Shown piece after piece: positions 1 through 64,000 of a stretch of 64,000 nucleotides of DNA. The notes below the pieces were generated by a model, which saw nothing but the letters and a program-made list of their open reading frames with translations, did not search any database and was not told the origin of the DNA. Where the stretch lies: assembly GCA_963665315.1 (NCBI GenBank), contig OY762274.1, forward strand, positions 3,162,133 to 3,226,132, in the 5' to 3' direction. Position numbers and translations under genes: made by a program. Source of the stretch: Pseudomonadales bacterium (GTDB taxonomy: Bacteria; Pseudomonadota; Gammaproteobacteria; Pseudomonadales; Pseudohongiellaceae). Every line of letters starts with the position of its first letter. Position 1 is the first letter of the stretch.

Positions 1-733
1 ATTCCGGCGTTTCGAGGTCCACGATCGGGTCTCCGCTGGAACGGAACAGCGTGCCCTGGTAGCTGGCCGGCATGAAACCCGAACCCCAGTCGTTCGGCCC
101 GCCGAGAGGCCCGCCGCGATAGTCCGTCATTACCACGAACGCCGGCAGGCTGGAACTTTCGGAGCCGAGCCCGTAGGTCACCCAGCAGCCCACGCTGGGA
201 AAGCCCATGCTGATCTGGCCGGTCTGCATTTCGTAGGTCGCCTGGATGTGATCGTTGGATCTGCCGTACAGGGATTTGACGAAGGCAATATCGTCCACAT
301 GCGCGGACAGATGCGGAAACAATTCCGAGACCCACATGCCGCTCTCACCGTATTGCCTGAATTCGAACGGACTTGGCATCAACGGGCCGGGCATGCCCTG
401 CCGGACGGCGAATTTTTCACCGATCAGGTCTTCCAGCGGCTGCCCCGCGTATTTGGTCAGCGACGGCTTGTAATCGAAGGTGTCGATCTGGCTCGGCCCG
501 CCACTCATGAACAGGGAGATGACGTTTTTCGCCCGCGGGGTGAAATGCGGCGGTTTCGGCGCAAACGCGCCCGGAAACTGCTCCGCGCATTGCGCCCCGA
601 CAGGCGGCGCCGATTGCGCGAACACCCGTTCATCGTGCATCAGCGAGGCCAGGGCCAGGCCGGCGATACCGCCGCCGGACTGCATGAGAAAGTCCCGGCG
701 CGACCAGAATTTCTTCTTCGGCTTGTCATGCAT
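1..733 (-). CDS. DUF1501-family (sulfatase-like) protein with twin-arginine signal; 3' end lies outside the window
   Basis: Reverse-strand ATG at 733. My translation starts MHDKPKKKFWSRRDFLMQSGGGIAGLALASL (Tat-type RRDFL), then NVISLFMSGGPSQIDTFDYKP, the conserved DUF1501 N-terminal block. It sits 4 nt downstream of its usual DUF1553 partner gene. It is absent from the ORF track because it runs off the window edge. Confidence 0.8.
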   Translation of the reverse strand, partial: MHDKPKKKFWSRRDFLMQSGGGIAGLALASLMHDERVFAQSAPPVGAQCAEQFPGAFAPKPPHFTPRAKNVISLFMSGGPSQIDTFDYKPSLTKYAGQPLEDLIGEKFAVRQGMPGPLMPSPFEFRQYGESGMWVSELFPHLSAHVDDIAFVKSLYGRSNDHIQATYEMQTGQISMGFPSVGCWVTYGLGSESSSLPAFVVMTDYRGGPLGGPNDWGSGFMPASYQGTLFRSSGDPIVDLETPE

Positions 734-737
734 GTCG

Positions 738-3371
738 CTATCTCCTGTACAGGAACTCACTCAGGTTGAAGACTACATGAGTGAGGTCTTCCAGCGAACC
801 GTCCGCCACCAGTTGCCGCGCCAGGTCGGCCTCCTCCGGGGCGGGCGCCCTGGCCAGGGCGGTCCGATACACCAGATCCACCTGCCGGTCCACGTCGTAA
901 GGGGCCTGTTCTTCTATTCGGCGTGCGAAAAGGCGCGCCTGTCCGAGCACAAACTCGTTGTTCATCAGGGTCAATGCCTGGGGCGCTACGGTCGAGGTAT
1001 TGCGATAGGCCGCCGTGATGTTCTGATCCGGCAAATCGAATGTCTCGAAAAACGGGAAGGTCAATGTACGGCGGCGATAGACGTAGAGACTGCGGCGCCA
1101 TGCTTCCGGCCCGTCGACCTGGTTGTCCCAGCGGCCGTAAGCCTGGGCGGTGTCCAGAATTTCCTGCGGAATATAGGGAAAGACCGGCTTGCCGCCGATG
1201 CTCAGATCGATGCCGCCGCTGGTCGCCATCATTACGTCGCGAATCGCTTCGGCTTCCAGGCGCTGCGGCCGGTAGCGCCACAGCAGATGATTCTCGGGGT
1301 CCGCGGCGGCGTTCTGTTCATTGTCCCAGGACGAGGCCATGACATAGGCCTCCGAACTCATGATCAGGCGATGCAGGTCCTTGGTGCTCCAGCCGTTTTC
1401 CATGAATTCCACCGCCAGCCAGTCCAGCAGTTCAGGATGGCTGGGGCGGTCGCCGACCACGCCGAAGTTGTCCAGGCTGGCGACGATGCCACGGCCGAAA
1501 TGATGGTGCCAGACTCGATTCACCCAGACCCGCGCGGTCAGGGGATTGTCATCCGAAGTAATCCATTGCGCCAGGGCCAGCCTGCGCCCGGAAGTGCGGC
1601 CGTCGGGCCGGGGAATTTCAGTGGGCGGGTCCCCGTAGGTGGCCACGGTCAGAAAGGCCGGCTCCATTTCCGGGCCGGGGCTGAACGGGTCGCCGCGGAT
1701 CAGGAATGGCGCCGACGGCACTTCGTAAGCGCCGGAGCCCTGATGCAGGAAACTGCCAGGTTCTTCCATTCTGATTCGGCACTCCGGACAGCCCAGGACA
1801 TTGTCCCCGGCCCGATCCGGCGTGTAGCGATAATCGCCGTCGGTAACGACTTCCATCATCGGTGGCTGCGCCGGCCGCTGTTCCTCGATCTCCTGAATGC
1901 TCCGGCGCAACGCTTGCCGGCGGACCTTGTCCGGCTCCGGCATGGCGGCGTCCACCTGGTCGCGAGGCACGCCGATGGTCAGGACCTGCGCGGCCAGCAA
2001 CTGCTGCCCGTCGCTGCGCTCCTCTTCCGGCGTGAGTACGGCTTCCAGCACGTCACTGGGAAACTCCCTGCGGATACGCTCGATCTTCAGTTCCGTCAGG
2101 TAAGGCTGCTCGATCTCCCTGATCTGTTCGCGGACGGCCGAAACCCGCTCGTCCAGTTCCGCTGTCCTGGCGAGGTATGCAAGGGCCTGTTCATCCGGCA
2201 ACATCGGCCAATCGGTTTCGACGTAGCCGAAAATCGAAGCCGTCATGCTGTAATAGTCTTTCTGCAGGATCGGATCGAACTTGTGGTCGTGACAGCGGGC
2301 GCACTGGATAGTCATGCCCAGCACGCCCCGGCCCAGGGTCGCGACGACATCGTCGAGATAATCCCAGCGCCGCTCGGGGTTGTCCTTCTCGCGGAAGTTC
2401 ACCCGCGGTCCCGCGCGCAAAAAGCCGGTGGCTATACGGGTTTCATGAGTGGTCTCATCGAGTTCGTCGCCGGCTACCTGTTCGGTGATGAACCGGTCGT
2501 AGGGTTTGTCGTTGTTGAAGGCGTCAACGACGTAGTCGCGATAGCGCCAGGCATCGGCGCGGTCCACATCCTGCTCGTAACCGTCGGAGTCGGCGTAACG
2601 CGCCACATCCAGCCAGTGGCGCCCCCAGCGTTCGCCATAGTGGGGGGAGGCCAGCAGCTTGTCGATCTGCCGCTCCCAGGCCCCGGGGGCCGTATCGGCC
2701 AGGAAGGTTTCGAGTTCCTCGACAGTCGGCGGCAGGCCCAGCAGATCGAGATACGCCCGGCGTAATAGTACCGCCTTGTCGGCTCGCGGCGCCGCGGTTA
2801 CGCCCTGTTCCCGGCGTTCCCGTTCCAGGAAGCGATCGATGGGATGGTCGAAACTTTCCTCAAGGGGCGCCACGTCGGGCAGAGGCGCCTGCTCGGGGAG
2901 CCGGAATGCCCAATAGTCGCGCGCCGACGCCGGCACGTCGGTGACGAAAGTCGAGAATTCGCTGGCGGCGACGGTGGTAGCCGGCCCGTCGTCCCACACC
3001 GCTCCGGCTTCGATCCAGGCGCGGAACTTTTCGACATCTTCTTCCGGCAGCGGCACGCCCAGCGGCATGACCGGACCTTCCATGCCCGCAAGTTGCCGAA
3101 ACAGGCGGCTGGCGGCTGCGTCCCCCGGCACGATGGCCGGGCCGCGATTGCCGCCTTCAAGGGCTTTTTCCCGAGTGCTCAGATCGAGCCCGGAACTCTG
3201 GATCGCCGCGCCGTGACAGTTCCAGCAGGTGCGCTCCATGATCGGGCGAATTTCATGACTGAAGAATTCAGCGTCGGACTGGGCCTGGACGGCAATGGGC
3301 AGGAAACCGGCGATCGCCAGCACGGCGGCCGCCAGCACCAGGTCAGATACTGACAGTGAGCGCATCGTCAC
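738..3371 (-). CDS. PSCyt / DUF1549 / DUF1553 (PSD1) domain protein, Planctomycete-type cytochrome-c-like
   Basis: 877-aa ORF with an N-terminal signal peptide (LAAAVLAIAGFLPIAVQAQ) and a CWNCHG haem-c-like motif typical of PSCyt domains. It then has long DUF1549/DUF1553-like regions (CARCHDHKFDP motif). It pairs with the DUF1501 gene downstream. The start may be GTG 3371 or ATG 3365. Confidence 0.8.
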   Translation of the reverse strand: MTMRSLSVSDLVLAAAVLAIAGFLPIAVQAQSDAEFFSHEIRPIMERTCWNCHGAAIQSSGLDLSTREKALEGGNRGPAIVPGDAAASRLFRQLAGMEGPVMPLGVPLPEEDVEKFRAWIEAGAVWDDGPATTVAASEFSTFVTDVPASARDYWAFRLPEQAPLPDVAPLEESFDHPIDRFLERERREQGVTAAPRADKAVLLRRAYLDLLGLPPTVEELETFLADTAPGAWERQIDKLLASPHYGERWGRHWLDVARYADSDGYEQDVDRADAWRYRDYVVDAFNNDKPYDRFITEQVAGDELDETTHETRIATGFLRAGPRVNFREKDNPERRWDYLDDVVATLGRGVLGMTIQCARCHDHKFDPILQKDYYSMTASIFGYVETDWPMLPDEQALAYLARTAELDERVSAVREQIREIEQPYLTELKIERIRREFPSDVLEAVLTPEEERSDGQQLLAAQVLTIGVPRDQVDAAMPEPDKVRRQALRRSIQEIEEQRPAQPPMMEVVTDGDYRYTPDRAGDNVLGCPECRIRMEEPGSFLHQGSGAYEVPSAPFLIRGDPFSPGPEMEPAFLTVATYGDPPTEIPRPDGRTSGRRLALAQWITSDDNPLTARVWVNRVWHHHFGRGIVASLDNFGVVGDRPSHPELLDWLAVEFMENGWSTKDLHRLIMSSEAYVMASSWDNEQNAAADPENHLLWRYRPQRLEAEAIRDVMMATSGGIDLSIGGKPVFPYIPQEILDTAQAYGRWDNQVDGPEAWRRSLYVYRRRTLTFPFFETFDLPDQNITAAYRNTSTVAPQALTLMNNEFVLGQARLFARRIEEQAPYDVDRQVDLVYRTALARAPAPEEADLARQLVADGSLEDLTHVVFNLSEFLYRR

Positions 3372-3524
3372 CTCGCGCAGACCCGTTTCAGGATCAATAA
3401 GGTTTCTTTCTTATGAAGCGAACGATACCGACAGCTTTCGGAATTGGCAAGACTGTATCCGGGTTCGTTTCGCTTCAACAGGGCGGCGGAACCGCTATGC
3501 TATGATCCGCTTCGCCTGTTCAGC

Positions 3525-4988
3525 ATGAGCAAACAGCCCATGAAGCCCACCATGCCCGCCTTTCAGGACGCCCGATTGCTCGTCGTCGGCGATGTCATGC
3601 TCGACCGGTACTGGCATGGCAAGGCTTCGCGGATTTCGCCCGAGGCGCCCGTGCCCGTCGTGCGCGTCGGCAAGCGCGAAGACCGGCCGGGCGGCGCCGG
3701 CAACGTTGCCCTGAATATTGCCGCGCTCGGCAGCGCCGCCACCCTCGTCGGCGTCGTCGGCGCGGACGACACCGCCGATGAACTGCGCTCGCGGCTGGAA
3801 GCCGCTGGCGTCTATTGCGAGTTTCAGCAATCCCCGGATAAACCCACGATAACCAAGTTGCGCGTCATCGGGCACCAGCAACAACTCATCCGGCTCGATT
3901 TCGAACAGCGCTTCAATGAGGCCGATACCGAAGGCCTTGCCGGCAAGGTCGCCGGTCTGATGACCGAAGCCCAGGTTCTGCTGCTGTCCGATTACGACAA
4001 GGGCGGAATCGGCGATATCGGGGAACTGATCGCACTCGGCAGGAAACGGAAGATTCCGGTCATCGTCGATCCAAAGGGCAACGACTTTTCGCGTTATCGC
4101 GGCGCGACCCTGATTACGCCGAACCTGGGCGAGTTCGAAGCCATCATGGGCCCGAGCGCCAACGAGACGGAACTCGTGGCGAAAGGCGAGGAACTCATCA
4201 GCCGACTGGAACTCGAGGCCGTGCTCATTACCCGCGGCGAACTCGGCATGACGCTGATTCGGCCGAACGCGCCGGAATTGCATCTGCCGGCGAGAGCGCA
4301 GGAAGTCTACGATGTCACCGGCGCCGGAGACACGGTGATTTCCGTATTGTCGGCGGCGCTGGCGGCGGGGGAAAAGCTGACCGACGCGGTGGTGCTGGCC
4401 AATCTGGCCGCGGGCCTGGTAGTGGGCAAACTGGGCACGGCCGCCATCAGCGCTCCCGAGTTGCGCCGCGCGCTGCTTGCCGAACAGGGCAGCGGCCGGG
4501 GCATCATGAGCGCCGGTCAATTGCGCATCGCCGTGCAGGACGCCCGCGACCACGGCGAACGCATCGTTTTCACCAATGGCTGCTTCGACATCATCCACGC
4601 CGGCCACGTCGGCTACCTCGACGAGGCGCGCAAGCTGGGAGACCGCCTGATCGTCGCGATCAACGACGACGCCTCGGTGCGCAAGCTCAAGGGGCCGGGC
4701 CGCCCGATCAATCCACTCGACCGCCGCCTGCGGGTGCTGGCAGGGCTGGGCGCCGTAGACTGGGTAGTGAGCTTCAGCGAAGACACGCCGGAGGGCCTGC
4801 TGCGCGAATTGCAGCCGGACGTGCTCGTCAAGGGCGGCGATTACACGCTCGACGAAGTGGTAGGCGGCGAACTGGTCAAGTCCTGGGAAGGCGATGTGCG
4901 GGTGCTGGCCTTCATCGACGATTGCTCCACTTCCGCGATCGTCGAGAAAATGCGCCAGGCGGGCGACGAATCGCCGGACCAGGTCTGA
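3525..4988 (+). CDS. hldE: Bifunctional D-beta-D-heptose 7-phosphate kinase / D-beta-D-heptose 1-phosphate adenylyltransferase
   Basis: LLVVGDVMLDRYWHGKASRISPEAPVPVV N-terminal kinase block, DVTGAGDTV ribokinase-family motif, and C-terminal cytidylyltransferase block FTNGCFDIIHAGHVGYL. About 487 aa, as expected. ATG at 3525 was chosen over the track start at 3444. Confidence 0.93.
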   Translation: MSKQPMKPTMPAFQDARLLVVGDVMLDRYWHGKASRISPEAPVPVVRVGKREDRPGGAGNVALNIAALGSAATLVGVVGADDTADELRSRLEAAGVYCEFQQSPDKPTITKLRVIGHQQQLIRLDFEQRFNEADTEGLAGKVAGLMTEAQVLLLSDYDKGGIGDIGELIALGRKRKIPVIVDPKGNDFSRYRGATLITPNLGEFEAIMGPSANETELVAKGEELISRLELEAVLITRGELGMTLIRPNAPELHLPARAQEVYDVTGAGDTVISVLSAALAAGEKLTDAVVLANLAAGLVVGKLGTAAISAPELRRALLAEQGSGRGIMSAGQLRIAVQDARDHGERIVFTNGCFDIIHAGHVGYLDEARKLGDRLIVAINDDASVRKLKGPGRPINPLDRRLRVLAGLGAVDWVVSFSEDTPEGLLRELQPDVLVKGGDYTLDEVVGGELVKSWEGDVRVLAFIDDCSTSAIVEKMRQAGDESPDQV

Positions 4989-5017
4989 ATACGAACCTTG
5001 GCGGCAAGCCTGCTGCG

Positions 5018-6130
5018 CTAATGGTTTTCCCGCATGTAGTCCGCAATACGTTCGAGGCCGGGCTCAAGATGGCTGCGCGGTGAGCCAATGCCGATACGGA
5101 AATAGCCGTCGAGTCCATACACATCGCCCGGCAGCAGCAGTACGCCTTTCTCCTCGCGCAGCCGGTGTACGAGTTCCGTCGAGTTCGCTTCGAAGTGATA
5201 GCGTACGAATGCCATACCGCCGGCTTTCGGCGGAATGAGCGAAACCTGTTCGGCATTCGCATCGATCCAGTCCTGCAACAATGCCAGGTTCTCCCGCAGA
5301 ATCTTCCTGCTGCGCTGCAGGATCCTGGAGCGCAGCTCCGGTTTCAGCACGCGCTCAGCGACATATTCGCTGATCGCCGATGTCGTGATCGACGTGTAGT
5401 CCTTCCTTTGCCAGCACATATAGATGTCCTCCACGGGACCGGCGAGCCAGCCGATCCTCAGTCCGGGCAAGGCCATGGCCTTGGACAGCCCATTGGTCAC
5501 TATCGCCTTGTGGTAAATGTCCAGAAAACTTTCGCATTCCGGACCGTACAGCTCCGAGCCCTTGTAGACTTCGTCCGCATGCAGATAGATGTCGTGACTT
5601 TCGGCAATTCGAACCAGCTCGCGCATACCTTCCGGCTGCATGATGGCGCCGGTCGGATTATTCGGGTGACAGATCGTGATCAGGCGCGTCCTGGCGGATA
5701 TCGCCGCTTCCAGTTCGGCGAGCCTGGGCTGCCAGTCGGCATCGCCATCGTGCCGCACTGTCTTCGCGTTGACGCCCAGCGCTCGCGCCCACCCCCAGAT
5801 CTGCAAATAGTTGGGTGTGAACACGACGATCTCGTCCCCGGGATCAAGCAGCGACATGACCAGCAGAAAATTGGCTTCCGCGGAACCGTTGGTAACGATG
5901 ATTTCGTCCGGCGTCCGGCTCTCATACAACGCCGCAATGGTCTCACGCAGCGAAACGGCGCCGTTCGTCCAACCGTAGCCGAGCTCCAGCGCCTGTAATT
6001 CCCTCATCTCGGCGTCGCTCAGCAGTTCGTTCAAGGACATCGGATGGACACCGCTGTCGGACAGATTCAGCTCGACGACATTCTCGTACAACGACTGTAT
6101 GCGCTCGAGTGTGAACTCTTCGATTTTCAT
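5018..6130 (-). CDS. Class I/II PLP-dependent aminotransferase
   Basis: 370 aa with the NPNNPTG-like block (CHPNNPTGA) and the lysine block NGLSKAMALPGLRIGW, typical of fold-type I aminotransferases. Confidence 0.85.
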   Translation of the reverse strand: MKIEEFTLERIQSLYENVVELNLSDSGVHPMSLNELLSDAEMRELQALELGYGWTNGAVSLRETIAALYESRTPDEIIVTNGSAEANFLLVMSLLDPGDEIVVFTPNYLQIWGWARALGVNAKTVRHDGDADWQPRLAELEAAISARTRLITICHPNNPTGAIMQPEGMRELVRIAESHDIYLHADEVYKGSELYGPECESFLDIYHKAIVTNGLSKAMALPGLRIGWLAGPVEDIYMCWQRKDYTSITTSAISEYVAERVLKPELRSRILQRSRKILRENLALLQDWIDANAEQVSLIPPKAGGMAFVRYHFEANSTELVHRLREEKGVLLLPGDVYGLDGYFRIGIGSPRSHLEPGLERIADYMRENH

Positions 6131-6152
6131 CAGCTCACTATCCCGCCCAAAC

Positions 6153-6956
6153 TCATGAAGATCCTCGTCGAGCGTCGCTTGCCGCCTCGATGTTTTCGCG
6201 GAGGTGGCTGGGGTTTATGGTTCCGACGATTGCGGAGGCGATGCCGGGGGGTTCGAGCAGGAAGCGGAAGTTGTCGGCGACCGAGGGGGTTTGGTCCTCA
6301 GCGGCGCCGTGGACGGCGTGGCCGCTGGCGAGGCCTTTCTTGATGAGGACTCCCTTGCCGGCTTTTTGCGCCTGGTCGATTACCGGCTTCTGACTGGTGT
6401 CGGATCGGTTGTAGGTGAGCATGAGCACGTCGACGAGTTCTATTGCGCGCAGGCCGCCTTCGATGGTCTTGGAACTCATGCCGACGGCGCGCAGCAGGCC
6501 TTCGCGGCGCATTCGTTCCAGGGTTTCGAGGCAGTCGGACTTGTCGAGGATGTCGAGATCGTTGCCGTCGGAATGGATCAGCACCAGGTCGAGACGGTCG
6601 GTGCGCAGATGACGCAGGCTTTGTTCGATGCTTTCGCGTACATGGGCGGCGGAGAAATCGAACCGCGAACGGCCTCCTTCGAAGATTTCCCCGACCTTGG
6701 TGCCAAGCAGCCAGTTGTCACGGTCCGGCAAGAGCCTGCCGATTCGCCGTTCGCTGCTGCCATAGGCGGGAGCGGTGTCGAGCAGGTTTATCCCGGCTTC
6801 CCGGGCCAGGTCGAGCAATGCGGTGATTTCCCTGTCGGAAGGCAGTTCGAAACCTTCCGGGTATTTCACATCCTGGTTGCGGCCGAATTTCACCGTGCCG
6901 AGGCCGAGGCAGGAAACCCGCATGCCGGTCGTGCCGAGGTCGCGTTTGGGCAACAT
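6153..6956 (-). CDS. Aldo/keto reductase family oxidoreductase
   Basis: 267 aa. N-terminal LGTTGMRVSCLGLGTVKFG, INLLDTAPAYG and LVLIHSDG blocks match the AKR fold. Confidence 0.85.
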   Translation of the reverse strand: MLPKRDLGTTGMRVSCLGLGTVKFGRNQDVKYPEGFELPSDREITALLDLAREAGINLLDTAPAYGSSERRIGRLLPDRDNWLLGTKVGEIFEGGRSRFDFSAAHVRESIEQSLRHLRTDRLDLVLIHSDGNDLDILDKSDCLETLERMRREGLLRAVGMSSKTIEGGLRAIELVDVLMLTYNRSDTSQKPVIDQAQKAGKGVLIKKGLASGHAVHGAAEDQTPSVADNFRFLLEPPGIASAIVGTINPSHLRENIEAASDARRGSS

Positions 6957-6960
6957 GAAC

Positions 6961-8181
6961 TCAGTACCAATAAGGCCGCGCCAGCGGCGGTGGGCCGGGC
7001 AGTCCAGGCGGGAGCCGCCCCGCTGTCAGATCCGGGTTCGGGCCCGCTCCGGGCTCGATTCCATCGTCGCGCAGGCTTCGCATCACCATGTCCGCAAGCA
7101 CCGGTGCGAGCGTGAGCTTGGTGGGCCAGGCGACGATGATGTCCTGTTCCGCACTCACGCCGGCATTTTCGGGTCTGCGACCTCCGGGGTTTGCCGGTTC
7201 CGCCCGGTTGATGTCGAGACAGCGCCAGCGAAGATCGTTCAAGTAGACCTCGGGCAGCAAATCGGCGAGGTGACTTTTTGCCACGTCGATTTGCGCGGAG
7301 TCGGTACGCCCTGTTCCGTATTCAGCGAGTTGTCCACCCAGATACCACACCGTCTCACCGACACTATTGACATGGGAAGTAACGGTCAAATGCGGCGTGG
7401 CGCTCAAACCCTCTCCGAGTACATGCATGAAGATCGGCGGTAGCGAAGTTCCGCTGACCGAAACCATCTTGAGCGGCCTCGTCTGGCAGCGGGGGAGCAG
7501 CAGGCCTGCCAGTTCGATCAATCTCTCGTTGCCCTCGCCGGCGCAGAAAATGTAGCGCCGCGCCTTGATCGTCAGCGGTTTCCCCGTCGTGCGCAAGATC
7601 AATTCGCGGCAGGCGGCGGCGCATGTGAACTCGATACAGTTCTCCGAATCGGCGGATTCATGAAATCCGAACGAGTAAATCCGGCTTTGATGCGGCGCAG
7701 CCAGCGCTTCGATCAGCGATGCACCGTCGATCACGAAATCGGGCAGATTGTACACAGTGCCGCGGCCGCGCAATATTTCCGGGATTTCTTCCGGCGCGGC
7801 CGGTTCGGTCTTGCCGGCAATCGCCTTGCTGCCGAGAAAGGCTTTCATGCCGGCGCCGAGGCCGGCGCCCGACCAGAGCTGGAATCGCGGGCTGAGGACC
7901 CGGCAGGCGGACAGGTCGATTTCGCCATGTCCCTCGATGCAGTCACGCCAGCGCCGTGGCATGTCGGCGATCGCCCGGGACGCGCCACCGAAGGCGCCGT
8001 GCAGGGCGTACTTGAGCCCGCCGTGGATGATTCCCTGGGAATTGATCGATTGCCCGCCGCCGAGCCGCTCCCGCTCCAGCAGTATCGCCTGATAGCCTTC
8101 GGCGGTCAGCCGGTTGAGCAGCCATAATCCCGCCACGCCGCCGCCGAATATGACGATGTCAGTTGAATAGCCGGGGTGCAT
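6961..8181 (-). CDS. FAD-dependent oxidoreductase (glycerol-3-phosphate-dehydrogenase-like fold)
   Basis: 406 aa with an N-terminal dinucleotide-binding motif DIVIFGGGVAGLWLLNRL followed by SINSQGIIHGGLKY. The gene is packed 4 nt from the AKR gene. Confidence 0.75.
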   Translation of the reverse strand: MHPGYSTDIVIFGGGVAGLWLLNRLTAEGYQAILLERERLGGGQSINSQGIIHGGLKYALHGAFGGASRAIADMPRRWRDCIEGHGEIDLSACRVLSPRFQLWSGAGLGAGMKAFLGSKAIAGKTEPAAPEEIPEILRGRGTVYNLPDFVIDGASLIEALAAPHQSRIYSFGFHESADSENCIEFTCAAACRELILRTTGKPLTIKARRYIFCAGEGNERLIELAGLLLPRCQTRPLKMVSVSGTSLPPIFMHVLGEGLSATPHLTVTSHVNSVGETVWYLGGQLAEYGTGRTDSAQIDVAKSHLADLLPEVYLNDLRWRCLDINRAEPANPGGRRPENAGVSAEQDIIVAWPTKLTLAPVLADMVMRSLRDDGIEPGAGPNPDLTAGRLPPGLPGPPPLARPYWY

Positions 8182-8281
8182 CCTTTAACTTTTCCCGCAT
8201 TGTGGCCGGGCCGGCTCAAGAATACCGCAGACACAGCGGCAGTTCATGGGGCGTCCGTCCGCGCACGGACCGGCTTCCCCC

Positions 8282-9574
8282 ATGCAGCGAGCGATCTACA
8301 GCATAATTTTCACCCTGGCCCTGCCGTTGATATGGATTCGGCTGCTCTGGCGCTCGCGCAAATCGCCTGCGTACAGGCAGCGAATCGGCGAACGATTCGG
8401 CCGCATCCGGGCGCCGGATTCCCTTGACCCGGCAAGAACCACCATCTGGCTGCATGCGGTATCCGTCGGCGAGAGCATGGCGGCCGCGCCGCTGGTGTCG
8501 GTGCTGCAAGCCGAGATGCCGGAGCTGCAATTCGTCGTCAGCACGATGACTCCCACGGGCGCGGACCGCGTGCGGCAGCAAATGGGAGACAGCGTAATTC
8601 ATCATTATGCGCCCTACGACGCAGCCTGGATCGTGAACCGGTTCCTTGCCGCCTTCCGGCCGAAAATGCTGATCCTGATGGAAACCGAACTTTGGCCGAA
8701 CACCATTCATCTGGCGCACCGCGGGGGATTGAAGATATTGCTGGCGAACGGCCGCCTTTCGGAAAAATCCCTGCGCTCCTATTCCCGCGTCAAGGGCCTT
8801 ACCCGGAACATGTTGCGGCAGGTTCACACGATTTGCGTCCAGGCGGAGGATGACGCCGCGCGATTCCGCAAACTGGGCGCAGAAGCGCCGCGGGTAACGG
8901 GAAGCCTGAAGTTCGCCTTGCATGGACCGGGCGGGCAAACACCGCCGCTTGCCCCGATCGAAGCCTGGAAGGGCGAGCGCGAACTGATCGTCGCGGCCAG
9001 TACGCGGGAAGGCGAGGAACCAGCCGTTTTGCAGGCGTTTCGGCGCTGTCTCGAAAAACACCCGCAATCCAGGTTGCTGATCGTGCCGCGCCACCCGGAG
9101 CGATTCGGGCAGGTGTTCGAACTTTGCTCCGAAGCAGGCTTCGCCACCGGACGACGCAGCCGCGCCGGGAGTCTTGAAGATGAAACCCGGATCGTCATCG
9201 GCGATTCAATGGGCGAGATGATGCAGTATTTCGCCAGCGCCGACATTGCCTTCGTCGGCGGCAGCCTGGTCGATACCGGCTGCCACAACGTGCTCGAACC
9301 GGCCGCCCTCGGATTGCCTGTGATTATCGGCCCTTCCCGTTTCAATTTCGCCGCGGTCTGCGAACTGCTGGAAGATGCCGGCGCCTTGCGCAGCGCGGCG
9401 GACAGCGGAGAGCTTGGCGATACCTGGAATGAACTGCTGGCGGACCGCGACTCGCGCGAGCGGATGGGCGCAGCCGGCAAGGCCGTCATCGCCGCCAATC
9501 AGCAGGCGCTGGAACTGACTCTCGCGGAGATCAGGCGGCTGCTGCAGGCGCCGGATCCATTGCGTCCCGAGTAA
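8282..9574 (+). CDS. waaA: 3-deoxy-D-manno-octulosonic acid (Kdo) transferase
   Basis: N-terminal membrane anchor IYSIIFTLALPLIWIRLLWR, the WLHAVSVGES motif, and a C-terminal GT-B block VGGSLVDTGCHNVLEPAALGLPVI. About 430 aa. ATG at 8282 was chosen. Confidence 0.92.
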   Translation: MQRAIYSIIFTLALPLIWIRLLWRSRKSPAYRQRIGERFGRIRAPDSLDPARTTIWLHAVSVGESMAAAPLVSVLQAEMPELQFVVSTMTPTGADRVRQQMGDSVIHHYAPYDAAWIVNRFLAAFRPKMLILMETELWPNTIHLAHRGGLKILLANGRLSEKSLRSYSRVKGLTRNMLRQVHTICVQAEDDAARFRKLGAEAPRVTGSLKFALHGPGGQTPPLAPIEAWKGERELIVAASTREGEEPAVLQAFRRCLEKHPQSRLLIVPRHPERFGQVFELCSEAGFATGRRSRAGSLEDETRIVIGDSMGEMMQYFASADIAFVGGSLVDTGCHNVLEPAALGLPVIIGPSRFNFAAVCELLEDAGALRSAADSGELGDTWNELLADRDSRERMGAAGKAVIAANQQALELTLAEIRRLLQAPDPLRPE

Positions 9575-10859
9575 AGTTTTCCACGCCATCGGCGGTGACG
9601 CGGACATTGTCCTCGATTCTCACTCCGCCATGGTCGTACAAGGCGTCGACGGCATTCCAGTCGATCAATGCTGCGGCCGGTGACTCGCGCACGGGTTCTA
9701 GCAACAGGGGAATGAAGTAACAACCCGGCTCGACAGTAAACACCATGTCCTCCGCCATGCCGCGTGTGGTGCGCAAGGCGGGAGAATGCTCGGGAGACGG
9801 CGACTGGGCGCCCGCGGCGTCTCGCTGCCGGCCGCCCACGTCGTGAACCTGGACCCCGAGCAGATGTCCGACGCCGTGGGGCATGAACAACTGGGGGATT
9901 TTCTCATCCCGAAGTTGCTCCGAGTCGCCGCGGCAGATCCCGAGCGCAAGCAGCAAATCCGCCAGTTTGCACAGCGCGCTCAGATGCAGATCCACATATT
10001 CCAGTTCCGGCCTGACCTCCCGCACGAGTTCCTGCTGCAATACGTCCATTCCGGCGACCAGGTCCTGGAATAGCGGATTTGCCGTATGTCCGGTCCAGGT
10101 TCGGGTCACATCCGAACAATAGCCGCTGACCCGGCAGCCGGCGTCGATCAGCAGCACTCGCGCCGGATTGGCCAACTGCCGGCGCTTGTGCTGGTAGTGA
10201 AGAATCGCCGACTTCTCGTCGAGCGCGATGATCGGCGTATAAGGCAATTCTTCCTCAATTTGCCGGCAGGCTTCCAGAAAAGCGAGATGGATGTCGAATT
10301 CGCTGCCGCCCGCGAGAAAGCACATGCGGGCGGCCCGGTGGCCGCGAATCGCGAGCCGGTTGGCTGCCCGCATCTGTTCGGTTTCGTACGGGGTCTTGAT
10401 TGCGCGGGCAAAATCGAGCCGGTGGACCAGTGCTTGCGGATTACAATTTTCGGGGCCCACTCCCATGCTCTCCGCGATATCGGGATCCGGCCCCAGGTAC
10501 GCAATGCCCTTGCCGGGCGCCGGTATCTCCCCGACCGCCGCCACCGGCTGCAGTTCCAGGGCTTCACGCCATTGGTCGTCGATGGGAAAGTCCTGCTCGT
10601 ACCAGTAGTCCGCGGGTACGACCTGGTAATAAATGGGCTTGCGCCCGGGCTGGACCAGCAGGAACTGATCGGGCCGGTTGACGGGAAGCCAATGGCCGAA
10701 ATGGCCATAGGCCTGGAAGGGGATCGCGCGGTCATCGGCAAAGTAACAATCCTCGCCGCCGCTGTGCAGGAGCACGCCTTCGAACGCACCGTCAATTGAC
10801 CGCTCGTACAGATCCTGCAAGCAGGAAACATGTTGCGGGTAGCCGTTTGTTTCGTTCAT
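9531..10859 (-). CDS. pepQ: Xaa-Pro dipeptidase (prolidase, M24B)
   Basis: 442 aa, the PepQ length. M24 metal-ligand blocks LIDAGCRVSGYCSDVTRT, HGVGHLLGVQVHD and TVEPGCYF are present. Its 3' end overlaps the waaA 3' end convergently. Confidence 0.9.
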   Translation of the reverse strand: MNETNGYPQHVSCLQDLYERSIDGAFEGVLLHSGGEDCYFADDRAIPFQAYGHFGHWLPVNRPDQFLLVQPGRKPIYYQVVPADYWYEQDFPIDDQWREALELQPVAAVGEIPAPGKGIAYLGPDPDIAESMGVGPENCNPQALVHRLDFARAIKTPYETEQMRAANRLAIRGHRAARMCFLAGGSEFDIHLAFLEACRQIEEELPYTPIIALDEKSAILHYQHKRRQLANPARVLLIDAGCRVSGYCSDVTRTWTGHTANPLFQDLVAGMDVLQQELVREVRPELEYVDLHLSALCKLADLLLALGICRGDSEQLRDEKIPQLFMPHGVGHLLGVQVHDVGGRQRDAAGAQSPSPEHSPALRTTRGMAEDMVFTVEPGCYFIPLLLEPVRESPAAALIDWNAVDALYDHGGVRIEDNVRVTADGVENFTRDAMDPAPAAAA

Positions 10860-11023
10860 TCCCACTCCGGATAGCACAGCCAGCCTGACCGACGTGATTA
10901 TACAGCGTCCGCGGGCGGGGCATGCCTCGCCCGCGCCGCGCCAAATTATTTTTAGTGAAAATTTAGCAGGCTCGCAAACCCTCGCCTACATTAATGCGCA
11001 CTCTCTCAGACCAGGGCGCAATC

Positions 11024-11914
11024 ATGAACCGGCAAGAATCCGAATTTCCCGCGGAACAGGTGGCCGCCGTCTCGGCTTTCCTGCGCGAACCGCGCGGGCG
11101 CACCCGCCGACTGCTCGCGGCAAACCGGAAATGGCTGGCGGAGCTTGAACGCCGGCGCAATAACCGCCTTGCCGGGGCCGATCTGCGGCGGCATGTGGCC
11201 CGCCTGGACTTTCCGCAAGAACAGGGCTTTCGGAAACTGCTCGCGGACGACCCCCGTTCCCGCCTGCTTACGTCCTATCACTTCGGCGACTACATCTATG
11301 GCCTGAACCTGTTGGGGGCTACCGTCACCCCCCACGCGAAGGTCGTGTTCATGTCCCAGGCGCCCGGCAGCGCGGCCTATTTCGCCAACATGAAACTTGC
11401 GTTCGGCGCGAACGCGATGGGACCGGACTCGCAACTGCTTGCGCGGGAGGCGGGCATTGCCGGCCTGGCGCCGCTGCTGCGCCGCCCGGGCGTTCAATTT
11501 ATTACGTTTTGCGATCTGGGCGAACAATTCGGCGGCCGCATACAAGCTGATTTCCTTTTCCGCCAGGCCTGGTTTTCCCGCGGTCCGGCGATGCTGAGCC
11601 TGACCAATCGCATTCCCTTGCTGCCGGTAATCAACTGGTTCGACGGCAAGCGGGAACGGCTCGTACTTGGCGCGCAGATAGAGCCGGAGCGATTCCGCGG
11701 CGAATCGGTGGCCCGGGCGGCCCGGCGCATTACCGCGGAGCTTGTGCGCTTTTTCGAACCGTTCTTCCGCCTCAATCCCGAGCAATGGCGCTATCTCGGC
11801 GCCTTGCCGCTCTATTTCATCCAGGCCGGCGCCGCCGGTGAAATTCAATCAAAGGAGACGACTCATGCAGGTACGCGACAAGACCTTGCAACTGCTCACC
11901 CATTACACGGATAA
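11024..11914 (+). CDS. LpxL/LpxM-family (lipid A biosynthesis-type, PF03279-like) acyltransferase
   Basis: About 297-306 aa, the LpxL size. It has the LLTSYHFGDY block where LpxL has HFGNWE, a later ITFCDLGEQFGG...ADFLFRQAWFSRGPAMLSL...IPLLPV block where LpxL has DQD...V.FFG..A.T..G.A.LA....PV, and a closing PEQWRY. The start is ambiguous between ATG 10994 and ATG 11024. Confidence 0.7.
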   Translation: MNRQESEFPAEQVAAVSAFLREPRGRTRRLLAANRKWLAELERRRNNRLAGADLRRHVARLDFPQEQGFRKLLADDPRSRLLTSYHFGDYIYGLNLLGATVTPHAKVVFMSQAPGSAAYFANMKLAFGANAMGPDSQLLAREAGIAGLAPLLRRPGVQFITFCDLGEQFGGRIQADFLFRQAWFSRGPAMLSLTNRIPLLPVINWFDGKRERLVLGAQIEPERFRGESVARAARRITAELVRFFEPFFRLNPEQWRYLGALPLYFIQAGAAGEIQSKETTHAGTRQDLATAHPLHG

Positions 11915-12107
11915 GGCCGACCGGAAGGCCATCGACATGGACAGCCCGATCGCGGAACTCGAACTCGATTCGCTGGCGATGTTCGAGATCGTATTCGAAC
12001 TCGAGGAATGCTTCGAGGTGGAACTCGACGAAGTGGAACTGGCCGAACTGAAGACCGTGCGTGATCTGGTGGACAGGATCGGGGAAAAGCTCGCCGGTAC
12101 AGACTGA
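11865..12107 (+). CDS. Acyl carrier protein (stand-alone, phosphopantetheine-binding)
   Basis: 80 aa, acidic, with the serine attachment motif ELELDSLAMFEIVFELEE (DSL). An AAGGAG Shine-Dalgarno lies at 11852-11857, 7 nt before the ATG. The gene overlaps the acyltransferase 3' end by about 50 nt. Confidence 0.85.
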   Translation: MQVRDKTLQLLTHYTDKADRKAIDMDSPIAELELDSLAMFEIVFELEECFEVELDEVELAELKTVRDLVDRIGEKLAGTD

Positions 12108-12133
12108 ACGAGAGCCATTCAAGAGATTGCGCC

Positions 12134-13384
12134 ATGGAAAGAAAGCATTTGATCCGGCCGGAAGTACTTCAGCGGAAGTACCGGGCCGCGGAGTCCCGCC
12201 CGCTGGCCGGGGGGAAGAACCTTTTACGCAACGCGGTCCTTGTTCTTGTTGCGATCACCGTAAGCGCCGGCCTGCTGCTGACCATGACTTCCTACAAGGT
12301 TACTGAACAGGCGCCGGGACTGCTCGTCCCCCTCGAAGGCCTGCAAAAACTCTCCATAGGGGGCTCGGGCCGCATGGAAGAAGTGCTGGTCGCGGAAGGC
12401 GAATCCGTTCGGCCCGGCCAGGCGCTGGCGAAAGTTTCCCTGGCTTCGGTCAGCCAGTTTTCGGAGGCCCATGACTTGCAAATCGAGGCCATGCGCAAGC
12501 GACGCGAATCACTGCTTGCGAATTTGCCGCTGCACGAAAAGGAACATGAACTCGCCATACGCCGGAACGGCGATCTGCTGGCTCACTCCGGCGATTCCCT
12601 GCAAACCACGAGGCGGAAACGAGCCCTGTTGCGCGAGCGCATCCGGGTCAGCGAGCGGCATCTGCTGCAGATCGAATCATTGTTCGAAGCGGCCGCGATC
12701 ACCACTTTCCAGTTCGACGAAGCGTATGCCGCGCATCTGCAACTCGAGCAGGAAGCCGCCGAAACCGAACGCCAGGAATCGGAACAGGAAATACGGCTCA
12801 AGGGTCTCGAAGCCGATATGCGGCAGCAGGAACTGACGAAGTCCCGGCTCGACCTTGCCCTGGGCGAAGAAATCGACCAGCTTTCCTCGGAAATCCGGCA
12901 ACTCGAAACCCGGCAGTCGGTGGAGCTGCGCGCCGACAGGGCCGGCCTGGTCGCCACTGTCGCCGTCCGCCCCGGCGACAGTTTTCGTGCCGGACAGCCG
13001 CTGATCTTTCTCGGCCCGGAACATTCCACGCTCACCGCGGAGCTTTACGTCCCTTCCCGGGTGATCGGGAAAGTTACCGCGAACCAGCAGGTACTGCTCA
13101 GTTACGAATCTTTCGACTACCGGGAATACGGCCGTTACCGGGCGACCATCGACAGCGTCGCCGGCGCCCGCCTCGACCCGCGGGAACAATTGCTGCCGCT
13201 CAGCCTGCTGAACGAGCCGGTTTACCGGGTGCGGGCCTCGCTTGAGCGGCAAACCGTCAGCGGCCCGGAAGAACACGGGCTGCTCGCGGGCATGCAGTTT
13301 CAGGCCAATATCGTGACCGATGAGGCGCCCCTGATCGGACTTGTCTTCAAACCCCTGCGATCCCTGCGAGGCCTGATATGGTGA
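12134..13384 (+). CDS. HlyD-family membrane fusion / bacteriocin secretion accessory protein (CvaA-like)
   Basis: 416 aa with an N-terminal LIRPEVLQRK motif, a single TM helix, a lipoyl-like hairpin, a long coiled-coil (residues about 110-260) and a beta-barrel C-terminus. Confidence 0.88.
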   Translation: MERKHLIRPEVLQRKYRAAESRPLAGGKNLLRNAVLVLVAITVSAGLLLTMTSYKVTEQAPGLLVPLEGLQKLSIGGSGRMEEVLVAEGESVRPGQALAKVSLASVSQFSEAHDLQIEAMRKRRESLLANLPLHEKEHELAIRRNGDLLAHSGDSLQTTRRKRALLRERIRVSERHLLQIESLFEAAAITTFQFDEAYAAHLQLEQEAAETERQESEQEIRLKGLEADMRQQELTKSRLDLALGEEIDQLSSEIRQLETRQSVELRADRAGLVATVAVRPGDSFRAGQPLIFLGPEHSTLTAELYVPSRVIGKVTANQQVLLSYESFDYREYGRYRATIDSVAGARLDPREQLLPLSLLNEPVYRVRASLERQTVSGPEEHGLLAGMQFQANIVTDEAPLIGLVFKPLRSLRGLIW

Positions 13385-15465
13385 ATGGACTGTTCGCCCG
13401 GCGCGGCGGATTGCCGATGATTTTCCAGGCCGAAGCCAATGAATGCGGCCTGGCCTGCCTGGCGATGATCGTCAGTTATTTCGGCCGCGATACCGATATC
13501 CGCTCGATCCGCGAAAGCAGCAATCTGCCTGCTTTCGGTTCTTCCCTGAAACATCTGACGAGGGCGGCGGCAGCGGCAGGGCTGAAAGCTCGCTCGCTGA
13601 AACTGGAAATCGGGGACATCAAGCGGCTGAGCACTCCGGCGATCCTGCATTGGGATCTCGACCATTTCGTCGTCCTGAAGAAATGCGGCAGCGGCGGCGT
13701 AGTCGTCCACGACCCGGCGGTGGGCGTAAGAAAATATCCGTTCGATGAACTCGACGGCCATTTCACCGGCATCGCCGTTGAATTCAGTCCGGCCGGCGGC
13801 GTCGGCGGCGATGCGCCCGCGCGCCGCCTGCGCCTGCGCGATCTGATGCGTTTCTCCAGGGGAACCGCGCGCGGCATGACGCTGATCCTGTTGCTGTCGG
13901 CGCTCGTGCAGGTCTGCTCCCTGCTCAGCCCCTTGTACCTGCAACTCGTGATCGATCAGGGTCTGGCGCGCGGCGACATGGATCTGGTGCTCGCCGTAGC
14001 GCTGCTTTTCGGATTGTTAATGCTGGCGAGAATCGCGCTAGGCCATGTGCGGTCGCTGGTGACGATGCAATTCTCGATCCGCCTCGGCTTCGAGATGGTG
14101 TCGGGACTGTTCGAGCATCTCCTGAACCTCCCCCTGCGGTTTTTCGAAAGGCGGGAGATGGGCGATCTGGTTTCGCGTTTCTCTTCCGTGGAGAAGATCA
14201 GCGCGCTGATTTCCCAGGACATGATTACCGTGCTCGTCGACGGCCTGCTGTCCATTCTTTCGCTGATCCTGCTTTACGTCTATTCACCGCTGCTGGCGAC
14301 GATCTGCCTGACTTTCGTCATCGTAGCGATGCTGCTCAAGCTCTGTTCGCTGCCGGGCGAGAAGCTGCGCCGCCAGGAAAGCATCGTGCGCGCGGCCAAA
14401 AGCGAGAGCCGGCTGATGGAGAACATTCGCTGGGCTTCGGTAATCAAGAACTACGCCATCGAAGAACAGCGCAGCGCCGACTGGCAGAACCATTACGTCA
14501 ATTCCGCCAACGCCGGTTACCAGCTCGGTACTTTTCAACTCTGGTTCGGTTCAGGCCAGGGCCTGCTGTTCGGCGTCGAGCAGATCCTGATCATCTTCAT
14601 CGGCGCAAGCCTCATTGCCGGCGGCAGCCTGACCATCGGGCAATTGATGGGCTTCATCTTCCTGAAACAGCATTTCTCGTCTTCGGTACTCGCCATGTTT
14701 CCGAAACTGGCGGAACTGCGCCTCATGCAGCTCGACCTCGAACGCATCGCCGACATCGCCCTCGAGGAAGCCGAGGAAAGCGGCGCCTTGGCCCGCTCGC
14801 TCAGCCGCGCTTTCAGCGGCAAGGTTCGCGGCGAAGGGCTCTGCTTTCGGTATTCGAACGACGAGCGGCCGATTTTCGAAGCATTGGATTTTTCGGTCGA
14901 GCCGGGGGAAACGCTGGTCGTCACCGGCCCGTCCGGCTGTGGCAAATCCACCTTGCTGAAACTGCTCGCAGGACTGGAGAAACCGGCTGCCGGCGCCTTG
15001 TACTACGACGGCATTCCCCTTTCCGCTCTTGGGCTTTCGGCCCTGCGCTCGGCTACCGCGGCGGTGCTGCACAGCGACGGCCTGCTCGCGGGCGACATCG
15101 CCTTCAACATCAATCTCGAAGACGAGCCCCACAACCACGAACGGCTCGAAGACGCCTGCCGCAGGGCATGCATTCTCGACGAGATTCTGGCCCTGCCGCT
15201 CGGATTCAATACCCGCGTCGGCGAACTCGGCAACAGCCTGTCGGCTGGGCAAGTGCAACGGGTCCTGCTTGCCCGGGCGTTGTACAAGCGGCCCAGGCTG
15301 ATTCTGCTCGACGAGAGCCTCGCCTGTCTGAGCGATGCCGTCGCGCAAGAGATTCTCAGGAATATCGGCGAGTTGCGAATCGCCATCGTTCTCGTCACCC
15401 ACAATCCGGCGCTGGCGCGGCTGGGAACGCGGCAGATCAGCCTGCCTGCCGCGCAGGCGGCATGA
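13378..15465 (+). CDS. Peptidase-C39-containing ABC transporter (PCAT; bacteriocin/peptide exporter)
   Basis: 695 aa. The N-terminal C39 domain has an intact catalytic triad context (QAEANECGLACLAMIVSYFG, AILHWDLDHFVVL, VVHDPA). It also has 6 TM helices, Walker A GPSGCGKST, signature LSAGQ and Walker B LILLDE. The ATG overlaps the HlyD stop by 7 nt. Confidence 0.92.
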   Translation: MVNGLFARRGGLPMIFQAEANECGLACLAMIVSYFGRDTDIRSIRESSNLPAFGSSLKHLTRAAAAAGLKARSLKLEIGDIKRLSTPAILHWDLDHFVVLKKCGSGGVVVHDPAVGVRKYPFDELDGHFTGIAVEFSPAGGVGGDAPARRLRLRDLMRFSRGTARGMTLILLLSALVQVCSLLSPLYLQLVIDQGLARGDMDLVLAVALLFGLLMLARIALGHVRSLVTMQFSIRLGFEMVSGLFEHLLNLPLRFFERREMGDLVSRFSSVEKISALISQDMITVLVDGLLSILSLILLYVYSPLLATICLTFVIVAMLLKLCSLPGEKLRRQESIVRAAKSESRLMENIRWASVIKNYAIEEQRSADWQNHYVNSANAGYQLGTFQLWFGSGQGLLFGVEQILIIFIGASLIAGGSLTIGQLMGFIFLKQHFSSSVLAMFPKLAELRLMQLDLERIADIALEEAEESGALARSLSRAFSGKVRGEGLCFRYSNDERPIFEALDFSVEPGETLVVTGPSGCGKSTLLKLLAGLEKPAAGALYYDGIPLSALGLSALRSATAAVLHSDGLLAGDIAFNINLEDEPHNHERLEDACRRACILDEILALPLGFNTRVGELGNSLSAGQVQRVLLARALYKRPRLILLDESLACLSDAVAQEILRNIGELRIAIVLVTHNPALARLGTRQISLPAAQAA

Positions 15466-15501
15466 CGCAAGGAGATTTCCGATTCACGGAGGAACGAGCC
15501 C

Positions 15502-16101
15502 ATGACAGAAGCAAGCAATCCCGCCGCGCGCACCTGGTTTCTGGTAAATCGCGCAAAGATCCAGGGCACGGCCTTCTTTGACGAGGCCTGTCACGACTAT
15601 TTCCAGTTGCGGCTACTCAACTGCCTCAAGGTCTACCATGTGCAACTGCACGCCTATGCGCTGCTGCCGAACGAGGCATGGCTGCTGCTCACGCCGGGCA
15701 TGCCGAAGAGCATGTTCTCCCTGCTCGACTTCGTCAACGGCTGCTATTCGGAGTATTTCAACGAGCGCTTCGAACGTAACATCGCGGTCTTTCAGAACCG
15801 CCCTTTCCTGGCGATCATGGACAGTGCGCAACTCTTCCTCGATTGCCAGAAGATGATCGAACGCTGGCCATTCGCCAGCGGCGCCGTCGATCACCCCGGC
15901 CTGTACCGCTGGTCCAGCTACGCGGTCAACGCTTTCGGCGGCCGCCCCCGTTTCCTCACGCGCCACCGCTGGTTCGAACAATACATCGCCGCCGCCGAAA
16001 GCCCCATGGAGCGCTATCGCGAGTTCATCGCCCAACCTTTCGAACCCGCCCACCTCGCCGAACTCGAAAAGCGCCTCCTGCCCCCGGGGAATTTACCGTG
16101 A
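15502..16101 (+). CDS. IS200/Y1-transposase-like (RayT/COG1943-like) protein with a degenerate HUH motif
   Basis: 199 aa. HAYALLPNEAWLLLTP aligns with the family block HAYVLM(P/T)NHVHLLLTP, but both HUH histidines are replaced (E and W). The C-terminal YRWSSY tyrosine block is retained. Confidence 0.6.
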   Translation: MTEASNPAARTWFLVNRAKIQGTAFFDEACHDYFQLRLLNCLKVYHVQLHAYALLPNEAWLLLTPGMPKSMFSLLDFVNGCYSEYFNERFERNIAVFQNRPFLAIMDSAQLFLDCQKMIERWPFASGAVDHPGLYRWSSYAVNAFGGRPRFLTRHRWFEQYIAAAESPMERYREFIAQPFEPAHLAELEKRLLPPGNLP

Positions 16102-16527
16102 TTTCTTGCCTTACCGTGGTTCCGGAGCTATGTTGATTCCCCAATCGAATGGAGTTCACGAGCATGGCGACCATCGAACGGCGCAAACGTTACGGAAATT
16201 CAAGCAGCCCTGCTCAGCAAGGTCCGGGGGAGAACGAGCGTTCGCCCGAAAAAGCCGCTGGGACCGGGAAAGGGTCCGAGAGTCAGGAAGCGGATTCCGA
16301 CAACATCGTGGAAATATTCCGGAAATACTTCGGACCGTCCAACGGAGTGGACCTTGAACTACCGCCGCGCGAACCCATGCGGGACCCGCCGACCTTCGAC
16401 TGAGTTGGGAACGTCCGTATTGGTGGATCCAAGTAATTCGCCTCTAAAACACGTTTCCGAACATCAGCAGATTCGATGTAGCTACCGAGGGGAAAGTTTA
16501 CGCAGCTCCTACCTATCGAACTTTCAA

Positions 16528-16607
16528 ATCCAAAATATCTTGTTGGATGAAGAACTCACTGATATGCTTTATAGAGCAATTTATCCGATATAAAAGAATT
16601 TATAAAG
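16528..16607. promoter_or_regulatory. AT-rich promoter/operator region upstream of hipB with several short palindromes
   Basis: ATCCAA-N9-TTGGAT inverted repeat at 16528-16548. CTTTATA (16567-16573) pairs with TATAAAG (16601-16607). TATAAA (16589-16594) pairs with TTTATA (16599-16604). The region lies immediately 5' of the hipB ATG and GC drops sharply here. Confidence 0.35.
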
Positions 16608-16610
16608 CAG

Positions 16611-16952
16611 ATGTCAAAGAAGAATACGCTAATTCAGGCTCCGCCCTATGCGGTCGAACAGGCAATCGAGCGCTTGGGCGCGAACCTCCGTACGGCCCGG
16701 TTACGCCGTAACCTGACGATCAAGGATGTGGCCGACAAAATCGGAACCGGCCCTCGCGTCGTATCCGATGCCGAGCAGGGAAAGATCACAACTGGAATTG
16801 CGGCGTATACCGCTCTTCTTTGGACCTACGATCTGCTCGGCCCGATGGAACAACTCGCGGACCCGACCGCGGATGAGACCGGACTTGCCATGTCCATGCG
16901 CCGTAAGCGCGCGCGCGCCGAAAAGCCAGAGGAACTCGACAATGAATTCTAG
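16611..16952 (+). CDS. hipB: XRE-family HTH antitoxin HipB
   Basis: 113 aa. The HTH block LRTARLRRNLTIKDVADKIGTGPRVVSDAEQG is present. Its stop overlaps the hipA ATG by 11 nt. Confidence 0.85.
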   Translation: MSKKNTLIQAPPYAVEQAIERLGANLRTARLRRNLTIKDVADKIGTGPRVVSDAEQGKITTGIAAYTALLWTYDLLGPMEQLADPTADETGLAMSMRRKRARAEKPEELDNEF

Positions 16953-18210
16953 AGACTGCTTTGTTTACATCGTCCTGCCCGGAGGAACCAAATTCGTCAC
17001 GGCAGGACGATACCGTCGCACGATAGACCGCCATGGCATCGTCACGGGCCGCTTTATATACGGCAAGAGCTATCTTGCCCGCGACAACGCCGTGCCGATC
17101 GACCCGATCGAGCTCAAGCTCGGCACAAAAACCCATGAGACGAATCTGCTCAAGGGAATGTTTGGTTCTCTTCGCGATGCGAGCCCCGATCATTGGGGCC
17201 GACGTGTCATTGAACGGCATTTGGGATCGCCGGATCCCGATGAGATGGACTACCTGCTGCGTTCGCCAGACGACCGCGCCGGCGCTCTGGGTTTCGGCCT
17301 GAACAAAGAACCCCCGGATCCCAGAACGGAGTTCAATCGCAAACTCGATCTCGGCAAGCTGCAAGAGTTCGCGGATGCCGTCATCCAGGATGAAGAATTG
17401 CCGAAAGGCGCCGATGCCGAGCAAGCACAGGAACTCATGCTTGCGGGGACCTCGATGGGTGGCGCCCGCCCCAAGGCGGTCGTCGAAGACGATGGCGCAC
17501 TATGGATCGCAAAGTTCAACCGACCTGACGACAAGTGGAACCATGCGAAAGTCGAGCGGGCGATGCTGGAGCTGGCGCATGCCTGCGGCATTCACAGAAC
17601 AGAAAGCAAACTGACTATGATCGGCGACCGTGACGCCCTGCTGGTAAAACGGTTCGACCGGGTGGGAACAAACAAAGGCTACCGGCGCGCGCGCATGCTG
17701 AGCGCGCTCACGCTCCTGCGCGCGGAAGATAGCCACCAGGATCGCAGCAAGTGGTCCTATGTGCTTTTAGCCGAAGAGTTGCGTCGCATTTCGGCCGATC
17801 CTGAAGCGGACGCGGCAGAGCTGTTCAGGCGAATGTGCTTCAATGCACTGATCACAAATAACGACGACCACCCGCGCAATCATGCCGTGCTTGCGATCGA
17901 AAACCACTGGAGGCTATCACCGGCCTATGATCTGGTCCCGGCTATGCCGATAAGTGTCGAACGCCGAGACCTGGCATTGGAATGCGGCGACATGGGTCGC
18001 TACGCGCATGCGGAAAACTTGCTTTCGCAGTCAGTACGCTTTTTGCTGAAAGCCGACGACGCCCGTGCCATCGTGGACAATATAGAGTGTATCGTGCGGG
18101 AACGCTGGTATGAATTCTGCCGCCGTGAAGGCGTCAGCGACAAAGACTGCGAAACGATCCGGCCGGCTTTCGGCTACGACGGTTTTCGACTGGACCTGGC
18201 CGCAGCGTGA
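16942..18210 (+). CDS. hipA: Type II toxin HipA serine/threonine kinase
   Basis: 422 aa. N-terminal couple_hipA block (RDASPDHWGRRVIE), GTSMGGARPKA P-loop-like block, catalytic NNDDHPRNHA and PAYDLVP. ATG at 16942 was chosen rather than the upstream out-of-context track start. Confidence 0.9.
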   Translation: MNSRDCFVYIVLPGGTKFVTAGRYRRTIDRHGIVTGRFIYGKSYLARDNAVPIDPIELKLGTKTHETNLLKGMFGSLRDASPDHWGRRVIERHLGSPDPDEMDYLLRSPDDRAGALGFGLNKEPPDPRTEFNRKLDLGKLQEFADAVIQDEELPKGADAEQAQELMLAGTSMGGARPKAVVEDDGALWIAKFNRPDDKWNHAKVERAMLELAHACGIHRTESKLTMIGDRDALLVKRFDRVGTNKGYRRARMLSALTLLRAEDSHQDRSKWSYVLLAEELRRISADPEADAAELFRRMCFNALITNNDDHPRNHAVLAIENHWRLSPAYDLVPAMPISVERRDLALECGDMGRYAHAENLLSQSVRFLLKADDARAIVDNIECIVRERWYEFCRREGVSDKDCETIRPAFGYDGFRLDLAAA

Positions 18211-18305
18211 CTTTTTCAGGCCGTACGAACCGAACATGCCAAACGAAATTGACACCATGCGGCAAACTGAATAGCCTGCCCGAAAAGCGAAGGGAGAGTT
18301 TCGGA

Positions 18306-19319
18306 ATGATCAGAAAAGCTTTTGCCTTGATGAGCTTGTCCGCGTTCTGCGCCGTTTCGAGTGCGCAGGAATACGAGATTCCTTATACCGAGTGGGGCGT
18401 GCCTGATTTCCAGGGTGTGTGGAAGCACGCCACCGTAATGCCGTTTGAGCGGCCGGAAGGACTCGGCGAGCAGGGTACCTATTCCGAAGAAGAGGTGCTG
18501 GCGCTCGAACGCAACGTGCAAGAGCGATTCGATGCGGACAACGAGCCGCTCGACCCGAACCGGCCGCCGCCCGAAGTGGCCGAATCGTTGCCTCCGATCG
18601 GCAACTACGATCTGTTCTGGCGCGACGACGCGCAGTTCCTGCCGACGATCAATGGCGAATTCCGTACTTCGGCGATCGTCGAACCCGCGAACGGGCGCCT
18701 CCCCGAAGTGCTTCCGGAAGCCCGCGAGCGCCTGCTGGCCGCGCGGGGCGGGCGCCAGGGCCGCACCAACGACGGCCCTGAAGGGCGCGGCCTCGGTGAA
18801 CGCTGCCTGGTAGGCTTCGGCAACCTGTCCGGGCCGGTAATGAGTCCGGTCATCTACAACAGTCATTTGCAGTTCGTGCAATCTCCGGGCTATGTGACCA
18901 TTGTCGCGGAAATGGTGCACGACGCGCGCATCATCAGGATCGGAGGTGAACGCAATCAGGCCGCCGAGGCCCAGCGTAAATGGATGGGAGATTCCATCGG
19001 CCGCTGGGAAGGCGACACGCTGGTAGTGGAAACACAGTATTTCAACGACTGGCACAGCCTTCGCGGCCTGCCCGTCGACAATATCACCATCACGGAAACC
19101 TTCCGCCGCGAATCTGACTACAAATTGATCTACGGCTTCAGGGTCAGCGATCCGAGCGTTTTCGCCGACGAATTCTACGGCGAATATCCGCTGTCACGTA
19201 TTGACGAACCGATCTACGAGTACGCCTGCCACGAAGGCAACTACGGCATGTTCGGCATATTGCAGGGCGCCAGGCGGCTTGAGGTGGTGTCCGAATTGGA
19301 AACCGGCGGCGAGAACTGA
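18306..19319 (+). CDS. Secreted conserved hypothetical protein (paralog of 59093-60103)
   Basis: Signal peptide MIRKAFALMSLSAFCAVSSAQ. It shares the blocks RWEGDTLVV, DEPIYEYACHEGNYGM and GILQGARRLE with the 59093-60103 product. I do not recognise the family. Confidence 0.75.
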   Translation: MIRKAFALMSLSAFCAVSSAQEYEIPYTEWGVPDFQGVWKHATVMPFERPEGLGEQGTYSEEEVLALERNVQERFDADNEPLDPNRPPPEVAESLPPIGNYDLFWRDDAQFLPTINGEFRTSAIVEPANGRLPEVLPEARERLLAARGGRQGRTNDGPEGRGLGERCLVGFGNLSGPVMSPVIYNSHLQFVQSPGYVTIVAEMVHDARIIRIGGERNQAAEAQRKWMGDSIGRWEGDTLVVETQYFNDWHSLRGLPVDNITITETFRRESDYKLIYGFRVSDPSVFADEFYGEYPLSRIDEPIYEYACHEGNYGMFGILQGARRLEVVSELETGGEN

Positions 19320-19341
19320 ATTCGGGCTTTTGCGAACCGAT

Positions 19342-19455
19342 AGATTCTGCGACTTCGCTTCGCTGCGCGCAGAATGACAGGTGGGGGGGCTGCGCGCGGA
19401 ATGACGGGTGGGGGCCGCGCGCAGCCAGTCATCCTGCGCGCAGTCGCAGGATCCA
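19342..19455. repeat. REP/BIME-like cluster of GC-rich palindromic units
   Basis: AGATTCTGCGACTTCGCTTCGCTGCGCGCAGAATGAC at 19342-19378. Two tandem units GCTGCGCGC(A/G)GAATGAC(A/G)GGTGGGGG at 19362-19387 and 19389-19414. An inverted unit GTCATCCTGCGCGCAGTCGCAGGATCC ends near 19455. The cluster lies between convergent genes. A near-copy of the first unit is at 46033-46069 on the opposite strand. Confidence 0.7.
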
Positions 19456-19476
19456 TCCGCAGACGGTCTGTTCTGG

Positions 19477-21660
19477 TCAATCGCTGGCGCGCACGGCCTG
19501 TTTCTTGGCCAGGCGCACCCGGTGCAGGGCCGGTTCGGTATAGCCGTTCGGTTCTCGCACGCCCTGAAATATCAGATCCCTGGCGGCCTGGAACGCAAAC
19601 GAGCCGACCGGGTTCGGCGCCATCGGTTCATATAGGGGGTCCGCGCCATTCTGGCCGTCGACCACCGCGGCCATGCGCAACAAGGATTCCTCCACCTGCT
19701 CCTCGTCGATAAGCCCATGATGCAGCCAGTTGGCGACGTACTGGCTCGATATCCGCAAGGTCGCGCGATCTTCCATCAATGCCACATTGTCGATGTTCGG
19801 CACCTTGGAACAACCGATGCCCTGATCGATCCAGCGCACGACGTAGCCGAGGATGCCCTGGATATTGTTGTCGAGTTCGCGCTGAATGCGCTCGTCGCCG
19901 AGGGCGGACGGGTCGGGGAGCAAGGGTACTTCGAGCAGGTCGCCGATGGCCGCCGGCGGCCGCTTGCGCAATTCCTCCTGTACGCCGAAAACATCGACCT
20001 TGTGATAATGCATGGCGTGCAGAACGGCGGCGGTCGGTGAGGGCACCCAGGCGGTATTGGCGCCGGCCATGGGGTGCATGACCTTCTGATCGACCATTGC
20101 CGCCATCAGGTCGGGCATGGGCCACATGCCCTTGCCGATCTGGGCTCTTCCGGGCAGTCCGCATTCGAGCCCGGTGTTTACATTGTGGTCCTCGTATGCG
20201 GCGATCCAGGTCGAGGCTTTCATTTCATCGCGCGGCAGCATCGGCCCGCCGTGCATGCCGGTATGGATTTCGTCGCCGGTACGATCGAGAAAACCGGTAT
20301 TGATGAAGACCACCCGGTCCCTGGCGTTGTAGATGCAGCGTTTCAAATTAACCGTCGTGCGCCGCTCCTCGTCCATGATGCCGACCTTGATGGTCAGCGG
20401 TTCAAGCCCCAGCAGTTCTTCCACTGCCGCGAACATATCGCAGGTGAACTGCACTTCGTCGGGCCCATGCATTTTCGGTTTGACGATGTAAATGCTGCCG
20501 GTGCGCGAATTGCGCAGCCGGTTGCGGCCCTGGATATCGAGACAGGCGGCGGCCGAAGTGATTACCGCGTCCATGATGCCCTCGAAGATCTGGCGTCCGC
20601 GGCTGTCGTAGATCGCGTTGTTGCGCATGAGATGACCGACATTGCGCACCAGCAGCAAGCTGCGGCCCGGCAGCCGCAAGACTTCGCCCCGCGGCGACCG
20701 ATACTCGCGGTCCCCGGCCAGTTCCCGCGTGATGGAAGCGCCGCCCTTGACGAAGGTCTCCGCCAGATCGCCCCGGATCAAACCGAGCCAATTGCGGTAG
20801 ACCTCGACCTTGTCGGCGGCGTCGACCGCGGCAATGCTGTCTTCGCAGTCCTGAATCGTGGTTATGGCGGCTTCCAGCAGCACGTCGCTGACTCCCGCCG
20901 GGTCGGCGGCGCCGACTTCGTGTTCGCGATCAATTACGATTTCGATATGCAGTCCGTGATTGACCAGCAGCAACGCGGTCGGCGCCTCCGCCGACCCGCG
21001 ATAGCCCGCGAACCGCTCCGGATCTCCCAGCCCGTGAACGGTCGACCCGCAGTCGCCTTGCAGCCGGCCGTCATCGACGCGGTATTGCCGCACATCGGCA
21101 TGACTCGCCCCTTCGAGCGGACATACTTCGTCGAGAAAATTGCGCACATAATCGATCACGCGTTGCCCGCGCACGGGATTGTAGCCTCCACCGCGTTCGG
21201 CGCCGCCTGCCTCGGCGATGGCGTCGCTGCCATACAGCGCGTCGTAGAGCGATCCCCAGCGGGCATTGGCGGCGTTGACGGCAAAGCGGGCGTTCTTGAC
21301 CGGCACGACGAGTTGCGGCCCGGCCATGGTCGCCATCTCCGGGTCGACATTTGCCGTTTCGATCTCGAAATCTTCCGGCGCCGGTTGCAGATAGCCGATC
21401 TCGCGCAGAAACGACTCATACGCGTCGCGGTCAAACTCCGGACCCTGGTTGCCGTGGTGCCATTCGTCGATTTTCTGTTGCAGTTGGTCCCGGTGCGCGA
21501 GCAATTCCTCGTTACGGCCGGCAAAGTCGTCGATCAGCCGTTCGAACCCTTCCCAGAAGTCTTCCTGGCCGAGGCCGATTTCCGGCAACAGCTCCCCATT
21601 CACAAAAGCTGCCAACTCAGCGGAAACGCGCAGGCCGCCAATCTCAAAATCATCGTTCAT
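19477..21660 (-). CDS. glcB: Malate synthase G
   Basis: 727 aa from ATG 21660, the GlcB length. Full-length collinear similarity to GlcB as I recall it, for example the [13 protein letters not shown] block. Confidence 0.92.
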
Positions 21661-21767
21661 CTTTTGGATATCCCTTGTCTGGCTGAATCGCAATTCTAAT
21701 TTTTTGTGGCGCTGGATCGGCCCGCGCATATAATAGCCTAGTTGACCACACTGATGAGGGTAGTCCG

Positions 21768-22226
21768 ATGAAACGCCTTACCGCCGCCGTATGCTGCCTG
21801 TGCCTGTTGCCCTTCGCCATGGCGCTGCAGGCGGCCGATGACGCAATCGACATCGACGCCATGAGCGTTGCCGAATTGAGAGAAGAAATCGACAAGATCG
21901 AGAAGGAAGTCTATCGAGTCTTCAATCTTCGTACCGAAGACGATTCCCTGCACGTTATTTGCCACGATTACACGCCTACCGGTTCCAACATTTCGCGGGA
22001 AGCCTGCGAGCCGAATTTCCTGATCGAGGCCCGCTCCCGCAATGCCAGAAACTACCAGGACGGATTAGACGAATTGCTCGATACGGAAGGGCTGTTGGCC
22101 GAAACGAGCGATCAATTCGAGAAATTCAACGAGGCCATGGCGAACCTGAACGAGGACTACGACTATTTCCGCGAACTGAACATCATTCTTTCGGTGCTGC
22201 GGAATCGAATGGAAGAAATTCGCTAG
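21768..22226 (+). CDS. Small secreted hypothetical protein
   Basis: 152 aa with signal peptide [22 protein letters not shown] and an acidic helical remainder. No family recognised. Confidence 0.6.
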
Positions 22227-22233
22227 CGAACGC

Positions 22234-23508
22234 TTACTCGGCAAGCAGGGAAATTCTTAATTCGGCGGTAACCAGCGCCTGCCGGTCCAGTGTTTCGCGC
22301 GCCCATCGGAGCAGCGTTTCCGCGCTTTGCTCCACCTTGGCGTCATACACCGTCTCGCCGTTGACGTCGACCGCTACCGGTTGACTGAAATCGATTTCTT
22401 CCGGATTCAGCAACAGGCTGAATCCGGCGACCGCGGTCGCTTCCACCGTGAAGCGGTTGCCCTCGCGTTCGACTTTCAACACCGCGAGATACTCGGGGCT
22501 CTCCATCCGGTCGAGCCGAAGCCACATGTTGCGGTTGTACCGGTCGTCCCGGTCCGCCACCCATTGCAGGAATTCCGGGAACGGATCCCGCGGATGTTCG
22601 GTCTTGAATCGTTCGATGGCGGGAGTCTCTTCCGGCAGCCAGCGGGTGTCGTGGCCGCCGCCCTCGATCACTCGGAAAACATATTCGACCTGGGCCTCTT
22701 CCAACACGTCGACGAAGGATTGCAATGAGGCCGCCGGATAGAGCCGGTCCAGCTCGCCGTTCACGATGTACAGCGGTTTGGCCGTCAGATTTTCGAAGAA
22801 AAGCCGGTTGTTGTCGCGGCCTTGCGGATTGCGCAGCACTCCGGGATGGCCGATGTAAGGCAGGAACGAGGCCCATTCGCTCGGCTGCTTGAAGGCGAAA
22901 AACCAGGCGCCGGTGCCGCCGTCGGAAATGCCGGTCATGCTGACCCGATTGTCGTCGACGTTGTAAAGCCGCTTCACTTCGCGCAGCACGGCAGGCAGGT
23001 TGTCCGCCTGGTTGTCGTGCCACCAGAAGGCCTCGCGCCAGGACGCGGGCACCACGACGATGCGGTCTTCCCGTTGCAGGTCCGCATAGCCGGAACGCCA
23101 CCATTCGACGCCCGGCCCCCATTCGGGGCGGGCCACGCCCCCATGCAGCAGGAATTCGACCGGATAGGAAACTTCCGGATCGTAGCCTTTCGGCACGACT
23201 ACGCCATAGCGGAAGGTCAGGCCGTCGGCGCCGGTGCGCGAATCTTCCCAGGCGCCGGTTTCGACGTCAGGCGAGAATGCCGGGCCTTGCTTCAGCCAGG
23301 CATACAGGGTGGCGACGTCGTCGGCCGCCGCCAGCAACGCCTGTTCACTGGCGCGCTGTTCTTCGGCCGAGACTGCCTGCCAGAAATCATCGACAAGGCT
23401 GCCACCGCCGTTCTCGGCGGCAAAGGCGGAAGCGGATGCGGCCAGCAGCAGGACCGCCGCCAGCCGCAAAAGCGCCGAGTTTCCCGCGCCGGGATTACTG
23501 TCCGCCAA
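22234..23508 (-). CDS. Secreted alpha/beta-hydrolase (esterase / S9-like peptidase fold)
   Basis: 424 aa with a signal peptide, an LLHGG oxyanion-type block (VEFLLHGGVARPEW) and the nucleophile elbow MTGISDGGTGAWFF (GxSxG). The start is non-ATG (TTG) and uncertain. Confidence 0.7.
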   Translation of the reverse strand: MADSNPGAGNSALLRLAAVLLLAASASAFAAENGGGSLVDDFWQAVSAEEQRASEQALLAAADDVATLYAWLKQGPAFSPDVETGAWEDSRTGADGLTFRYGVVVPKGYDPEVSYPVEFLLHGGVARPEWGPGVEWWRSGYADLQREDRIVVVPASWREAFWWHDNQADNLPAVLREVKRLYNVDDNRVSMTGISDGGTGAWFFAFKQPSEWASFLPYIGHPGVLRNPQGRDNNRLFFENLTAKPLYIVNGELDRLYPAASLQSFVDVLEEAQVEYVFRVIEGGGHDTRWLPEETPAIERFKTEHPRDPFPEFLQWVADRDDRYNRNMWLRLDRMESPEYLAVLKVEREGNRFTVEATAVAGFSLLLNPEEIDFSQPVAVDVNGETVYDAKVEQSAETLLRWARETLDRQALVTAELRISLLAE

Positions 23509-24361
23509 GCTCGGAGTACACCGCGCTCAGGAAACGTTCCGGATCGCCGTAACGGTCGTTCCAGGCAGCGGTCGGATCGGCCGCCGCGACCTGGTCGTAA
23601 TCCATTCCTTGACCGATCATGCTCTCCACGGAGTTTGCAGTCTCGATGATCATGTCGCGGAACTCCATGACGTCGGCGCGGGAAGAAACCCCGCCATGGC
23701 CTGGTACGACCCGCGTATCGGGGCCTGCGCGTCCGACGAGCATGCCGAGCGCCGCGATGGTGCCGTCGAGAGTGCCGCCGTTGGCAAGGTCGATAAACGG
23801 GAAAGAAGTGGTGCGAAACACGTCACCCGCGTGAATCACGTCCGACCCACGGAAATGAACGAAGCTGTCGCCGTCGGTATGGGCCGGCGGCACGGCGAAC
23901 ACATGCACTTCCTCGCCGTTGAGGTGGACCGTGATATTGCCGTCATAGGTCAGCACGGGCAGAGCCAGACCGGATGTCTGCTCGGCCAGCCGCAGTCTCA
24001 CTTCGTCCCGGGCGAGAATGTCGATGCCCATGCGGCCGAGGTTTTCGTTGCCGCCGGTATGGTCGCCATGCACGTGGGTGTTGATGACGAAGCGGATATC
24101 GCCGTCGTTGAGTTCGGCGATGGCCGCTACGATGCGCTCGGTCAGGGGCGCGAACTGATCGTCGATCATGACCACGCCGTCGTCGCCGACGGACAGGCCG
24201 ATATTGCCGCCGGCGCCTTGCAGGTAGTACATGTTGCCGGCCACGTGATGCGGGATGATTTCAACATCGCTGAAATCCTGCTGCGCCTGCGTCGGCAGAA
24301 CGAACAGCATTGCCGCGGGAAGGGCCAGCGCGACCACGCTTGAACTGATGGAACGATTCAC
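23495..24361 (-). CDS. Exported MBL-fold metallo-hydrolase
   Basis: 288 aa with a signal peptide and the zinc-binding motif NTHVHGDHTGGN (HxHxDH). GTG start. Confidence 0.85.
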   Translation of the reverse strand: MNRSISSSVVALALPAAMLFVLPTQAQQDFSDVEIIPHHVAGNMYYLQGAGGNIGLSVGDDGVVMIDDQFAPLTERIVAAIAELNDGDIRFVINTHVHGDHTGGNENLGRMGIDILARDEVRLRLAEQTSGLALPVLTYDGNITVHLNGEEVHVFAVPPAHTDGDSFVHFRGSDVIHAGDVFRTTSFPFIDLANGGTLDGTIAALGMLVGRAGPDTRVVPGHGGVSSRADVMEFRDMIIETANSVESMIGQGMDYDQVAAADPTAAWNDRYGDPERFLSAVYSELGGQ

Positions 24362-24480
24362 GATTAACCCCCATGTCAGGATCCGGTACGGGTCATTGAG
24401 AATAAAGGATGCCGTATATGCTGTCTATTGCGCCCGCTCCGCTCCGCCGCGGAACCGAATACTCCCCCTTGGGGGGAGTC

Positions 24481-24499
24481 AAAACCGCAAAGCGGTTTT
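24481..24499. terminator. Symmetric (bidirectional-type) Rho-independent terminator hairpin
   Basis: AAAACCGC-aaa-GCGGTTTT: a perfect 8-bp stem flanked by A and T runs on both strands, 51 nt past the stop of the large surface-protein gene. Confidence 0.65.
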
Positions 24500-24549
24500 G
24501 GTGGGGGCGGGGGCCGGGGCAAGCCCGCGCCCCCGGGAACGATCGTCCG

Positions 24550-27500
24550 TCACGGCGCTTGCGCGGTAAAGGCGGCGCCGGCAGCGGCGGGCAGGGCCAC
24601 CGCGGCGATCTCCCGGTCGCAGCGCAGCGTCACCGCGCCGCCTTCGAAATCGTCGGGCGGCCCGAACAGGTCGGCCAGAAAACGGATCGCCGTGGATGCT
24701 CCCGCGACCCGGATCGACGGGCCGGCCGCCTCTTCCCGACCCGGCAGCGTCAGCGCGACCTCGCAGAAAGCATCCGCTTCGCCGGCGTTGGCCAGCGCCA
24801 GCGCCAGACGCGCCAGCCCGGGCGCGACCGGGAAACGGATTTCCTTCGTCGGGGTCGCGGGCGAGACGGCCGCGACGCCGGCCGAACCGTCGTCCGCGCG
24901 CGCGGTCAGCAGATTGCGCAGGTCCGCCGGCGCCTCGCAATCCAGCACGGCGTGGCCGAACGCGGGCAGATTCCGGTCCCGGCTCGAAAGCACGGCCTGA
25001 CCGCCGCCCGCCAGCGTGAGCGCGATGGTGTCGAAGCCTTCCGTGGCCGCGCCGCCGGGGAGGGCGAAGCGGGCGGTGGGCGCGCCGGGCATATGCAAGC
25101 GCAATTTACAGCTATTGGCCGTATCGGACAGGTTCGCCACCGCCAGATGCGAGCGAAAGCCGCCGCCGTCCCGCACCAGGGGCAGCACCCGATGCGTGCG
25201 CGGGTCGTCGCCGTCTTCGCCGTCTTCCGGGGCGGCGGGCGCGGGCGCGGGAACGAAGGCCGCCAGCGCGGCGAAGTCGCCGCCGTGCAGCGCCACGCCC
25301 AGGGGCGCCACCGCCCGGTCGCAGGTCACCGAAACCGACCCGTCTTCGGCGTCGTCCGGCATCGGCGCGAGTTCGTCCAGAAACCGCACGGCGGCCGACC
25401 GCGCGGGAACCGCGAGATTGCCGCCGGCGCGCGCGCCCGACGCCGTGGTCAGTTCCACCGCGCAGGACGCGTCCAGCGCGTTGTCGTTGGCGAATACCAG
25501 TCCCAGACGGCCCACGCGGGGCAATACCGGGAACCGGAATTCCCGTACCCCCTGCGTGCTTTCCAGATCGGTCAGGGCCATTGGGACGCCGCCGTCTTCC
25601 AGGACCAGCAGCATGCGCGCGAGCGTCGGGCGCTCGCAGGAGAGTTTCGCATAACCCACGGCCAGACCCTCCGCGCCGGTCGTCGCCAGGGCGACGTCGG
25701 GGCCGGCCGCGCCGAAATCGACGACGGCACCGTCCTCCGCCGCCGTCAGCGCGGCGTGCGCTTCGAAGCGGGCGGCGTCCAGTCCCGCCCCGGCCAGCGT
25801 CAGCGCGCAGCGGTTGTCCGCCGCCGAAACGTCGGTCAGGAACAGGCGGCCGCGGAATCCGTCTCCGTCGGCGAACAGCGGAAACAGGTGTTCCCGGGCG
25901 GCGGGGGACATTGCCGGCTCGGGGTCGGGCTCCGTCGGGTCAATCGGATCTGCCGGGTCTACCGGGTCCGTTGGGTCCACCGGATCGACCGGGTCCACCG
26001 GATCGACCGGATCGACCGGGTCCGCCGGGTCTACCGGGTCCACCGGATCGACCGGGTCTACAGGCTCGGGTCCGGGGGGCGGCCGCGGGGGATCGTCGTC
26101 CACGATCGTCACCGTGTGGGTCCGGATGGCGTCCTCGTCGATCTGGTAGAGGACATTCTCGCTCACCAGCGTCAGCACCACGGTCTCGGCCCCTTCCGCC
26201 AGATTGTCGTCGACGATATCCACATTCAAGTTGTGAGCGACCCGGTTGTGCGGGACTTTCACGCCCAGCTTCCCGGTGTCGGTGAAGACGTTGATATCGT
26301 AGTCCTCCCCGCGCTCGGCGCCGCCCTCCGCGGCGACGATCACCGTCACGGCGCCCACGGTCGCCGGCGCGAAGACCAGGCCCACGGCGTGCGTCCCGTC
26401 CCCCTCGCCGACCGTCGACGCCGCCGCGGCGAACGACACCAGCGGCGGGTCCAGGATCGTCACCCGCTGCGTCAGCCGCGAACCGGCCGCCACCAGGCCG
26501 GCCGGCGTGGCGTTGGCCCAGTCCAGCGTCATGTCGAAGGTCTCGCTCCCCTCCCGGAGGGTGTCCCGGATCAGCGTGTACGGCTCCCCCTCCCCCGAGA
26601 CGAAATTCTTGCCCGCCGGTATCGTGATCGACGCCGACGGCGTGTAGTCCGTGCCGCCGGTCGCCGTCCTGTCCGCGAAGGTCAACGGCACCACGATGTC
26701 CTCCGGATAGGCGGCGCTCAGCCGGACGATATGGATGTGCGACACCTCGCGCGCGTATTCCAAGACATCTCTCGCCGCCACGGCCCAGCTCACCTCCACC
26801 GATGTGGGCGGGTCCGCGATCGTGAGCGTGCTGCTCGTCCCATCGAGGCTCAGGATCACCGTCTCGCCGTTGTCGGCGACGCTGTCCGCGGTCGCCCGCA
26901 GGAACACGACGCTCTGCACGACCCTGGAGTTCTGGTCTCCGATGACGACGGTGAACGTCGGGTTGGCGCTGTCCAGGTTGGAACACGTCACCCCGGGGGC
27001 CGGGCCGCACTCGAACGTGTAATCGACGCCGCGGGTAGCCGTGCCCCCCACCGAGACCGTGTAGCTCGCCACGGCGCCGTGGTCGCTCAGCGGGGCGCTC
27101 AGGGACAAACCCAGGGAAACCCGCACCCCCTCGACCACGGTGTTGGGGGTGATCGTTCCGATCGGGGAGATATTGATCCGCGCCGTCCCGGCGCCGGCCG
27201 CGCCCACGTCGATGACGAAGTCGTCCGAAACCCCGCCGCCGTTGCCGTCGGACGCCGTCACCCGCACCGTGACCGACCCGATGTCGCCCGCCGCGGGCGT
27301 GCCCGAAAAGCGGCGGGCCGCCGCGGCGAAGTCAAGCCACGAAGGCAGCGCCGAACCGTCGCTCAGCGACGCCGCGTAGCTTAGCGCGTCGCCGTCCGCG
27401 TCCGCGAACGCGTTCGCCGGAAACGCGTAGCTGAACGGCTCCCCCGCCGTCGCCGCACGGTTCGGAATCGCGTTCGCCACCGTCGGCGCCGCGTTCGTCC

Positions 27501-29445
27501 CGTCGTCGTCGGCGACTTCCACCGAGGCTTCGGCGTTCCGGCCGTGGGGCAAATAGCCCGTCCCCGCCTCCACCGTCGCCGTCACGCTGCCGAAGGGCTC
27601 GTCCGTATCGTCGTCGACGGTGCCGACCCTGAAGGTCGCCGTGCCGGTCGTTCCCACGCTCACCCTCCGCGGTCCGGTCTCGCCGATAGACGCGAAATCG
27701 CCGCTCTGGGTCACGCCGACGTTGACCGCTATGGCCGCGGCAGGGGCCGGGCTCGCCGTCAGCGTAAAAGTCGCGTCCCCGCCTTCCGTCACCGCCGCGC
27801 CGCCCGACACGCTCACCGTCGGCAACTCGTGGATCGTCATCGTGGCCGCGGCGGGGTTTCCGAGGTCGTATTCGGCGCCGTCGACCGCGGTCACCACGAC
27901 GGTCTCGCCGTCGTCGGCCACATCGTCGTCGTACACGGCGATCGGGAACGCCACGGGGGAGGACGCTTCGGTCCCGGCCGGCAGCGTGAAGGCGCCGCCG
28001 GCCTCGCCGCAGCCCCCGGCGATGGTGTAGTCCACCCGGCAGGTCGCCGTGCCGCCGACGGTGTAGCGGACGGTCAGGGCCGATCCCAGATCCCGGGTGA
28101 CCTCCAGCGCCAGGAAGCCGTACAGCGAATCGTCCCCGCCGGTCCGCTCCGGGCGGGTGGCGTTACCCTCCCAGGACACACTGGGCGTATCGTTGTCGGC
28201 CACCGCCACCGAAGCCGAGGACGGGTTGCCGACGGTGTAGGCGTGGCCGGCGTCGGGCGCCACCGTCGCGGTGAGGTCGCCGCCCGCCTCGTACGCGCTG
28301 TCGTTCACGGTGGCCACGGTGAAGACCTTCGTGCCGGAGGCCGGAATCTCCACCGTCCGCGCCCCTTCGTCGCCCGCGGCCACGAAATCCCCATTGGCCG
28401 CCGCCGCATCCGCCACCCGCACGTTGACCGTCAGCGCCGAAGCCGGGGTGGCGGTCAGGGTAAAGCTCGCCGCCGCGCCTTCGACGATCCCGCCCGCCGC
28501 GGTCGGGGCGATCGTCACCTTCGGCGGCGGATCGTCGTTGTCCGACACCAGCACCGCTTTCGTCCCCGCCCCGGGGTTCGCGGGGGTGTCGGGAAGCGTG
28601 TAGCCCGTACCGGACTGCAGACTCACGATCACGCTGTTGGCTTCTTCGTCCCGGTCGTCGTCCACCGTGGGAACCGCGAGCGCGGCGCTGGCCTGGCCCG
28701 CCGGGATCGTGACGGTCTTGTCGCCCAGGTCGTCCGCGTCGACGAACGCGCCGGAAGCCGGCTGGCGCACGCGCACCTTCACGGGAAGGGCAAGGTGCGG
28801 CGCCGGGTTCGCCGAGACGGTAAAGGTCGCGGGGCTGCCTTCCTCCACGCTGCCGCCGGCGGAAATCGTCACGGCGCTGATCTCCATGATGGTGACCTGG
28901 ACCTGGTCGCCGGGGGGCGGGAAACCGATTCCGGCGGGGGGAATGGAGAGGACCGCGCTGAAGTTCTCGTGCCCCTCGGCGGTTGTGTCCGAGTGGATCG
29001 TGACGTCCAGCGTGGCGCGGGTGCTTCCGGCCGGAATCGTGAGGCTGTACGGCCCCCCCGCGTAGTCGTTGTTCTCGGTCGCGCTGAGGGAAACCGTTAT
29101 GATCTGAAGAGTCGTCGCCACCTCGCGGGCGGCCGACAGCACCACCGGCAGGCTCACCTTGCCCGCGTCCTCCCAGACGGCGACGGCGGTCGAGGTGAAG
29201 CGCGCGGTGACGTCCGGCGTCTGGGCGAGGGCCGCCGGCGCGAGCATGCCCTGCAGCAGAAAGGCGAGCAGGAGCGCCGCCGCGGAACGGCGGAGGAGGC
29301 GGCCCGCCGTGGCCGGACCCGGGGACGCGTCAAGAACGCGCTGCGCGGATGCGGGATCGAAGCTGCCGGGGGAGGGGGAGTGGGCAGGAGAATCAGGCGG
29401 GGAGGTCGGGCGCCAGGGGCGGGGCGGCCATGAAAACGCGCTCAT
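24550..29445 (-). CDS. Giant surface/extracellular protein with multiple Calx-beta domains, a dystroglycan-type cadherin-like domain, a (Pro-x-Asp)n linker and a repeated Cys-containing C-terminal module
   Basis: The frame is open from 29685 to 24550. Calx-beta-like units recur (for example ATENNDYAGGPYSLTIPAGSTRATLDVTI and GTATRGVDYTF). One cadherin-like unit reads DADGDALSYAASLSDGSALPSWLDF...FSGTP. The signal-like segment RLLRRSAAALLLAFLLQGMLAPAALAQ begins about 50 aa after ATG 29445. The start is uncertain (ATG 29445, or TTG 29685 through the repeat tract). Confidence 0.85.
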   Translation of the reverse strand: MSAFSWPPRPWRPTSPPDSPAHSPSPGSFDPASAQRVLDASPGPATAGRLLRRSAAALLLAFLLQGMLAPAALAQTPDVTARFTSTAVAVWEDAGKVSLPVVLSAAREVATTLQIITVSLSATENNDYAGGPYSLTIPAGSTRATLDVTIHSDTTAEGHENFSAVLSIPPAGIGFPPPGDQVQVTIMEISAVTISAGGSVEEGSPATFTVSANPAPHLALPVKVRVRQPASGAFVDADDLGDKTVTIPAGQASAALAVPTVDDDRDEEANSVIVSLQSGTGYTLPDTPANPGAGTKAVLVSDNDDPPPKVTIAPTAAGGIVEGAAASFTLTATPASALTVNVRVADAAAANGDFVAAGDEGARTVEIPASGTKVFTVATVNDSAYEAGGDLTATVAPDAGHAYTVGNPSSASVAVADNDTPSVSWEGNATRPERTGGDDSLYGFLALEVTRDLGSALTVRYTVGGTATCRVDYTIAGGCGEAGGAFTLPAGTEASSPVAFPIAVYDDDVADDGETVVVTAVDGAEYDLGNPAAATMTIHELPTVSVSGGAAVTEGGDATFTLTASPAPAAAIAVNVGVTQSGDFASIGETGPRRVSVGTTGTATFRVGTVDDDTDEPFGSVTATVEAGTGYLPHGRNAEASVEVADDDGTNAAPTVANAIPNRAATAGEPFSYAFPANAFADADGDALSYAASLSDGSALPSWLDFAAAARRFSGTPAAGDIGSVTVRVTASDGNGGGVSDDFVIDVGAAGAGTARINISPIGTITPNTVVEGVRVSLGLSLSAPLSDHGAVASYTVSVGGTATRGVDYTFECGPAPGVTCSNLDSANPTFTVVIGDQNSRVVQSVVFLRATADSVADNGETVILSLDGTSSTLTIADPPTSVEVSWAVAARDVLEYAREVSHIHIVRLSAAYPEDIVVPLTFADRTATGGTDYTPSASITIPAGKNFVSGEGEPYTLIRDTLREGSETFDMTLDWANATPAGLVAAGSRLTQRVTILDPPLVSFAAAASTVGEGDGTHAVGLVFAPATVGAVTVIVAAEGGAERGEDYDINVFTDTGKLGVKVPHNRVAHNLNVDIVDDNLAEGAETVVLTLVSENVLYQIDEDAIRTHTVTIVDDDPPRPPPGPEPVDPVDPVDPVDPADPVDPVDPVDPVDPVDPTDPVDPADPIDPTEPDPEPAMSPAAREHLFPLFADGDGFRGRLFLTDVSAADNRCALTLAGAGLDAARFEAHAALTAAEDGAVVDFGAAGPDVALATTGAEGLAVGYAKLSCERPTLARMLLVLEDGGVPMALTDLESTQGVREFRFPVLPRVGRLGLVFANDNALDASCAVELTTASGARAGGNLAVPARSAAVRFLDELAPMPDDAEDGSVSVTCDRAVAPLGVALHGGDFAALAAFVPAPAPAAPEDGEDGDDPRTHRVLPLVRDGGGFRSHLAVANLSDTANSCKLRLHMPGAPTARFALPGGAATEGFDTIALTLAGGGQAVLSSRDRNLPAFGHAVLDCEAPADLRNLLTARADDGSAGVAAVSPATPTKEIRFPVAPGLARLALALANAGEADAFCEVALTLPGREEAAGPSIRVAGASTAIRFLADLFGPPDDFEGGAVTLRCDREIAAVALPAAAGAAFTAQAP
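25936..26063. repeat. 9-bp in-frame tandem repeat encoding a (V/T/A/I)-D-P linker
   Basis: About 14 units of CCGG(A/G)TC(G/C/T)AC-like 9-mers on the + strand. They translate on the - strand as PVDPVDPVDPVDPADPVDPVDPVDPVDPVDPTDPVDPADPIDP. Confidence 0.9.
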
Positions 29446-29466
29446 GGCCGACGCGCGCGCACGAGC

Positions 29467-29682
29467 CCTGCGGTCCTGCGGTCCTGCGGTCCTGCGGTCC
29501 TGCGGTCCTGCGGTCCTGCGGTCCTGCGGTCCTGCGGTCCTGCGATCCTGCGATCCTGCGGTCCTGCGGTCCTGCGGTCCTGCGGTCCTGCGGTCCTGCG
29601 GTCCTGCGGTCCTGCGGTCCTGCGGTCCTGCGGTCCTGCGGTCCTGCGGTCCTGCGGTCCTGCGGTCCTGCGGTCCTGCGGT
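29467..29682. repeat. 8-bp microsatellite (CCTGCGGT)27, i.e. (ACCGCAGG)n on the coding strand
   Basis: 27 head-to-tail units counted, 25 perfect and 2 with G>A (29539-29554). The tract ends 21 nt upstream of ATG 29445 of the giant surface protein. All reading frames are open through the tract. Confidence 0.97.
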
Positions 29683-30083
29683 CAATCACACGATCGGATT
29701 CCCTCGCGGTTCCCGTCAAGCCCAACATCGAACCGATCCCGAAAAAATCCCGCGACCCGCGGTCCAAAATCCTCATGCGATCTCCCCCCGTCCAAATCCA
29801 TAATCGCCGGCCGCGAAGCGACCGCCGCCGGCCCGAATCCGGGCAGCCCGACGAAATTTGGACGGAATCTACAACATCTCTTCCCGCAAGACAATCGAAA
29901 ATTCGCCCCGCTTGACCGAGCTGGCCCGAGGCTCCGTTCACCATCGCTTTCTTATTGGAAAACGCTTTGCGGCCGGTTCAGGCCTTTTCGAGCGGAAGCG
30001 AACCATGTGTCGCCCGACAATGTAATCGGAATGCGATTCTGCTAATTTCGGGAGGAACTCCGGAGAGGCGGTACATATTCCTG

Positions 30084-31352
30084 ATGGCTGATCACCCGAT
30101 GGACCCGGGACGGCGGCGGTTCTTGCGCCAGGCAGGACAGTTCGCGGCTATTGCGGCCGCGGCCGGCGCCGGGGCGCCGGTGTTCTCGCAGTCCGGCGAG
30201 CTTCGCATTCGCGAGGTACGCGCTTACCCCATCTATATCAACCAACGCTCCGACGGATTGCTCGACGCCCCGAGCTTCGACGGCGACGACGACCCGCGTC
30301 GCTGGCGATTCGGCGGACCGTTCGAGCAATTGCCTTCGGCGATTATCGCCATCATCAAGACGGATCAGGGCATAACCGGATTCGGCATGGGCGCCGGAGG
30401 CAGCGCGGCCTGCGAAATCATCGACGGGCACCTCTCGCATCTGTTGCTCGACGCCAATCCGCTAAATGTCGAACAGCTATGGGACCAGATGTACACCTCA
30501 GGCGTTTTCTACGGCCGGCGCGGCTTATTCGTCATGGCGCTGAGCGCGCTCGACAATGCGCTCTGGGATATTCTCGGCATCTATCGCGGCATGCCCGTTC
30601 ATGAATTGCTCGGTGGGGCGGACCGGGAACGAATCGAGATTTATCAGACCAATGGTGACTTTCTTGCCGGGCAGGCCGCCGGAGTGCGCAACTTCAAGCG
30701 CACCACCGCCGGTGGACCGCGCATGCCCGCGGCCGCACGCGCGCGTTATATCGAGTCCGTGCTGGAAGCTCGCGCGGCATTGGGTCCCGATGTGCGGCTG
30801 ATGACCGATTGCGTGTCCCGCGACGGCACGGTCGAGTGGGCATTGGCGCTGGCGGAGGAGTTGCGCCCCGCGAATCTGTATTTCATGGAGGAGTTGCTGT
30901 CGCCGGACGATGTCTTCGGTTATGCGAGACTGGTCGAGACGATCGGCGGCCGCGGCGAAGGCTGGACCCGGATCGCCTGCGGCGAGCACGAATACACCGA
31001 GCATGGCTTCAATGTCTTGCTGAATCTGGGTTCGGCGGATATTCTGCAACCGGATATTACCTGGTGCGGCGGCACTACCGCGGGCCGCCGCATCGCCGCA
31101 CTCGTAGAGGCGGCCGGGAAGGAGATCATCCCGCATCGGGGAGGCTCGGTCTGGGGATTCCCGATTGCACTGACTTCACCGAGTTGCAGCATGGCCGAGA
31201 GCTTTCCGGAAGGCTCGGATATACTTGACGCGATGTCCTGCGAAGTGGATAACGGCTATGTGCTGGCGCCGGGCGAGCCCGGCTTCGGCCACAGCCTCAG
31301 CGAACAAATGGTGCTGGATTTTCGATTGAACAGCCGGTTGACGCCGGCTTGA
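30084..31352 (+). CDS. Enolase-superfamily enzyme (mandelate racemase / muconate lactonizing family) with a Tat-type signal
   Basis: MADHPMDPGRRRFLRQAGQFAAIAAAAGAGAPVFSQ twin-arginine leader, then MR/MLE N- and C-terminal domain blocks (ALSALDNALWDILG; FMEELLSPDD; CGEHEYT). A GGAGAGG RBS precedes ATG 30084. Confidence 0.8.
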   Translation: MADHPMDPGRRRFLRQAGQFAAIAAAAGAGAPVFSQSGELRIREVRAYPIYINQRSDGLLDAPSFDGDDDPRRWRFGGPFEQLPSAIIAIIKTDQGITGFGMGAGGSAACEIIDGHLSHLLLDANPLNVEQLWDQMYTSGVFYGRRGLFVMALSALDNALWDILGIYRGMPVHELLGGADRERIEIYQTNGDFLAGQAAGVRNFKRTTAGGPRMPAAARARYIESVLEARAALGPDVRLMTDCVSRDGTVEWALALAEELRPANLYFMEELLSPDDVFGYARLVETIGGRGEGWTRIACGEHEYTEHGFNVLLNLGSADILQPDITWCGGTTAGRRIAALVEAAGKEIIPHRGGSVWGFPIALTSPSCSMAESFPEGSDILDAMSCEVDNGYVLAPGEPGFGHSLSEQMVLDFRLNSRLTPA

Positions 31353-31375
31353 CACAAATTGAGGAGACCGCAGTA

Positions 31376-31897
31376 ATGGCAAACACCGCAACTATCGCCA
31401 AACGCACGGGTCTGGGCATTCTGGTTCTGGCCTTGCTCGCCCTGCTTTTCTGGACAACGGCATATCCCCGCGACCGGGCGCCCGGCTTTTACCTGTTCGG
31501 CAGCGCCGGGGACGAGTCGGTCGAGGATTGGACTTTCGCCAACGAAGTGCCGCTTTGCACCTTGCAGATCTACGCCGGCGGCTGGCGGCCCCATGCCATC
31601 AACCTGAACTGCATGGCGACCCCCGCGGGGGATTTGTATCTCAGTTGTTCGGTCTGCGATCGCAAGTACTGGGCCAGCCAGGTGGGCACGGACTCGCCGG
31701 GACGGCTGCGTTTGAACGGAGTCGTGTTCCCCGTGAAACTGAATCGGGAAACGGCTCCGGCTTTGATGGACCAGTCCTGGACCGCCCGGATCACCAAATT
31801 GCAGAATTTCCGCGACGACCCCTACAATCCGACACCGGATGTCGATGCGGTGCGACCGGACCACTGGTGGACCTTCCACGTCGAATCGCGCACCTAG
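31376..31897 (+). CDS. Membrane-anchored hypothetical protein
   Basis: 173 aa with one N-terminal TM helix (GLGILVLALLALLFW). A GAGGAG RBS lies 10 nt before ATG 31376. No family recognised. Confidence 0.6.
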   Translation: MANTATIAKRTGLGILVLALLALLFWTTAYPRDRAPGFYLFGSAGDESVEDWTFANEVPLCTLQIYAGGWRPHAINLNCMATPAGDLYLSCSVCDRKYWASQVGTDSPGRLRLNGVVFPVKLNRETAPALMDQSWTARITKLQNFRDDPYNPTPDVDAVRPDHWWTFHVESRT

Positions 31898-31915
31898 ACA
31901 AGAGGAGAATCAAAC

Positions 31916-32860
31916 ATGTCACGCATATCGCAAAAGCTGATTATCGTCGGCGCCCTGCTCGCGGCAGGCGGCGCCTCCCAGGCCCAGAACAGTTGGGTCG
32001 ACCTGGCGGTGCATAATTTCGGCGCTCCCATCAACACCATGTGGGCGGAAGGCGAACTGACCTTTGCCGACGACGGCACCATGGTCTATTGCAGCGCGCG
32101 GCAGGACATGGCCGTGGCGCCGGGTGACCCGAAAGATCTCTATATCGCAACTTTCGACCAGGAATCAGGCACCTGGAACACTCCGGTGAACATGGGCATT
32201 CCGGTCAATGCGGCGCCCGCCACCGATGTCGACCCCTTGCGCAAGGGCGACGACCGCGAACCCTGGATCACCGCCGACGGCAACACCATCTATTTCAAGT
32301 CGGACCGGCTGGCGACGACAAGCCCGCAAAACAACAACGACGTGTTCGTGACCCGCAAGGTGAACGGTCAATGGACCGAACCCGAACTCGTCGGGTATCC
32401 GATCAGCACCGACGAAGGCGACGAACATTGCCCGGCGATCTTGCAGGACGGCGAAACGCTGTGCTTCGCTTCAAGGCGGGCCGGCGGATTCGGCGGCTCC
32501 GACATCTATTGTTCGCGCCAGGACGCGGCCGGCAACTGGATGGAGCCGGTCAACCAGGGTCCGAACATCAATACCGAAGGCGAGGAATTCCACTTCAGCC
32601 AGGCCGAAGACGGTACGGTCTATTTCACTTCCAGCCGGCCGGGCGGATACGGCGGCATGGACATCTGGGGCGCGGCGGCGGCAGGCACAGACAGTTGGGG
32701 GCCGGCTTTCAATCTCGGTCCGCAAGTCAATACCGCGGGCGCGGACATGTGTCCGGCGTTTCCGCCCGGGCAGGACTCCATTACCTGGTTTTCGACGCGC
32801 TCCGACAACAGCCTGGGAAATATCGATATTTTCTGGACCAGCAAAGTAAACGTGGATTGA
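31916..32860 (+). CDS. Secreted PD40/TolB-like beta-propeller repeat protein
   Basis: Signal peptide followed by repeated PD40-type blocks (WITADGNTIYFKSDR; LCFASRRAGGFGGSDIYCS; VYFTSSRPGGYGGMDIW). An AGGAGA RBS is upstream. Confidence 0.75.
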   Translation: MSRISQKLIIVGALLAAGGASQAQNSWVDLAVHNFGAPINTMWAEGELTFADDGTMVYCSARQDMAVAPGDPKDLYIATFDQESGTWNTPVNMGIPVNAAPATDVDPLRKGDDREPWITADGNTIYFKSDRLATTSPQNNNDVFVTRKVNGQWTEPELVGYPISTDEGDEHCPAILQDGETLCFASRRAGGFGGSDIYCSRQDAAGNWMEPVNQGPNINTEGEEFHFSQAEDGTVYFTSSRPGGYGGMDIWGAAAAGTDSWGPAFNLGPQVNTAGADMCPAFPPGQDSITWFSTRSDNSLGNIDIFWTSKVNVD

Positions 32861-32965
32861 CGGCCCGCATCCGGGCATGCCTCGCCCCTGCATGCTATTC
32901 TTTGGCTCGTCGGCAAGAGAACCGCAGCAGGAAAAATAGCGGCAGTCCAAGTACGGGATGACAAA

Positions 32966-34114
32966 TTGACCTCTGACACTTCCACAACCGCCAGTTCCGC
33001 CGCGGCGCCGGTTCTCGTTACCGGCGCCGCCGGGCACGTGGGCGCCAATCTCGTGCGCCGGCTGCTCGACGACGGCGTCCGGGTTCGGGTGCTGTTGCGG
33101 CAGGAAGACAATAATCAGGCGCTCGAAGGCCTCGACGTCGAGCGCGTCTGGGCGGATATCCGCTATCTCGACGCCACCCGGCGCGCGCTTGAGGGCTGCC
33201 GGGGGGTGTATCACGTCGCCGCCAAAGTTTCGACGATCGACGGCAATAACGCCCATCGCCGGGAAATTTACGAATGCAACGTGGTCGGCACCCGCAACGT
33301 GCTGCAGGCCGCGCGCGAGACCGAAGCCGGTCGTGTCGTGGTCACCGGTTCCTTCAGTGCGGTGGGGCACGACCTCGACGATCCGTCGGCGCCGAGCGAC
33401 GAAACGATGCAGTTCTATCCCATGGAACGCACGATGCCCTACGAGCGCAGCAAGATTCTTACCGAACATGAGTGCCTGCGCGCCGTTGCGATGGGTCAGG
33501 ATGTTATTGTCGCGACCTGCTGCGCGGTCGTGGGCGGGGCCGATTACCTGCCCTCCCGTCTCGGCAGAACCATGTGCGACTACACCGACGGCAAGCTGCG
33601 CGCCTATGTCGACGGCGGCTTCGAGTTCGTCGCCGCGCGGGATATCGTCGAAGGCCATGTGCTCTGCATGGAGAAAGGGCGTACAGGCGAGAAATACATT
33701 TTCAGTTCCGAATACAAGACCATTTCCGACATCGTCGACCTGTACGAGGAGGTCTCGGGAGTTCCCCGCCCGAATCGGCGGATTCCGGCCAACCTGATGT
33801 ATCCGTTTTCGGAAGTTGCGAGCTTTTACCTCAGCCGCTTTCATCCGGACTTTCCGCAACGATTCACGCCCGGGGCCATCCGCCTGTTGAAAAAACGCCG
33901 GCATGCGAATCTTGCCAAAGCGAAAAACGAACTCGGCTACCGGCCTACGACCATCCGCGCCGCCGTGCACCAGGCGTACGCGTTTCACTATCACGAGCGC
34001 AAGGCGATCGCCAATCCGAACGCAAAACCGCCATGTGAAGAATCGGCAAGCCGGATCGAAAACCCGGTGCGCGAGCAGGATATTCAAGTTACCGCGGGGG
34101 AAAGTTCAGCATGA
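32966..34114 (+). CDS. NAD(P)-dependent SDR (3-beta-HSD / dihydroflavonol-reductase-like); candidate SdmB-like sterol C-4 demethylation reductase
   Basis: VLVTGAAGHVGANLVRRL Rossmann motif and an extended-SDR YxxxK context (PYERSKILTE). TTG start. The stop overlaps the Rieske gene ATG (ATGA at 34111-34114). The functional call comes from the operon context with sterol genes. Confidence 0.7.
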   Translation: MTSDTSTTASSAAAPVLVTGAAGHVGANLVRRLLDDGVRVRVLLRQEDNNQALEGLDVERVWADIRYLDATRRALEGCRGVYHVAAKVSTIDGNNAHRREIYECNVVGTRNVLQAARETEAGRVVVTGSFSAVGHDLDDPSAPSDETMQFYPMERTMPYERSKILTEHECLRAVAMGQDVIVATCCAVVGGADYLPSRLGRTMCDYTDGKLRAYVDGGFEFVAARDIVEGHVLCMEKGRTGEKYIFSSEYKTISDIVDLYEEVSGVPRPNRRIPANLMYPFSEVASFYLSRFHPDFPQRFTPGAIRLLKKRRHANLAKAKNELGYRPTTIRAAVHQAYAFHYHERKAIANPNAKPPCEESASRIENPVREQDIQVTAGESSA

Positions 34115-35208
34115 ATCAGGCAGTGAGCCCACCTCCAGGCTTCAATGAGGCTTCGGGATTGCGCCAGAAATCCCGGGCCGCCGGCATGGACCCGGATTAC
34201 TGGTACGCGGTGGAAGAAGTGCGCAACGTGAAACCGGGCTCGGTCGTCGAGGCAGTTTTCTGGAAACGCTCGATTGCGCTGTACCGGACGGCCGACGGCG
34301 AATTTCACGCGGTCGAGAATCGCTGCGCCCATCGCCAGCTCAAGCTTTCGCTCGGGCAAGTGGAAGGCTGCCGCCTGGTCTGCGGCTATCATGGCTGGGA
34401 ATATGACGAACAGGGCCGTGTCGTCGGCATCCCCGACCTGTTCGGCCGCAAGGAATTGCCCGAAATCTCGATCAGGCGCTACCCGGTACAGGTCCGCTAC
34501 GGCCTGGTCTGGTTGTTCCCGGGCAATCCCGAACTCGCGGAACAGCGCCGGATTCCCGATATTCCGGAGATCGAGGGGCCCGACCGCTGGGCATGCGTGC
34601 CGATCACATTTACCTGTACGGCCCACCATTCGATGATAATCGACAATGTCAGTGACTTTTCCCACGCGTTCCTGCACCGCAAATACCGCCCCTTCGACGG
34701 CGCCACGCTGACCCAGTGTGAAACCAGGGGTGACGATGTGCATCTCGCCTACGACACGAAGGTCGGACGCGGGCCCATCTCCGGATTGTTCGTCGATCAC
34801 GGACGGCTGAACACCAACCACATCGAACTTTGCTACCAGTATCCGTACCAATGGTCGAACACCGACGACGAAATCAAACATTGGCTGTTCGTGCTGCCCA
34901 TCGACGAACGCACTACCCGGACGTTTTTCCTGTTTTATTTCAAGTCGCTGAAATTTCCGTTGCTGCCGGTGCGCTTCCCGCGATTCGCCATGACCGCGGT
35001 AATGAAAGTATCGAATCGTCTGCTGATCGGCCCCCTGCTCGATGAGGACCGGGTCGCCGTGGAGGCGGAGCAACTCGGGTATGAGCAGCACTGGGACGCG
35101 CCCTCCATCGAGGTGAATCCGGTAGTGAGCGCCTTCCAGCGAGTGACCGTGCGCAAGTGGCAGGAATACCTGGCGCGGGAAGCGGAGTCCGGCAATGCCG
35201 CCGCCTGA
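34111..35208 (+). CDS. Rieske [2Fe-2S] non-haem-iron oxygenase; candidate SdmA-like sterol C-4 methyl oxidase
   Basis: Rieske motif CAHRQLKLSLG...CGYHGWEYD (CxH-N17-CxxH), followed by a catalytic domain with the DNVSDFSHAFLH mononuclear iron block. The gene is translationally coupled on both sides. Confidence 0.75.
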   Translation: MNQAVSPPPGFNEASGLRQKSRAAGMDPDYWYAVEEVRNVKPGSVVEAVFWKRSIALYRTADGEFHAVENRCAHRQLKLSLGQVEGCRLVCGYHGWEYDEQGRVVGIPDLFGRKELPEISIRRYPVQVRYGLVWLFPGNPELAEQRRIPDIPEIEGPDRWACVPITFTCTAHHSMIIDNVSDFSHAFLHRKYRPFDGATLTQCETRGDDVHLAYDTKVGRGPISGLFVDHGRLNTNHIELCYQYPYQWSNTDDEIKHWLFVLPIDERTTRTFFLFYFKSLKFPLLPVRFPRFAMTAVMKVSNRLLIGPLLDEDRVAVEAEQLGYEQHWDAPSIEVNPVVSAFQRVTVRKWQEYLAREAESGNAAA

Positions 35209-36298
35209 CGCCGGGCTGGCGCCGATGACGCTCTCCGGCGATGCCCTGCTTGCAGCGGCGGTCATGCTGCTGGTTTTCCTCGTTGTCCTTTTTGCCGGTT
35301 CGATGTTCGTGCCTGGCCGCACGCTCGTTCTTGCCGACGCCGAAGCCGGCAACAGGGAGTTCAGGCTGAACGGATTCGCCCTGTTCCTGCTGGTCGTGGC
35401 GTTGGCCGCCATTTGCCAGTTTTTTGGCTGGTTCTCGCTTTCGGCGCTGCATTCGCATTTTGCCGCGCTGTTCGTGATGGCGAATGTTTTTTCCTTCGTG
35501 CTTTCCGGCTGGCTGTACCGGCGGGGCGAGGGCGCGCCCAACGCGCCGCAAGGATTTTGGCGTGGCTACTTCATGGGCCGGGAACTCAACCCCACCCTGC
35601 TGGGAGTCGATCTGAAAATGTTCAGTTATCGTCCTTCCCTCATTGGCCTGGCGCTGCTCAATATCTCGTTCGCCGTCGCGCAATACGAGACCTACGGCCA
35701 GTTGACGCTGGGGATGGCGCTCTACCAGGCCTTCACGTTTGCCTATGTGTTCAACTATTTTCAGTTCGAGCAAGGCATGATCCACACTTGGGACATCATC
35801 AGCGAGCGCTTCGGCTGCATGCTCGTCTGGGGCGATTACGCGCTCGTGCCGTTCTTCTATTGCCTGGCCGGATGGTGGCTGGTCGACGCAACCGGGCCGG
35901 CATTGCCGCCCCTGGCCGCTGCCGGTGTCGTTATGTTGTTCGTTTTCGGTTTCTGGCTGTTTCGCGGCGCCAACGAGCAGAAGCACCGCTTCAAACAGGA
36001 CCCTGATTCCATGATTTGGGGCAAACCCGCGGAAGCGCTCGACGGCCGTCTGCTCGTTTCGGGATTCTGGGGCATCGGGCGGCATCTCAACTACACCGGC
36101 GAAATCTGCATCTATCTTTCCTTTGCGCTGACCACGGGCTTCGTTTCCTGGGCGCCTTTCCTGTTGCCGGCGTGGCTGGCCGGATTGCTGGTGCAAAGAT
36201 CGCGCCGCGACGAGCGACGCTGCCGCGCCAAGTACGGCGAGCTTTGGAATCGCTATACGCAGCGGGTGAGATTCGTGATGGCGCCTTTCATTTACTGA
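35195..36298 (+). CDS. ERG4/ERG24-family sterol reductase (most likely C-14 reductase)
   Basis: Polytopic membrane protein. The C-terminal signature LLVSGFWGIGRHLNYTGEI...LLVQRSRRDERRCRAKYGELWNRYTQRV...APFIY matches the sterol reductase family consensus (GxxRHxNYxG ... RDxxxCxxKYG ... PxIY). Confidence 0.88.
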   Translation: MPPPDAGLAPMTLSGDALLAAAVMLLVFLVVLFAGSMFVPGRTLVLADAEAGNREFRLNGFALFLLVVALAAICQFFGWFSLSALHSHFAALFVMANVFSFVLSGWLYRRGEGAPNAPQGFWRGYFMGRELNPTLLGVDLKMFSYRPSLIGLALLNISFAVAQYETYGQLTLGMALYQAFTFAYVFNYFQFEQGMIHTWDIISERFGCMLVWGDYALVPFFYCLAGWWLVDATGPALPPLAAAGVVMLFVFGFWLFRGANEQKHRFKQDPDSMIWGKPAEALDGRLLVSGFWGIGRHLNYTGEICIYLSFALTTGFVSWAPFLLPAWLAGLLVQRSRRDERRCRAKYGELWNRYTQRVRFVMAPFIY

Positions 36299-36306
36299 GG
36301 ATTTCG

Positions 36307-37698
36307 ATGGCGCTTCAATCCCACAATGCGGAGGTTTCGGCGGAGGCGGCCGGGGCCGTCCCCGAGATGAGCGGAGGCTTGCCCCTGCTCGGACATCTGC
36401 GGGAATTCCAGCGGGACCCTGTCGCGTTCCTGTGCCGCGGCCGGCGCGAGTGCGGCGAGCTTTTCCAGTTCGGGATCGGTCCGCGCAAATTCGTCGTGTT
36501 TGCCGGGCCCGAAGCCCACCATGCTTACTTCAAGGCTCCGGAAGAAACCCTCGACGCCAAGTCGGTGTATCAGTTTACCGTGCCCATTTTCGGGCGCGGC
36601 GTAGCCTACGACGTTTCTTCCGAACTCATGACCGAGCAACTCGGATTCCTGTTTCCCGCGCTCAGGGAATCGGCGATGCGGCGCTATGTCCGCATCATGT
36701 TCGAGGAAGCGGAAAGCTTTTCCGACTCGCTTGGACAGGAGGGGGAGTTCGACCTGCCCCATGCGATGAACGAACTCACGGTGAACATCGCCAGCCGCTG
36801 CTTTCTCGGCGAGGAAATCCGCAACGAAGTGGACTCCGGATTCGCCGAGGCGTATCACGATCTTCAGAACGGCATCAACACGCTCGGCTTCTTTTTCCCG
36901 CGGCTGCCGACTCCGGCGCACCTGACCCGCGACCGGGCGCGGCGAAAAATTACCGAAATCTTCAGTGGCATCATGCGCGAAAGGCGGCGTACGGGCGCCC
37001 AATCCGAAGATTTCATGCAAACGCTCATGGAGGCCCAATACAAGGACGGACGGCCCTTAAGCGACAATGAGGTTACGGGACTGCTGTTGACGACCTTGTT
37101 CGCGGGCCAGCATACCAGCGCGGTGCTCGCGTCCTGGACCGGGCTCGAATTACACCGGGAGCTTCCGTATCTCGACCGGGTGCGAGATGAAATGCGAGAG
37201 ATCTACGACGAGGAAGGATCGCTGAGCTATGCGGGCCTGAAGCAGCAACCGCTACTGGAAAACGCGGTCCGCGAATGCGAACGGCTGCATCCGCCACTGA
37301 TCATTCTGATTCGCAAGGCGCTCAGGCCGCTGACTTATGGCGATTACACCGTACCGGCCGGCGCGCTGGCCGTGGTGTCACCGGCGCTTTCACATCTCTT
37401 GCCGAATGTTTTCGCAAACCCGGAAAAGTTCAATCCGGACCGTTTCGCTCCGCCTGCCAGCGAGGAAAAGCAACACCCCCACGCCCTGATCGGCTTCGGC
37501 GGCGGCAAACACTGCTGCATGGGCAAGAACTTTGCCATCCTGCAGATCAAGGCAATCTGGACCGTGCCGCTGGATCGATTCGAATTCAAACTCGACACCC
37601 CGTTTCCCGCACCGAATTATGGAAGCTGGGTGACAGGACCCAGGCTGCCATGCCGACTTCGCTATCGACGCCGCTCGCAAGCGAGCATTTTCCACTGA
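36307..37698 (+). CDS. cyp51: Cytochrome P450 sterol 14-alpha-demethylase
   Basis: CYP51 B'-helix signature YQFTVPIFGRGVAYDV, I-helix LFAGQHTS and haem-thiolate loop FGGGKHCCMGKNFA. 463 aa. ATG at 36307, 8 nt after the reductase stop. Confidence 0.9.
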   Translation: MALQSHNAEVSAEAAGAVPEMSGGLPLLGHLREFQRDPVAFLCRGRRECGELFQFGIGPRKFVVFAGPEAHHAYFKAPEETLDAKSVYQFTVPIFGRGVAYDVSSELMTEQLGFLFPALRESAMRRYVRIMFEEAESFSDSLGQEGEFDLPHAMNELTVNIASRCFLGEEIRNEVDSGFAEAYHDLQNGINTLGFFFPRLPTPAHLTRDRARRKITEIFSGIMRERRRTGAQSEDFMQTLMEAQYKDGRPLSDNEVTGLLLTTLFAGQHTSAVLASWTGLELHRELPYLDRVRDEMREIYDEEGSLSYAGLKQQPLLENAVRECERLHPPLIILIRKALRPLTYGDYTVPAGALAVVSPALSHLLPNVFANPEKFNPDRFAPPASEEKQHPHALIGFGGGKHCCMGKNFAILQIKAIWTVPLDRFEFKLDTPFPAPNYGSWVTGPRLPCRLRYRRRSQASIFH

Positions 37699-40600
37699 GC
37701 GCCACAGGGCTGCCACGCTACGATATAGCCATCGTCGGCGGGGGCCCGGTAGGCAGCTTGTGCGCGCTGGCCCATGCCCGCAAGGGCGCCAGGGTTGCCC
37801 TGCTCGAAGCGAATCCCAAGGCGGCGCAACGACTTGCCGGAGAATGGCTGCATCCTCCGGCGGTGAGGATGCTGCAAGGCGTCGGCGTCAATCTCGATGG
37901 GCGGCCGGGATTTTCCCCCGGCAAGGGATTCGTCGTCTTTCCGGAGGACCGATCGGAATCCATCCTGTTGCCCTACCCGGAAGACTCCGCGGGCCTGGTA
38001 TTCGAACATTCCGCACTCGTCTCCTGCTTGCACGAAGCGGTCGAGAGCGAGCCTGGAATCGAAATTTATCGCCACGCGCGAGCGCGGGCGATCGAAGACG
38101 AAGGAATCGTTTTCAGCTTCAATGGCGCTGAACGTCTGCTGCAGGCCGGGCGGATCGTCGGCGCCGACGGCCGGGCCTCGATCGTGCGGCAATCGCTGGG
38201 CTTGCGGACCGAGCGCATGACCTGCTCGCGCATGGTCGGGGTCGTGGTCGAAGGTGTGGAACTGCAGCACGAAGAATTCGGCTATGTCGTACTCGGCCCA
38301 CCCGGACCCATACTCACCGTGCCGCTGGGCGAGGGCCGCGTCCGCATCATAGCCGACATGCCGCTGGACCTCTGGACGCCGCGGGACCGGGTCGGCGTGT
38401 TGCTGGAATCTTACGCCGGCTACTTGCCGGAGGACCTCAGGTCCGCGTTCGTAGATGCGATCCGGTCGGGAAAATACCAGGCTGCCGCCAACGAGTTAAG
38501 GCCGCGAATGACTTACGGCTCCTCGCGCCGCGTACTTATCGGCGATGCGGCAGGTCATTACCATCCGATGACCGCGGCCGGGATGACCCTCGGTTTCGCC
38601 GACGCTCTTGCCCTTGCCGAGGGCGGAGATTTCCGGAAATTCGCGAACCGCAGGCTGAAAGAAACCAGGGCTCCACAACTTCTCGCCATGGGGCTGTATG
38701 AAGTGTTCCGCGATCACCGGCTGGAGTCGTCGGTGTTACGGCAGGCCGTTTACCGGAATTGGCGGGCCAGCAAACTGGTCCGGGCCCGGACCATGCGCCT
38801 GCTTGCCTGCGAGGACTCTTCCGTAACGCGGCTCGGCACTGCTTTCAGCGTGACCGTGGCGACCGGATTCGCCGGAGAACTCTGGCGGCGCAACGGCATT
38901 CTCACCCGGCGCCGGGCGCAAGTCATGATTCGTACGCTGGCGGCTCGGCTCAACTGGCTGGTGCGGGGCGTTCGCGAACTGGAAAAGGCGCACGGTTCGA
39001 GCGGCGCCGATGAACAGTCCGCCCTGGACAAGCTTTCCGGCGCCTTCCTGATTTCGATGCAGGAGCACTCCGACACCGCGGCGCCTGTTCGTCCGAACGA
39101 TCTGGCCCCGGTCGAAGCGGGTACGGGGCTGGACCTTGCCGCGAAGCGCTTGCTGGATCTGCAGCGCGAAGACGGCGCCTGGGAAGGCGAGATGACCTGG
39201 TGCCCCATGCTTGCCGCGCAATACGTGCTGCTTCACTACGTCATCGGCCGGCAAATCGAACCCGGCCGTCGCCGGCTGCTGTTGCGCCAGTTCGAACGAA
39301 CTCGCCTCGAAGGAGGACTCTGGGGCCTGCACGAGCACGCGCGGGACAGCCTGTTCGTCACGACCCTGGTTTACGTCGCTGCCAGACTGCTCGAAGTCGG
39401 GCCGGACGACCCCTTGATCAGGCCGGCCCGCGAATTCATGCAAAAAGAAGGGGTCCTGGGCATCCCGAGTTGGGGCAAGTTCTGGCTGGCGCTGCTGAAT
39501 CTCTACGACTGGCGCGGGGTGAACGCCGTGCTGCCTGAATTGTGGCGCCTGCCGCGGCGATTGCCGTTGCATCCTTCAAACTGGTACTGCCACACCCGAC
39601 TCATCTACATGGCGATGGCAACCATATATTCATGCCGGTTCCAGCTTCCGGTGAATCCCGTAATCGAAGCCTTGCGCGAAGAACTTTTCCCGGAAGGCTT
39701 TGACGGAATCGATTTCACTGCCGGCCGCAATCGCCTGCGCAAGGCCGATCTGTTCGCCCGGCCCGGCATATGGCTGCGTGCCGGTTACGCTTTGACAGGG
39801 ATCTACGAAAAAATTCACAGCAAGCGCCTGCGCGCCCATTGCCGCAAAGAACTGGTTGAACGCATTCGCTGGGAACTGCAAAGTTCCAGCCACACCAGTA
39901 TTTCCCCGGTCAGTGGATTTCTCAACATTCTCTCCCTGTGGCTGTGCGACCCCGACGATGCCGACTTGCACAAGGCACTGGACAGCCTCGAAGGCTGGGT
40001 CTGGGAAGACGAGGAAAACGGAACACGGATAACCGGTGCGCGCAGCGCATCCTGGGATACCGGATTCGCCCTGCAAGCGCTGTCGACGATTCCGGGCCGC
40101 GACGATGTGCGTCAAGCCTTGCGCAAGGGAGCAGACTTTCTTCGCGATCAACAGATTTCCGTCAGCTTCGACGGCTTTCGCGAGGCTTACCGCAACGACC
40201 CCAGGGGGGGCTGGTGTTTTGCCGGCGAATGGCATGGCTGGCCCGTAACGGATTGCACCGCGGAGGCGGTAGTCGGACTTGTCGCCGTGGATACCGAAGA
40301 AGTGGACGAAGCGAGCCTCGGCGAGGCGATCGGGTTCATGTTGCGCGGCCAGAACCGCGACGGGGGCTTCGGCAGTTATGAAGCGAAGCGCTCAAGAATT
40401 GGCCTGGAGTGGCTCAATCCGGCGGAAATGTTCGGCGAATCGATGACCGAGCATTCTTTTGTCGAATGCACCGCCTCCTGTCTGGCGGCGCTGGCGGCGT
40501 GCAAGCGGCGCTTGCCGCGGGTCGTCGATGAAACAGCGCTCGAATCCATGTCCCGGGCCGACGCATGGCTGCGGCGGACCCAGGCGAACGACGGTAGCTG

Positions 40601-41054
40601 GCGCGGCGTCTGGGGCGTGCAATTCATTTATGGCGTCCTGTTCGGCATAAGGGGCCTGCTTGCCGGAGGCGCGGGCCCCGGTGACCCTGCCTTGCGCCTT
40701 GCCTGTCACTGGTTGCTTGAGCGCCAACGAAGCGACGGCGGCTGGGGCGAACATCATAGCGGCTGCCTGAGCGGCAAATATGTCGCGCATGAGCAAAGTC
40801 AGGTCATCCAGACCGCCTGGGCGCTGATCGCCCTGCTTGAGGCGGGCGACTCACATTGGTCCGCAATTTCGCGCGGAGCACGATTTCTGCTCGACGCACA
40901 GGACGGGGAGGGGGGCTGGCCGAACCAGGACATGGCCGGAGTGTTCTTCCGTACCGCGCTGCTGGATTACGAACTGTACCGGCAGTATTTTCCCCTGCAC
41001 GCCCTCGGCCTCTTTGAACGTCGGCGGCGCGCCAGACTGGCGGAAAACGACTAG
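37650..41054 (+). CDS. Single ORF fusing squalene monooxygenase (N-terminal, about 450-480 aa) to oxidosqualene cyclase (C-terminal, about 620 aa)
   Basis: N-terminal half: DIAIVGGGPVGSLCALAHARKG FAD fold, RLAGEWLHPPA (squalene epoxidase R(I/L)xGExLQPGG block) and GDAAGHYHPMTAAGM. C-terminal half: repeated QW-type motifs (REDGAWEGE, NRDGGFGSY, ANDGSWRG, RSDGGWGE, DGEGGWPN), SWDTGFALQAL, and the catalytic VTDCTAEA motif of oxidosqualene cyclases (squalene-hopene cyclases have DxDDTA). There is no stop codon between the two halves in the given sequence. Confidence 0.85.
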   Translation: MPTSLSTPLASEHFPLSATGLPRYDIAIVGGGPVGSLCALAHARKGARVALLEANPKAAQRLAGEWLHPPAVRMLQGVGVNLDGRPGFSPGKGFVVFPEDRSESILLPYPEDSAGLVFEHSALVSCLHEAVESEPGIEIYRHARARAIEDEGIVFSFNGAERLLQAGRIVGADGRASIVRQSLGLRTERMTCSRMVGVVVEGVELQHEEFGYVVLGPPGPILTVPLGEGRVRIIADMPLDLWTPRDRVGVLLESYAGYLPEDLRSAFVDAIRSGKYQAAANELRPRMTYGSSRRVLIGDAAGHYHPMTAAGMTLGFADALALAEGGDFRKFANRRLKETRAPQLLAMGLYEVFRDHRLESSVLRQAVYRNWRASKLVRARTMRLLACEDSSVTRLGTAFSVTVATGFAGELWRRNGILTRRRAQVMIRTLAARLNWLVRGVRELEKAHGSSGADEQSALDKLSGAFLISMQEHSDTAAPVRPNDLAPVEAGTGLDLAAKRLLDLQREDGAWEGEMTWCPMLAAQYVLLHYVIGRQIEPGRRRLLLRQFERTRLEGGLWGLHEHARDSLFVTTLVYVAARLLEVGPDDPLIRPAREFMQKEGVLGIPSWGKFWLALLNLYDWRGVNAVLPELWRLPRRLPLHPSNWYCHTRLIYMAMATIYSCRFQLPVNPVIEALREELFPEGFDGIDFTAGRNRLRKADLFARPGIWLRAGYALTGIYEKIHSKRLRAHCRKELVERIRWELQSSSHTSISPVSGFLNILSLWLCDPDDADLHKALDSLEGWVWEDEENGTRITGARSASWDTGFALQALSTIPGRDDVRQALRKGADFLRDQQISVSFDGFREAYRNDPRGGWCFAGEWHGWPVTDCTAEAVVGLVAVDTEEVDEASLGEAIGFMLRGQNRDGGFGSYEAKRSRIGLEWLNPAEMFGESMTEHSFVECTASCLAALAACKRRLPRVVDETALESMSRADAWLRRTQANDGSWRGVWGVQFIYGVLFGIRGLLAGGAGPGDPALRLACHWLLERQRSDGGWGEHHSGCLSGKYVAHEQSQVIQTAWALIALLEAGDSHWSAISRGARFLLDAQDGEGGWPNQDMAGVFFRTALLDYELYRQYFPLHALGLFERRRRARLAEND

Positions 41055-42100
41055 TCCGGACTTGTCGGCAGTCCTTTCGCGGCCCGGCGAAAGAGCCAGC
41101 GTAATCCTCGATCGTTTTGCAACATGAGATTCGTTGCAAACAAGGTGACCCGCACGGAATTCCGGGAAATTTTTACCTGATCGGATGCGGTAAATTCCGG
41201 GTTGTGCTGGATCTTCCGCAAAGTCAGCACCGCCAGACCGAGAGCCCACAGGCAGAATCGGCGCATGCCGGCTTCCCTGGCGGGAAGATGGCAAGTGAAC
41301 TCCATCGCATTCCTCAAGTGTCTGTGAGCGATTGCAATCAGTGTACGCAGACCGCTCTGGAATTCGCTGGTCCGGTGATTCTCTCCCAGGTTTTCCAGCG
41401 AGAGCCTGCCATTGTCGAACACCGAGCGCGGCAACCAGCAGGCGCCCCGCTCACGATCGGCCCAGATGTCCTTCAATATATTGGTCATTTGCAGCCCCTG
41501 GCCGAAAGAAACGGCGAGGGATCGCAACTGCGGACGATTTTCCTCGAGTTCCGGACATTGAATGCAGAACAGATCGACCAGCATCTCGCCCGCCACCCCG
41601 GCGACCGCATAGCAATATGCGTCGAGTTCCGGCAAATCGCGCAGTCCCGCAAGGCTGCTGTTGCGCTGGAATTTCGGCATGTCGATGCACATGACGGACA
41701 CGCAGCGCTCGAGAATCCGGCGCTCGGCTTCGGTAAACGAATGGGTAACGCCGACTACCCGATCCGCGTTGCGCATCAGTTCGCGTTCGGCCGGCGGAAT
41801 TTCCGGGGACAGCAGCGGGGTCACTTGAGCGGAAAAGGCGCTCGCGTCCGTTTGAGCCTTGACCGTGGTCAGAAAACGCTCGAGATTCGCCTCTTTCTCC
41901 GCGAAGTCCAGGCGAGGATCGTCCTCGATCGTATCCGCGATGCGGCACAGCAAATAGGCATTGGTCACAACCAACGCAAGACGGCTCGGCAGAGCCGGTA
42001 TGGTCAGCGCAAAAGTCCGGGAAACGCCAGGCAGAATGGCTGCCTGGTATTGCTGGTTTTCTTCCAGCGCGTCCCTTTTGTTTCTGGTCAAGTCAAGCAA
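41051..42100 (-). CDS. Squalene synthase (farnesyl-diphosphate farnesyltransferase, eukaryote-like SQS type)
   Basis: 349 aa. LPGVSRTFALTIPALP and YLLCRIADTIEDD (first Asp-rich motif), with a second motif region YCYAVAGVAG. TTG start. The stop overlaps the stop of the SQMO-OSC gene (convergent, 4 nt). Confidence 0.85.
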   Translation of the reverse strand: MLDLTRNKRDALEENQQYQAAILPGVSRTFALTIPALPSRLALVVTNAYLLCRIADTIEDDPRLDFAEKEANLERFLTTVKAQTDASAFSAQVTPLLSPEIPPAERELMRNADRVVGVTHSFTEAERRILERCVSVMCIDMPKFQRNSSLAGLRDLPELDAYCYAVAGVAGEMLVDLFCIQCPELEENRPQLRSLAVSFGQGLQMTNILKDIWADRERGACWLPRSVFDNGRLSLENLGENHRTSEFQSGLRTLIAIAHRHLRNAMEFTCHLPAREAGMRRFCLWALGLAVLTLRKIQHNPEFTASDQVKISRNSVRVTLFATNLMLQNDRGLRWLFRRAAKGLPTSPD

Positions 42101-42224
42101 CGTCCATTACCTGCTTGCTCACGCTTCTTGCATGGTTGCCGAGCATATTACCGCAATTCGTCTCGTTCACGTTAACTGCCTAACCTGTTACAGTGCGGGC
42201 CACGGAGCCAGCAGGAGGGCGGCG

Positions 42225-43598
42225 ATGCCAAGAAAAATAGCAATAATCGGCGCAGGAGTTTCCGGGCTCGGAGTCGCCTGGGCCTTGCATCGAAATCCCG
42301 ACCGATTTGATTTCCGGCTGTACGAGACACAGGCCCAGGTCGGCGGCAACGCCGTTACCGCCGATATGCCCCAGGCGGACGGGTCGTCGATCCCCTTCGA
42401 TATTTCGGTCACCGCCTGCATTCCCACGGTGTATCACCACATTCTGCTGCTGATGCGGCAGCTTGGTGTCGAGCTGGTCGATACGAAATTCAGCTATAGC
42501 GTGAAATATCACGGCGAGATCTATGCACACGACCTCGACACCGAAATCGCCCGGCAGTTGCAGGAGGAAATCGACAGATTCCAGAAGTTGCTGAAACGCA
42601 TGAAATGGTTCGGCGCGCTCAACCGGACCCGGTCGAAATTTCTCAACGCGCTCAACCCCTTCAATTACCTCAGCATGGGCACGGTGCTGAATTTCGGTCG
42701 ATATTCCGGAGGCTTCAGGTACAAGGTGCTCAAACCCATGTTCGTCAACTTCCTGATGGCGACGAACGTGTTCGACATGCCGGCTTCGCTGTTCGCCCGC
42801 TACCTGGAATTCTTCGACATCGTCAATGCAACTCCGATGCAGACCTGGGAAGGCGGCACGCGCAACATCTACGAAAGGCTGACGGCGTCCTTCCGCGACA
42901 GAATTTATCTTTCCCGGCCGGTGCGCAAGGTGATCCGGCGGGAATCCGGCGTGGACGTAGTGGACGAGAACGGCGCTGCCGAGACCTTCGACGACGTGGT
43001 GTTCGCCTGCAACGCCAACCAGACACTGATGACGCTCGACAAACCGGGGTTTTTCGAGACCTGGCTGCTGTCGTCAATCCGCTATGAGAGCGAGTTGCAC
43101 AATCACGCCATCGTCCACTCGGACGCTTCCCTGCTGCCGGAAAACGAGGCGAAGCCCCTGGACACCCGCAGCAATCACATCGAGCAATACGCCGCCCGGC
43201 CGGACAACTACGAAATCACCTACATCATGCACAACCAGCAGCCCTGGGCGAAGCGGTCCGACAAACCCTGCCTGGTGACCTATAACGCGATCAGCCGCAT
43301 AGACGAAAGCAAGATCGTCAAGCGCTGGTGGTTCCAGCACGTCGTCCATGACGTGCGGCATATCGCGCTGCTCGTCCACCTGTTCCGCTTCATTCAGGGC
43401 AGGCGGCGGAGCTGGCATTGCGGTGCCCATACGCTCGTCAACAGCCAGGAGACCTGCTTCGTGACCGGCCTGGTCACGGCGCGGCAACTCGGCGCGGACT
43501 ATCCCTTCGACGACGAGGAATGCCGCAAGTGGTTCAACTTCTACGGCCGCATGATGTACGGCTGGCGTTTCAGGCGAGCGCGTTCTCGAACAGGTTGA
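42225..43598 (+). CDS. FAD/NAD(P)-binding amine-oxidase-like oxidoreductase (COG2907-like)
   Basis: KIAIIGAGVSGLGVAWAL dinucleotide fold followed by LYETQAQVGGNA (GG motif). An AGGAGG RBS lies at 42212-42217. The gene is divergent from the squalene synthase gene. The precise function is unknown to me. Confidence 0.75.
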   Translation: MPRKIAIIGAGVSGLGVAWALHRNPDRFDFRLYETQAQVGGNAVTADMPQADGSSIPFDISVTACIPTVYHHILLLMRQLGVELVDTKFSYSVKYHGEIYAHDLDTEIARQLQEEIDRFQKLLKRMKWFGALNRTRSKFLNALNPFNYLSMGTVLNFGRYSGGFRYKVLKPMFVNFLMATNVFDMPASLFARYLEFFDIVNATPMQTWEGGTRNIYERLTASFRDRIYLSRPVRKVIRRESGVDVVDENGAAETFDDVVFACNANQTLMTLDKPGFFETWLLSSIRYESELHNHAIVHSDASLLPENEAKPLDTRSNHIEQYAARPDNYEITYIMHNQQPWAKRSDKPCLVTYNAISRIDESKIVKRWWFQHVVHDVRHIALLVHLFRFIQGRRRSWHCGAHTLVNSQETCFVTGLVTARQLGADYPFDDEECRKWFNFYGRMMYGWRFRRARSRTG

Positions 43599-44448
43599 GC
43601 AGCCGGCTCCAGGCGCGTTCGGCCTGGGCTTCGTGATACACCTGCGAGTCGATCGAGCACCAGCCGTGCAAGGTGCCTTCGTAGACTTCGATCTCGGCTG
43701 GAATGCCTTCCGCTTCGTATGCCGCCGCCAACGTATTCTTGACTTCCGGTTCGTCCGCGTCGTCATCCTCGGAGACGGCGTGGAGCATATGCGCCCGGGT
43801 CTCCGGAATCAGCAGATGCGGGCTGTTGTCGGCATCGGTCGCCAGTCCGCCGCCGTGGAAAGTCGCGCCGGCGCCGAGCCGGTCGGGCACGGCCGCTACT
43901 GTGCGCATGACCATCGGTCCGCCCATGCAATAGCCGGTGGTGCCGATGCCGCGGCTGGTGTCTACTTCGGGCTGCTCGTCTATCCAGGCGACGAATGCCC
44001 GCGCATCGGTGAAATGCGTATCGGCATTGAGTTGCCTGGCCATCGGCAGCACGATCTCGCGCGTTTCCGGCTGGCCGAAGCTGGCGCCTTCGCCGACCAC
44101 GGGCGAGCGGGCGCTGCGATAGAACGGGTTGACGGTCAGTACGGCATAGCCGGACATGGCGAGCCGCCGGCCCATTTCCCGAAATGCCGGCCGCAGGCCG
44201 AGGATGTCGGGCCAGACCAGCACCGCCGCGTGACTGCCGGAAGCTGGATAAACGAAATTGCAATCGGCGACGCCGTCAGGGGTCGTGATTTCCACGTCTC
44301 TTTCGCCGAGTTCCTGGGCATTTGCCACCGCCGGCAGCATCATGCCCAATCCCACGGTAGCCGAAACCTTGCCGAATTCGCGCCGGCTGATTTCGCCGCG
44401 GTTGCGCAGAAATTCGTCGGCGCGTAGCTGAGTCTTCTCGTCACACAT
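43570..44448 (-). CDS. Dienelactone hydrolase family protein with Tat-like leader
   Basis: ISRREFGKVSATVGLGMMLPAVANA leader, then DLH blocks (AVLVWPDILGLRP; TGYCMGG nucleophile elbow). ATG at 44448 has a GAGGAAAAC RBS. Confidence 0.85.
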   Translation of the reverse strand: MCDEKTQLRADEFLRNRGEISRREFGKVSATVGLGMMLPAVANAQELGERDVEITTPDGVADCNFVYPASGSHAAVLVWPDILGLRPAFREMGRRLAMSGYAVLTVNPFYRSARSPVVGEGASFGQPETREIVLPMARQLNADTHFTDARAFVAWIDEQPEVDTSRGIGTTGYCMGGPMVMRTVAAVPDRLGAGATFHGGGLATDADNSPHLLIPETRAHMLHAVSEDDDADEPEVKNTLAAAYEAEGIPAEIEVYEGTLHGWCSIDSQVYHEAQAERAWSRLLNLFENALA

Positions 44449-44634
44449 CTTGTTTTCCTCAAAGCCGGAATCAGAATCGTCGTTGTACCCCAAAAGCCGA
44501 AACAATATCCACCTGTTGTGATTTGTGGCCTCGAACCGTCGGTGGCGGATAGGGGGTTGCGGCGTCCGCCACACACATGGGACACCCATCGTTTTGTGGC
44601 ATGATTCATGGGACAGTCATCGGAGGGTAATGCC

Positions 44635-45753
44635 ATGTTTGATTCGACTCGTCGGCGATTTCTGCAGACCGGGGCGGTCGCGGGGCTCAGTCTTGCCGGG
44701 CGTCCCCTGCTGGCCCAACAAAGCACGGTTGCAACGGTCGTCGGAACCGGTGTCGCCGGCTTTGAGCCTGAGCCGAGCGGGGGCGCGGAGGCAACGGCCG
44801 CTCCGATCAACAATCCTTACGGTGTGGTGTTCGGTCCGGACAGTGCCTTGTATTTTTGCGAAGTCGACACGGGCCGCACGCGCCGCGTGAATCTCGAAAC
44901 CAATCGGCTTTCCACGGTTGCCGGCAATGGCGACAAGGGCTGGGAAGCGGAATCGCGCGTGCCAGCCGAGACGCCGTTTTCGGCCCCGCACGAGATTCGC
45001 TGGGATAGCGGCAACCTTTTCATTGTCGAGCGCGATTCGCACACGGTGCGGCGCATCGACGGGCGTCTCGGGCTTGTTACCACGCTCGCGGGCAACGGCG
45101 AGCCGGGCTATGCCGGAGACGGGCGGCCGGCGGTGCTGTCCCAGTTGCGCCAGCCGCACAGCATCGCTTTCGATCCGGACGGCAACCTGTTGATCTGCGA
45201 TATCGGCAACAGCCGCCTGCGCCGGGTAGACCGCCAGACGGGGGTGATCAGCACGATTTCGGGCACTGGAGAACGGGAACGGACGCCGGACAGTGGTCCG
45301 ATGACGGGTACGCCATTGATGGGACCGCGCTCGATCGACATCGCGCCGGACGGCATGGCTTATCTGGTGCTGCGAGAAGGCAACGCGGTGTACCGGCTTG
45401 ACCTGGCCGGCGACCGTCTCGAGCGTATTGCCGGCACGGGCGAACGGGGGTATGGCGGCGATGGTGCGGCAGCGCTCGATTGCACGTTCAACGGGCCGAA
45501 GGGCATCGCTTATTCTAGCCGCGACAATTCGCTCTATATCGTCGATACGGAAAATCATGTGATTCGCCGGATGTCGCTGACGTCGGGGTTAGTCGACACG
45601 GTGCTCGGCACGGGCGAGCGCGGCGACGGGCCGGACGGGGATCCGCTGGGGTGCATGCTGGATCGGCCGCACGGGGTTTGTATTCGCAACGGGGTGGTTT
45701 ACGTCACTGACAGTGAAAGTCACCGAATTCGGGCGATTTACGGGTTGATGTGA
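44635..45753 (+). CDS. Tat-exported NHL-repeat beta-propeller protein
   Basis: MFDSTRRRFLQTGAVAGLSLAG twin-arginine leader. Repeated NHL-type units follow (PYGVVFGPDSALYFCE, PHSIAFDPDGNLLICDIGNSRLRRV, PKGIAYSSRDNSLYIVDTENHVIRRM, PHGVCIRNGVVYVTDSESHRIRAI). Confidence 0.85.
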   Translation: MFDSTRRRFLQTGAVAGLSLAGRPLLAQQSTVATVVGTGVAGFEPEPSGGAEATAAPINNPYGVVFGPDSALYFCEVDTGRTRRVNLETNRLSTVAGNGDKGWEAESRVPAETPFSAPHEIRWDSGNLFIVERDSHTVRRIDGRLGLVTTLAGNGEPGYAGDGRPAVLSQLRQPHSIAFDPDGNLLICDIGNSRLRRVDRQTGVISTISGTGERERTPDSGPMTGTPLMGPRSIDIAPDGMAYLVLREGNAVYRLDLAGDRLERIAGTGERGYGGDGAAALDCTFNGPKGIAYSSRDNSLYIVDTENHVIRRMSLTSGLVDTVLGTGERGDGPDGDPLGCMLDRPHGVCIRNGVVYVTDSESHRIRAIYGLM

Positions 45754-45769
45754 TTGGTGGCTTCGAGCC

Positions 45770-46000
45770 GTCGCCGTCTGGTGTGCGAAATGCAGCGGAC
45801 GCTGTACATACTTCTGCGTTGACCGCCTTCGTTTAGTGTTGTGCATGCCATCCCTGGCGCAACTTTGGTGCTTTCGCCAACCCCCAGCCTTGCCATCCAT
45901 GGCAAGTCGTTCGGCCCTCAAAAAGCTTTGCTTTTTGCCGGCTGCGCCGAACGGGCCTCACCCTCGCACGCCCGCTGCATTTCGCACACCAGACGGCGAC
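45770..46000. mobile_element. MITE-like element bounded by perfect 29-bp terminal inverted repeats
   Basis: GTCGCCGTCTGGTGTGCGAAATGCAGCGG at 45770-45798 is the exact reverse complement of 45972-46000. The 173-bp interior has no credible ORF but holds two internal hairpins (CTTGCCAT-CC-ATGGCAAG near 45889-45906; CAAAAAGC-ttt-GCTTTTTG at 45919-45937). Confidence 0.55.
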
Positions 46001-46032
46001 TCACATTGTGCAGGTCCTTATGCTCTCCTCTC

Positions 46033-46069
46033 GTCATCCTGTGCGGAGCGAAGCGTAGTCGCAGAATCT
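46033..46069. repeat. REP-like unit, inverted copy of 19342-19378
   Basis: GTCATCCTGTGCGGAGCGAAGCGTAGTCGCAGAATCT. Its reverse complement matches AGATTCTGCGACTTCGCTTCGCTGCGCGCAGAATGAC at about 33 of 37 positions. Confidence 0.7.
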
Positions 46070-46087
46070 CCAGCCAACTCCTTTGTC

Positions 46088-47815
46088 TTATTGGTCAAGG
46101 ACTCGCAGGGTTATTTCGCCGATTTGCAGGTTGTTGTATTGGGGCGGGATTACTTCTATTTCTCCGTCGGTCAGGGACTGGCCGGGTTCCGGGACGTTCT
46201 GGTCCGGCGTCAGTTGCAGTTCTCTCCAGGCGTTGTCTTCGAGGCGGTACGCGGCGGCCATCACGGTGTTGAAATAATCCGCCGCGAGGATGTATTCGGG
46301 GTTTCCGTCGAGGTCGAGGTCAGCCTGGAACAGGGTCAGCTCGTCGACCTGGTCGGACCGAAGCAATTCGGCTACGGGTGAGGTCTGCATGGCGTCGAGC
46401 AAGGCGTCGGGTATGGCGAAGGGGACGGGGCGGTAGGTGACCTGGCTGCGGAAATCGATCCTGTTTGCCGGGTCCAGGGGAAATCCGGTAAAAGTTGGTC
46501 TGACCGGTTCGGACACGAGTTGCGCGAGTTCCGGATTTGATTCGCGGTTTTGCTCAATGATTTGCTGCATCCACAGGTACGCCGGGCGGCCCATGTTTTC
46601 ACGGGCGTCGAAGAAATCGAATTCTTCCAGGGCGATTTCGCCGCGGTCTACCCGGTTCTGCTGACTGGCAAGCGAGATCTTGCGGAAATCGAGCAAGGGG
46701 GAGTTCAACAGTAGAGCGAGGGCGATCATCAATATGCTCATCGGCAGGTTGACGCGTGCGAGTTTGCCGGTCCATTGCTCCCGGAAGCGGACGACGCTGC
46801 CTGCATAGCCGAGAGAGAACAAGGTGATCAGCAGGCTGATCATCAGCGCCCAGCAGCGCGCCACGGTCCAGCCGTACTGGTCTACCCGCAAGTAAAGCCC
46901 GTATAGCGCGAGCAGGGATATCACCGGCAACAAGGCGATGCCGGCGCAAAGCAGACGATGCAATGGCAGTGGATACGGCTCGAGGTCGCCGCGCTGATAA
47001 ACGGCGTTCAGGCCGAACAGCGCAAACAGGTTCAAGGCCATGAGCAGGGCGGTGCCGTTGCCGGTGTCCCACAGGGGCTCGAGGCCGGTAAACGGCAGGG
47101 CCGCGAGAAACAGCACCGTTACCGTCAGCACCAGGGGCAGCAGCAACCACATGAGGCCCTGCAACAGGCTGGTGATGCCGCCGATGACGTTGGCCAGGCC
47201 GCGGAAGATGAAAATGCCCAGACCGACGACGACGGCCAGCACGGGAAACAGGAACCAGTCTTCGGTGAACAATTCGAAGAAAAACTCGATGCCGATGACG
47301 CGGAACAACTCGCCCCAGAGCATCAATATGCCGAATACTCCCAGCGTCAGCGCCCAGGACAGCGCAGCCACCAGGGCGTTGCGCCAGGAATCGGTAAAAA
47401 TTTCCGCGTAGTCCGGAGTCCTGCCGTGGACGATGGGCCGAAGGAAAAGCAAGGCCAGGAAACATCCCAGCAGCAGCGGCAGGACGTAAGTGGCGATTAT
47501 CGAATCCGGCGGAAACTCGCCGAACGGCGTTACCTGCCAACCGATATAGACTCCGAGCAGCGCCAGCAGCGCGCAAAACGAGCCGACGACTATCGCCGTC
47601 TTGCGCTCGTTTCGATCTTCCAGGCCAAGCAACAGAAACAGCGGCAGCGTTACCGAGATCGTCCAGAGCGGAAAATTCACCGCCGGAGTCTGGCTTGGCC
47701 AGACCTGGTTCTCTGCCGCGCGCCAAAGCAGAAACAGCGCCAATCCCTGTAGCAGCGAAATCAGCAACATGAGCGGCAGCCGCGGACGAACCGGTATCGG
47801 TGAGTAATCTGTCAT
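46088..47815 (-). CDS. Polytopic inner-membrane protein (possibly DUF4153-like; family uncertain)
   Basis: 575 aa with about 10-12 hydrophobic helices over the first 370 aa, then a soluble C-terminal domain. No catalytic motif recognised. Confidence 0.65.
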   Translation of the reverse strand: MTDYSPIPVRPRLPLMLLISLLQGLALFLLWRAAENQVWPSQTPAVNFPLWTISVTLPLFLLLGLEDRNERKTAIVVGSFCALLALLGVYIGWQVTPFGEFPPDSIIATYVLPLLLGCFLALLFLRPIVHGRTPDYAEIFTDSWRNALVAALSWALTLGVFGILMLWGELFRVIGIEFFFELFTEDWFLFPVLAVVVGLGIFIFRGLANVIGGITSLLQGLMWLLLPLVLTVTVLFLAALPFTGLEPLWDTGNGTALLMALNLFALFGLNAVYQRGDLEPYPLPLHRLLCAGIALLPVISLLALYGLYLRVDQYGWTVARCWALMISLLITLFSLGYAGSVVRFREQWTGKLARVNLPMSILMIALALLLNSPLLDFRKISLASQQNRVDRGEIALEEFDFFDARENMGRPAYLWMQQIIEQNRESNPELAQLVSEPVRPTFTGFPLDPANRIDFRSQVTYRPVPFAIPDALLDAMQTSPVAELLRSDQVDELTLFQADLDLDGNPEYILAADYFNTVMAAAYRLEDNAWRELQLTPDQNVPEPGQSLTDGEIEVIPPQYNNLQIGEITLRVLDQ

Positions 47816-47866
47816 TTCCGACCTCCCGGTTTCAGAAAGCGACGCGCGACCGGTTTTTCCCTTCGG

Positions 47867-48940
47867 TCAAGGCGCCACGGGAACGAATTGTTGCACGCGC
47901 CGCCCTTCCTGTTCGGCGACATAGACGTTGCCGCGGGAATCCACGGCGATGCCGTGGGGCAGTTCGAACTGCCCCGGGTAGCGTCCGGGTCCGGCGCCGA
48001 AACTCGCCAGTTTTTTGCCGGTGTCGCGGTCGAGCACGTCGACCATGACGCTGTTCTGGTTGACTACATAGATGTGGCGCTGCGCCGCGTCTGGAGAAAA
48101 GCCGAGTACGACGGCAGTGCCGCGCGCGCCGCTTGCGCGGCCGGCCGGATCACTCATGGGCGAAAAGACGACGGAAATATTGCGCACGAATTCGCCTTGA
48201 CGGTTAAAGACCTGGATTCGATCCGCGCGGCGGTCGCAAACGTAAACGAGCCCGTCATCGGAAAGCCGAATGCAATGCGGCAGTTCGATGATGTCCGCCT
48301 CGCCCGGTTCGCGGCGCAGGCGCCATTGCCGCAGAAAATTGCCTTCGCGGTCCAGCACCGCGATGCGGGCATTGCCGCCGGGCAGTTCGCCGTCCGCCAC
48401 ATAGATATCGCCATTGCCGTCGGTATCGATGGCCGAGGGCAGGAAGAATTGCGCGCTGTCGGAATTCAGCGGCTGGCCCTGGCGGCTGCCGTCGGATGAA
48501 TCGAAACGTCCGGATTCGCCGACTTGCAACAGCAGGCTGCCATCCGCTGGGTCGTATTTCTGAATATGACCGGTGGCCGCGGCGACGATCCAGAGATTAC
48601 CGTCGGCGTCCGCGTGACAATCGTGCAGCCGGCCGCCGAGCAATTCCGGATCGCCCCAGCCGCGCACGACTTCTCCTGCCGGATTCAGTTCGATGATGGG
48701 CGGGGCGAGCAAGGCGCCGTCGAGATCGTCCTCGACCACATTTTGCCGGTTAAGCAGATACACATGGTCGCGGTCGTCGACACACATGCCGCCCAGGCCG
48801 CCGGTCAGCCAGTTGCCGCCAAGAGGCGCCTGCGGCCAGGCCGGATTTACCCGGAATTCAAGCGGCTGCGCCAAAGCAGCCGCGGCCACGGCCGCCAGCA
48901 GCAGGCCAAGGGCCGTAGCGATGGTCCGGCAAATCCTCAA
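47867..48940 (-). CDS. Secreted NHL-repeat six-bladed beta-propeller protein
   Basis: Signal peptide MRICRTIATALGLLLAAVAAAALAQ. NHL-like units follow (for example GQFELPHGIAVDSRGNVYVAEQEGRRVQQF and LPHCIRLSDDGLVYVCDRRADRIQVF). Confidence 0.8.
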   Translation of the reverse strand: MRICRTIATALGLLLAAVAAAALAQPLEFRVNPAWPQAPLGGNWLTGGLGGMCVDDRDHVYLLNRQNVVEDDLDGALLAPPIIELNPAGEVVRGWGDPELLGGRLHDCHADADGNLWIVAAATGHIQKYDPADGSLLLQVGESGRFDSSDGSRQGQPLNSDSAQFFLPSAIDTDGNGDIYVADGELPGGNARIAVLDREGNFLRQWRLRREPGEADIIELPHCIRLSDDGLVYVCDRRADRIQVFNRQGEFVRNISVVFSPMSDPAGRASGARGTAVVLGFSPDAAQRHIYVVNQNSVMVDVLDRDTGKKLASFGAGPGRYPGQFELPHGIAVDSRGNVYVAEQEGRRVQQFVPVAP

Positions 48941-50361
48941 GGCAAAGGCACCTCATCACTTTCAACGGCTCTGGCCCTGGTGAAAGCGGCTACCGGTTCC
49001 GCGGTCCGTACCTGCTCCAGCCAGAATACGCCGTCGAAGGGGTGACTGTTGCCGCGAGTGCCGAGAAAATCCATGTCACCGTCACCGTCGAGGTCACGGG
49101 CGATGAACTTGTCGAACATGCCGCGCTTGCGCCGGGAGATGTCGTGGCGCGTCCAGTCGGCCCTGGCGTCGCCCGGATTTTCAAACCAGCCGATCCGGCC
49201 GAGGGGATCGTTGATATCGACATCGCCGTCGCCCGTGCGCAGGCCGCGGCTGTAACTGCCGACCATGACGTCGAGGTCGCCGTCACCGTCGATATCGGCC
49301 ATTTCCATGCCGGTCACGCTATCCGGTGCGAAACTGCCGATGGCAAAGGCGTTCCAGGCGTCGCCCTTGCGCGCGGGCTGTTCGATCCAGGAAATGCCGC
49401 GGGCGGCCGCGCCGATGATATCCAGCCGGCCGTCGCCGCTGAGATCGGCGTATTCCAGATTGAAACCGGACATTGCCGGGCCATTGATGCCGATCGCGTG
49501 TTCGGCGAATTCGAGATCATCGTCGCCGAGGTTCTCGAAAAACACCAGCCGGCCTTCGCCGCGCGTACCGACCATGATGTCGAGGTCGCCGTCACCGTCG
49601 AGATCGACCGGTTCGGCGTTTTGCGGAATGCTGTAGTTGCCGAGCACCAGGCGTTGCCAGGAGTCGCCGTCGAGAGGGTCGCCGTCGAGCTTGTACAGCT
49701 CCACCGGGGTGGAGCGGGCGTAATCGTCCGGACCCGGAACCTGGGCGCCCTTGTTCGGAGCCGAGACCTCGGGGATGCCGTCACCGTCGAGGTCGGCGGC
49801 GAAAACGCGAATGTAGGAGCCGCGGTCCCGGGTCATCGGCAATATCAGGCGCGGCCAATGTTCCTCGCGCGCGCCGGGGCCGGGGTTCTGCAGGTAGATG
49901 ATGTGGGAAAGTTCCGCGGCCGCCAGCACGTCGAGATAACCGTCGCCGTTCATGTCGGCAAGCGCGGCGTCTTCCGGGGCCGGCGCTTCCTTGCCCTCGG
50001 CCAGGGTGATATTGGTCCAGCGGTCCGGCGATTCGGATGCGAATGCGATCCGCACATGACCGGCCGGCGGCGGCTCGAAACCGGCAATGAATCGCGTCGA
50101 ATCGTACTCGGCGTCGGATTCGTGGACCGAAACCACGTCCTCGTAACCGTCCTTGTCCAGATCTCCCATGACAAGGCCGTCGCTGCCGCTGAAGGGCGCG
50201 CCGGCGACTACCGAATCGTCGATGATGTGCTCGCGCCAGCTTATGAAGCTGCCGTCCGCGGCCTGCGCGCGGGTGGGCGCATCGCCGACCGGCATTTGCG
50301 CCGATGCGGTCCCGGCGAGAAGCACCAATAGAAAAGCCATGCAGGGAACAGACTTGATCAT
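48937..50361 (-). CDS. Secreted FG-GAP/VCBS-repeat (integrin-alpha-like) protein
   Basis: Signal peptide MIKSVPCMAFLLVLLAGTASAQ. Repeated calcium-binding-type DxDGDG motifs follow (DLDKDGYED, DMNGDGYLD, DLDGDGIPE, DLDGDGDLD, DLSGDGRLD, DIDGDGDLD, DLDGDGDMD). ATG at 50361 with a GGAGGG RBS; the upstream track extension was rejected. Confidence 0.85.
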   Translation of the reverse strand: MIKSVPCMAFLLVLLAGTASAQMPVGDAPTRAQAADGSFISWREHIIDDSVVAGAPFSGSDGLVMGDLDKDGYEDVVSVHESDAEYDSTRFIAGFEPPPAGHVRIAFASESPDRWTNITLAEGKEAPAPEDAALADMNGDGYLDVLAAAELSHIIYLQNPGPGAREEHWPRLILPMTRDRGSYIRVFAADLDGDGIPEVSAPNKGAQVPGPDDYARSTPVELYKLDGDPLDGDSWQRLVLGNYSIPQNAEPVDLDGDGDLDIMVGTRGEGRLVFFENLGDDDLEFAEHAIGINGPAMSGFNLEYADLSGDGRLDIIGAAARGISWIEQPARKGDAWNAFAIGSFAPDSVTGMEMADIDGDGDLDVMVGSYSRGLRTGDGDVDINDPLGRIGWFENPGDARADWTRHDISRRKRGMFDKFIARDLDGDGDMDFLGTRGNSHPFDGVFWLEQVRTAEPVAAFTRARAVESDEVPLP

Positions 50362-50484
50362 TTTCGCCCTCCGGGTAACAGGGCGATAGTAACAGAATCG
50401 CGCTGCGGCCAAAGTCGATTCGGAAATCGTAGACGCGACGGCCCGTGGCCGGGATAATTGCGCGCAATTCTGACGGAAACTGTC

Positions 50485-51792
50485 ATGGCCTCGAACAATT
50501 TTCGCTCTTTCACCGTCGTCGCAGTCATTATCGCCAACATGATAGGCACCGGGGTTTTCACCAGCCTCGGATTTCAGTTGGTGGATATCCGTTCGGGATT
50601 TGCCCTGATCATGTTGTGGGCCATCGGCGGATTGGTGGCGCTTGGCGGCGCGCTGACCTACGCCGAACTCGGTGCGGCCCTGCCTCGTTCCGGTGGAGAG
50701 TACAATCTGCTGCGCCGGATCTACCATCCTGCCGCGGGATTCGTCTCGGGCTGGATTTCTTCGACTATCGGCTTTGCCGGGCCCACGGCGCTCGGTGCGA
50801 TGACCTTCGCCGCTTACCTGTCATCAGTATTCCCCGACGGATTGAGCGACGGCATGCGCAAGCTGGTGGCCGCCGCGCTGGTGATTGTCATGGCCCTGGC
50901 CCACGCCACCAATCATCGCACCAGCGGCAGCACGCAACTGTTTTTCACCAATTTCAAGATCATCATTATCCTGGGATTCTGTCTGCTGGCGCTGCTCGTC
51001 ACCAATGATCCGCAGCCGGTGAATTTCCTTCCCCAGGCAAGCGACGGGGCGGTGCTGACGAGTTCCGTTTTCGCGGTGTCGCTGATCTATGTCAGCTTCG
51101 CATACTCCGGCTGGAACGCGGCCACCTATCTGAGCAGCGAAGTCGACAATCCGCAGCGGAACCTGCCCTGGATTCTGGTAACAGGGACCTCGATCGTTAC
51201 CGTCCTGTATGTATTGTTGAACTTCGTCTTCCTCTATGTCGCGCCGATGGATGCGATGGTGGGCCAGGTGGAAGTCGGCGCAATCGTCGCCGAAACCGCC
51301 CTGGGGACGGCCGGAGGCCAGTTTGTCGGCCTTGTGTTCGCCTTGCTGCTGATCTCGACCGTCAGCGCGATGACGATGGCCGGGCCACGGGTTATCCAAG
51401 TCATCGGCGAGGATTATCCGGCATTGGGATTTTTCGGCCGCACCAATCGCCACGGCATTCCCTCCGTTGCCATTTACACCCAGACCGCGGTCGCGCTGAC
51501 GTTTATTCTGACCTCGACCTTCGAGTCGGTGCTGGTCTTTGCCGGCTTCACCATGGCTCTTAACAGCTCGGCCGCGGTATTCGGCGTTTTTGTCTTGCGC
51601 CGGCGGCAACCGGACCTGCCGCGGCCCTATCGCACTTTCCTGTTTCCGCTTCCGCCCCTGATCTATTTGACGGTGATGGGCTGGACGCTCACTTTTACGC
51701 TGATCAACCGCCCGGTCGAGGCCCTGGGCTCGCTGGCGATCATCGGCAGCGGATTGCTGTTTTACTTCTTGACCTTGAGATTCCAGCGCTGA
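50485..51792 (+). CDS. APC-superfamily amino acid permease
   Basis: 435 aa, 12 predicted TM helices. N-terminal block VIIANMIGTGVFTSLGF and GGALTYAELGAALPRSGGEY are typical of APC transporters. Confidence 0.88.
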   Translation: MASNNFRSFTVVAVIIANMIGTGVFTSLGFQLVDIRSGFALIMLWAIGGLVALGGALTYAELGAALPRSGGEYNLLRRIYHPAAGFVSGWISSTIGFAGPTALGAMTFAAYLSSVFPDGLSDGMRKLVAAALVIVMALAHATNHRTSGSTQLFFTNFKIIIILGFCLLALLVTNDPQPVNFLPQASDGAVLTSSVFAVSLIYVSFAYSGWNAATYLSSEVDNPQRNLPWILVTGTSIVTVLYVLLNFVFLYVAPMDAMVGQVEVGAIVAETALGTAGGQFVGLVFALLLISTVSAMTMAGPRVIQVIGEDYPALGFFGRTNRHGIPSVAIYTQTAVALTFILTSTFESVLVFAGFTMALNSSAAVFGVFVLRRRQPDLPRPYRTFLFPLPPLIYLTVMGWTLTFTLINRPVEALGSLAIIGSGLLFYFLTLRFQR

Positions 51793-51880
51793 AGCTCTTT
51801 ACGCGGCTCGCCGGGGCAGTGTTATATTGTTGCTTTCCCAGATTTCACAATGTCGGCAAATATGCCGGAGGACCAGAACA

Positions 51881-52933
51881 ATGAGCAATTCCCGAACCTT
51901 CAGATTGACTCCCGCGCCATTCGCGGCCGCCCTCTTGCTCGCCCTGTCCGGCGCGCATATCGCGGCGCAGGAATTCCAGGTCAACCCTTCGACGCAGGAT
52001 TCCGAAAGGCTGGTGACGCTGGAGACGCTGGCGGAGTGGGAAGAGGAGCTTTCCAACTGGGGACGCTGGGGGCCGGACGATCAGCGCGGCACGCTGAACC
52101 TGATCACTCCCGAAAAGACTGTGCAGGCCGCATCGCTGGTACAGTCCGGCGAGACGGTTACCCTGCAGCATTTCGTGCTCAAGGAGCGGGCCATGGACAG
52201 CCAGTCCTTCGGTCCTTACGAACATTGGATGAGCCGGGTCGATCCGGTGACCGGCGAACCTTCGTTCGCGCTCGATGAAATCCAGTTCTCGCTCCATGAC
52301 GGCATGCTTTCGCACATTGACGCGCTGTGCCATTACCGCACCGAGATCGACGGCCGCTTCGTCATTTTCAATGGCTACGACCAGAATCTGACAGTCAACG
52401 GCTGCGAAGACCTGGCGGTGGACCGCATGGGCACTTCCTATGTGACTCGCGGCGTGCTGGTGGACATACCGCTCATGCGCGGCGTCGATTATCTCGACCC
52501 GAGTACGCCGATATACGTGGAAGACCTGGAAGCCTGGGAGGAATTCGCGGGCGTGACGATCGGCAGCGGCGACGCATTGCTGGTGCGTGGCGGCCGCTGG
52601 GCGCGCCGTGACGATGTGGGCCCATGGGCTTACGGTCAAGGCGGCGCGGGATTACACGCTTCGGTGTTGCCCTGGCTGCGCGAGCGCGATGTGGCGATTC
52701 TCGTCGGCGATGCGGTCAATGACGTCCAGCCCTCGGGTGTGGAAGGCATAAACCGTCCGATTCACCAACTCACCCAGGTGAACCTCGGCCTGCCACTAGT
52801 AGACAATGGCTATCTGCAAGCTGTGGCGGAAGCGGCCGAGCGGCACCAGCGCTGGGAGTTCATGGTTTCGATCCAGATCAACCAGATCGAAGGCGGAACC
52901 GCCAGCCCGTTCAACGCCAACGCCACGTTCTGA
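51881..52933 (+). CDS. Secreted putative cyclase / kynurenine-formamidase-like family protein (PF04199-like)
   Basis: Signal peptide, then WGRWGPDDQRGTLNLITPEK and the LHDGMLSHIDALCH block (a variant of HxGTHxDxPxH). A GGAGGA RBS precedes ATG 51881. Confidence 0.7.
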   Translation: MSNSRTFRLTPAPFAAALLLALSGAHIAAQEFQVNPSTQDSERLVTLETLAEWEEELSNWGRWGPDDQRGTLNLITPEKTVQAASLVQSGETVTLQHFVLKERAMDSQSFGPYEHWMSRVDPVTGEPSFALDEIQFSLHDGMLSHIDALCHYRTEIDGRFVIFNGYDQNLTVNGCEDLAVDRMGTSYVTRGVLVDIPLMRGVDYLDPSTPIYVEDLEAWEEFAGVTIGSGDALLVRGGRWARRDDVGPWAYGQGGAGLHASVLPWLRERDVAILVGDAVNDVQPSGVEGINRPIHQLTQVNLGLPLVDNGYLQAVAEAAERHQRWEFMVSIQINQIEGGTASPFNANATF

Positions 52934-53060
52934 TTTTTTTGATTTTGTGACTTCAGGCGGGACCGCGAGGGATGGGTGTTCCTTGGATTTGTGTAACTCG
53001 ACAATATGAATAATGTCGAGTAAACTCTACAACAATTATATTGTAGAGTGAACTCGACAG

Positions 53061-54233
53061 ATGGAAAACGACCAACTGCTCGAAATCGCCCGTGACTGGA
53101 GTTTCTGGGACCGCAAACCGCCGAAATCCGTGGCGCGGGCCATCGAATTGCCCAAGGCGCTTTCCAACCGCACCACCCTTGTCATCCAGGGAGTGCGCCG
53201 CTGCGGCAAATCCACCCTGCTCACCCAGTTGATCGGCCGATACGGGCTGGAAAGGAAAAATTGCCTGTTCGTCAATTTCGAGGACCCCCGCCTCGCCGGC
53301 AACCTGAATTTTGAATGCCTGGAGAATTTTACGCAGGCCTTCGCCGGCGCAAGGCCGGGTGCGGCGGCGCTCACGGTTTTTCTGGACGAAATTCAATGGG
53401 TGGAGGGATGGGAGCGATGGCTGAGTTCGAAACTGGAACGACCCGGTCGCTTCCGGTTCGTGATCAGCGGGTCCAATGCTCATCTGCTTTCGGGGGAGTT
53501 GTCCACGGTACTGACCGGCCGGCATATTACCGTCGAATTGTTTCCCTTCGACCCGGCCGAGTTCCGCAAGCTTCGCCCCGAAGGCTCGCTCACTGACTAC
53601 CTGCATAGCGGCGGCTTCCCGGAACCGGTCGGCAGCGAGGACGGAGACCTGTTGCTGCGCCAGTATTTCAGTGACATATTGCAGCGCGACGTACGCGAAC
53701 GGGTAGGCGCACGGTCGTCACTCGGCCTGAGGCAAGTCGTGCAGATGGTTTTCGAGTCCGCCGGCTCCGAACTCAGCCTGCGCAGGATCGCCGCCGCCGG
53801 CGGCGTCGCGGTCGAAACCGCGGCGGCCTGGCTCGAAGCCTGCGAGCAGGCGTACCTGCTTTTTTCCTGCCCCTGGTTCGCCTTCTCGGAACGCAAGCGC
53901 TCGCACCGCAACCGGAAGTATTACCCGGTCGATACCGCCCTGCGGCGTGTTTCCGTGACGCGCACGGGCCGGGATGTGGGCAAGGCGCTCGAATGCGCCA
54001 CTTTCGTCGAACTGAGGAAGCGCGGATTCGATGTGTTCTACTGGCGGGATGCCGGCGAGGTGGATTTCGTCGTTCAATCCGCCAACGGTCCGACGCCGGT
54101 CCAGGTTACTCTCGGAGGCGCCACCGAGCGCCACATGCGCTCACTGGACGCCTTTTACGAAACCTTCCCGAACGCCGCGGAAGCCGTGGTCGTAACCATG
54201 GACAACTTCCCGGATGTCCTTGCCCGCGTCTGA
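53061..54233 (+). CDS. AAA-type ATPase with C-terminal DUF4143-like domain (COG1373 family)
   Basis: Walker A VIQGVRRCGKSTLL, Walker B VFLDEIQ, and a C-terminal FVELRKRGFDVFYWRDAGEVDFVV block typical of the family. Upstream lie palindromes ACTCGACA/TGTCGAGT (52996-53021) and CTCTACAA/TTGTAGAG (53025-53048). Confidence 0.85.
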   Translation: MENDQLLEIARDWSFWDRKPPKSVARAIELPKALSNRTTLVIQGVRRCGKSTLLTQLIGRYGLERKNCLFVNFEDPRLAGNLNFECLENFTQAFAGARPGAAALTVFLDEIQWVEGWERWLSSKLERPGRFRFVISGSNAHLLSGELSTVLTGRHITVELFPFDPAEFRKLRPEGSLTDYLHSGGFPEPVGSEDGDLLLRQYFSDILQRDVRERVGARSSLGLRQVVQMVFESAGSELSLRRIAAAGGVAVETAAAWLEACEQAYLLFSCPWFAFSERKRSHRNRKYYPVDTALRRVSVTRTGRDVGKALECATFVELRKRGFDVFYWRDAGEVDFVVQSANGPTPVQVTLGGATERHMRSLDAFYETFPNAAEAVVVTMDNFPDVLARV

Positions 54234-54246
54234 TTCCGGGAGAGGG

Positions 54247-54349
54247 GAACCCGAGATGGGACACCGAACCCGAGATGGGACACCCAACCGGCAGTTCGGG
54301 TGACTCAAGCCGAAGTGGGTGTCCCATGGATATGTTCCATGGATATGTT
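54247..54349. repeat. Composite intergenic repeat: 19-bp tandem duplication, 11-bp inverted repeat, 13-bp tandem duplication
   Basis: GAACCCGAGATGGGACACC x2 (54247-54265 and 54266-54284). ATGGGACACCC (54275-54285) pairs with GGGTGTCCCAT (54317-54327). CCATGGATATGTT x2 (54324-54349). The region lies between convergent gene ends and may act as a terminator. Confidence 0.8.
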
Positions 54350-54368
54350 GTTGTTGACCCGTCCGACT

Positions 54369-55529
54369 CTACCTCAGTGCGCGCTGGCGGTCGGGGCTTT
54401 CGGCGTCCAGTACGAATGAAACCGGCACGGACTGGGGCAGATAGCAGATCGCGTCGTCGCAAGCCTGGTAGTTCAGGAAGCCGGAAATCGTCATCGTGTC
54501 CATTTCCGCGAGCGCCGCTTCGGTTTCTGCGGATCCATCCATCACTATTTCCTGCAACAGCGTGAACGACTCCTGGAATACCGGCACGTACTCGTCCAGC
54601 GGCGCGAAATAGTAGATTTCCGAATCCGGGTATTCCACCGGCTCCATCCGGTACATGTCGGAAGGCGCCAGTTCCAGGCCGATCACACGATAACCGTTGG
54701 CCTCCGCGCCCGGCGCGTAAACGTGCATGTTTTCGTTCGGCCTCACTTCGACAGCGATGGAGAACCTCGTGCCCACGCTCACGCTGGTATTGCTGGGCCA
54801 TGCGGTGAAGTCGAGTTGTGGTGAGGAACCTTCGATCGCTTCGATGGGCGAAACGCCGATGCCTTCCTTGAGCAGCACGTTCGAGGTCGTATTGCGCTCG
54901 CGATAGAACTCCTCGAAGTAGCGCGAGGTGACGCGGCCGCCCGCGTCGACCATGAATGTGCCCGGATACGGTGTGCCGACTATGAGGCTGCTCGCGCCGA
55001 ATACCGAGACGTAACGGGCCACGTCCGCCATTACGTCGGGATTGTCGGCGTCGGGCCCAAGCCCTTCCGCGGCAACCGTATTGAGGATGCCGTAGCGGGA
55101 AATGACTTCCGAGCCTTCATCCGCAAGCAGGGGAAAATCGATGCCGCGGCGCTGGGCGAAATCCTGCAATACCGCGGGAGAATCGTAACTGATGGCCGCT
55201 ACGCCGATGCCGGCGTTTTCCAGCTCATCCAAACGTCCTTGCAACTCCACGAGTTGCGCTTTGCAGTAGGGTCACCAGTCCGCGGAACGGTGGAAAAGCA
55301 ACATGGCTCCGTTCGGCCCCTTGATCGATTCGAGATCGTGAGCGTCGCCGAACTGATCCGTGAGTGCAAAACCTGGAACCCGCTCGCCGACCTGGGGTCC
55401 GAGATCGGCCACTACGATCGGCTGTCTTTCCGCGGTCTCGGCCGCGTCCTGGCCAACGGCGCCGCCGGCGAATGCCAGCAGGGCCGAAAAAGTTACCGCT
55501 ACCGGAATTGTGTGTCGTTTCATCAGCAT
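54369..55529 (-). CDS. Exported redoxin (AhpC/TSA, peroxiredoxin-like) fused to a DsbD-N-terminal-like domain, interrupted by an in-frame TGA at the first Cys position of WCPYC: candidate selenoprotein, or otherwise a pseudogene
   Basis: The two track ORFs (55272-55559 and 54369-55250) are in the same frame. Reading through gives LLFHRSADW-[TGA]-PYCKAQLVELQGRL, which matches the family block RGxWCPYCxxQL with TGA (55272-55274) replacing Cys. Signal peptide MKRHTIPVAVTFSALLAFAGGAVG. The start is ATG 55529 or 55523. Confidence 0.6.
55241..55257 (-). promoter_or_regulatory. Candidate bacterial SECIS-like hairpin
   Basis: The minus-strand RNA GCAACUC-GUG-GAGUUGC forms a perfect 7-bp stem with a G-rich apical loop. 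The stem starts 14 nt after the UGA, putting the loop about 21 nt downstream. Confidence 0.4.
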
Positions 55530-55603
55530 GATTCTCGCCTGTGCGTGATTGCCGCCCATTCTAGCAACGGAATCGGAAAATGTAGAAATGTCCCGCGAAT
55601 TCC

Positions 55604-56602
55604 CTAAATCAAGTAGTCCTGAATGTTGTTGATGATAGCCCCGGTCAATTCAATGTCACCGCTGTCGAACCACGCGATGTAATCTGGTTGGGGGTCGCTG
55701 TCAATGTAGAACAAAATGAAAGTCATTTTCATATCGAGCGGGACATTATGATCCAAATTGGTATGGTCCACTCTGTAGACATCAATCTCATTGCCAGTGA
55801 GGGGTTCAGTGGGGTCCTTTTCGAACCTCCAAAACCATTGCGAAATCCACGAAGGTACGGATGAATAGTAGTCCGGAATTTCGTTTGCCATTTCTGTCAG
55901 GACTTCATTTTTGATTCTCGTGTATTCGGAAGAGGGATTATTGGGATCGCTTGTACCCACTCCACCTTTCTCGTGGAACCTTATGTTGTATTCTTCGACA
56001 AAAGTGTTGCCGTCCCACCGATAGTTTTCGCCAATCCTAGTGTGCTGATGGCTCCGCCCGTGATCTGCAAGACCAAAGGCCGTATCGCCTCCAGCATGCA
56101 AGAGAGTCTGAAGCCTGCCGATGTCCGAAGCAGTGGTCGGCGGCTCGGTGGAAGTGCTTCCATTCTCATTCCCGCTGTTGCCGTAGTCGTACTGGCGAAC
56201 TATATAGTCAGGCACGGTGATCTTTTCCGGCGATATGGTAGAAAGCTTTTTCCTTGTACTACCTTCCGGAGTGGGCTTCCACCCTGCGGGCGGGGGGTCC
56301 AGATCGAGGATAAAATCCTGTAGCCCGCGGTCCCAGGAGCCCCACTGCTTTTTCTCAGCCGTGAAGTGCTCTTCGATCCACTCGATTCGCTGATTGACGG
56401 GCGAAGCTGAGGGCTTTGCATTGACCTCATCCACGATCCGAAAATTCATATTGAGCGATTCAGTGAGATTGGGAGCGCGTGCGTCGGTAACAAAAAGATC
56501 AAACAAAAGCTCAGCAAACTCCCGATTGCTACCAGCTTCGTGAGCAAGATCTGTGACCAACTCTTTATAAAAGGCAAAATGCAATTCTTTTTGATTTGGC
56601 AC
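55604..56602 (-). CDS. Orphan hypothetical protein in a low-GC segment
   Basis: 332-aa ORF with a GTG start preceded 4 nt upstream by a strong AGGAGGG Shine-Dalgarno (56607-56613). GC is visibly lower than the surroundings. There is no signal peptide, TM helix or motif I recognise. Confidence 0.65.
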   Translation of the reverse strand: MPNQKELHFAFYKELVTDLAHEAGSNREFAELLFDLFVTDARAPNLTESLNMNFRIVDEVNAKPSASPVNQRIEWIEEHFTAEKKQWGSWDRGLQDFILDLDPPPAGWKPTPEGSTRKKLSTISPEKITVPDYIVRQYDYGNSGNENGSTSTEPPTTASDIGRLQTLLHAGGDTAFGLADHGRSHQHTRIGENYRWDGNTFVEEYNIRFHEKGGVGTSDPNNPSSEYTRIKNEVLTEMANEIPDYYSSVPSWISQWFWRFEKDPTEPLTGNEIDVYRVDHTNLDHNVPLDMKMTFILFYIDSDPQPDYIAWFDSGDIELTGAIINNIQDYLI

Positions 56603-56980
56603 CGCGCCCTCCTACGCGAATAACCCTGCGTGTATTTTTGATTTAATACACATAGTGCAAGTCATCCGCTGTCTGTTGAATGCGTTTAGTCCTCTATGCA
56701 ATCTCCTTTTCTTTCATCTTACGTTCCCGTGGATATACCGCTATGTCTGCTTTCGTGCTCCGAGGCCCGTTCCCGCTGGCGCCGGTTCTCGTAGGCTTCC
56801 CATTCCCTTCCCCGTTGCAACCATGCATTGATATGGCCCAGGCGAAATTCCCATACTTCAGAGCTTCACCTAGAATCTACGGTACGCCGTTACCAGGATT
56901 TTGCAAGCAAAACTACTCCAAAAAACCGACTGTAGAGCGCACACAATCGGTCCGGTCTTGTGGCACAAGGTCTGTCCGGT

Positions 56981-57090
56981 TCTCATCGAGCAGCATGTTC
57001 GAGGTCGTATTGAACTCCTCGAAGTAGCGCGAAGTGACGTGGCCGTCCGCGTCGATCACGGCAGGGGAAAATCGATGCCGCGGCGGCGCC
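56981..57090 (-). pseudogene. Degraded fragment of a redoxin gene (paralogous remnant of 54369-55529)
   Basis: 56981-57060 aligns to 54868-54950 at roughly 90% identity with a 12-bp deletion (translated IDADGHVTSRYFEEF----NTTSNMLL versus VDAGGRVTSRYFEEFYRERNTTSNVLL). 57061-57088 then matches 55127-55153, implying an internal deletion of about 170 bp. Confidence 0.65.
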
Positions 57091-57138
57091 AATTTTTTTA
57101 CAACAGAACCGGCAGATTCTGAAGTATTTGGCATTTTT

Positions 57139-57219
57139 CCTACTTTCGCGGTCTTAAAGTACGAAAAAGTAGGAATATATTGAGAATATTCTCTGAAAAT
57201 GCTACTTTCTCGTACTTTA
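57139..57219. promoter_or_regulatory. Putative operator/promoter of the AbiEi-HipA fusion gene
   Basis: The 18-bp inverted repeat TAAAGTACGAAAAAGTAG (57155-57172) pairs with CTACTTTCTCGTACTTTA (57202-57219), 17 of 18 complementary. They flank a central palindrome GAATAT-N7-ATATTC. A third CTACTTTC half-site lies at 57140-57147. A GGAGAAGG RBS lies at 57224-57231. Confidence 0.55.
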
Positions 57220-57238
57220 GAACGGAGAAGGTCGGAAT

Positions 57239-59038
57239 ATGCTCCATCTCGTCGGGGAAACCATTGACAAGCATCGCGCCCAGTATGGCGTGGAGACCGG
57301 CAAACTCGTACAGGTCATGCGCGGTATCTATGTCGCGGCGGATGACGATGCGGACGCGGTGTTGTTCGATCATGCGCTACGAATCGCTGCCTATCTCTAC
57401 CCCAGCACATATCTATGCGGCGCCAGCGCCGAACTGCTTGCGCCTACACCGGACCGCCGCCTGTTCCTGGGCAGCAATCGCAATGAACGCACTCGGCTGT
57501 GCAACCTGGAAATCGTACAAACACGCGCTCCACACTCACCCGAAACGGAACAAGTCGAAACTTCCGATTCCCTCGGCGAATTCAGAACCCGGCGCTCTAC
57601 CTTGCGTTTCCGATACCTGGAGTCCTTTCGCCGGCGCAGCGAAGCCGGGGCCGCCATGCCTACCGCGATGCAAAGCGACATCGCCGCGCGTCTGGTCGAT
57701 ACGGCCGGTGACACGCAATCGGCGGTTATCGAGTGTTGGCGACTGGCCGAAGCCAATGGATGGCGCAAGGAAGCAGGCCGGGCGGAAGCGTTTATCGTAA
57801 CTCCGCTACGAGAGGCGGCGGCGCGAAGTAAAACGCTTCATGTTGGCTGGCATGGCGAGCAGGTCGGCGTTCTGGCTCACGACGGTTCAGCGTGGCGCTG
57901 GGATCAGACCGCCTCGGAAAGCGCGATACCCGTCCGCGCCGGAGCGCCGGGGAGTCTGCCGCCGTTCATCGACAGCCTGCTGCCTGAAGGCTGGCTTGCG
58001 CGCGTATTGAAGCCGAAATCCGAGTTGGATCGGGTAGCCGGCGGCAAACGCTATATGTCGAACATCGTCATTTCGGCGAACACGGAGGATCTTCAGGAAA
58101 TTCCGTCCGATGTACTCGAAGGGAGACTTGAATCATTCGCGCGAGATGGAGTTTTCACGGGCGGCTATGAAGGACCCACGCCCGCTTTCGAACAATCGCT
58201 GGAAGATCGCATGGCCGAAACCTTCGCGTCCGCGCAGACTCCGCGCTTGTCCGGCGTCCAGATCAAGATGCCAATGAATCTCTCGACCGACGGCCTGTTG
58301 CGGCCGGCCGTGGACAGAGCCTTTACGCATATCCTCAAACCGTCCCCAGGCGCCGGATTCGAAGAACTTCCCCGAGTCGAAGCCGCATGCCTGACGGCCG
58401 CCCTCGCCTGCGGTTTCGAGACCCCCGCCCATGCGCTCGTTCCGATGCCCGGCGGACTGCCCGACGCGCTGCTCGTCGAGCGTTTCGATATCCGGAGGGA
58501 CCATAACGATCTCCGCAAGATCGCCCTCGAAGACATGGCTTCCGTGCGCGGAGTCGCGCCGACTGAAAAATACGAGGGCTCAATCGAGCAAGCCGCGCGG
58601 GCGCTCCGGGGCGTCTCCAGCGATGTCGAAGCCGACATCGCGACATTGCTTGCGCGCGCCATATTCGCCTGGCTCATCGCCGACGGGGACTTTCACTTGA
58701 AGAACATGGCCGTACTGAAGGTAATTCCTGAAGGCGCAAGCAATTTTTCTTCCGTCCGCCTCGCGCCGGTTTACGACGCCGTAACGACACGTGTCTTTCC
58801 GGGTCTCGAACACGACAACATGGCGCTTGCCCTCGAGGGCAAGCGAAATCAGCTTACATCCGGGGACTTTGCCCGCACAGGCGCAACCATGGGCATCCGC
58901 GCCGGCGAGGTTCGCAACTTGATCGAGTCGTTATGCGGCCGCCTGAATACACACATAGCAGGACTTGATCTCTCCTCCCAACGCGTTGCTCAGGCAATTG
59001 AAATCTGGAAGAAAAGAATCGTATTTACGGCCAATTGA
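57239..59038 (+). CDS. HipA-family kinase with an N-terminal AbiEi-antitoxin-like (winged-helix) extension of about 190 aa
   Basis: C-terminal 400 aa: LPPFIDSLLPEGW (HipA N-terminal domain), RLSGVQIKMP, catalytic ADGDFHLKNMAV and LAPVYDAV. N-terminal part: TGKLVQVMRGIYV ... IAAYLYPSTYLCGASAELL resembles the AbiEi_4 block G.L.rv.RGvY ... l.p.ayis..SAL. No hipB-like gene is adjacent. Confidence 0.75.
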   Translation: MLHLVGETIDKHRAQYGVETGKLVQVMRGIYVAADDDADAVLFDHALRIAAYLYPSTYLCGASAELLAPTPDRRLFLGSNRNERTRLCNLEIVQTRAPHSPETEQVETSDSLGEFRTRRSTLRFRYLESFRRRSEAGAAMPTAMQSDIAARLVDTAGDTQSAVIECWRLAEANGWRKEAGRAEAFIVTPLREAAARSKTLHVGWHGEQVGVLAHDGSAWRWDQTASESAIPVRAGAPGSLPPFIDSLLPEGWLARVLKPKSELDRVAGGKRYMSNIVISANTEDLQEIPSDVLEGRLESFARDGVFTGGYEGPTPAFEQSLEDRMAETFASAQTPRLSGVQIKMPMNLSTDGLLRPAVDRAFTHILKPSPGAGFEELPRVEAACLTAALACGFETPAHALVPMPGGLPDALLVERFDIRRDHNDLRKIALEDMASVRGVAPTEKYEGSIEQAARALRGVSSDVEADIATLLARAIFAWLIADGDFHLKNMAVLKVIPEGASNFSSVRLAPVYDAVTTRVFPGLEHDNMALALEGKRNQLTSGDFARTGATMGIRAGEVRNLIESLCGRLNTHIAGLDLSSQRVAQAIEIWKKRIVFTAN

Positions 59039-59092
59039 AAGGGCGACGCATGCGTCGCCCCTACGTTATTCCGTGACATTTGTGCGGTGGGA

Positions 59093-60103
59093 CTACTCCG
59101 TATCCGCCACCTGGGGTTGGCTGCCGTCGCCGGGGAGGCCCATGGACTCGAGCCGGCGCCAGCCGGCCAGGATGCCGCGCATGCCGTGGTTGCCTTCATG
59201 GCAGGCGTACTCGTAGATCGGATCTTCGATGCGCCGCAGCGGGAATTTCGCCGACCAGGGCACGTCCCAGGTCAGCGGGTCTTCGATGGTGAAATCGTAG
59301 TCCAGCGTGTCGGCGCCGATCCGGCGGATGCGTTCTTCGATCATCGTTTCCCTTGATGCGCCGGAGCGGCTGTTCTGGTCGAAGTAGAAATGGCGCGTGT
59401 TGACCACCAGGGTATCGCCTTCCCAACGGGCGATGGAATCGCCGTCCCATTTGAGCTGGCGCGTCTGATGCTCGTCGTCGAAGCGTATGACCCTGGCGCG
59501 ATGGATCATTTCGTTCAGAATCATCACATGGTCGGCGGTCTGCACGATCTGGATGTTGTTGTTATAGGCGCCGGGGATCAGGGGCGGTCCGGCGCCGCCG
59601 CTCATCAGGCAGCGGTCCGCCAGGGTGCGCGCTTCCGGCCCGATGCTGTTGGCGCGCACATCAGCGCGGATGCGGCCGCGATCCCGGCCAGATTCGTTCA
59701 ACGACGGCATGCGTCCGTCGGGCGGATCGTAGATCAGCGACGTGCGGCGGTCGCTGATGGTCTCGACGCCGCGTTCGTACCAGAACTCGTTATAGGAAAT
59801 CACGCCGGGCGGATAGCCCGCTCCTCCTACCGAGTCAATGATCAGATCGCGGTTCTGGCGCCGGTTCTCGAACGCTTCCCATTCTGCCGCTTCCGCTTCG
59901 CTCAGCACTTCCCGTTCCGCCAGTTCCGCCGGGCGATTGAGCGGCGTTAACGTCCGATACGTATAGGTGCCCTGTAAATCGGGATGGCCATGCTCGGTGC
60001 GGGGAATATCACCGGATTGTGAAAATCCTGTCTGGCCAAGCAGCAAGGCAACCGGCCCGAACACCAGGCCGGCGAGCAATAATGCTGAAGTTCGAGTGGT
60101 CAC
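59093..60103 (-). CDS. Secreted conserved hypothetical protein (paralog of 18306-19319)
   Basis: 336 aa with a signal/anchor segment (SALLLAGLVFGPVALLLG). It shares RWEGDTLVV, EDPIYEYACHEGNHGM and GILAGWRRLE with the other copy. Confidence 0.75.
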   Translation of the reverse strand: MTTRTSALLLAGLVFGPVALLLGQTGFSQSGDIPRTEHGHPDLQGTYTYRTLTPLNRPAELAEREVLSEAEAAEWEAFENRRQNRDLIIDSVGGAGYPPGVISYNEFWYERGVETISDRRTSLIYDPPDGRMPSLNESGRDRGRIRADVRANSIGPEARTLADRCLMSGGAGPPLIPGAYNNNIQIVQTADHVMILNEMIHRARVIRFDDEHQTRQLKWDGDSIARWEGDTLVVNTRHFYFDQNSRSGASRETMIEERIRRIGADTLDYDFTIEDPLTWDVPWSAKFPLRRIEDPIYEYACHEGNHGMRGILAGWRRLESMGLPGDGSQPQVADTE

Positions 60104-60182
60104 GATCCCCTCCTCCCATTACTTTGCAAAGTAAAGACCGAAATTACGACATCGGCAGAATTATGCAAGTAAAACAGTTTCG

Positions 60183-61331
60183 CTAAAAACCGGTCGGTCC
60201 AACTGTCGCATAGTGGCGGGCGAGCGATTTCCAGAAATCGACGCCGGTGCGGATAATCTCGTCGTTGAAGTCGTAGGCCGGATTGTGCAAGGCCATGGCT
60301 TGCGCGCCTTCCGTGCCATTGCCGAGCAATATGAAAGCGCCGGGGCAATGTTGCAGAAACTCCGCGAAATCCTCGGAAAACGTGACCGGCCCGTACTCCC
60401 GGTCGACTTCGCTGACGCGGGCGGCGGCGTCCGCCATGATTTCAGCGCAACCCGCATCGTTCACCAATGGCCGGAAAGACGTGCTGTAGCTCACTTCCCC
60501 TTGCGCGCCATGGGCCGCGCAGGCGCCCTGAACGATCTCGTTCATGCGCCTCTCGATCATGCCGGACACCGGTTGCTCGAATCCGCGGCAATCGCCGGTG
60601 ATCACGACAGTGTCGGGAATGATGTTGCGCGCGCCGTCCGTACGGATCTCGGTAATGGAAACCACCGCGCAGTCGGCGGCGGAAACGTTTCGCGAGACGA
60701 TGGACTGCAATTGCAGGATGATCGCACCCGCGACGACGATCGGATCGATGCCGGTTTCGGGCATCGAAGAGTGGCCGCCGCGGCCGGTGACGGTGATCTC
60801 GAAATTGTCCTCGAAAGCGCAGAACGGGCCGGCCTTGATCGCGAACTTGCCGGCGGTCATGCCGGGCAGATTGTGCAGCCCGTAGATCTCAGTCATCGGG
60901 AATCGCTCGAACAGCCCGTCAGCGATCATGGCGGCGGCGCCCCTGCCGTTTTCCTCATCGGGCTGGAATATGAAATGGACGGTTCGCGCAAGCTTGTCGT
61001 CCCGCGCCAGTTCCAGCGCGGCGCCGATCAGCATTGTGCTGTGGCCGTCATGGCCGCAGCCGTGGAACTTGCCGTCGCGTACCGAACAATGCGCGAAACT
61101 GTTTTTTTCGGTAACCGGCAGCGCGTCCATGTCCGCCCGCAGGCCAATGGCGGAATCTTCGGGCCCGCGGCGCAAACTCGCCACCAGTCCGCCGCCGATT
61201 CCCTCCTGTACTTCAAGACCGGACTGCTTCAGCGTTTCGGCGATAACGCCTGCGGTGCGCGCGACCTCGAATCCCGTTTCCGGATGCTTGTGCAAGTCCC
61301 GGCGAAAAGCCGTCAGATCAAGATTCGTCAT
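60183..61331 (-). CDS. M20D-family amidohydrolase (N-acyl-amino-acid / hippurate hydrolase-like)
   Basis: FRRDLHKHPETGFE, ADMDALP, HGCGHDGH and FQPDEENGRGA blocks are characteristic of M20D peptidases. The start is ATG 61331 or 61343. Confidence 0.88.
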   Translation of the reverse strand: MTNLDLTAFRRDLHKHPETGFEVARTAGVIAETLKQSGLEVQEGIGGGLVASLRRGPEDSAIGLRADMDALPVTEKNSFAHCSVRDGKFHGCGHDGHSTMLIGAALELARDDKLARTVHFIFQPDEENGRGAAAMIADGLFERFPMTEIYGLHNLPGMTAGKFAIKAGPFCAFEDNFEITVTGRGGHSSMPETGIDPIVVAGAIILQLQSIVSRNVSAADCAVVSITEIRTDGARNIIPDTVVITGDCRGFEQPVSGMIERRMNEIVQGACAAHGAQGEVSYSTSFRPLVNDAGCAEIMADAAARVSEVDREYGPVTFSEDFAEFLQHCPGAFILLGNGTEGAQAMALHNPAYDFNDEIIRTGVDFWKSLARHYATVGPTGF

Positions 61332-62340
61332 TGCCGGGATCACCTTCGGTATTTATCACAAGCGGATTTCCGGATTCGTCTTCCCGCAGGCAGGCCGCAA
61401 GCCCCGCCGCTCCCGAGGGCGTGCTCGCCAGGCCATGAGCGGCGAGCCGCGTCGCCGCCTGCGCGGCTTCCTCGTCGGAAACGCTTACGAAACGGTCGGC
61501 GGCAAGCGTGAGTATATCGAAGGCCAGCAATGAAGGGGTCTTGCAATCGAGCCGGCCCATATTGGAGACCGGGCCGCTGACGGTTACAAGCCTCCCCGCG
61601 GCCACGCTTGCCCGCAGACAAGCCGCGCGGTCAGGCTCGACCACCGTGATCTCGGGCTGCACTTCCCAGCTTTGCCTGATTGACCAGGCGAGCGCCGCGG
61701 CAAGGCCGCCCACGCCCGCCTGCAAGTACACCCGCGCCGGCCAATCGCCCGAGGCCGCGAAGGCCTCCCGCAGTTCTCCGGCGAGTATCGTGTAACCCTC
61801 CATGACCAGCCGCGCCGATTCAAGGCTTCCGGGCCAGGATGTGTCGGTCAGATGGGTGGCGCCTCTTCGCTCCGCATCGTCGGCCGCCGCGGCAATACTC
61901 TCTTCGTAGGTTTCACCCGAACGCAGGACTTCAGCGCCCCTGGCGCGCAGGCGAAGGGCGAATGCTTCAGGGACGGTTTCGGCAATGTGTATGCGGGCCG
62001 ACGCGCCGAACAATCGTGCGCCCGCGGCCACGGCGAGCCCGTGATTGCCGGCGCTGGCGGTTACGAAGCAAAGCCGGGAAGCGACGCGGCGCACATCGTC
62101 CGACGCCAGCGCCGCCGGCTCGATATCGCCGCCTGCTTCGCGCGCGATAATCCTGGCGATGGCGTATACGCCGCCGAGCGCCTTGAACGAACCGAGGCCC
62201 ATGCGGCGGGATTCGTCTTTCAGCCGGATACGGCGGCCGTCGAACTCCGCAAGCGAAAGTGGAGTCACCTCGTACGCCGGGCAGGCCGAGACCCACTCGC
62301 GGGCGCCGACGGTATCGAAGATGTTGTCTGAAATTTCCAT
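61318..62340 (-). CDS. PLP-dependent diaminopropionate ammonia-lyase-like enzyme (fold type II)
   Basis: LKDESRRMGLGSFKALGGVYAI matches the DAP ammonia-lyase block KDESxRFGLxxFKxLGGxYA, including the PLP lysine. SAGNHG block present. ATG at 62340 is preferred over TTG at 62355. Confidence 0.75.
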   Translation of the reverse strand: MEISDNIFDTVGAREWVSACPAYEVTPLSLAEFDGRRIRLKDESRRMGLGSFKALGGVYAIARIIAREAGGDIEPAALASDDVRRVASRLCFVTASAGNHGLAVAAGARLFGASARIHIAETVPEAFALRLRARGAEVLRSGETYEESIAAAADDAERRGATHLTDTSWPGSLESARLVMEGYTILAGELREAFAASGDWPARVYLQAGVGGLAAALAWSIRQSWEVQPEITVVEPDRAACLRASVAAGRLVTVSGPVSNMGRLDCKTPSLLAFDILTLAADRFVSVSDEEAAQAATRLAAHGLASTPSGAAGLAACLREDESGNPLVINTEGDPGNDES

Positions 62341-62355
62341 CGCCGATCCGGACAA

Positions 62356-63330
62356 TCAGGCCGCCAGCGAAGCGAGCACCAGCCGGCGGCCGGAATAGGG
62401 CCGCCGGCCATGCATTACCTGCATATTGTCGACCAGGGCCATATCGCCGGCCTGCCAGCGCAGGTCGACGGTGATCTCCTCGGCAGTTTCGGCCACGATC
62501 TGCATGTCTTTATCGGGAATCTCCGAATGATCGCCGAAACTGATTGAACGTTCGGCCTCGTTGCGGCTGTCGCTCCAGCCGCGCCAGGCAGCGACAAGCT
62601 GATTGAAGAATACGCTCTTGCCGCCGGACAAGGTCCGCACCGCCGGCAGAGCCGGACTGCAGGCCCGCAACACGCCGCCGTCGAACCAGGACCAGCCGTA
62701 ACCCAGGGATTTCAGGCGCGCTTCGGCCTCGACCCTGTTTTCCGCGCCAAGCAGCGCGCGCCAGCCGCGGCCCTGACCCGATTCCATATCTTCGTCCGCG
62801 GGCATGAAGTTGATATAGCGCACGCCAAGCCGCTCGCAGCGCGCCACGAACTCGGGCAAACGATCCCGCAGGCGTGCAAGCAGCCAATCCGAACGGCAAA
62901 TCGGAGTGGCGCCGCCTGCCTCGGGCGCCGTTTCGCAATAGAAGAACAGCCGTGTCGGATAGACGGGCGTCTGGGCCAGTTCGTGGTGCAGGTAGATCTC
63001 AACATCCGGCGGCGCTTCGTTTGCGGTAAACACACGCTCGGTGCGATGCCGGCGAACCGCGTTCGACAACGAACCCTCGTAGGGGAAGTTTTCCAACTGG
63101 AACGCGCCCAGGGCGGCGTCGAAATCCGCATCGCCGGCGATGGGGAAGCCGCGGAAAACTATCGCCCCATGCCGCTCCAGTTGATCGAGCAGGAGTTGCC
63201 GGCTCGCCTTCAGCCAATCGACCGCGGCATACAACCGCGGAACGGTAACGCGCGGCACATAGATCAAGGGGAACCGGGTTTCCCCGGCCGGTCCGTCAGG
63301 CTTCGTGATTTCGGCAAACGAAAAATCCAT
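62356..63330 (-). CDS. TauD/TfdA-family Fe(II)/2-oxoglutarate-dependent dioxygenase
   Basis: 324 aa from ATG 63330. GAIVFRGFP, the YLHHELAQ (HxE/D iron ligands) block, and a C-terminal DNMQVMHGRRPY (His plus Arg) block. The 200-aa upstream extension in the track is Arg/Gly-rich junk overlapping the next gene and was rejected. Confidence 0.8.
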   Translation of the reverse strand: MDFSFAEITKPDGPAGETRFPLIYVPRVTVPRLYAAVDWLKASRQLLLDQLERHGAIVFRGFPIAGDADFDAALGAFQLENFPYEGSLSNAVRRHRTERVFTANEAPPDVEIYLHHELAQTPVYPTRLFFYCETAPEAGGATPICRSDWLLARLRDRLPEFVARCERLGVRYINFMPADEDMESGQGRGWRALLGAENRVEAEARLKSLGYGWSWFDGGVLRACSPALPAVRTLSGGKSVFFNQLVAAWRGWSDSRNEAERSISFGDHSEIPDKDMQIVAETAEEITVDLRWQAGDMALVDNMQVMHGRRPYSGRRLVLASLAA

Positions 63331-63335
63331 GGCTC

Positions 63336-64000
63336 TCAATCGTAAATCGGATAGAAGGTGTTGAATGCGGCTTCGCAGAAAACTCCCGGGTCGTTGAAGC
63401 GGCGATTGCGGTTCAGAGCGCTTATTCCGGCCATTTCCGCCTCGTTCAGACTGAAATCGAACAGCGCCAGGTTCTCCCGCAGCCGTTCCTTGCGCGAAGT
63501 CTTGGGTATGACGGCCGTTCCCCGCTGCAAGGCCCAGCGCAATACGACCTGGGCCGGGTTGCAATGCAGTCTGGCGGCCGCTTCGGTCACAACCGGCTCG
63601 GTCAATACCGAATCCGCATCGGCGGCCATATCGAGTTCGACGTAGGACGCGGCGCCGAGCGGGGAAAACGCCGTCGCCGCCAGCCCGTACTGCCGCGCCA
63701 GACGCAGCAGGGATTCCTGGGTCAGATACGGATGGGATTCGATCTGCAGGACCGCGGGCCGGATACGGGCATAGGCGAACAGGTCGTGCAACAGGCCACT
63801 GGTGTAATTGCATACGCCGATCCTCCCGACCAGACCTTGCTCGACCAGTTCTTCCATCGCGGCCCAGGTGTCCGAGAGGGGCACGGGTGCGGTTTCCATT
63901 ACCGGACTCGGTGCGGCAGGGTCGAAAAACCATTCCGGCGGGTATCGATCGGTGAAATCGACAAAGCGCAGGGAAATCGGGAAATGCACCAGATACAGGT
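63336..64000 (-). CDS. Aldo/keto reductase, 5' end outside the window
   Basis: The frame stays open to the window edge. It reads LYLVHFP (AKR DLYLIHWP block), GRIGVCNY and VIPKTSRKERLRENL (AKR C-terminal block). Confidence 0.85.
   Translation of the reverse strand, partial: LYLVHFPISLRFVDFTDRYPPEWFFDPAAPSPVMETAPVPLSDTWAAMEELVEQGLVGRIGVCNYTSGLLHDLFAYARIRPAVLQIESHPYLTQESLLRLARQYGLAATAFSPLGAASYVELDMAADADSVLTEPVVTEAAARLHCNPAQVVLRWALQRGTAVIPKTSRKERLRENLALFDFSLNEAEMAGISALNRNRRFNDPGVFCEAAFNTFYPIYD

Follow-up and report, generated by a model that had tools for sequence, protein, structure and literature searches.

The locus described here encodes, in one run of genes, an acyltransferase, an acyl carrier protein, a type I secretion adaptor and a peptidase-containing exporter, and this raises the question of what is acylated and what is exported. 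A preliminary description proposed that it could be an export pathway for a fatty-acylated peptide or an unusual lipid. We analysed the window, that is, the whole stretch of 64,000 nucleotides, together with homologous loci from Pseudohongiellaceae and from relatives outside this family, whose versions we call sister cassettes.

Organization and conservation of the cassette

The following features are discussed below, with positions counted from the first letter of the window.

10910-10935, no strand: GC-rich palindrome with a perfect centre and 13-nt arms, in the divergent pepQ/AT promoter region
11024-11914, plus strand: AT, acyltransferase of 296 aa with a predicted PatA/LpxM (LABLAT) fold; alternative in-frame ATG at 10994
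11865-12107, plus strand: ACP, acyl carrier protein of 80 aa with a DSL phosphopantetheine site
12134-13384, plus strand: HlyD-family membrane fusion protein (type I secretion adaptor) of 416 aa
13378-15465, plus strand: PCAT, peptidase-containing ABC transporter of 695 aa
13414-13791, plus strand: C39 domain of the PCAT, residues 13-138
PCAT residues 168-434, plus strand: TMD
PCAT residues 501-648, plus strand: NBD
15502-16101, plus strand: g5, fifth gene, 199 aa, putative divergent Y1-transposase/RAYT-like protein

The locus had been described as four packed plus-strand genes. The spacings were correct, with a 50-nt overlap between AT and ACP (ACP ATG at 11865, stop at 12107), a 26-nt gap between ACP and HlyD and a 7-nt overlap between HlyD and PCAT, but the count was not, because g5, conserved to the same degree as the other genes, starts 36 nt after PCAT and AT, ACP, HlyD, PCAT and g5 form one five-gene unit. 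The AT open reading frame had been drawn as 10994-11914; an in-frame ATG does exist at 10994, but most homologues are 296 aa long and the likely start is therefore the ATG at 11024. Approximately 45 of the 48 species-level Pseudohongiellaceae genomes have the gene order AT-(ACP)-HlyD-PCAT-g5, at AT identities as low as 32%, so that the arrangement is not due to chance; conservation of the neighbourhood, proposed earlier as a check, thus extends over the family and, as shown below, well beyond it. Start and stop codons of cassette genes overlap by 4 nt in Pseudohongiellaceae loci, and AT and HlyD overlap in this way where the ACP gene has been lost. The dN/dS values were 0.09-0.5 across all five genes, which are under purifying selection, and only a few loci (L029, L040 and L052) were plainly decayed. 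Pseudohongiellaceae inherit the cassette vertically, as a chromosomal locus of the whole family and not as an accessory island. Our searches found no plasmid-borne homologues of either AT type, and the PADLOC scan for defence systems returned generic ABC ATPase matches only.

Promoter and terminator scans of the operon were uninformative; eight terminators were found inside it against 7.4 expected, which is no excess. The arms of the palindrome at 10910-10935 are 92% complementary, with no spacer, and loci L006-L011 carry palindromes at the same position in which the arm sequences differ while complementarity is kept. It is a candidate operator whose tie to the cassette we infer only. A 338-aa gene at 18303-19319 was rejected as a cassette member: its product has a signal peptide of the Sec type, and only the close clade has it next to the cassette. 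The lipopolysaccharide genes noticed earlier are indeed neighbours in the window (waaA at 8246-9574, hldE at 3444-4988), and the Pseudohongiellaceae cassette always adjoins waaA, with hldE nearby. The waaA linkage is missing in L049 and in every sister cassette, so adjacency to waaA reflects local synteny.

The acyltransferase and its carrier protein

The AT had been labelled LpxL-like. The Pfam model for lipid A acyltransferases (Lip_A_acyltrans, PF03279) scored 20.0 bits, under its gathering cut-off of 22.3, and the match is confined to 87 residues in the C-terminal part (182-268). No NCBIfam model for LpxL, LpxM or LpxP matched at E<=0.01; the sole NCBIfam match was the PatA equivalog, at 22 bits versus a cut-off of 209. 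The AT gave no HlyC match. The AF2 model of the AT (pLDDT 86) shows a LABLAT/GPAT fold with the conserved His and an acidic partner, and in Foldseek it retrieved PatA (E 2e-9, TM 0.56-0.64) above LpxM (E 1e-7), at 12-17% identity to PatA and LpxM/LpxL. Aligned to PatA, the family profile gives E 4e-6, and the alignment takes in the region of the C-terminal PEQW motif. A place inside LpxL/LpxM, the outcome that the preliminary description had named as speaking against its proposal, was thus obtained neither from NCBIfam nor from Foldseek. On profiles and model together, the AT is predicted to be a PatA/LpxM-fold acyltransferase and not an LpxL/LpxM lipid A enzyme. Word-indexed protein searches with the AT reach only the Pseudohongiella clade, and the wider family is seen in an exhaustive profile search.

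The catalytic block reads HFGDY, as first noted, and its His86, Gly88 and Asp89 are invariant in the family. The HX4D/E motif is absent, position +5 of H86-F-G-D-Y-I being Ile. In PatA, His126 is the general base and has a distant acidic partner, Glu200 (PMC8519569). His86 and Asp164 of the AT, both invariant in 133 family representatives, are a candidate catalytic pair of the same kind, in which Asp164 would be equivalent to PatA Glu200 according to a partial profile alignment. The N-terminus is charged (MNRQESEFPAEQ...) and forms only amphipathic helices in the AF2 model, and the protein is accordingly predicted to lack an N-terminal membrane anchor.

The ACP matched PF00550 (PP-binding) at 41 bits, over the Pfam cut-off, and the Ser of its DSL site is invariant in 56 cassette ACPs, as expected of an acyl carrier protein. 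All AcpP-type equivalogs scored under their cut-offs, which makes it an orphan ACP. The carrier had been called dedicated; the domain assignment holds, and the adjective needs qualification because, of the 48 species loci, 38 have the gene and 10 have lost it.

The adaptor, the exporter and the fifth gene

The domain assignments proposed for the exporter were borne out by profile HMMs. The HlyD protein is assigned to the type I secretion membrane fusion proteins, which are marked by barrel-sandwich and lipoyl domains and an N-terminal TM helix; it matched HlyD_3 (48 bits) and HlyD_D23 (30 bits), both over the Pfam cut-offs; TIGR01843 (type_I_hlyD) scored 93 bits, under its subfamily cut-off of 209, versus 30 bits for DevB. 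In the PCAT, Peptidase_C39 (113 bits), ABC_membrane (113 bits) and ABC_tran (89 bits) were all over their cut-offs, as expected of a PCAT, which is marked by C39 catalytic residues with the oxyanion Gln, a six-helix TMD and the NBD motifs. The C39 sequences ECGLAC, HWDLDHF and HDP are present, in agreement with the earlier reading. Across 42 full-length orthologues there is little or no variation in Gln17, Cys23, His96, Asp112, Walker A/B and LSAGQ; the Cys/His/Asp triad is invariant in all 42, and the sister cassettes also keep the Gln/Cys/His/Asp residues. The cassette PCAT is predicted from these residues to be a peptidase-active exporter. Several orthologues are named RaxB in the JGI annotation.

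The fifth gene lies directly after PCAT in 44 loci, with a 4-nt overlap in several, and its dN/dS is 0.14-0.28. PF01797 matched 5 of 32 g5 members (best E 5e-5), and the window protein had no Pfam match. The HUH position reads E-x-W/L and the position of the catalytic Tyr is variable (Met in the window), so that the marks of a Y1/RAYT HUH transposase are not present. A g5 profile found no match among PDB sequences, and the single-sequence AF2 model reached a pLDDT of only 40. In sequence, g5 resembles a RAYT/Y1 transposase that is no longer catalytic, the HUH motif and the conserved Tyr having been lost; its fold is putative, and it may be regulatory.

Search for cargo in the window and in Pseudohongiellaceae

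No open reading frame with a double-glycine leader had been seen between 10860 and 16600. Using two regular expressions and a leader HMM over every ORF start, we also found none there, none in the whole 64-kb window and none in 55 Pseudohongiellaceae loci with flanks of up to 10 kb each; the only returns were fragments from within waaA, YbjQ and the like. The cassette proteins themselves were considered as cargo and rejected, as none has a conserved GG-type leader: the ACP is also missing from 10 species, the AT N-terminus has no such leader, and the 'LAGG' of the HlyD N-terminus and the 'AG' that precedes the first strand in g5 are ordinary features of their families. A giant Calx-beta protein encoded at 24550-29445 was rejected as a type I secretion substrate because it has a Sec signal peptide.

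Sister cassettes carry a ligase gene and, in places, precursor genes

AT-HlyD-PCAT recurs in unrelated metagenome contigs, and this adjacency is kept across unrelated genomic contexts with GC of 48-70%; HlyD and/or PCAT adjoined AT in all five non-Pseudohongiella contexts examined. The order FAAL-ACP-AT-HlyD-PCAT was found in 23 loci, and all 22 metagenome loci have it as far as each contig extends. Identities between the window proteins and their sister-cassette counterparts were 25-33% for AT, 34-51% for ACP, 26-33% for HlyD and 40-42% for PCAT. Locus L049 has an intermediate form, AurF-FAAL-AT-ACP-HlyD-PCAT, relative to which the window has lost the fatty acyl-AMP ligase (FAAL) and the AurF-like gene. 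The best PDB and NCBIfam matches of the sister-cassette ligase are FAALs, and this identity in the relatives indicates that the acyl donor is a fatty acid.

In five independent relatives, genes for microcin-like precursors with canonical double-glycine leaders adjoin the cassette. The leaders are MRTLTFDEIGMISGG, MRTLTAEEIEHVSGA, MRLLTVEEIGIVSGG, MREISDFEMEQVSGG and MQQLTAEQVVKVSGNG. Leaders of the MRTLT..E...VSGG type thus occur in the relatives on Gly/Ala-rich hydrophobic peptides, and the precursor cores have no obvious common acceptor motif except Ser-rich C-termini. At L059, L060 and L062, three of these five loci, the precursor is followed by a gene for a small membrane protein, a candidate immunity gene. 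A precursor stands beside the cassette in only five of approximately 15 non-Pseudohongiella cassettes with usable flanks.

A fatty-acylated peptide as the proposed product

Since a like cassette stands beside toxin-like peptide genes elsewhere, what is made and exported would be a fatty-acylated peptide. We give a probability of roughly 45% to the reading that the cassette tailors and exports a fatty-acylated double-glycine peptide, and that it is present here in a reduced form, without the FAAL and with the cargo gene unlinked. On this reading the window operon represents, in Pseudohongiellaceae, a cassette that is widespread and uncharacterised; our literature search found no description of it. 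According to this proposal, the holo-ACP would carry a fatty acyl chain, loaded in the relatives by the dedicated FAAL; as the FAAL has been lost in the window, loading would have to come from fatty-acid synthesis or from an unlinked ligase. The soluble AT, with His86 as general base assisted by Asp164, would then acylate a ribosomal precursor peptide on a hydroxyl or amine; the gene of this peptide would lie unlinked to the cassette in the Pseudohongiellaceae lineage. By analogy with the families concerned, the C39 domain of the PCAT would cut the double-glycine leader, and the ABC transporter and HlyD, with an unlinked TolC-type channel, would export the acylated peptide. The inactivated RAYT-like g5 would be a lineage-specific accessory, possibly a regulator. 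Support for this proposal comes throughout from gene neighbourhood and homology, and it was the preliminary suggestion of a non-lipid-A acyltransferase in the tailoring position, exporting an acylated peptide or unusual lipid with no characterised match, that the data upheld; the FAAL of the relatives and the five precursor-bearing loci favour the peptide version.

Several observations speak against a peptide: our searches of the window and of the Pseudohongiellaceae loci gave no precursor, precursor-bearing cassettes are a minority outside Pseudohongiella, the precursor cores have no clear common acceptor motif, the ACP is dispensable in 10 species, and the FAAL is missing here. To our knowledge no PatA/LpxM-fold enzyme acylates a peptide, the known members acylating sugars or lipid hydroxyls. 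The absence of a nearby peptide gene and the glycolipid substrates of all characterised enzymes of this fold would suit an envelope-remodelling role, the main rival to the peptide, in which ACP and AT acylate lipid A, the LPS core or another membrane glycolipid by the logic of AlmE-AlmF-AlmG, as would the constant place beside waaA and the ligase-carrier-LABLAT order of the sister cassettes, which matches AlmEFG, a system for lipid A modification and peptide resistance (PMC4278540). The acylation could protect the producer from a membrane-active peptide exported by the PCAT, or be a lineage-specific LPS trait. We regard such a role as rather unlikely: the AT lacks the anchor, the HX4D/E motif and any LpxL/M/P match in NCBIfam, the waaA linkage is only local synteny, L059, L060 and L062 have a separate candidate immunity protein after the precursor, and the ligase of the relatives is a FAAL and not an amino-acid ligase of the DltA/AlmE type. 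Still less probable is that AT and ACP build a non-peptide lipid or small molecule which the ABC/HlyD pump expels. DevBCA, which exports heterocyst glycolipids, and the aryl-polyene cluster, with its acyltransferase and exporter, are precedents, no cargo gene was found in the window, and FAAL, ACP, AT and an AurF-like di-iron oxygenase are together reminiscent of a small lipid pathway; however, the invariant C39 Gln/Cys/His/Asp would be hard to explain without a leader peptide, canonical precursors adjoin five cassettes, and the adaptor scores far higher with the type I secretion model than with DevB.

Two further explanations have very little to recommend them. An ordinary lipid A late acyltransferase, that is, an LpxL/LpxM/LpxXL paralogue with an AcpXL-like ACP beside an unrelated bacteriocin exporter, would explain the weak PF03279 similarity and the LPS genes nearby, and a dedicated ACP has its precedent in AcpXL/LpxXL. 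Such an enzyme is already largely refuted by the co-occurrence of AT and PCAT, which extends to unrelated contexts and to a 4-nt AT/HlyD overlap where the ACP is lost, as well as by the sub-threshold PF03279 score and the lack of an LpxL/M/P equivalog match. It is just as improbable that the locus is a decaying relic, an orphaned exporter cassette kept only by synteny after loss of its precursor: the precursor not found, the lost FAAL and AurF-like genes, the loss of ACP in 10 species and the three plainly decayed loci agree with decay, whereas the dN/dS values of all five genes and the catalytic residues of AT, ACP and PCAT, invariant over approximately 45 species, do not.

Comparison with known systems

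With class II microcin export (CvaA/CvaB for colicin V; MceG/MceH for class IIb) the cassette shares an active-C39 PCAT with an HlyD-type adaptor, a TolC from elsewhere and a tailoring enzyme encoded with the exporter, and its relatives share the GG leaders followed by small membrane proteins. It differs in that the window has the PCAT and the membrane fusion protein without a linked precursor or immunity gene, both of which (immunity as a candidate) occur in L059, L060 and L062, and in that the tailoring module would be an ACP and a PatA/LpxM-fold AT, with a FAAL in the relatives, and not siderophore-attachment enzymes or an HlyC-like acyltransferase. The parallel drawn earlier with raxX-raxST-raxA-raxB of Xanthomonas is apt, as the order of tailoring enzyme, membrane fusion protein and PCAT is the same; RaxST is a tyrosine sulfotransferase with an adjacent substrate gene, raxX, whereas the present enzyme is an acyltransferase whose substrate gene would be unlinked. 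HlyC/HlyA/HlyB/HlyD likewise couples acyl-ACP-dependent protein acylation to ABC/MFP/TolC export, but the HlyC fold (TAAT) is unrelated to that of the AT, which has no HlyC match, the C39-like domain of HlyB is inactive and ours is catalytically intact, HlyCABD has no dedicated ACP, and the secretion signal of HlyA is C-terminal and uncleaved, unlike a double-glycine leader.

With PatA, the PIM acyltransferase, and LpxM/LpxL, the AT would share the fold, the His base with a distant acid and (PatA) the PEQW region; it is set apart by its low identity to them, by the missing anchor and HX4D/E motif, by scores far under every curated family cut-off and by a peptide exporter as genomic partner. 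The sister cassettes resemble AlmE-AlmF-AlmG of Vibrio cholerae in having an adenylating ligase, a small carrier and a divergent transferase of the lipid-A-acyltransferase family (PMC4278540). AlmE loads glycine and AlmEFG has no exporter, whereas the sister-cassette ligase is a FAAL and the window has no ligase. The lipidated RiPPs, namely lipolanthines, selidamides and goadvionins, are also ribosomal peptides with a fatty acyl chain; they use GNAT-type acyltransferases and are not of the PCAT/HlyD microcin type, and we know of no PatA/LpxM-fold enzyme among them. It is possible, though doubtful, that the cassettes define a class of microcin-like peptides, so far unrecognised, that are fatty-acylated by a PatA/LpxM-fold AT from a dedicated, FAAL-loaded ACP and exported by a PCAT. 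In Pseudohongiellaceae the system would then have become part of the core genome, its precursor unlinked and a catalytically dead RAYT transposase exapted as accessory or regulator.

Should a peptide be the acceptor, the enzymology of peptide lipidation would be new, with an acyltransferase of the lipid A/PIM type working on a ribosomal peptide, and this would be the first peptide substrate for the PatA/LpxM lipid-enzyme fold. It would also add a tailoring class to the Gram-negative microcins, which are now mined as narrow-spectrum antimicrobials, and L059, L060 and L062, in each of which a complete cassette comes with a precursor and a candidate immunity gene, could be expressed directly. On either reading, annotation pipelines should drop 'lipid A biosynthesis acyltransferase' for proteins of the AT family. 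With a lipid as acceptor, the cassette would join envelope remodelling to peptide export and would be a lineage-defining envelope trait of a common marine family.

Operon organization and conservation

The four open reading frames that the preliminary description had reported as one unit were recovered at the same positions and with the same spacings. The gene count did not stand, since a fifth + strand frame, g5, had not been listed. The operon, called here the cassette, is composed as follows.

Genes of the cassette (window coordinates, strand, content)
10994/11024-11914, +, AT, acyltransferase; weak match to PF03279
11865-12107, +, ACP; overlaps AT by 50 nt; PP-binding domain confirmed (Pfam/NCBIfam)
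12134-13384, +, HlyD; 26-nt gap after ACP; HlyD confirmed (Pfam/NCBIfam)
13378-15465, +, PCAT, peptidase-containing ABC transporter; overlaps HlyD by 7 nt; Peptidase_C39, ABC_membrane and ABC_tran confirmed (Pfam/NCBIfam)
15502-16101, +, g5; 199 aa, no Pfam match; starts 36 nt 3' of PCAT

A terminator scan detected no excess of terminator-like sites over chance within the operon. Upstream lie hldE, genes for an aminotransferase, an aldo-keto reductase and a DAO oxidoreductase, waaA and pepQ; downstream are a HipB/HipA module and then malate synthase G. An upstream in-frame ATG (10994-11023) would prepend MRTLSDQGAI to AT; the gene calls of several close homologues include the same extension. 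It opens like a microcin leader (MRTL) and has no GG motif; we judged the resemblance coincidental. The promoter region between the divergent pepQ and AT holds a 26-nt (13+13) GC-rich palindrome (10910-10935), and close relatives hold a palindrome at the same position in which the arm sequences have changed and the symmetry is retained. This suggests an operator or a hairpin; that it is a candidate binding site tied to g5 or the cassette is speculation.

An index of 5.8 billion proteins holds only about 45 protein clusters close to AT. When one genome per species was scanned, 48 loci were recovered, and almost all of them carry the label Pseudohongiella, Pseudohongiellaceae or Pseudomonadales MAG; one, OY762706.1, shares 99% identity with the window. 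The order AT-(ACP)-HlyD-PCAT-g5 was retained in about 45 of the 48, as far as 32% AT identity, with several junctions being 4-nt start/stop overlaps, and was also present in 3 additional metagenome contigs. Profile searches of the 48 species loci detected ACP in 38 and not in the other 10, where AT abuts HlyD. Three loci hold decayed cassettes, retaining AT and ACP only (L029), AT with an ACP remnant and g5 (L040), or AT/PCAT fragments and g5 (L052); evidently the parts can be lost independently. The cassette is a co-inherited five-gene unit. A reading of it as a relic is contradicted by purifying selection, with dN/dS of 0.09-0.5 for all five genes against four relatives. PCAT residues Gln17, Cys23, His96 and Asp112, the Walker A/B motifs and the signature motif showed no or almost no variation across 42 full-length PCATs, the DSL serine was invariant in 56 ACPs, and AT His86, Gly88, Asp89 and Asp164 were invariant in the cassette family alignment. 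The peptidase-ABC exporter and its adaptor are intact as predicted proteins, and the ACP retains its attachment serine.

The fifth gene and the adjoining region

The g5 orthologues share the motifs G-x-T-Y-F, L-H-A-Y-x-L-L, Y-x-x-Y-F-N-x-R-F, Q-K-x-I-E and H-P-G-x-Y-x-W-S-S-Y. We read these as a probable RAYT/Y1 transposase pattern in which the HUH histidines are replaced (E-x-W/L) and the catalytic tyrosine is not conserved; 5 of 32 members matched PF01797 weakly over most of the model. There is no GG leader in g5, and g5 is absent from the sister cassettes described below. It may be a lineage-specific accessory, possibly with a regulatory role.

Just 3' of g5, an 84-aa frame (16149-16403) has no Pfam match; its C-terminus presumably resembles VapB/antitoxin tails, and it may be a toxin-antitoxin remnant. 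A HipB-like HTH gene and a HipA kinase toxin gene (16611-18210) are inserted between g5 and a conserved 338-aa periplasmic gene (18303-19319). Among the loci compared, this insertion was common only to the 99%-identical L005; other close relatives have no hipA there, wherever the 338-aa gene occurs.

Identity of the acyltransferase

AT scored 20 bits against PF03279 (cut-off 22.3), and the match was confined to its C-terminal third. From the family alignment, AlphaFold gave a confident model (pLDDT 86). The best structural match of this model was the mycobacterial PIM acyltransferase PatA (E 2e-9, TM 0.56-0.64), followed by LpxM (E 1e-7), both at 12-17% identity. When 1.84 billion representatives were searched exhaustively with a profile, 97 relatives scored E<1e-30, and at E<1e-3 there were 682. 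His86 and Asp164 were invariant in 133 full-length representatives. The family profile matched PatA (E 4e-6), and in this alignment Asp164 falls at most about one residue away from Glu200, the partner of catalytic His126 (PMC8519569). AT is a PatA-fold enzyme with a conserved His/Asp pair.

The HX4D/E motif is absent from AT, its residues reading H86-F-G-D-Y-I. Because no NCBIfam model for LpxL, LpxM or LpxP matched and neither sequence nor model shows an N-terminal membrane anchor, AT forms its own clade within the lipid-A-acyltransferase superfamily. None of the features testable here marks it as a lipid A enzyme, in agreement with the earlier suggestion from its HFGDY block that the acceptor may not be lipid A.

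Sister cassettes and candidate cargo peptides

Five AT family members scoring 82-151 bits provided distant contexts (L-numbers denote loci from other genomes or metagenome contigs).

Distant contexts of AT family members
L056, FAAL (fatty acyl-AMP ligase)-ACP-AT-HlyD-PCAT
L057, HlyD adjoining AT
L058, AT-HlyD-PCAT
L059, AT-HlyD-PCAT-89 aa-232 aa
L060, HlyD-PCAT-AT-69 aa-68 aa

A metagenome scan with the sister subfamily gave 22 loci, every one FAAL-ACP-AT-HlyD-PCAT within contig reach. The best matches of the ligase in PDB and NCBIfam identify it as a fatty acyl-AMP ligase. The window proteins were 25-33% (AT), 34-51% (ACP), 26-33% (HlyD) and 40-42% (PCAT) identical to their sister-cassette counterparts. 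In the sister cassettes a conserved gene for an AurF-like di-iron oxygenase usually lies immediately upstream, in divergent orientation; its presence there suggests oxidation or desaturation of the fatty acyl chain.

Conserved AurF-like oxygenase genes divergent from the FAAL gene
L062:6912-7886, -
L066:6658-7611, -
L080:6842-7846, -

The most divergent locus of the genome scan, L049 from a Pseudomonadales MAG, reads AurF-FAAL-AT-ACP-HlyD-PCAT (L049:7126-13978). It is an intermediate form bridging the Pseudohongiella form and the FAAL-containing sister cassettes. Because L049 has this gene order outside the waaA-pepQ context, the Pseudohongiellaceae form is a reduced derivative: FAAL and the oxygenase have disappeared, some species have lost ACP as well, and g5 has been gained.

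Five independent cassettes hold small frames whose leaders are of the textbook double-glycine type. After the leader comes a hydrophobic core rich in Gly/Ala, and in several cases the peptide closes with a Ser-rich C-terminal tail.

Leaders of the precursor peptides
L059, MRTLTFDEIGMISGG, predicted cleavage after leader
L060, MRTLTAEEIEHVSGA, colicin-V-like Gly-rich core after leader
L062, MRLLTVEEIGIVSGG, predicted cleavage after leader
L080, MREISDFEMEQVSGG, predicted cleavage after leader
L056, MQQLTAEQVVKVSGNG, predicted cleavage after leader

Homologous cassettes include a FAAL and adjoin double-glycine precursors, and the cargo in these relatives is a predicted microcin-like peptide. Small membrane proteins encoded 3' of the precursor in L059, L060 and L062 could be immunity factors. 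The preliminary description had seen no cargo gene near the operon, and this held more widely: neither the 64-kb window nor any of the Pseudohongiellaceae loci examined yielded a double-glycine-leader frame.

Other features of the window

A 1631-aa secreted Calx-beta/He_PIG protein is encoded at 24550-29445 (- strand). Directly 5' of its gene start, at 29467-29683, the octamer CCTGCGGT is repeated 27 times in tandem (99% identical); as its length is not divisible by three, the array could be a slipped-strand phase-variation switch. A G+C island (about 70% at 24001-30000 against about 62% elsewhere) coincides with this giant adhesin-like gene. An 877-aa protein (738-3371, - strand) carries the Pfam domains PSCyt1 ('Planctomycete cytochrome C') and PSCyt2/PSD1 (DUF1549/DUF1553).

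Proposed function

We infer that AT would transfer a fatty acyl group from acyl-ACP to a precursor peptide, which PCAT would then process and export in acylated form. The main rival is that the ligase-carrier-transferase trio modifies an envelope lipid, for instance for self-protection, by the logic of AlmE-AlmF-AlmG (PMC4278540). All characterised enzymes of the AT fold acylate glycolipids, and no peptide gene is linked in this genome, both of which favour such a role. However, three of the five precursor loci (L059, L060 and L062) hold a separate immunity candidate 3' of the precursor gene, the ligase belongs to the fatty-acid type, a membrane anchor is missing from AT, and the linkage to waaA is lost outside the family. 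Pure lipid export by the cassette would leave the invariant C39 triad unexplained.

Closest in working to the proposed acylation and export of a peptide are class II microcin or RaxX-type PCAT systems with a tailoring enzyme; the window cassette has no linked precursor or immunity gene. The logic also resembles that of HlyC, with acylation before type I secretion, but the folds of HlyC and of the GNATs of lipidated RiPPs differ from that of AT, and the C39 domain is inactive in HlyB whereas that of the cassette PCAT is predicted to be active. The cassette is not a member of the class II microcin, RaxX-type or HlyC families. In our literature search, no enzyme of the lipid-A-acyltransferase family was described as coupled to a PCAT. 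A 2026 paper on class II microcins of Serratia lists genes close to microcins that encode AMP-binding proteins and HlyC-like acyltransferases, but none with the AT fold. The cassette is conserved, widespread and directly testable, with a chemistry predicted from sequence.

Follow-up and report, generated by a model that had tools for sequence, protein, structure and literature searches.

A probable sterol operon of the msb/CSG type of sponge symbionts on a Pseudohongiella-like gammaproteobacterial chromosome

Does the compact cluster of sterol-related genes at positions 32966-43598 constitute a functional pathway of the bacterium that carries it and, if so, is it of a new kind? In an initial annotation of the window (the whole 64-kb stretch of DNA analysed here), the cluster was described as a eukaryote-type sterol biosynthesis operon, rare among bacteria, in a non-methanotrophic gammaproteobacterial context. 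ORF calling combined with motif search yielded seven intact ORFs in this interval, all with the expected catalytic motifs; every gene named in that annotation is among them, with the boundaries originally proposed:

32966-34114, + strand: SdmB-like NAD(P)-dependent SDR (Pfam Epimerase, 116 bits; 3Beta_HSD, 68 bits)
34111-35208, + strand: SdmA-like Rieske [2Fe-2S] oxygenase (Pfam Rieske, 77 bits; VanA_C, 53 bits)
35195-36298, + strand: ERG24-type membrane sterol Delta14-reductase (Pfam ERG4_ERG24, 232 bits)
36307-37698, + strand: CYP51 sterol 14alpha-demethylase (top solved structures all CYP51)
37650-41054, + strand: squalene monooxygenase-oxidosqualene cyclase (SMO-OSC) fusion, a single 1134-aa protein (Pfam FAD_binding_3, SE, SQHop_cyclase_N, SQHop_cyclase_C)
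41051-42100, - strand: squalene synthase (SQS), FDFT1-like (Pfam SQS_PSY, 173 bits)
42101-42224, no strand: spacer of 124 nt separating the SQS gene from the divergent amine-oxidase-fold gene, read from the sequence
42225-43598, + strand: LkcE-like FAD 'amine-oxidase'-fold protein, 457 aa (Pfam Amino_oxidase, NAD_binding_8)

The five + strand genes, in the order SDR, Rieske oxygenase, reductase, CYP51 and fusion, are joined by junctions of -4 (the overlap of the SDR and Rieske genes), -14, +8 and -49 nt, which bears out their assignment to one operon, and the convergent SQS gene indeed overlaps the fusion gene by 4 nt. The spacer on the other side of the SQS gene might contain a bidirectional promoter region; a consensus promoter scan of these 124 nt found nothing. 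The interval had been extended to 43598, but the gene beyond the spacer was left undescribed; it is the 457-aa amine-oxidase-fold gene, which starts with the ATG at 42225, preceded by AGGAGG, rather than at 41961.

The GC and GC3 values of the cluster equal those of the flanking genes, which marks the cluster as a settled part of the genome. The flanking genes are bacterial, among them those for a Kdo transferase, a HlyD/C39-ABC exporter and HipA, and the window is collinear over approximately 26 kb with chromosome-level MAGs whose titles read 'uncultured Pseudohongiella sp.' (92-94 % DNA identity), a taxon placed in the Pseudomonadales (Gammaproteobacteria). Members of the genus Pseudohongiella are heterotrophs and not methanotrophs, and no methane-oxidation genes were seen in the 64-kb window. 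This collinearity therefore supports the non-methanotrophic gammaproteobacterial context proposed at the outset, and the taxonomy obtained from the flanks is Pseudohongiella-like. Judging from its relatives, the genome might come from a sponge-associated bacterium. We consider it likely that the locus is a functional bacterial sterol operon, of the 'msb/CSG' type known from sponge symbionts, on a Pseudohongiella-like chromosome of the Pseudomonadales.

That the contig is a eukaryotic contaminant, or that its cyclase makes hopanoids as a squalene-hopene cyclase, is a practically negligible prospect; nothing was found in favour of either, and the sequence tests speak against both. Contamination is contradicted by the bacterial flanking genes, the overlapping genes and the collinearity with bacterial MAGs of circular-chromosome scale. 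As for the cyclase, the NCBIfam oxidosqualene cyclase model TIGR03463 scores 714 bits, below its curated cutoff of 851 bits, as compared with 254 bits for the hopene cyclase model; among solved structures, human lanosterol synthase (1W6K) scores 432 bits and SHC 168 bits. The protein contains VTDCTAE and lacks DxDDTA, and its fusion to a squalene epoxidase further disfavours a role in hopanoid synthesis, so this candidate function was rejected.

The initial annotation listed a monooxygenase plus a cyclase at 37650-41054; both are present, but as one protein, with no stop codon between the two domains, and the 100 % identical protein P0001 was called at the same 1134-aa length. The FAD-dependent squalene monooxygenase domain is N-terminal (residues ~24-460, nt ~37719-39030; 84 bits to the structure of human SQLE, 6C6N), and the oxidosqualene (lanosterol-type) cyclase domain is C-terminal (residues ~487-1125, nt ~39108-41024). 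The cyclase carries a valine aligned with V453 of the human enzyme, a position at which the residue followed lanosterol production in every bacterium tested (PMC4919349). Speaking against a lanosterol product, residues that are not lanosterol-like (His at 449 and Ala near 381) occupy two of the three classical specificity positions. Fused epoxidase-cyclases of ~1130 aa form at least 120 distinct clusters at 90 % identity.

The remaining enzymes fit the same pathway. The synthase, with the Asp-rich motifs DTIED and DIWAD, finds true squalene synthases as its top structures (7wgh, 68 bits; human, 47 bits) ahead of CrtM/dehydrosqualene synthases (25-29 bits). The reductase contains GRHLNYTGE and RDERRCRAKYG, and its top solved structure is the Delta(14)-sterol reductase 4QUV (229 bits), which we take to be a methanotroph enzyme. 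The best structural matches of the 463-aa CYP51 are chains deposited as 'Cytochrome P450 51' (7jj1, 6mi0 and 6mcw; 367 bits), presumably the Methylococcus capsulatus enzyme, followed exclusively by other CYP51s; the 6mcw chain is longer (551 aa), and the window protein lacks a fused ferredoxin domain. Its motifs include AGQHTS and FGGGKHCCMG. Most of the diagnostic motifs cited previously were recovered (AGQHTS, VTDCTAE without DxDDTA and both reductase motifs); the exception is the CYP51 B'-helix pattern YxxFxxPxFGxxVxYD, which has no match, the actual B'-helix being YQFTVPIFGRGVAYD, one residue shorter.

The SDR, with the motifs GAAGHVG and YERSK, has NF052578 (SdmB) as its best NCBIfam model, and the Rieske protein, with CxH...CxxH and DxxHxxxxH, has NF052579 (4beta-methylsterol monooxygenase SdmA). 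The former is thus a predicted C-4 decarboxylase/3-ketoreductase partner in sterol C-4 demethylation and the latter a predicted sterol C-4 methyl oxidase. With C-4 demethylation assigned to the bacterial SdmAB system and not to ERG25/26/27, the label 'eukaryote-type' is only partly apt. HMM searches placed each enzyme in a family, though four NCBIfam scores fall below the curated cutoffs: SdmA (412.8 versus 600 bits), SdmB (300.6 versus the 600-bit equivalog cutoff), oxidosqualene cyclase (714 versus 851) and squalene synthase (TIGR01559, 89 versus 287). These proteins are therefore divergent relatives rather than equivalogs. Collectively, the motifs, Pfam and NCBIfam scores and solved-structure matches agree with the proposed sterol operon and favour sterol over hopanoid synthesis.

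A plausible order of reactions can be proposed from the gene set. Squalene synthase would condense two farnesyl diphosphates to squalene, which would be epoxidised by the N-terminal FAD domain of the fusion; the resulting 2,3-oxidosqualene would be converted to lanosterol by the cyclase domain of the same polypeptide, with the Asp of VTDCTAE as the acid and Val at the lanosterol/cycloartenol-determining position, and the fusion might channel the substrate between its domains. CYP51 would then remove the 14alpha-methyl to give a Delta8,14-diene, the ERG24-type reductase would saturate Delta14, and SdmA together with SdmB would remove one or both C-4 methyls. Of the two C-4 methyls, SdmAB homologues take off one in methanotrophs and both in Calothrix (PMC10202945). 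The pathway would be expected to end in 4-methyl- or 4-desmethyl-cholesta-8,24-dienols; no sterol methyltransferase and no ERG2, ERG3 or DHCR-type genes are present in the 64-kb window, and side-chain alkylation would not be expected because squalene synthase occupies the place where many relatives have the methyltransferase. CYP51 and SdmA would presumably depend on electron donors, and no ferredoxin or reductase partners for either are encoded in or near the cluster.

The window is a new example of a known cluster type, because reports from 2020 onwards describe the same cluster, including the fused epoxidase-cyclase, in bacterial symbionts of sponges; the fusion itself was noted in 2020 (PMC7074536) and 2023 (PMC10070321). 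The msb locus (GenBank MT026193) belongs to a gammaproteobacterium living in the sponge Melophlus sarasinorum as a symbiont and, as judged from the published layout, has the identical gene order (PMC7074536, 2020). It differs in ending with a sterol methyltransferase (msbF), with squalene synthase on another scaffold, whereas in the window squalene synthase takes the msbF position and an amine-oxidase-fold gene, which receives no mention in PMC7074536, is adjacent. The Ircinia 'clusters of steroid genes' (CSGs), found in 115 of 537 MAGs from ten phyla including Gammaproteobacteria, with horizontal transfer and purifying selection, share the ERG24-CYP51-LSS core, a same-strand upstream 'DFR' and hypothetical protein, and, at the 3' end, FDFT1 or SMT in the opposite orientation (PMC9531527, 2022). 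In that work the fusion was labelled only LSS, SdmAB was not recognised and the amine-oxidase-fold gene was not discussed. One locus of the Ircinia dataset (L017, isolate jk18x34bins.22) matches the entire layout of the window, its PD40, SQS, amine-oxidase, DLH and NHL genes included, with amino-acid identities of 82-94 %.

For the msb locus, the product was proposed to be a specialised triterpenoid aglycone, and it was suggested that the SDR/Rieske pair might install other oxygenations (PMC7074536). By extension, the same enzymes in the window could make the aglycone of a specialised triterpenoid, for example, a sarasinoside-like 14-nor-lanostane saponin, instead of a membrane sterol, with the conserved flavoprotein alongside as a possible tailoring enzyme. 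We regard this as unlikely: SdmB and SdmA are the top-scoring models for the SDR and Rieske proteins, the 64-kb window contains no glycosyltransferase/tailoring cluster (the Kdo transferase is the only glycosyltransferase seen), and the presence of the cluster in about one fifth of the Ircinia symbiont MAGs, across ten phyla, fits a general lipid better (PMC9531527).

Apart from these loci, a cluster from the Aplysina aerophoba metagenome resembles the sterol operon described here in having sdmB, sdmA, ERG24, ERG11 and one gene matched by both ERG1 and ERG7 queries (PMC10070321, 2023); 'fused SMO/OSC homologs' are named in the Methods of that paper, and the clusters it presents, which include others from uncultured bacteria, contain one to three functional sterol methyltransferases, unlike the window. 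Calothrix sp. NIES-4105, with a single 21-kb sterol cluster, and Enhygromyxa salina likewise make sterols de novo with SdmAB-type C-4 demethylation, but both pathways also isomerise at C-8, and that of E. salina goes on to cholesterol and has an SdmC reductase (PMC10202945). Methylococcus capsulatus and other Methylococcales share SdmA/SdmB, CYP51, an ERG24-type reductase and a lanosterol-type cyclase with the window, whose scores fall short of the Methylococcales equivalog cutoffs. In methanotrophs, the epoxidase and cyclase are separate proteins. Furthermore, the CYP51 of M. capsulatus occurs naturally as a fusion with a ferredoxin (PMC7947880), in contrast to the window protein.

The supposed rarity of such clusters finds no support, given the published layout, the many clusters of fused proteins and the retention of the SDR-Rieske-ERG24-CYP51-fusion block in 19 of the 21 species-representative genomes at 56-96 % amino-acid identity. 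The titles of the genome records include Pseudohongiella, other Pseudomonadales, Arenicellales, Rhodothermales, Bacteroidetes, Opitutales and Nitrospinaceae, and SDR homologues are syntenic in L001-L019 (71-96 % identity). All seven genes are under purifying selection, with dN/dS of 0.08-0.18 against three relatives (L001, L012 and L009), including ~0.10 for the SDR, 0.08-0.13 for the Rieske oxygenase and ~0.09-0.11 for the flavoprotein. These values and the intact ORFs with their catalytic motifs make it very improbable that the cluster is what remains of a horizontally acquired island, no longer functional or in decay. The case for decay comes from a locus 97-99 % identical to the window (L021, OY762706), in which seven segments of 252-908 bp are missing from the cluster and the amine-oxidase gene, altering the reading frames, with the flanks intact. 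These deletions could be assembly errors; if real, they would imply that at least some strains can do without the pathway.

Finally, a divergent SQS_PSY-family gene beside an Amino_oxidase-family gene resembles crtM-crtN pairs, so the two genes might be a C30 carotenoid pair of the CrtM/CrtN type that has nothing to do with the sterol genes. This is even less probable than decay of the cluster, considering that the synthase matches true squalene synthases above CrtM, that the flavoprotein has no CrtI/CrtN or HpnE family match at E<=1e-5, its top solved structure being LkcE (E=3e-27, ~24 % identity), and that in four loci (L007, L022, L026 and L031) its gene has sterol genes but no synthase gene as neighbours. 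At the positions of LkcE E64 and R326, the flavoprotein has T and Y. The flavoprotein, conserved at 77-98 % identity over more than 120 clusters across lineages, forms an isolated clade, with the next relatives at 35-36 % identity, and its gene adjoins sterol genes in five distinct layouts. It repeatedly accompanies the sterol cluster, and the guess drawn from its gene neighbours is that it probably works on the same lipid, whether as a desaturase, an isomerase or a saturase; this gene is the only possibly new lead at the locus.

ORF listing and Pfam scans of the interval 32966-43598 yielded seven intact genes, each assigned here by its Pfam matches:

32966-34114, + strand, extended SDR
34111-35208, + strand, Rieske/VanA_C oxygenase
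35195-36298, + strand, ERG4_ERG24 reductase
36307-37698, + strand, P450
37650-41054, + strand, fusion of squalene-epoxidase domains followed by both squalene/oxidosqualene-cyclase domains
41051-42100, - strand, SQS_PSY synthase
42225-43598, + strand, FAD 'Amino_oxidase' protein (hereafter, the flavoprotein)

The successive junctions between the + strand genes are -4, -14, +8 and -49 nt, and the convergent synthase gene shares 4 nt with the end of the cyclase. The SDR and Rieske genes, which are co-oriented and overlap by 4 nt, lie directly upstream of the ERG24-CYP51-cyclase genes. CYP51 and the start of the fusion share 49 nt (37650-37698). Many of the numbered relative loci (e.g., L001, L003, L004 and L008) have a similar overlap at this junction, of 37-46 nt between the tblastn matches; in the gene calls of L022 and L025, it is just 4 nt. 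Translational coupling of CYP51 and the fusion is possible. Between 31 and 46 kb, a scan for consensus promoters and terminators returned fewer sites than did shuffled controls, none of them where such sites would be expected, and searches of the window for tRNA genes and Rfam families found none.

The initial annotation had interpreted this interval as a compact sterol biosynthesis cluster of eukaryotic type. With all ORFs intact and the enzyme identities backed by family models, solved structures and motifs, the cluster is indeed present and its functional interpretation is supported; the taxonomic interpretation is supported by collinear metagenome-assembled genomes (MAGs). The genes named in that annotation all lie in the interval, which also contains the flavoprotein gene that it left undescribed; all the diagnostic motifs were found as listed apart from the B'-helix motif of CYP51, YQFTVPIFGRGVAYD, which is one residue shorter than written.

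The fusion is a single ORF of 1134 aa with no stop between the two domain sets. Its N-terminal half matches human squalene monooxygenase in the solved-structure search, and the cyclase half scores 714 bits with the oxidosqualene cyclase model TIGR03463, below the model cutoff of 851, as against 254 bits with the hopene cyclase model TIGR01507, which argues against placing the protein among the squalene-hopene cyclases. In comparisons with solved structures, human lanosterol synthase (1W6K) scores 432 bits and squalene-hopene cyclase 168 bits; the VTDCTAE motif is found at residue 866 of the fusion and DxDDTA is absent. The position of human V453 in the 1W6K alignment is occupied by Val (GWPVTDCTAEA in the query, GWIVSDCTAEA in the human enzyme), and the residue at this position split lanosterol- from cycloartenol-producing bacteria with no exceptions (PMC4919349). 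Because lanosterol synthases canonically have other residues at positions 449 (here His) and about 381 (here Ala), lanosterol is a predicted product.

The closest solved structures of the P450 are 'Cytochrome P450 51' chains (7jj1, 6mi0 and 6mcw; 367 bits), and all of its best 56 solved-structure matches are CYP51s. The protein (463 aa) aligns solely to the P450 portion of the 551-aa 6mcw chain and carries the CYP51 signatures, namely a B'-helix of the YxxxxPxFGxxVxYD type at residue 88, the I-helix AGQHTS at 266 and the heme Cys loop at 397. Unlike the CYP51 of M. capsulatus, which is described as fused to ferredoxin (PMC7947880), and unlike the Methylococcales-type pathway, the CYP51 of the window has no ferredoxin domain, and no redox partners for the pathway are encoded in the cluster. 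The reductase scores 232 bits with PF01222 (cutoff 27) and 229 bits with its nearest solved structure, the Delta14-sterol reductase 4QUV; its pairing with CYP51 suggests Delta14 regiospecificity.

For the SDR and the Rieske protein, the top NCBIfam models are SdmB (301 bits) and SdmA (413 bits), respectively, both scores falling under the 600-bit equivalog cutoffs, which were derived from Methylococcales proteins. The GxxGxxG and YxxxK motifs of the SDR are present, as are both CxH...CxxH and the mononuclear-iron DxxHxxxxH motif of the Rieske protein. Judging from these sequence features, the pair is a candidate SdmB/SdmA-type C-4 sterol demethylase.

The synthase contains the Asp-rich motifs DTIED and DIWAD and, in NCBIfam, scores 89 bits with TIGR01559 (cutoff 287) and 70 bits with HpnD. 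An SQS_PSY synthase next to an FAD protein could also be read as a carotenoid-type CrtM/CrtN pair. Among solved structures, true squalene synthases score 68 and 47 bits and CrtM 25-29 bits, and the carotenoid reading was rejected.

Taken together, the encoded enzymes most likely act along the following route: the synthase would convert farnesyl diphosphate (FPP) to squalene, the FAD domain of the fusion would convert squalene to 2,3-oxidosqualene, and the fusion's cyclase domain would turn the latter into lanosterol, from which CYP51 would take the 14alpha-methyl group, the ERG24-type reductase would reduce Delta14, and SdmA/SdmB would remove one or both C-4 methyls. The order of these reactions and their products are deduced from the gene content, and the natural epoxidase-cyclase fusion may channel oxidosqualene between its two domains. 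Since a predicted squalene synthase is included, the path from FPP to a demethylated sterol would be contained within about 9 kb. Depending on the bacterium, C-4 demethylation removes one or both methyls (PMC10202945), and given both outcomes the number removed here is not predictable. The window encodes no methyltransferase, ERG2, ERG3-like hydroxylase, GPP34-P450 or MMPL gene, and we expect simple 4-methyl- or 4-desmethyl-cholesta-8,24-dienols as products. For every gene of the cluster, dN/dS (Nei-Gojobori, against L001, L012 and L009) is 0.08-0.18, equal to or under the values of neighboring genes.

The closest relatives, in a scan of one genome per species, are chromosome-level MAGs labeled 'uncultured Pseudohongiella sp.' (Gammaproteobacteria, Pseudomonadales) with 91-92% amino-acid identity; in the same scan, a 'Pseudomonadales bacterium' genome reaches 98% in its best segment, and the fusion has a 100%-identical database entry (P0001) on a 3.46-Mb contig. 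DNA identity to the first Pseudohongiella MAG is 92-94% across about 22.3-48.3 kb of the window, that is, well past the cluster. Elsewhere, the window carries genes for ordinary bacterial functions and for many repeat proteins, with no methane-oxidation gene in these 64 kb, in keeping with the non-methanotrophic gammaproteobacterial context proposed previously; these functions and the collinearity with the Pseudohongiella MAGs also speak against a contig of eukaryotic origin. We also rejected the reading of the cluster as a recent foreign island, as the GC3 of its genes (0.69-0.80) brackets that of the flanks (0.73-0.77) and the GC content matches as well. Proteins combining PSCyt1, PSCyt2 and PSD1 are typical of Planctomycetes and Verrucomicrobia, and one such protein of 877 aa, with PSCyt2 (DUF1549) and PSD1 (DUF1553), is encoded at 738-3371 (- strand). 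It raised the suspicion of a planctomycete origin, rejected in view of the long collinearity with the Pseudohongiella MAGs; the gene itself may have been acquired horizontally.

Several relatives come from MAGs whose names point to sponges. The SB0675 bins (e.g., L013) and the CAR3 bins are, we presume, sponge-metagenome MAGs. The isolate name of L017, jk18x34bins.22, fits the naming of the Ircinia MAGs in PMC9531527, and jk18x...bins names occur in several loci. Pseudohongiellaceae are among the sponge-symbiont lineages listed in PMC8941161, and searches for literature on Pseudohongiella together with sponge and sterol, and on epoxidase-lanosterol synthase fusions in metagenomes, found nothing relevant. 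Exact-match queries of the contig index with the reductase, the fusion and the flavoprotein of the window gave no entry.

In the sister locus L021 (OY762706.1), whose identity to the window is 97-99%, seven segments are missing, each 252-908 bp long and each from the sterol genes or the flavoprotein gene (L021 positions of about 6200-12700, corresponding to 33018-42443 of the window). Microhomology of 0-17 nt is seen at the junctions and reading frames are altered, and about 11 kb of flanks are intact; these gaps stem either from pathway decay in this strain or from faulty assembly.

The initial annotation regarded such clusters as uncommon, a view that is not supported. Homologs of the fusion, all of about 1130 aa, form at least 120 distinct clusters at 90% identity, and the SdmB-SdmA-ERG24-CYP51-fusion block is kept in 19 of the 21 loci from species-representative genomes, the ERG24-CYP51-cyclase order on one strand being found in L001-L010 and L012-L019. 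Going by record titles, the block occurs in Pseudohongiella, other Pseudomonadales, Arenicellales, Rhodothermales, Bacteroidetes, Opitutales and Nitrospinaceae, among others; its amino-acid identity to the window is 56-96%, which far exceeds the expectation from vertical descent between phyla. The opposite-strand downstream gene is squalene synthase in the Pseudohongiella-like group and L009, and sterol methyltransferase (SMT) in L003, L004, L006, L014, L016, L018 and L025.

Moreover, this type of cluster has been published. The msb locus was described from a gammaproteobacterial symbiont of the sponge Melophlus sarasinorum (PMC7074536, 2020), and clusters with the same layout ('clusters of steroid genes', CSG) were found in 115 of 537 Ircinia MAGs representing ten phyla, including Gammaproteobacteria, with evidence for horizontal transfer, an omega of 0.13-0.26 and, on the opposite strand, either FDFT1 or SMT (PMC9531527, 2022). 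In a scaffold from Aplysina aerophoba, one gene was matched by both ERG1 and ERG7 queries beside ERG11, ERG24, sdmA and sdmB, and 'fused SMO/OSC homologs' are named in the Methods of the same paper (PMC10070321, 2023). Like msb and CSG, the window has ERG24, CYP51 and lanosterol synthase in that order on one strand, an NAD(P) oxidoreductase gene ('DFR'/msbA) overlapping a Rieske/'hypothetical' gene (msbB) upstream, and, at the 3' end, an opposite-strand gene of the FDFT1 type (in others, SMT); its cyclase is fused to squalene epoxidase, as in msbE and the 'fused SMO/OSC' proteins. The locus is thus a further instance of an already described sterol cluster type and leaves the picture drawn in the 2020-2023 literature unchanged. 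Its specifics are the convergent, predicted squalene synthase, a position already present in the literature (PMC9531527), and the adjoining flavoprotein. Bacterial sterol synthesis bears on sterane fossils that are read as biomarkers of eukaryotes or sponges, and also on the persistence of symbionts inside sponges; the locus provides a complete example on a chromosome-scale genome and, at about 9 kb, a convenient construct for heterologous expression.

The ORF encoding the flavoprotein extends upstream to 41961, an over-extension across the synthase gene; because homologs are 452-460 aa long and AGGAGG-ATG is found at 42225, we place the real start there, giving a protein of 457 aa. It is 77-98% identical to more than 120 clusters, of which few members are named (Gammaproteobacteria, Rhodospirillaceae and Defluviicoccus MAGs, with generic names only), and across lineages it is more conserved than the fusion, which is 55-67% identical outside the close Pseudohongiella-like group. 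Five arrangements place the flavoprotein gene next to sterol genes: it is beside the synthase in the Pseudohongiella-like group; directly after the cyclase in L005 and L007; near a methyltransferase in L018; divergent from SdmB in L022-24 and L031 (the latter also with ERG2); and, in L026-28, flanked by an MMPL/TP_0789-like pair on one side and by a GPP34-P450 fusion with a methyltransferase on the other. In L029, L030 and L032, it is not adjacent to sterol genes; the L030 contig, of the same size (1,593,361 bp) as that of the fusion homolog P0081, probably carries both the flavoprotein and the fused cyclase. At least 12 contig sizes are common to the match lists of the flavoprotein and the fused cyclase, indicating co-occurrence on the same contigs.

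Among 1.84 billion representatives at 50% identity, this clade is isolated: a single full-length relative reaches 59% identity, followed by others at 35-36%. Of characterized proteins, LkcE is the closest (E=3e-27, about 24% identity). An alignment in which the deposited mutants E64Q and R326Q mark the catalytic Glu64 and Arg326 of LkcE has Thr and Tyr, respectively, at these positions; the two proteins have the fold alone in common. The AlphaFold model is of middling confidence (mean pLDDT 63, below 50 in the substrate domain), and a fold search with it recovered the amine-oxidase fold with LkcE as the best match and nothing further on function. A reading as HpnE, the hydroxysqualene dehydroxylase, was rejected, as the protein has no match to that family at E<=1e-5. 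Fatty-acid double-bond isomerases, CrtI/CrtISO and retinol saturase are among the related flavoproteins, and these suggest, as a lead, desaturation, isomerization or saturation. Gene neighborhood alone makes the flavoprotein a candidate sterol or squalene tailoring enzyme. As a tentative reading to which we give clearly less than an even chance, it would be an undescribed flavoenzyme that acts on sterols or squalene and accompanies the sponge-symbiont sterol cluster, most likely a desaturase, double-bond isomerase or saturase. Our literature search found no paper tying such a protein to bacterial sterol clusters; if it is a true sterol enzyme, it would fill one unassigned step in bacterial sterol tailoring.

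Other genes recur near sterol clusters of the relatives. A fusion of GPP34 (GOLPH3-like) and cytochrome P450 domains, about 660-670 aa long, is found beside them in several lineages, namely in L004, L011, L016, L018, L022, L025 and L026 (11362-13380 in the latter), often with an MMPL transporter (faint sterol-sensing match) and a TP_0789-like protein. L022 contains three tandem sterol methyltransferase genes (14800-18233). A conserved ORF of about 243 aa lies directly downstream of the fused cyclase in L005, L007, L016 and L022 and may be a further companion gene of the sterol cluster; its L022-L024 copies have no recorded Pfam entry.

Around the cluster in the window, repeat proteins of the PD40/WD40-like, NHL-repeat (two) and FG-GAP types are encoded (31916-32860, 44608-45753, 47867-48940 and 48937-50727); repeat-containing 'eukaryotic-like proteins' are enriched in sponge symbionts (PMC9531527). 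Synteny of the PD40, DLH and NHL genes, and of that for a 575-aa protein with no significant match in Pfam, is confined to the Pseudohongiella-like group. At 24437-29966, a 5.5-kb stretch has 70% GC as against about 62% in the flanks and contains one ORF of 1711 aa (24550-29685, - strand; GC3 0.88) with Calx-beta and He_PIG domains; the whole stretch is absent from the collinear relatives L001 and L021, which indicates that a giant adhesin-like gene was inserted or deleted in a strain-specific manner. The intervals 16726-18210, 53061-54233 and 57239-59038 encode two kinases with a HipA_C domain (494 and 599 aa) and one AAA_14/DUF4143 ATPase, and between 54 and 58 kb GC falls to 0.55-0.57, which suggests a toxin-antitoxin or mobile region. 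Finally, at 12134-15465, a gene for an HlyD-family protein adjoins that of a C39-peptidase ABC transporter, a pair that looks like a bacteriocin or peptide exporter.

Follow-up and report, generated by a model that had tools for sequence, protein, structure and literature searches.

Fusions of squalene monooxygenase (SQMO) with oxidosqualene cyclase (OSC) are common in bacteria of sponge microbiomes, and one of them has been described as MsbE, encoded in the msb locus of a gammaproteobacterium that lives in symbiosis with the sponge Melophlus sarasinorum (Mohanty et al. 2020, Mar Drugs 18:124; MT026193.1). MsbE resembles the protein considered here: a squalene epoxidase at the N terminus is followed by a sterol cyclase that carries the lanosterol-type Val. 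Brown et al. 2023 (PMC10070321) mention "fused SMO/OSC homologs," and Kelly et al. 2022 (PMC9531527, Microbiome 10:164) report steroid gene clusters of the form ERG24-CYP51-LSS/ERG7 in symbiont MAGs from Ircinia sponges and the presence of such clusters in 115 of 537 sponge-symbiont MAGs. They name the last gene LSS/ERG7 only, and in the section considered its monooxygenase half passes without comment; their LSS/ERG7 alignment of 3765 positions fits a fusion. Hoshino & Gaucher 2021 and a 2025 cyclase preprint do not discuss the fusion, and our literature search found no biochemical characterization of any member of the SQMO-OSC fusion family.

In Methylococcus capsulatus Bath (where the OSC is MCA2873) and in other sterol-producing bacteria, the same two enzymes are found in the same order but as two polypeptides, whereas in the window neither a stop codon nor an intergenic spacer separates the two halves. 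The SQMO and OSC genes of M. capsulatus lie next to each other. Human lanosterol synthase (1W6K) and squalene epoxidase (SQLE; 6C6N/6C6R) have their folds, the Asp of the DCTAE motif, the Val453 equivalent, and the FAD motifs in common with the fusion, but they are separate proteins and carry eukaryotic N-terminal extensions that are missing from it. A Foldseek search of the PDB gave no chain spanning both halves (best TMq 0.52). The CYP51-ferredoxin protein of M. capsulatus (Lamb et al. 2020, PMC7947880) is also a natural bacterial sterol-pathway fusion, but it joins an enzyme to a redox partner, whereas the present fusion joins two consecutive enzymes; Pfam detects no ferredoxin domain in the CYP51 discussed below.

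The window, which is the whole 64,000-nucleotide stretch of DNA that was analyzed, contains an SQMO-OSC fusion gene as the last member of a compact operon (Table 1). The gene order is that of msbA-E, namely NAD(P) oxidoreductase, Rieske oxygenase, sterol reductase, CYP51, and fusion, and it is complete or nearly complete at 18 of 20 genomic loci that have an intact fusion. The sequence-only reading had presented the fused architecture as previously unknown, a view that the description of MsbE overtakes: the gene is a further example of a known fusion and not a discovery. Because the architecture is already published, the window adds another orthologue and some detail, consisting of a fixed-length junction apparently derived from native termini, an internal initiation that is unlikely, and a start codon that has shifted in one lineage. 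The protein is at best about 65% identical to MsbE, and its nearest records, which are also its closest named relatives, are MAGs of uncultured Pseudohongiella that are listed without a host; a 1153-aa database protein labeled "uncultured bacterium" (P0116, QIJ55911.1), which shares 65% identity with the window protein, may be MsbE itself. In the window the squalene synthase gene follows directly after the fusion, on the opposite strand, an arrangement kept in related gammaproteobacterial loci; in the Melophlus symbiont it was on another scaffold. The span from ERG24 to the end of the fusion (35195-41054, 5860 bp) is close to that of the clusters of Kelly et al. 2022 (5910 ± 74 bp), and the flanks are also shared, with a DFR-like reductase plus one gene (the Rieske oxygenase gene in the window) on the 5' side and FDFT1 (or, in some of their clusters, SMT) on the opposite strand on the 3' side. 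Those clusters, like the family of the window protein, are spread over many phyla and are under purifying selection; the spread points to horizontal transfer.

Table 1. Positions of the sterol genes in the window and of the modules, motifs, and codons of the fusion gene.
Feature	Position	Strand	Basis or remarks
sdmB-like NAD(P) epimerase/3-beta-HSD gene	32966..34114	+	First gene of the operon; TTG start; Pfam; NF052578 (SdmB) score 300.6, below cut-off of 600
sdmA-like Rieske oxygenase gene (4-methylsterol monooxygenase homologue)	34111..35208	+	Pfam Rieske and VanA_C; NF052579 score 412.8, below cut-off of 600
ERG24-type sterol C-14 reductase gene	35195..36298	+	Pfam ERG4_ERG24, E = 1.4e-68
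cyp51-like cytochrome P450 gene	36307..37698	+	Pfam p450, E = 2.1e-60
Complete SQMO-OSC fusion ORF	37650..41054	+	1134 aa; ATG start, TAG stop at 41052-41054; Pfam; 100% identical database protein P0001
Squalene monooxygenase module, ~residues 1-460	37650..39029	+	Rossmann FAD domain, SE domain, C-terminal Arg-rich helices (H328-446 in model)
CTG codon overlapping the cyp51 stop (CTGA)	37695..37697	+	Position of the start codon in most relatives from other phyla
GxGxxG dinucleotide-binding motif, G30-G35	37737..37754	+	G30, G32, and G35 invariant in 120 homologues
Junction, ~residues 461-490	39030..39119	+	Fixed length, moderately conserved; end of helix 455-465 and low-confidence loop 473-484
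Met470 codon	39057..39059	+	Residue is Met in 92 of the 120 homologues and Ile in 26 others
Oxidosqualene cyclase module, ~residues 491-1134	39120..41051	+	SQHop_cyclase_N and _C; 1W6K match; TIGR01787; Foldseek
Active-site stretch H862-G-W-P-V866-T-D868	40233..40253	+	Human C449...V453, D455; alignment to 1W6K
Squalene synthase gene (SQS_PSY)	41051..42100	-	Convergent with the fusion; PF00494, E = 9.2e-51

The ORF encodes one polypeptide with squalene monooxygenase and oxidosqualene cyclase modules. This had been read from the letters alone as two enzymes in a single chain, and the open frame together with the Pfam assignments bears it out (FAD_binding_3/SE, residues 24-324; SQHop_cyclase_N, 496-788; SQHop_cyclase_C, 799-1122; each with a score well over its curated cut-off). 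The frame is also open 5' of the assigned start, as far as an ATG at 37275, but this extension lies inside cyp51. The identical database protein is recorded from a 3.46-Mb contig. The database check for other such fusions that had been proposed gave at least 120 full-length fused clusters, since among the 662 protein clusters that matched, each of the best 120 is a full-length fusion (1116-1186 aa, 65-91% identity to the window protein), and the same uninterrupted ORF is present at 20 genomic loci, which represent at least five bacterial orders and include closed long-read chromosomes. These loci come from MAGs of Pseudohongiella, other Pseudomonadales, Arenicellales, Rhodothermales, Opitutales, and Nitrospinaceae. 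Some of the bins, for example SB0675 and CAR3, carry names that come from sponge studies. Ten more distant representatives (37-50% identity) match both halves, eight of them over nearly the full length, and all five that were scanned with Pfam have the fused architecture. Stand-alone SQMO (420-460 aa) and OSC (640-690 aa) representatives can be aligned with the fusion over their entire length (40-53% identity). In neighbor-joining trees of each half, which are without bootstrap support and do not separate a single origin of the fusion from multiple origins, the fused proteins occupy one region of the OSC tree with a few sequences of stand-alone length among them. The gene is very probably a genuine, conserved bacterial sterol gene, predicted to be bifunctional and orthologous with the published msbE-type SQMO-OSC fusion.

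The connection between the two modules had been characterized as a low-complexity linker of about 50 residues. The peptide quoted for it is present, but the description as low-complexity does not hold, as the segment is conserved and of fixed length: within residues 440-500 of the 120 homologues there is a single insertion of two residues in one sequence, and Leu467, Ser469, Asp489, Ala490, Leu494, and Ala497 are 90-98% conserved. Judged from dN/dS values of 0.20-0.55, compared with 0.13-0.18 in the domains, the junction is under purifying selection. Representatives of stand-alone SQMO align only as far as residues ~457-463 of the fusion, and those of stand-alone OSC start at residues ~469-481, so that it appears from these alignments that the junction consists of the native C terminus of SQMO (about residue 460) followed by the native N terminus of OSC (about residue 470), with no more than 10 additional residues in between. 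It seems that two genes that were once neighbors were joined directly, end to end. In the AF2 model of the whole chain (pTM 0.78), the linker helix at 455-465 is of moderate confidence and the OSC helix at 491-503 has a pLDDT of about 91, with loops at 449-453 and 473-484 below 50. No transmembrane segment is predicted, no 19-residue Kyte-Doolittle window exceeding about 1.5, which fits two monotopic enzymes on one membrane patch in a 1:1 ratio.

The possibility that two adjacent genes were merged by an assembly or sequencing error, through loss of a stop codon or a frameshift error at the junction, is extremely remote. Errors or pseudogenes do occur in this gene family, as indicated by frameshifted copies in some MAGs that are split into 335 aa plus 776 or 796 aa, but none of these is specific to the junction in the window; they break near residue 326, within the SQMO domain and away from the junction, and as they are the only split copies found, a natural split at the linker is rejected. 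An artefact is also at odds with the recurrence of this in-frame junction in no fewer than 120 independent protein clusters and at the 20 loci, some on closed long-read chromosomes, and with a junction that is essentially free of indels with dN/dS below 1. The junction accordingly has no sign of the frameshift or stop loss for which a check had been advised. It is also very unlikely, although less so, that the fused ORF gives rise to two proteins, by initiation at Met470 or by proteolysis in the loops at ~447-454 and 466-490. Such a scheme would suit the prevalence of Met470 among the homologues, the start of stand-alone OSCs within 1-2 residues of it, and the low pLDDT of loops 449-453 and 473-484, and independent translation of the cyclase from the ATG at 39057 had been suggested previously. 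The ATG is present, but at none of the 20 loci is there a Shine-Dalgarno-like motif 5-12 nt upstream of the Met470 codon, the position is occupied by a non-start codon (GTC, GTT, or ATA) at five of them, and Ile is the alternative residue in many homologues (Table 1), so that this suggestion is not sustained. Leu467 and Ser469 are, furthermore, better conserved than Met470, which suggests a structural motif, and the constant length of the junction across phyla suggests selection for a covalent connection. The Met470 codon may be a relic of the start codon of an ancestral OSC gene in what we take to be a single-chain protein.

In the monooxygenase half, the scores for the SE domain (PF08491, 66.5; cut-off 20.1) and for PF01494 (84.3; cut-off 22) are well above threshold, human SQLE (6C6N) matches with an E value of 1.4e-23, and a Foldseek comparison of the model (mean pLDDT 78) with 6C6R gave a TMt of 0.83 over 482 columns and a 451-residue target, including the C-terminal helices of human SQLE. 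The flavin motifs Asp173-Gly174 (DG) and Gly298-Asp299 (GD) are invariant in the 120 homologues, as is Phe94, which occupies the position of human SQLE Tyr195 if it is assumed that the 6C6N chain carries one extra N-terminal residue. Tyr195 is an important residue in the human enzyme. Within the gene cluster, none of the genes was recognized as encoding an electron donor for the monooxygenase. The cyclase half contains two α/α-toroid domains (PF13249, E = 4.3e-47; PF13243, E = 3.4e-54), human OSC (1W6K) aligns with residues 502-1125 (E = 2.7e-128), and Foldseek comparison with 1W6J/1W6K gave a TMt of 0.79. The score for TIGR01787 (squalene/oxidosqualene cyclases) is 480.7 relative to a cut-off of 322.7, but that for TIGR03463 (2,3-oxidosqualene cyclase), 714.5, is below the curated cut-off of 851. 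The sequence VTD868CTAE lies opposite VSD455CTAE of the human enzyme, so that Asp868 corresponds to the catalytic Asp of the DCTAE motif, and His862, Val866, Asp868, Cys869, and Glu872 are invariant in the 120 homologues.

Inspection of the residues that distinguish lanosterol from cycloartenol synthases, as had been recommended, gives a mixed pattern. Val866 lies opposite human Val453, a position at which Val is the mark of bacterial lanosterol synthases, but the positions of human Thr381 and Cys/Gln449 are occupied by Ala797 and His862 (the latter cycloartenol-type), so that of the three classical diagnostic residues only Val866 agrees with a lanosterol synthase. Wei et al. 2016 established a V453/I453 rule and found that, among the product residues, only position 453 is predictive in bacteria, Val453 being fully correlated with lanosterol in those tested. 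Because the equivalent of human Val453 is Val, the product predicted for the cyclase is most likely lanosterol; because of Ala797 and His862, it may instead be parkeol or a mixture. It is unlikely on the whole that this genuine fusion has some other chemistry, whether a cyclase that makes parkeol, cycloartenol, or another triterpenol or a monooxygenase that is altered or acts on a substrate other than squalene. The Ala, His, and Val at human positions 381, 449, and 453, the Phe in place of human SQLE Tyr195, and the low TIGR03463 score are in keeping with such chemistry, as is the proposal that the homologous msb cluster serves the synthesis of nor-lanostane saponins (sarasinosides) and not of membrane sterols. 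Against it are the complete correlation observed by Wei et al. 2016, the intact and invariant FAD motifs and SE domain, and the presence in the operon of homologues of CYP51, ERG24, SdmA, and SdmB, which are what a lanosterol-type substrate needs.

In a pathway leading to lanosterol, squalene from the convergently encoded squalene synthase would be converted to 2,3-oxidosqualene by the N-terminal FAD monooxygenase module, and the class II cyclase at the C terminus would use Asp868 to protonate the epoxide and would then cyclize it. The CYP51, the ERG24-type reductase, and the SdmA and SdmB homologues encoded upstream would then strip the methyl groups from C-14 and C-4. Both monotopic modules would be held at a ratio of 1:1 on the same patch of membrane, and channeling of oxidosqualene by proximity may provide a kinetic gain, with less over-oxidation to dioxidosqualene. 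Channeling of an intermediate described as labile had originally been proposed, but 2,3-oxidosqualene is not notably so. Fusion is more likely to pay through fixed stoichiometry, through co-location of both enzymes at the membrane, and because two steps can be transferred with a single gene. It is unlikely that the protein is a rigid two-site machine, in which the exit of the epoxidase and the entrance of the cyclase face the same patch so that there is true channeling without equilibration with the bulk membrane, and that this was the selected trait behind the horizontal spread of the gene among phylogenetically diverse bacteria of sponge microbiomes; the fixed-length, conserved junction and the confident whole-chain model may reflect such an arrangement.

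The fusion places two committed steps of sterol synthesis in one transferable gene. The cluster is widespread in sponge-associated bacteria and bears on the bacterial share of sponge sterols, and through this on the reading of sterane biomarkers (Brown et al. 2023; Kelly et al. 2022). With its predicted activity, the fusion would be a handy single-gene tool for producing lanosterol in engineered bacteria. The GC content of the cluster in the window, 0.60-0.63, equals that of the background (~0.62), so that composition gives no hint of recent transfer, and a foreign composition of the cluster is ruled out.

The genes of the operon are tightly packed. The ATG of cyp51 is preceded by a GAGGA sequence that itself overlaps the ERG24 stop codon, and the overlap of 49 nt between the 5' end of the fusion gene and the end of cyp51 (TGA, 37696-37698), from which translational coupling had been deduced, is real. 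It is, however, specific to the lineage of the window and not a general feature; relatives in other phyla mostly have a 4-nt ATGA overlap with the cyp51 stop, the start codon being ATG in most and GTG or TTG in two. In the lineage of the window a CTG occupies this position, so that the ATG farther upstream is the one remaining start. At the other end of the gene, the stop codons of the fusion and of squalene synthase, whose score is below the equivalog cut-off, have the palindrome CTAG in common.

The open reading frame beginning at ATG 37650 continues without interruption to the TAG at 41052-41054 and specifies 1134 residues, in which Pfam places, far above curated cut-offs, an FAD-binding/squalene-epoxidase region (residues 24-324) and squalene-cyclase toroid domains (residues 496-788 and 799-1122). 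The linker peptide quoted in the sequence-only reading is present in the translation, and ATG 39057 is the codon for Met470; the same frame is open further 5' to ATG 37275, the extra stretch falling within cyp51. The fusion ORF is real, and its architecture was correctly read as squalene monooxygenase (SQMO) and oxidosqualene cyclase (OSC) in one polypeptide. The arrangement was taken to be new, but Mohanty et al. 2020 had described it in a gammaproteobacterial symbiont of the sponge Melophlus sarasinorum, in whose msb locus the gene order is that of the window; the present fusion is an orthologue of this already described kind. Brown et al. 2023 (PMC10070321) also refer to fused SMO/OSC homologs. 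Kelly et al. 2022 (PMC9531527) report that 115 of 537 Ircinia-sponge MAGs, representing ten phyla, carry ERG24-CYP51-LSS clusters, with evidence of horizontal transfer, low omega values, and a cluster size of 5910 +/- 74 bp, as against an ERG24-to-fusion span of 5860 bp here; the flanking genes are the same as in the window, and the LSS alignment of 3765 positions fits an SQMO-OSC fusion. A literature search found no paper testing the activity of a fused SQMO-OSC protein. The additions made here are small: how the junction is assembled end to end and that its length is fixed, a lineage-related shift in start codon, and how widely the family is represented in current databases.

An origin of the fused frame in a sequencing or assembly artefact is rejected. 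A database entry from a 3.46-Mb contig is 100% identical in protein sequence, and of 662 matching protein clusters (clustered at 90%) the best 120 all have lengths of 1116-1186 aa, with query coverage of 97-100%, identity of 65-91%, and both domain sets. When one genome per species was scanned, the same uninterrupted ORF was located at 20 loci, several of them on closed chromosomes, in Pseudohongiella-named MAGs (91-92%), other Pseudomonadales, Arenicellales, Rhodothermales, Opitutales, Nitrospinaceae, and others; names among the matching protein clusters add Nitrospira to the carriers. The junction is nearly free of indels, residues 440-500 having a single 2-residue insertion in one of the 120 proteins (MAFFT alignment), and Leu467, Ser469, Asp489, Ala490, Leu494, and Ala497 are 90-98% conserved. 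In codon comparisons with five close relatives, dN/dS is 0.20-0.55 in the junction versus 0.13-0.18 in the two domains, indicating that the junction is translated in the fusion frame and is constrained, although less than the domains.

Three MAGs contain split copies of 335 aa plus 776 or 796 aa (database proteins P0274-P0276, P0278, P0281, and P0283, in the cluster of P0007), with a frameshift at about residue 326, within the SQMO domain and away from the junction; these are either pseudogenes or a recurrent assembly error. In locus L021 (OY762706.1), from a MAG with the same sterol cluster (DNA 97-99% identical to window positions 33018-42443), there are seven internal deletions of 252-908 bp. 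Three of them fall in the fusion, the last ending about 65 bp short of its stop; the others affect sdmB, the Rieske gene, cyp51, and the squalene synthase/amine-oxidase-like intergenic region. The deletion junctions have 3-17 nt in common and the flanks are intact; the cluster is either decaying or affected by an assembly artefact.

The segment joining the two halves had been regarded as a low-complexity linker, but it has a fixed length and conserved residues. When 1.84 billion 50%-identity representatives were searched, the main fused clade corresponded to one representative, and ten more matched in both halves (37-50% identity), of which eight are near full length; Pfam confirmed the fused architecture in all five scanned. 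Stand-alone SQMOs (∼420-460 aa) and OSCs (∼640-690 aa) are numerous in the same search. Since the alignment of stand-alone SQMOs ends at about residues 457-463 of the fusion, with nearly no tail, and stand-alone OSCs start at about residues 469-481 (Met1 of P0134 and P0165 corresponding to residues 469 and 471), the "linker" appears to be made up of the two enzymes' native termini and at most 10 extra residues. Such a pattern would result if two closely spaced genes had lost the stop codon that separated them, and the Met470 codon possibly descends from the start codon of the ancestral OSC gene. An AlphaFold2 model generated from the 120-sequence alignment (mean pLDDT 78, pTM 0.78) contains a long helix (420-446), a helix of moderate confidence (455-465), a low confidence loop (473-484), and a confident OSC helix (491-503). 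Foldseek pairs the N-terminal part of the model with the complete catalytic domain of human SQLE, C-terminal helices included (TMt 0.83, 482 columns), and the C-terminal part with human OSC (TMt 0.79), and found no PDB chain spanning both halves. No transmembrane segment is predicted in the fusion protein, consistent with a pair of monotopic membrane enzymes.

The 50%-identity representatives also include early triterpenoid enzymes fused in other combinations. P0192 (1022 aa) combines squalene synthase with a cyclase, P0186 a 420-aa region of unknown kind with a cyclase, and P0206 and P0225 an SQMO with ∼400 unassigned aa and squalene synthase; about 10 more SQMO-led proteins, mostly of 1080-1200 aa, group with the latter two in a tree of the SQMO part.

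The window, like its five closest relatives, has a single canonical start 5' of the Rossmann motif, ATG 37650, the use of which results in a 49-nt overlap with cyp51 (stop TGA 37696-37698). Most of the more distant loci have an additional start 14 codons before GxGxxG, mostly ATG (GTG/TTG in two), with a 4-nt overlap with the cyp51 stop (ATGA); the window has CTG 37695 at this position. Tight coupling to cyp51 is thus conserved and the 49-nt form lineage-specific, so that the overlap noted earlier is present but does not hold as a general feature. In database annotations, the start is placed near residue 16 for about 85% of homologues. The cyp51 start (ATG 36307) is preceded by GAGGA, which overlaps the ERG24 stop (TGA 36296-36298); a CTG codon also overlaps this stop, the same CTGA pattern as at the cyp51/fusion boundary. 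An internal start at ATG 39057 is probably wrong. The 25 nt 5' of the Met470 codon are pyrimidine-rich, none of the 20 loci has a Shine-Dalgarno-like motif at a useful distance before it, the codon is GTC, GTT, or ATA in 5 of them, and 26 of 120 homologues have Ile at residue 470. Separate translation of the cyclase is therefore not conserved.

Invariant in the 120 homologues are GxGxxG (Gly30-Gly35), DG (Asp173-Gly174), and GD (Gly298-Asp299) in the SQMO half and VTD868CTAE, which aligns with the human catalytic Asp455 motif. Phe94 (codon 37929-37931), Phe in all 120 fusion homologues, aligns with Tyr195 of human SQLE. In NCBIfam, the cyclase exceeds the general squalene/oxidosqualene cyclase cut-off but is below that of the 2,3-oxidosqualene cyclase model. 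The positions distinguishing lanosterol from cycloartenol synthases (human 381, 449, and 453), whose inspection had been proposed, are Ala797, His862, and Val866. In bacteria, position 453 alone predicts the product, Val denoting lanosterol (Wei et al. 2016), and the lanosterol-type Val866 thus suggests lanosterol as the most likely product; the signature is mixed overall, leaving room for parkeol or a product mixture.

The fusion closes a series of five nearly contiguous genes on one strand, an order kept, completely or nearly, in 18 of the 20 loci with an intact fusion, from several phyla (tblastn). In GC content, the cluster does not differ from its local background.

Genes of the sterol cluster and neighboring features in the window
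Feature	Position	Strand	Remark
ORF of 1711 aa	24553-29685	-	Calx-beta and He_PIG (putative Ig) domains
PD40 beta-propeller protein gene	31916-32860	+	flanks cluster
sdmB-like NAD(P) reductase gene	32966-34114	+	
sdmA-like Rieske oxygenase gene	34111-35208	+	
ERG24-type reductase gene	35195-36298	+	
CYP51 gene	36307-37698	+	
SQMO-OSC fusion	37650-41054	+	
Squalene synthase gene	41051-42100	-	convergent; stop codon shares CTAG with fusion stop
Amine-oxidase-family FAD protein gene	42231-43598	+	no equivalog match
NHL-repeat protein gene	44608-45753	+	flanks cluster

The amine-oxidase-family protein is co-conserved with the sterol cluster and lies directly 3' of the fusion at loci L005 and L007, at 78-80% identity, higher than that of the fusion; it is a candidate sterol-modifying or squalene-related enzyme. 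The PD40 gene adjoins the cluster also in the closest relatives (L001, L002, L012, L017, and L021). The 1711-aa ORF, probably encoding a large surface or adhesion protein, is located in a 6-kb island with a GC content of 70%, compared with ∼62% elsewhere.
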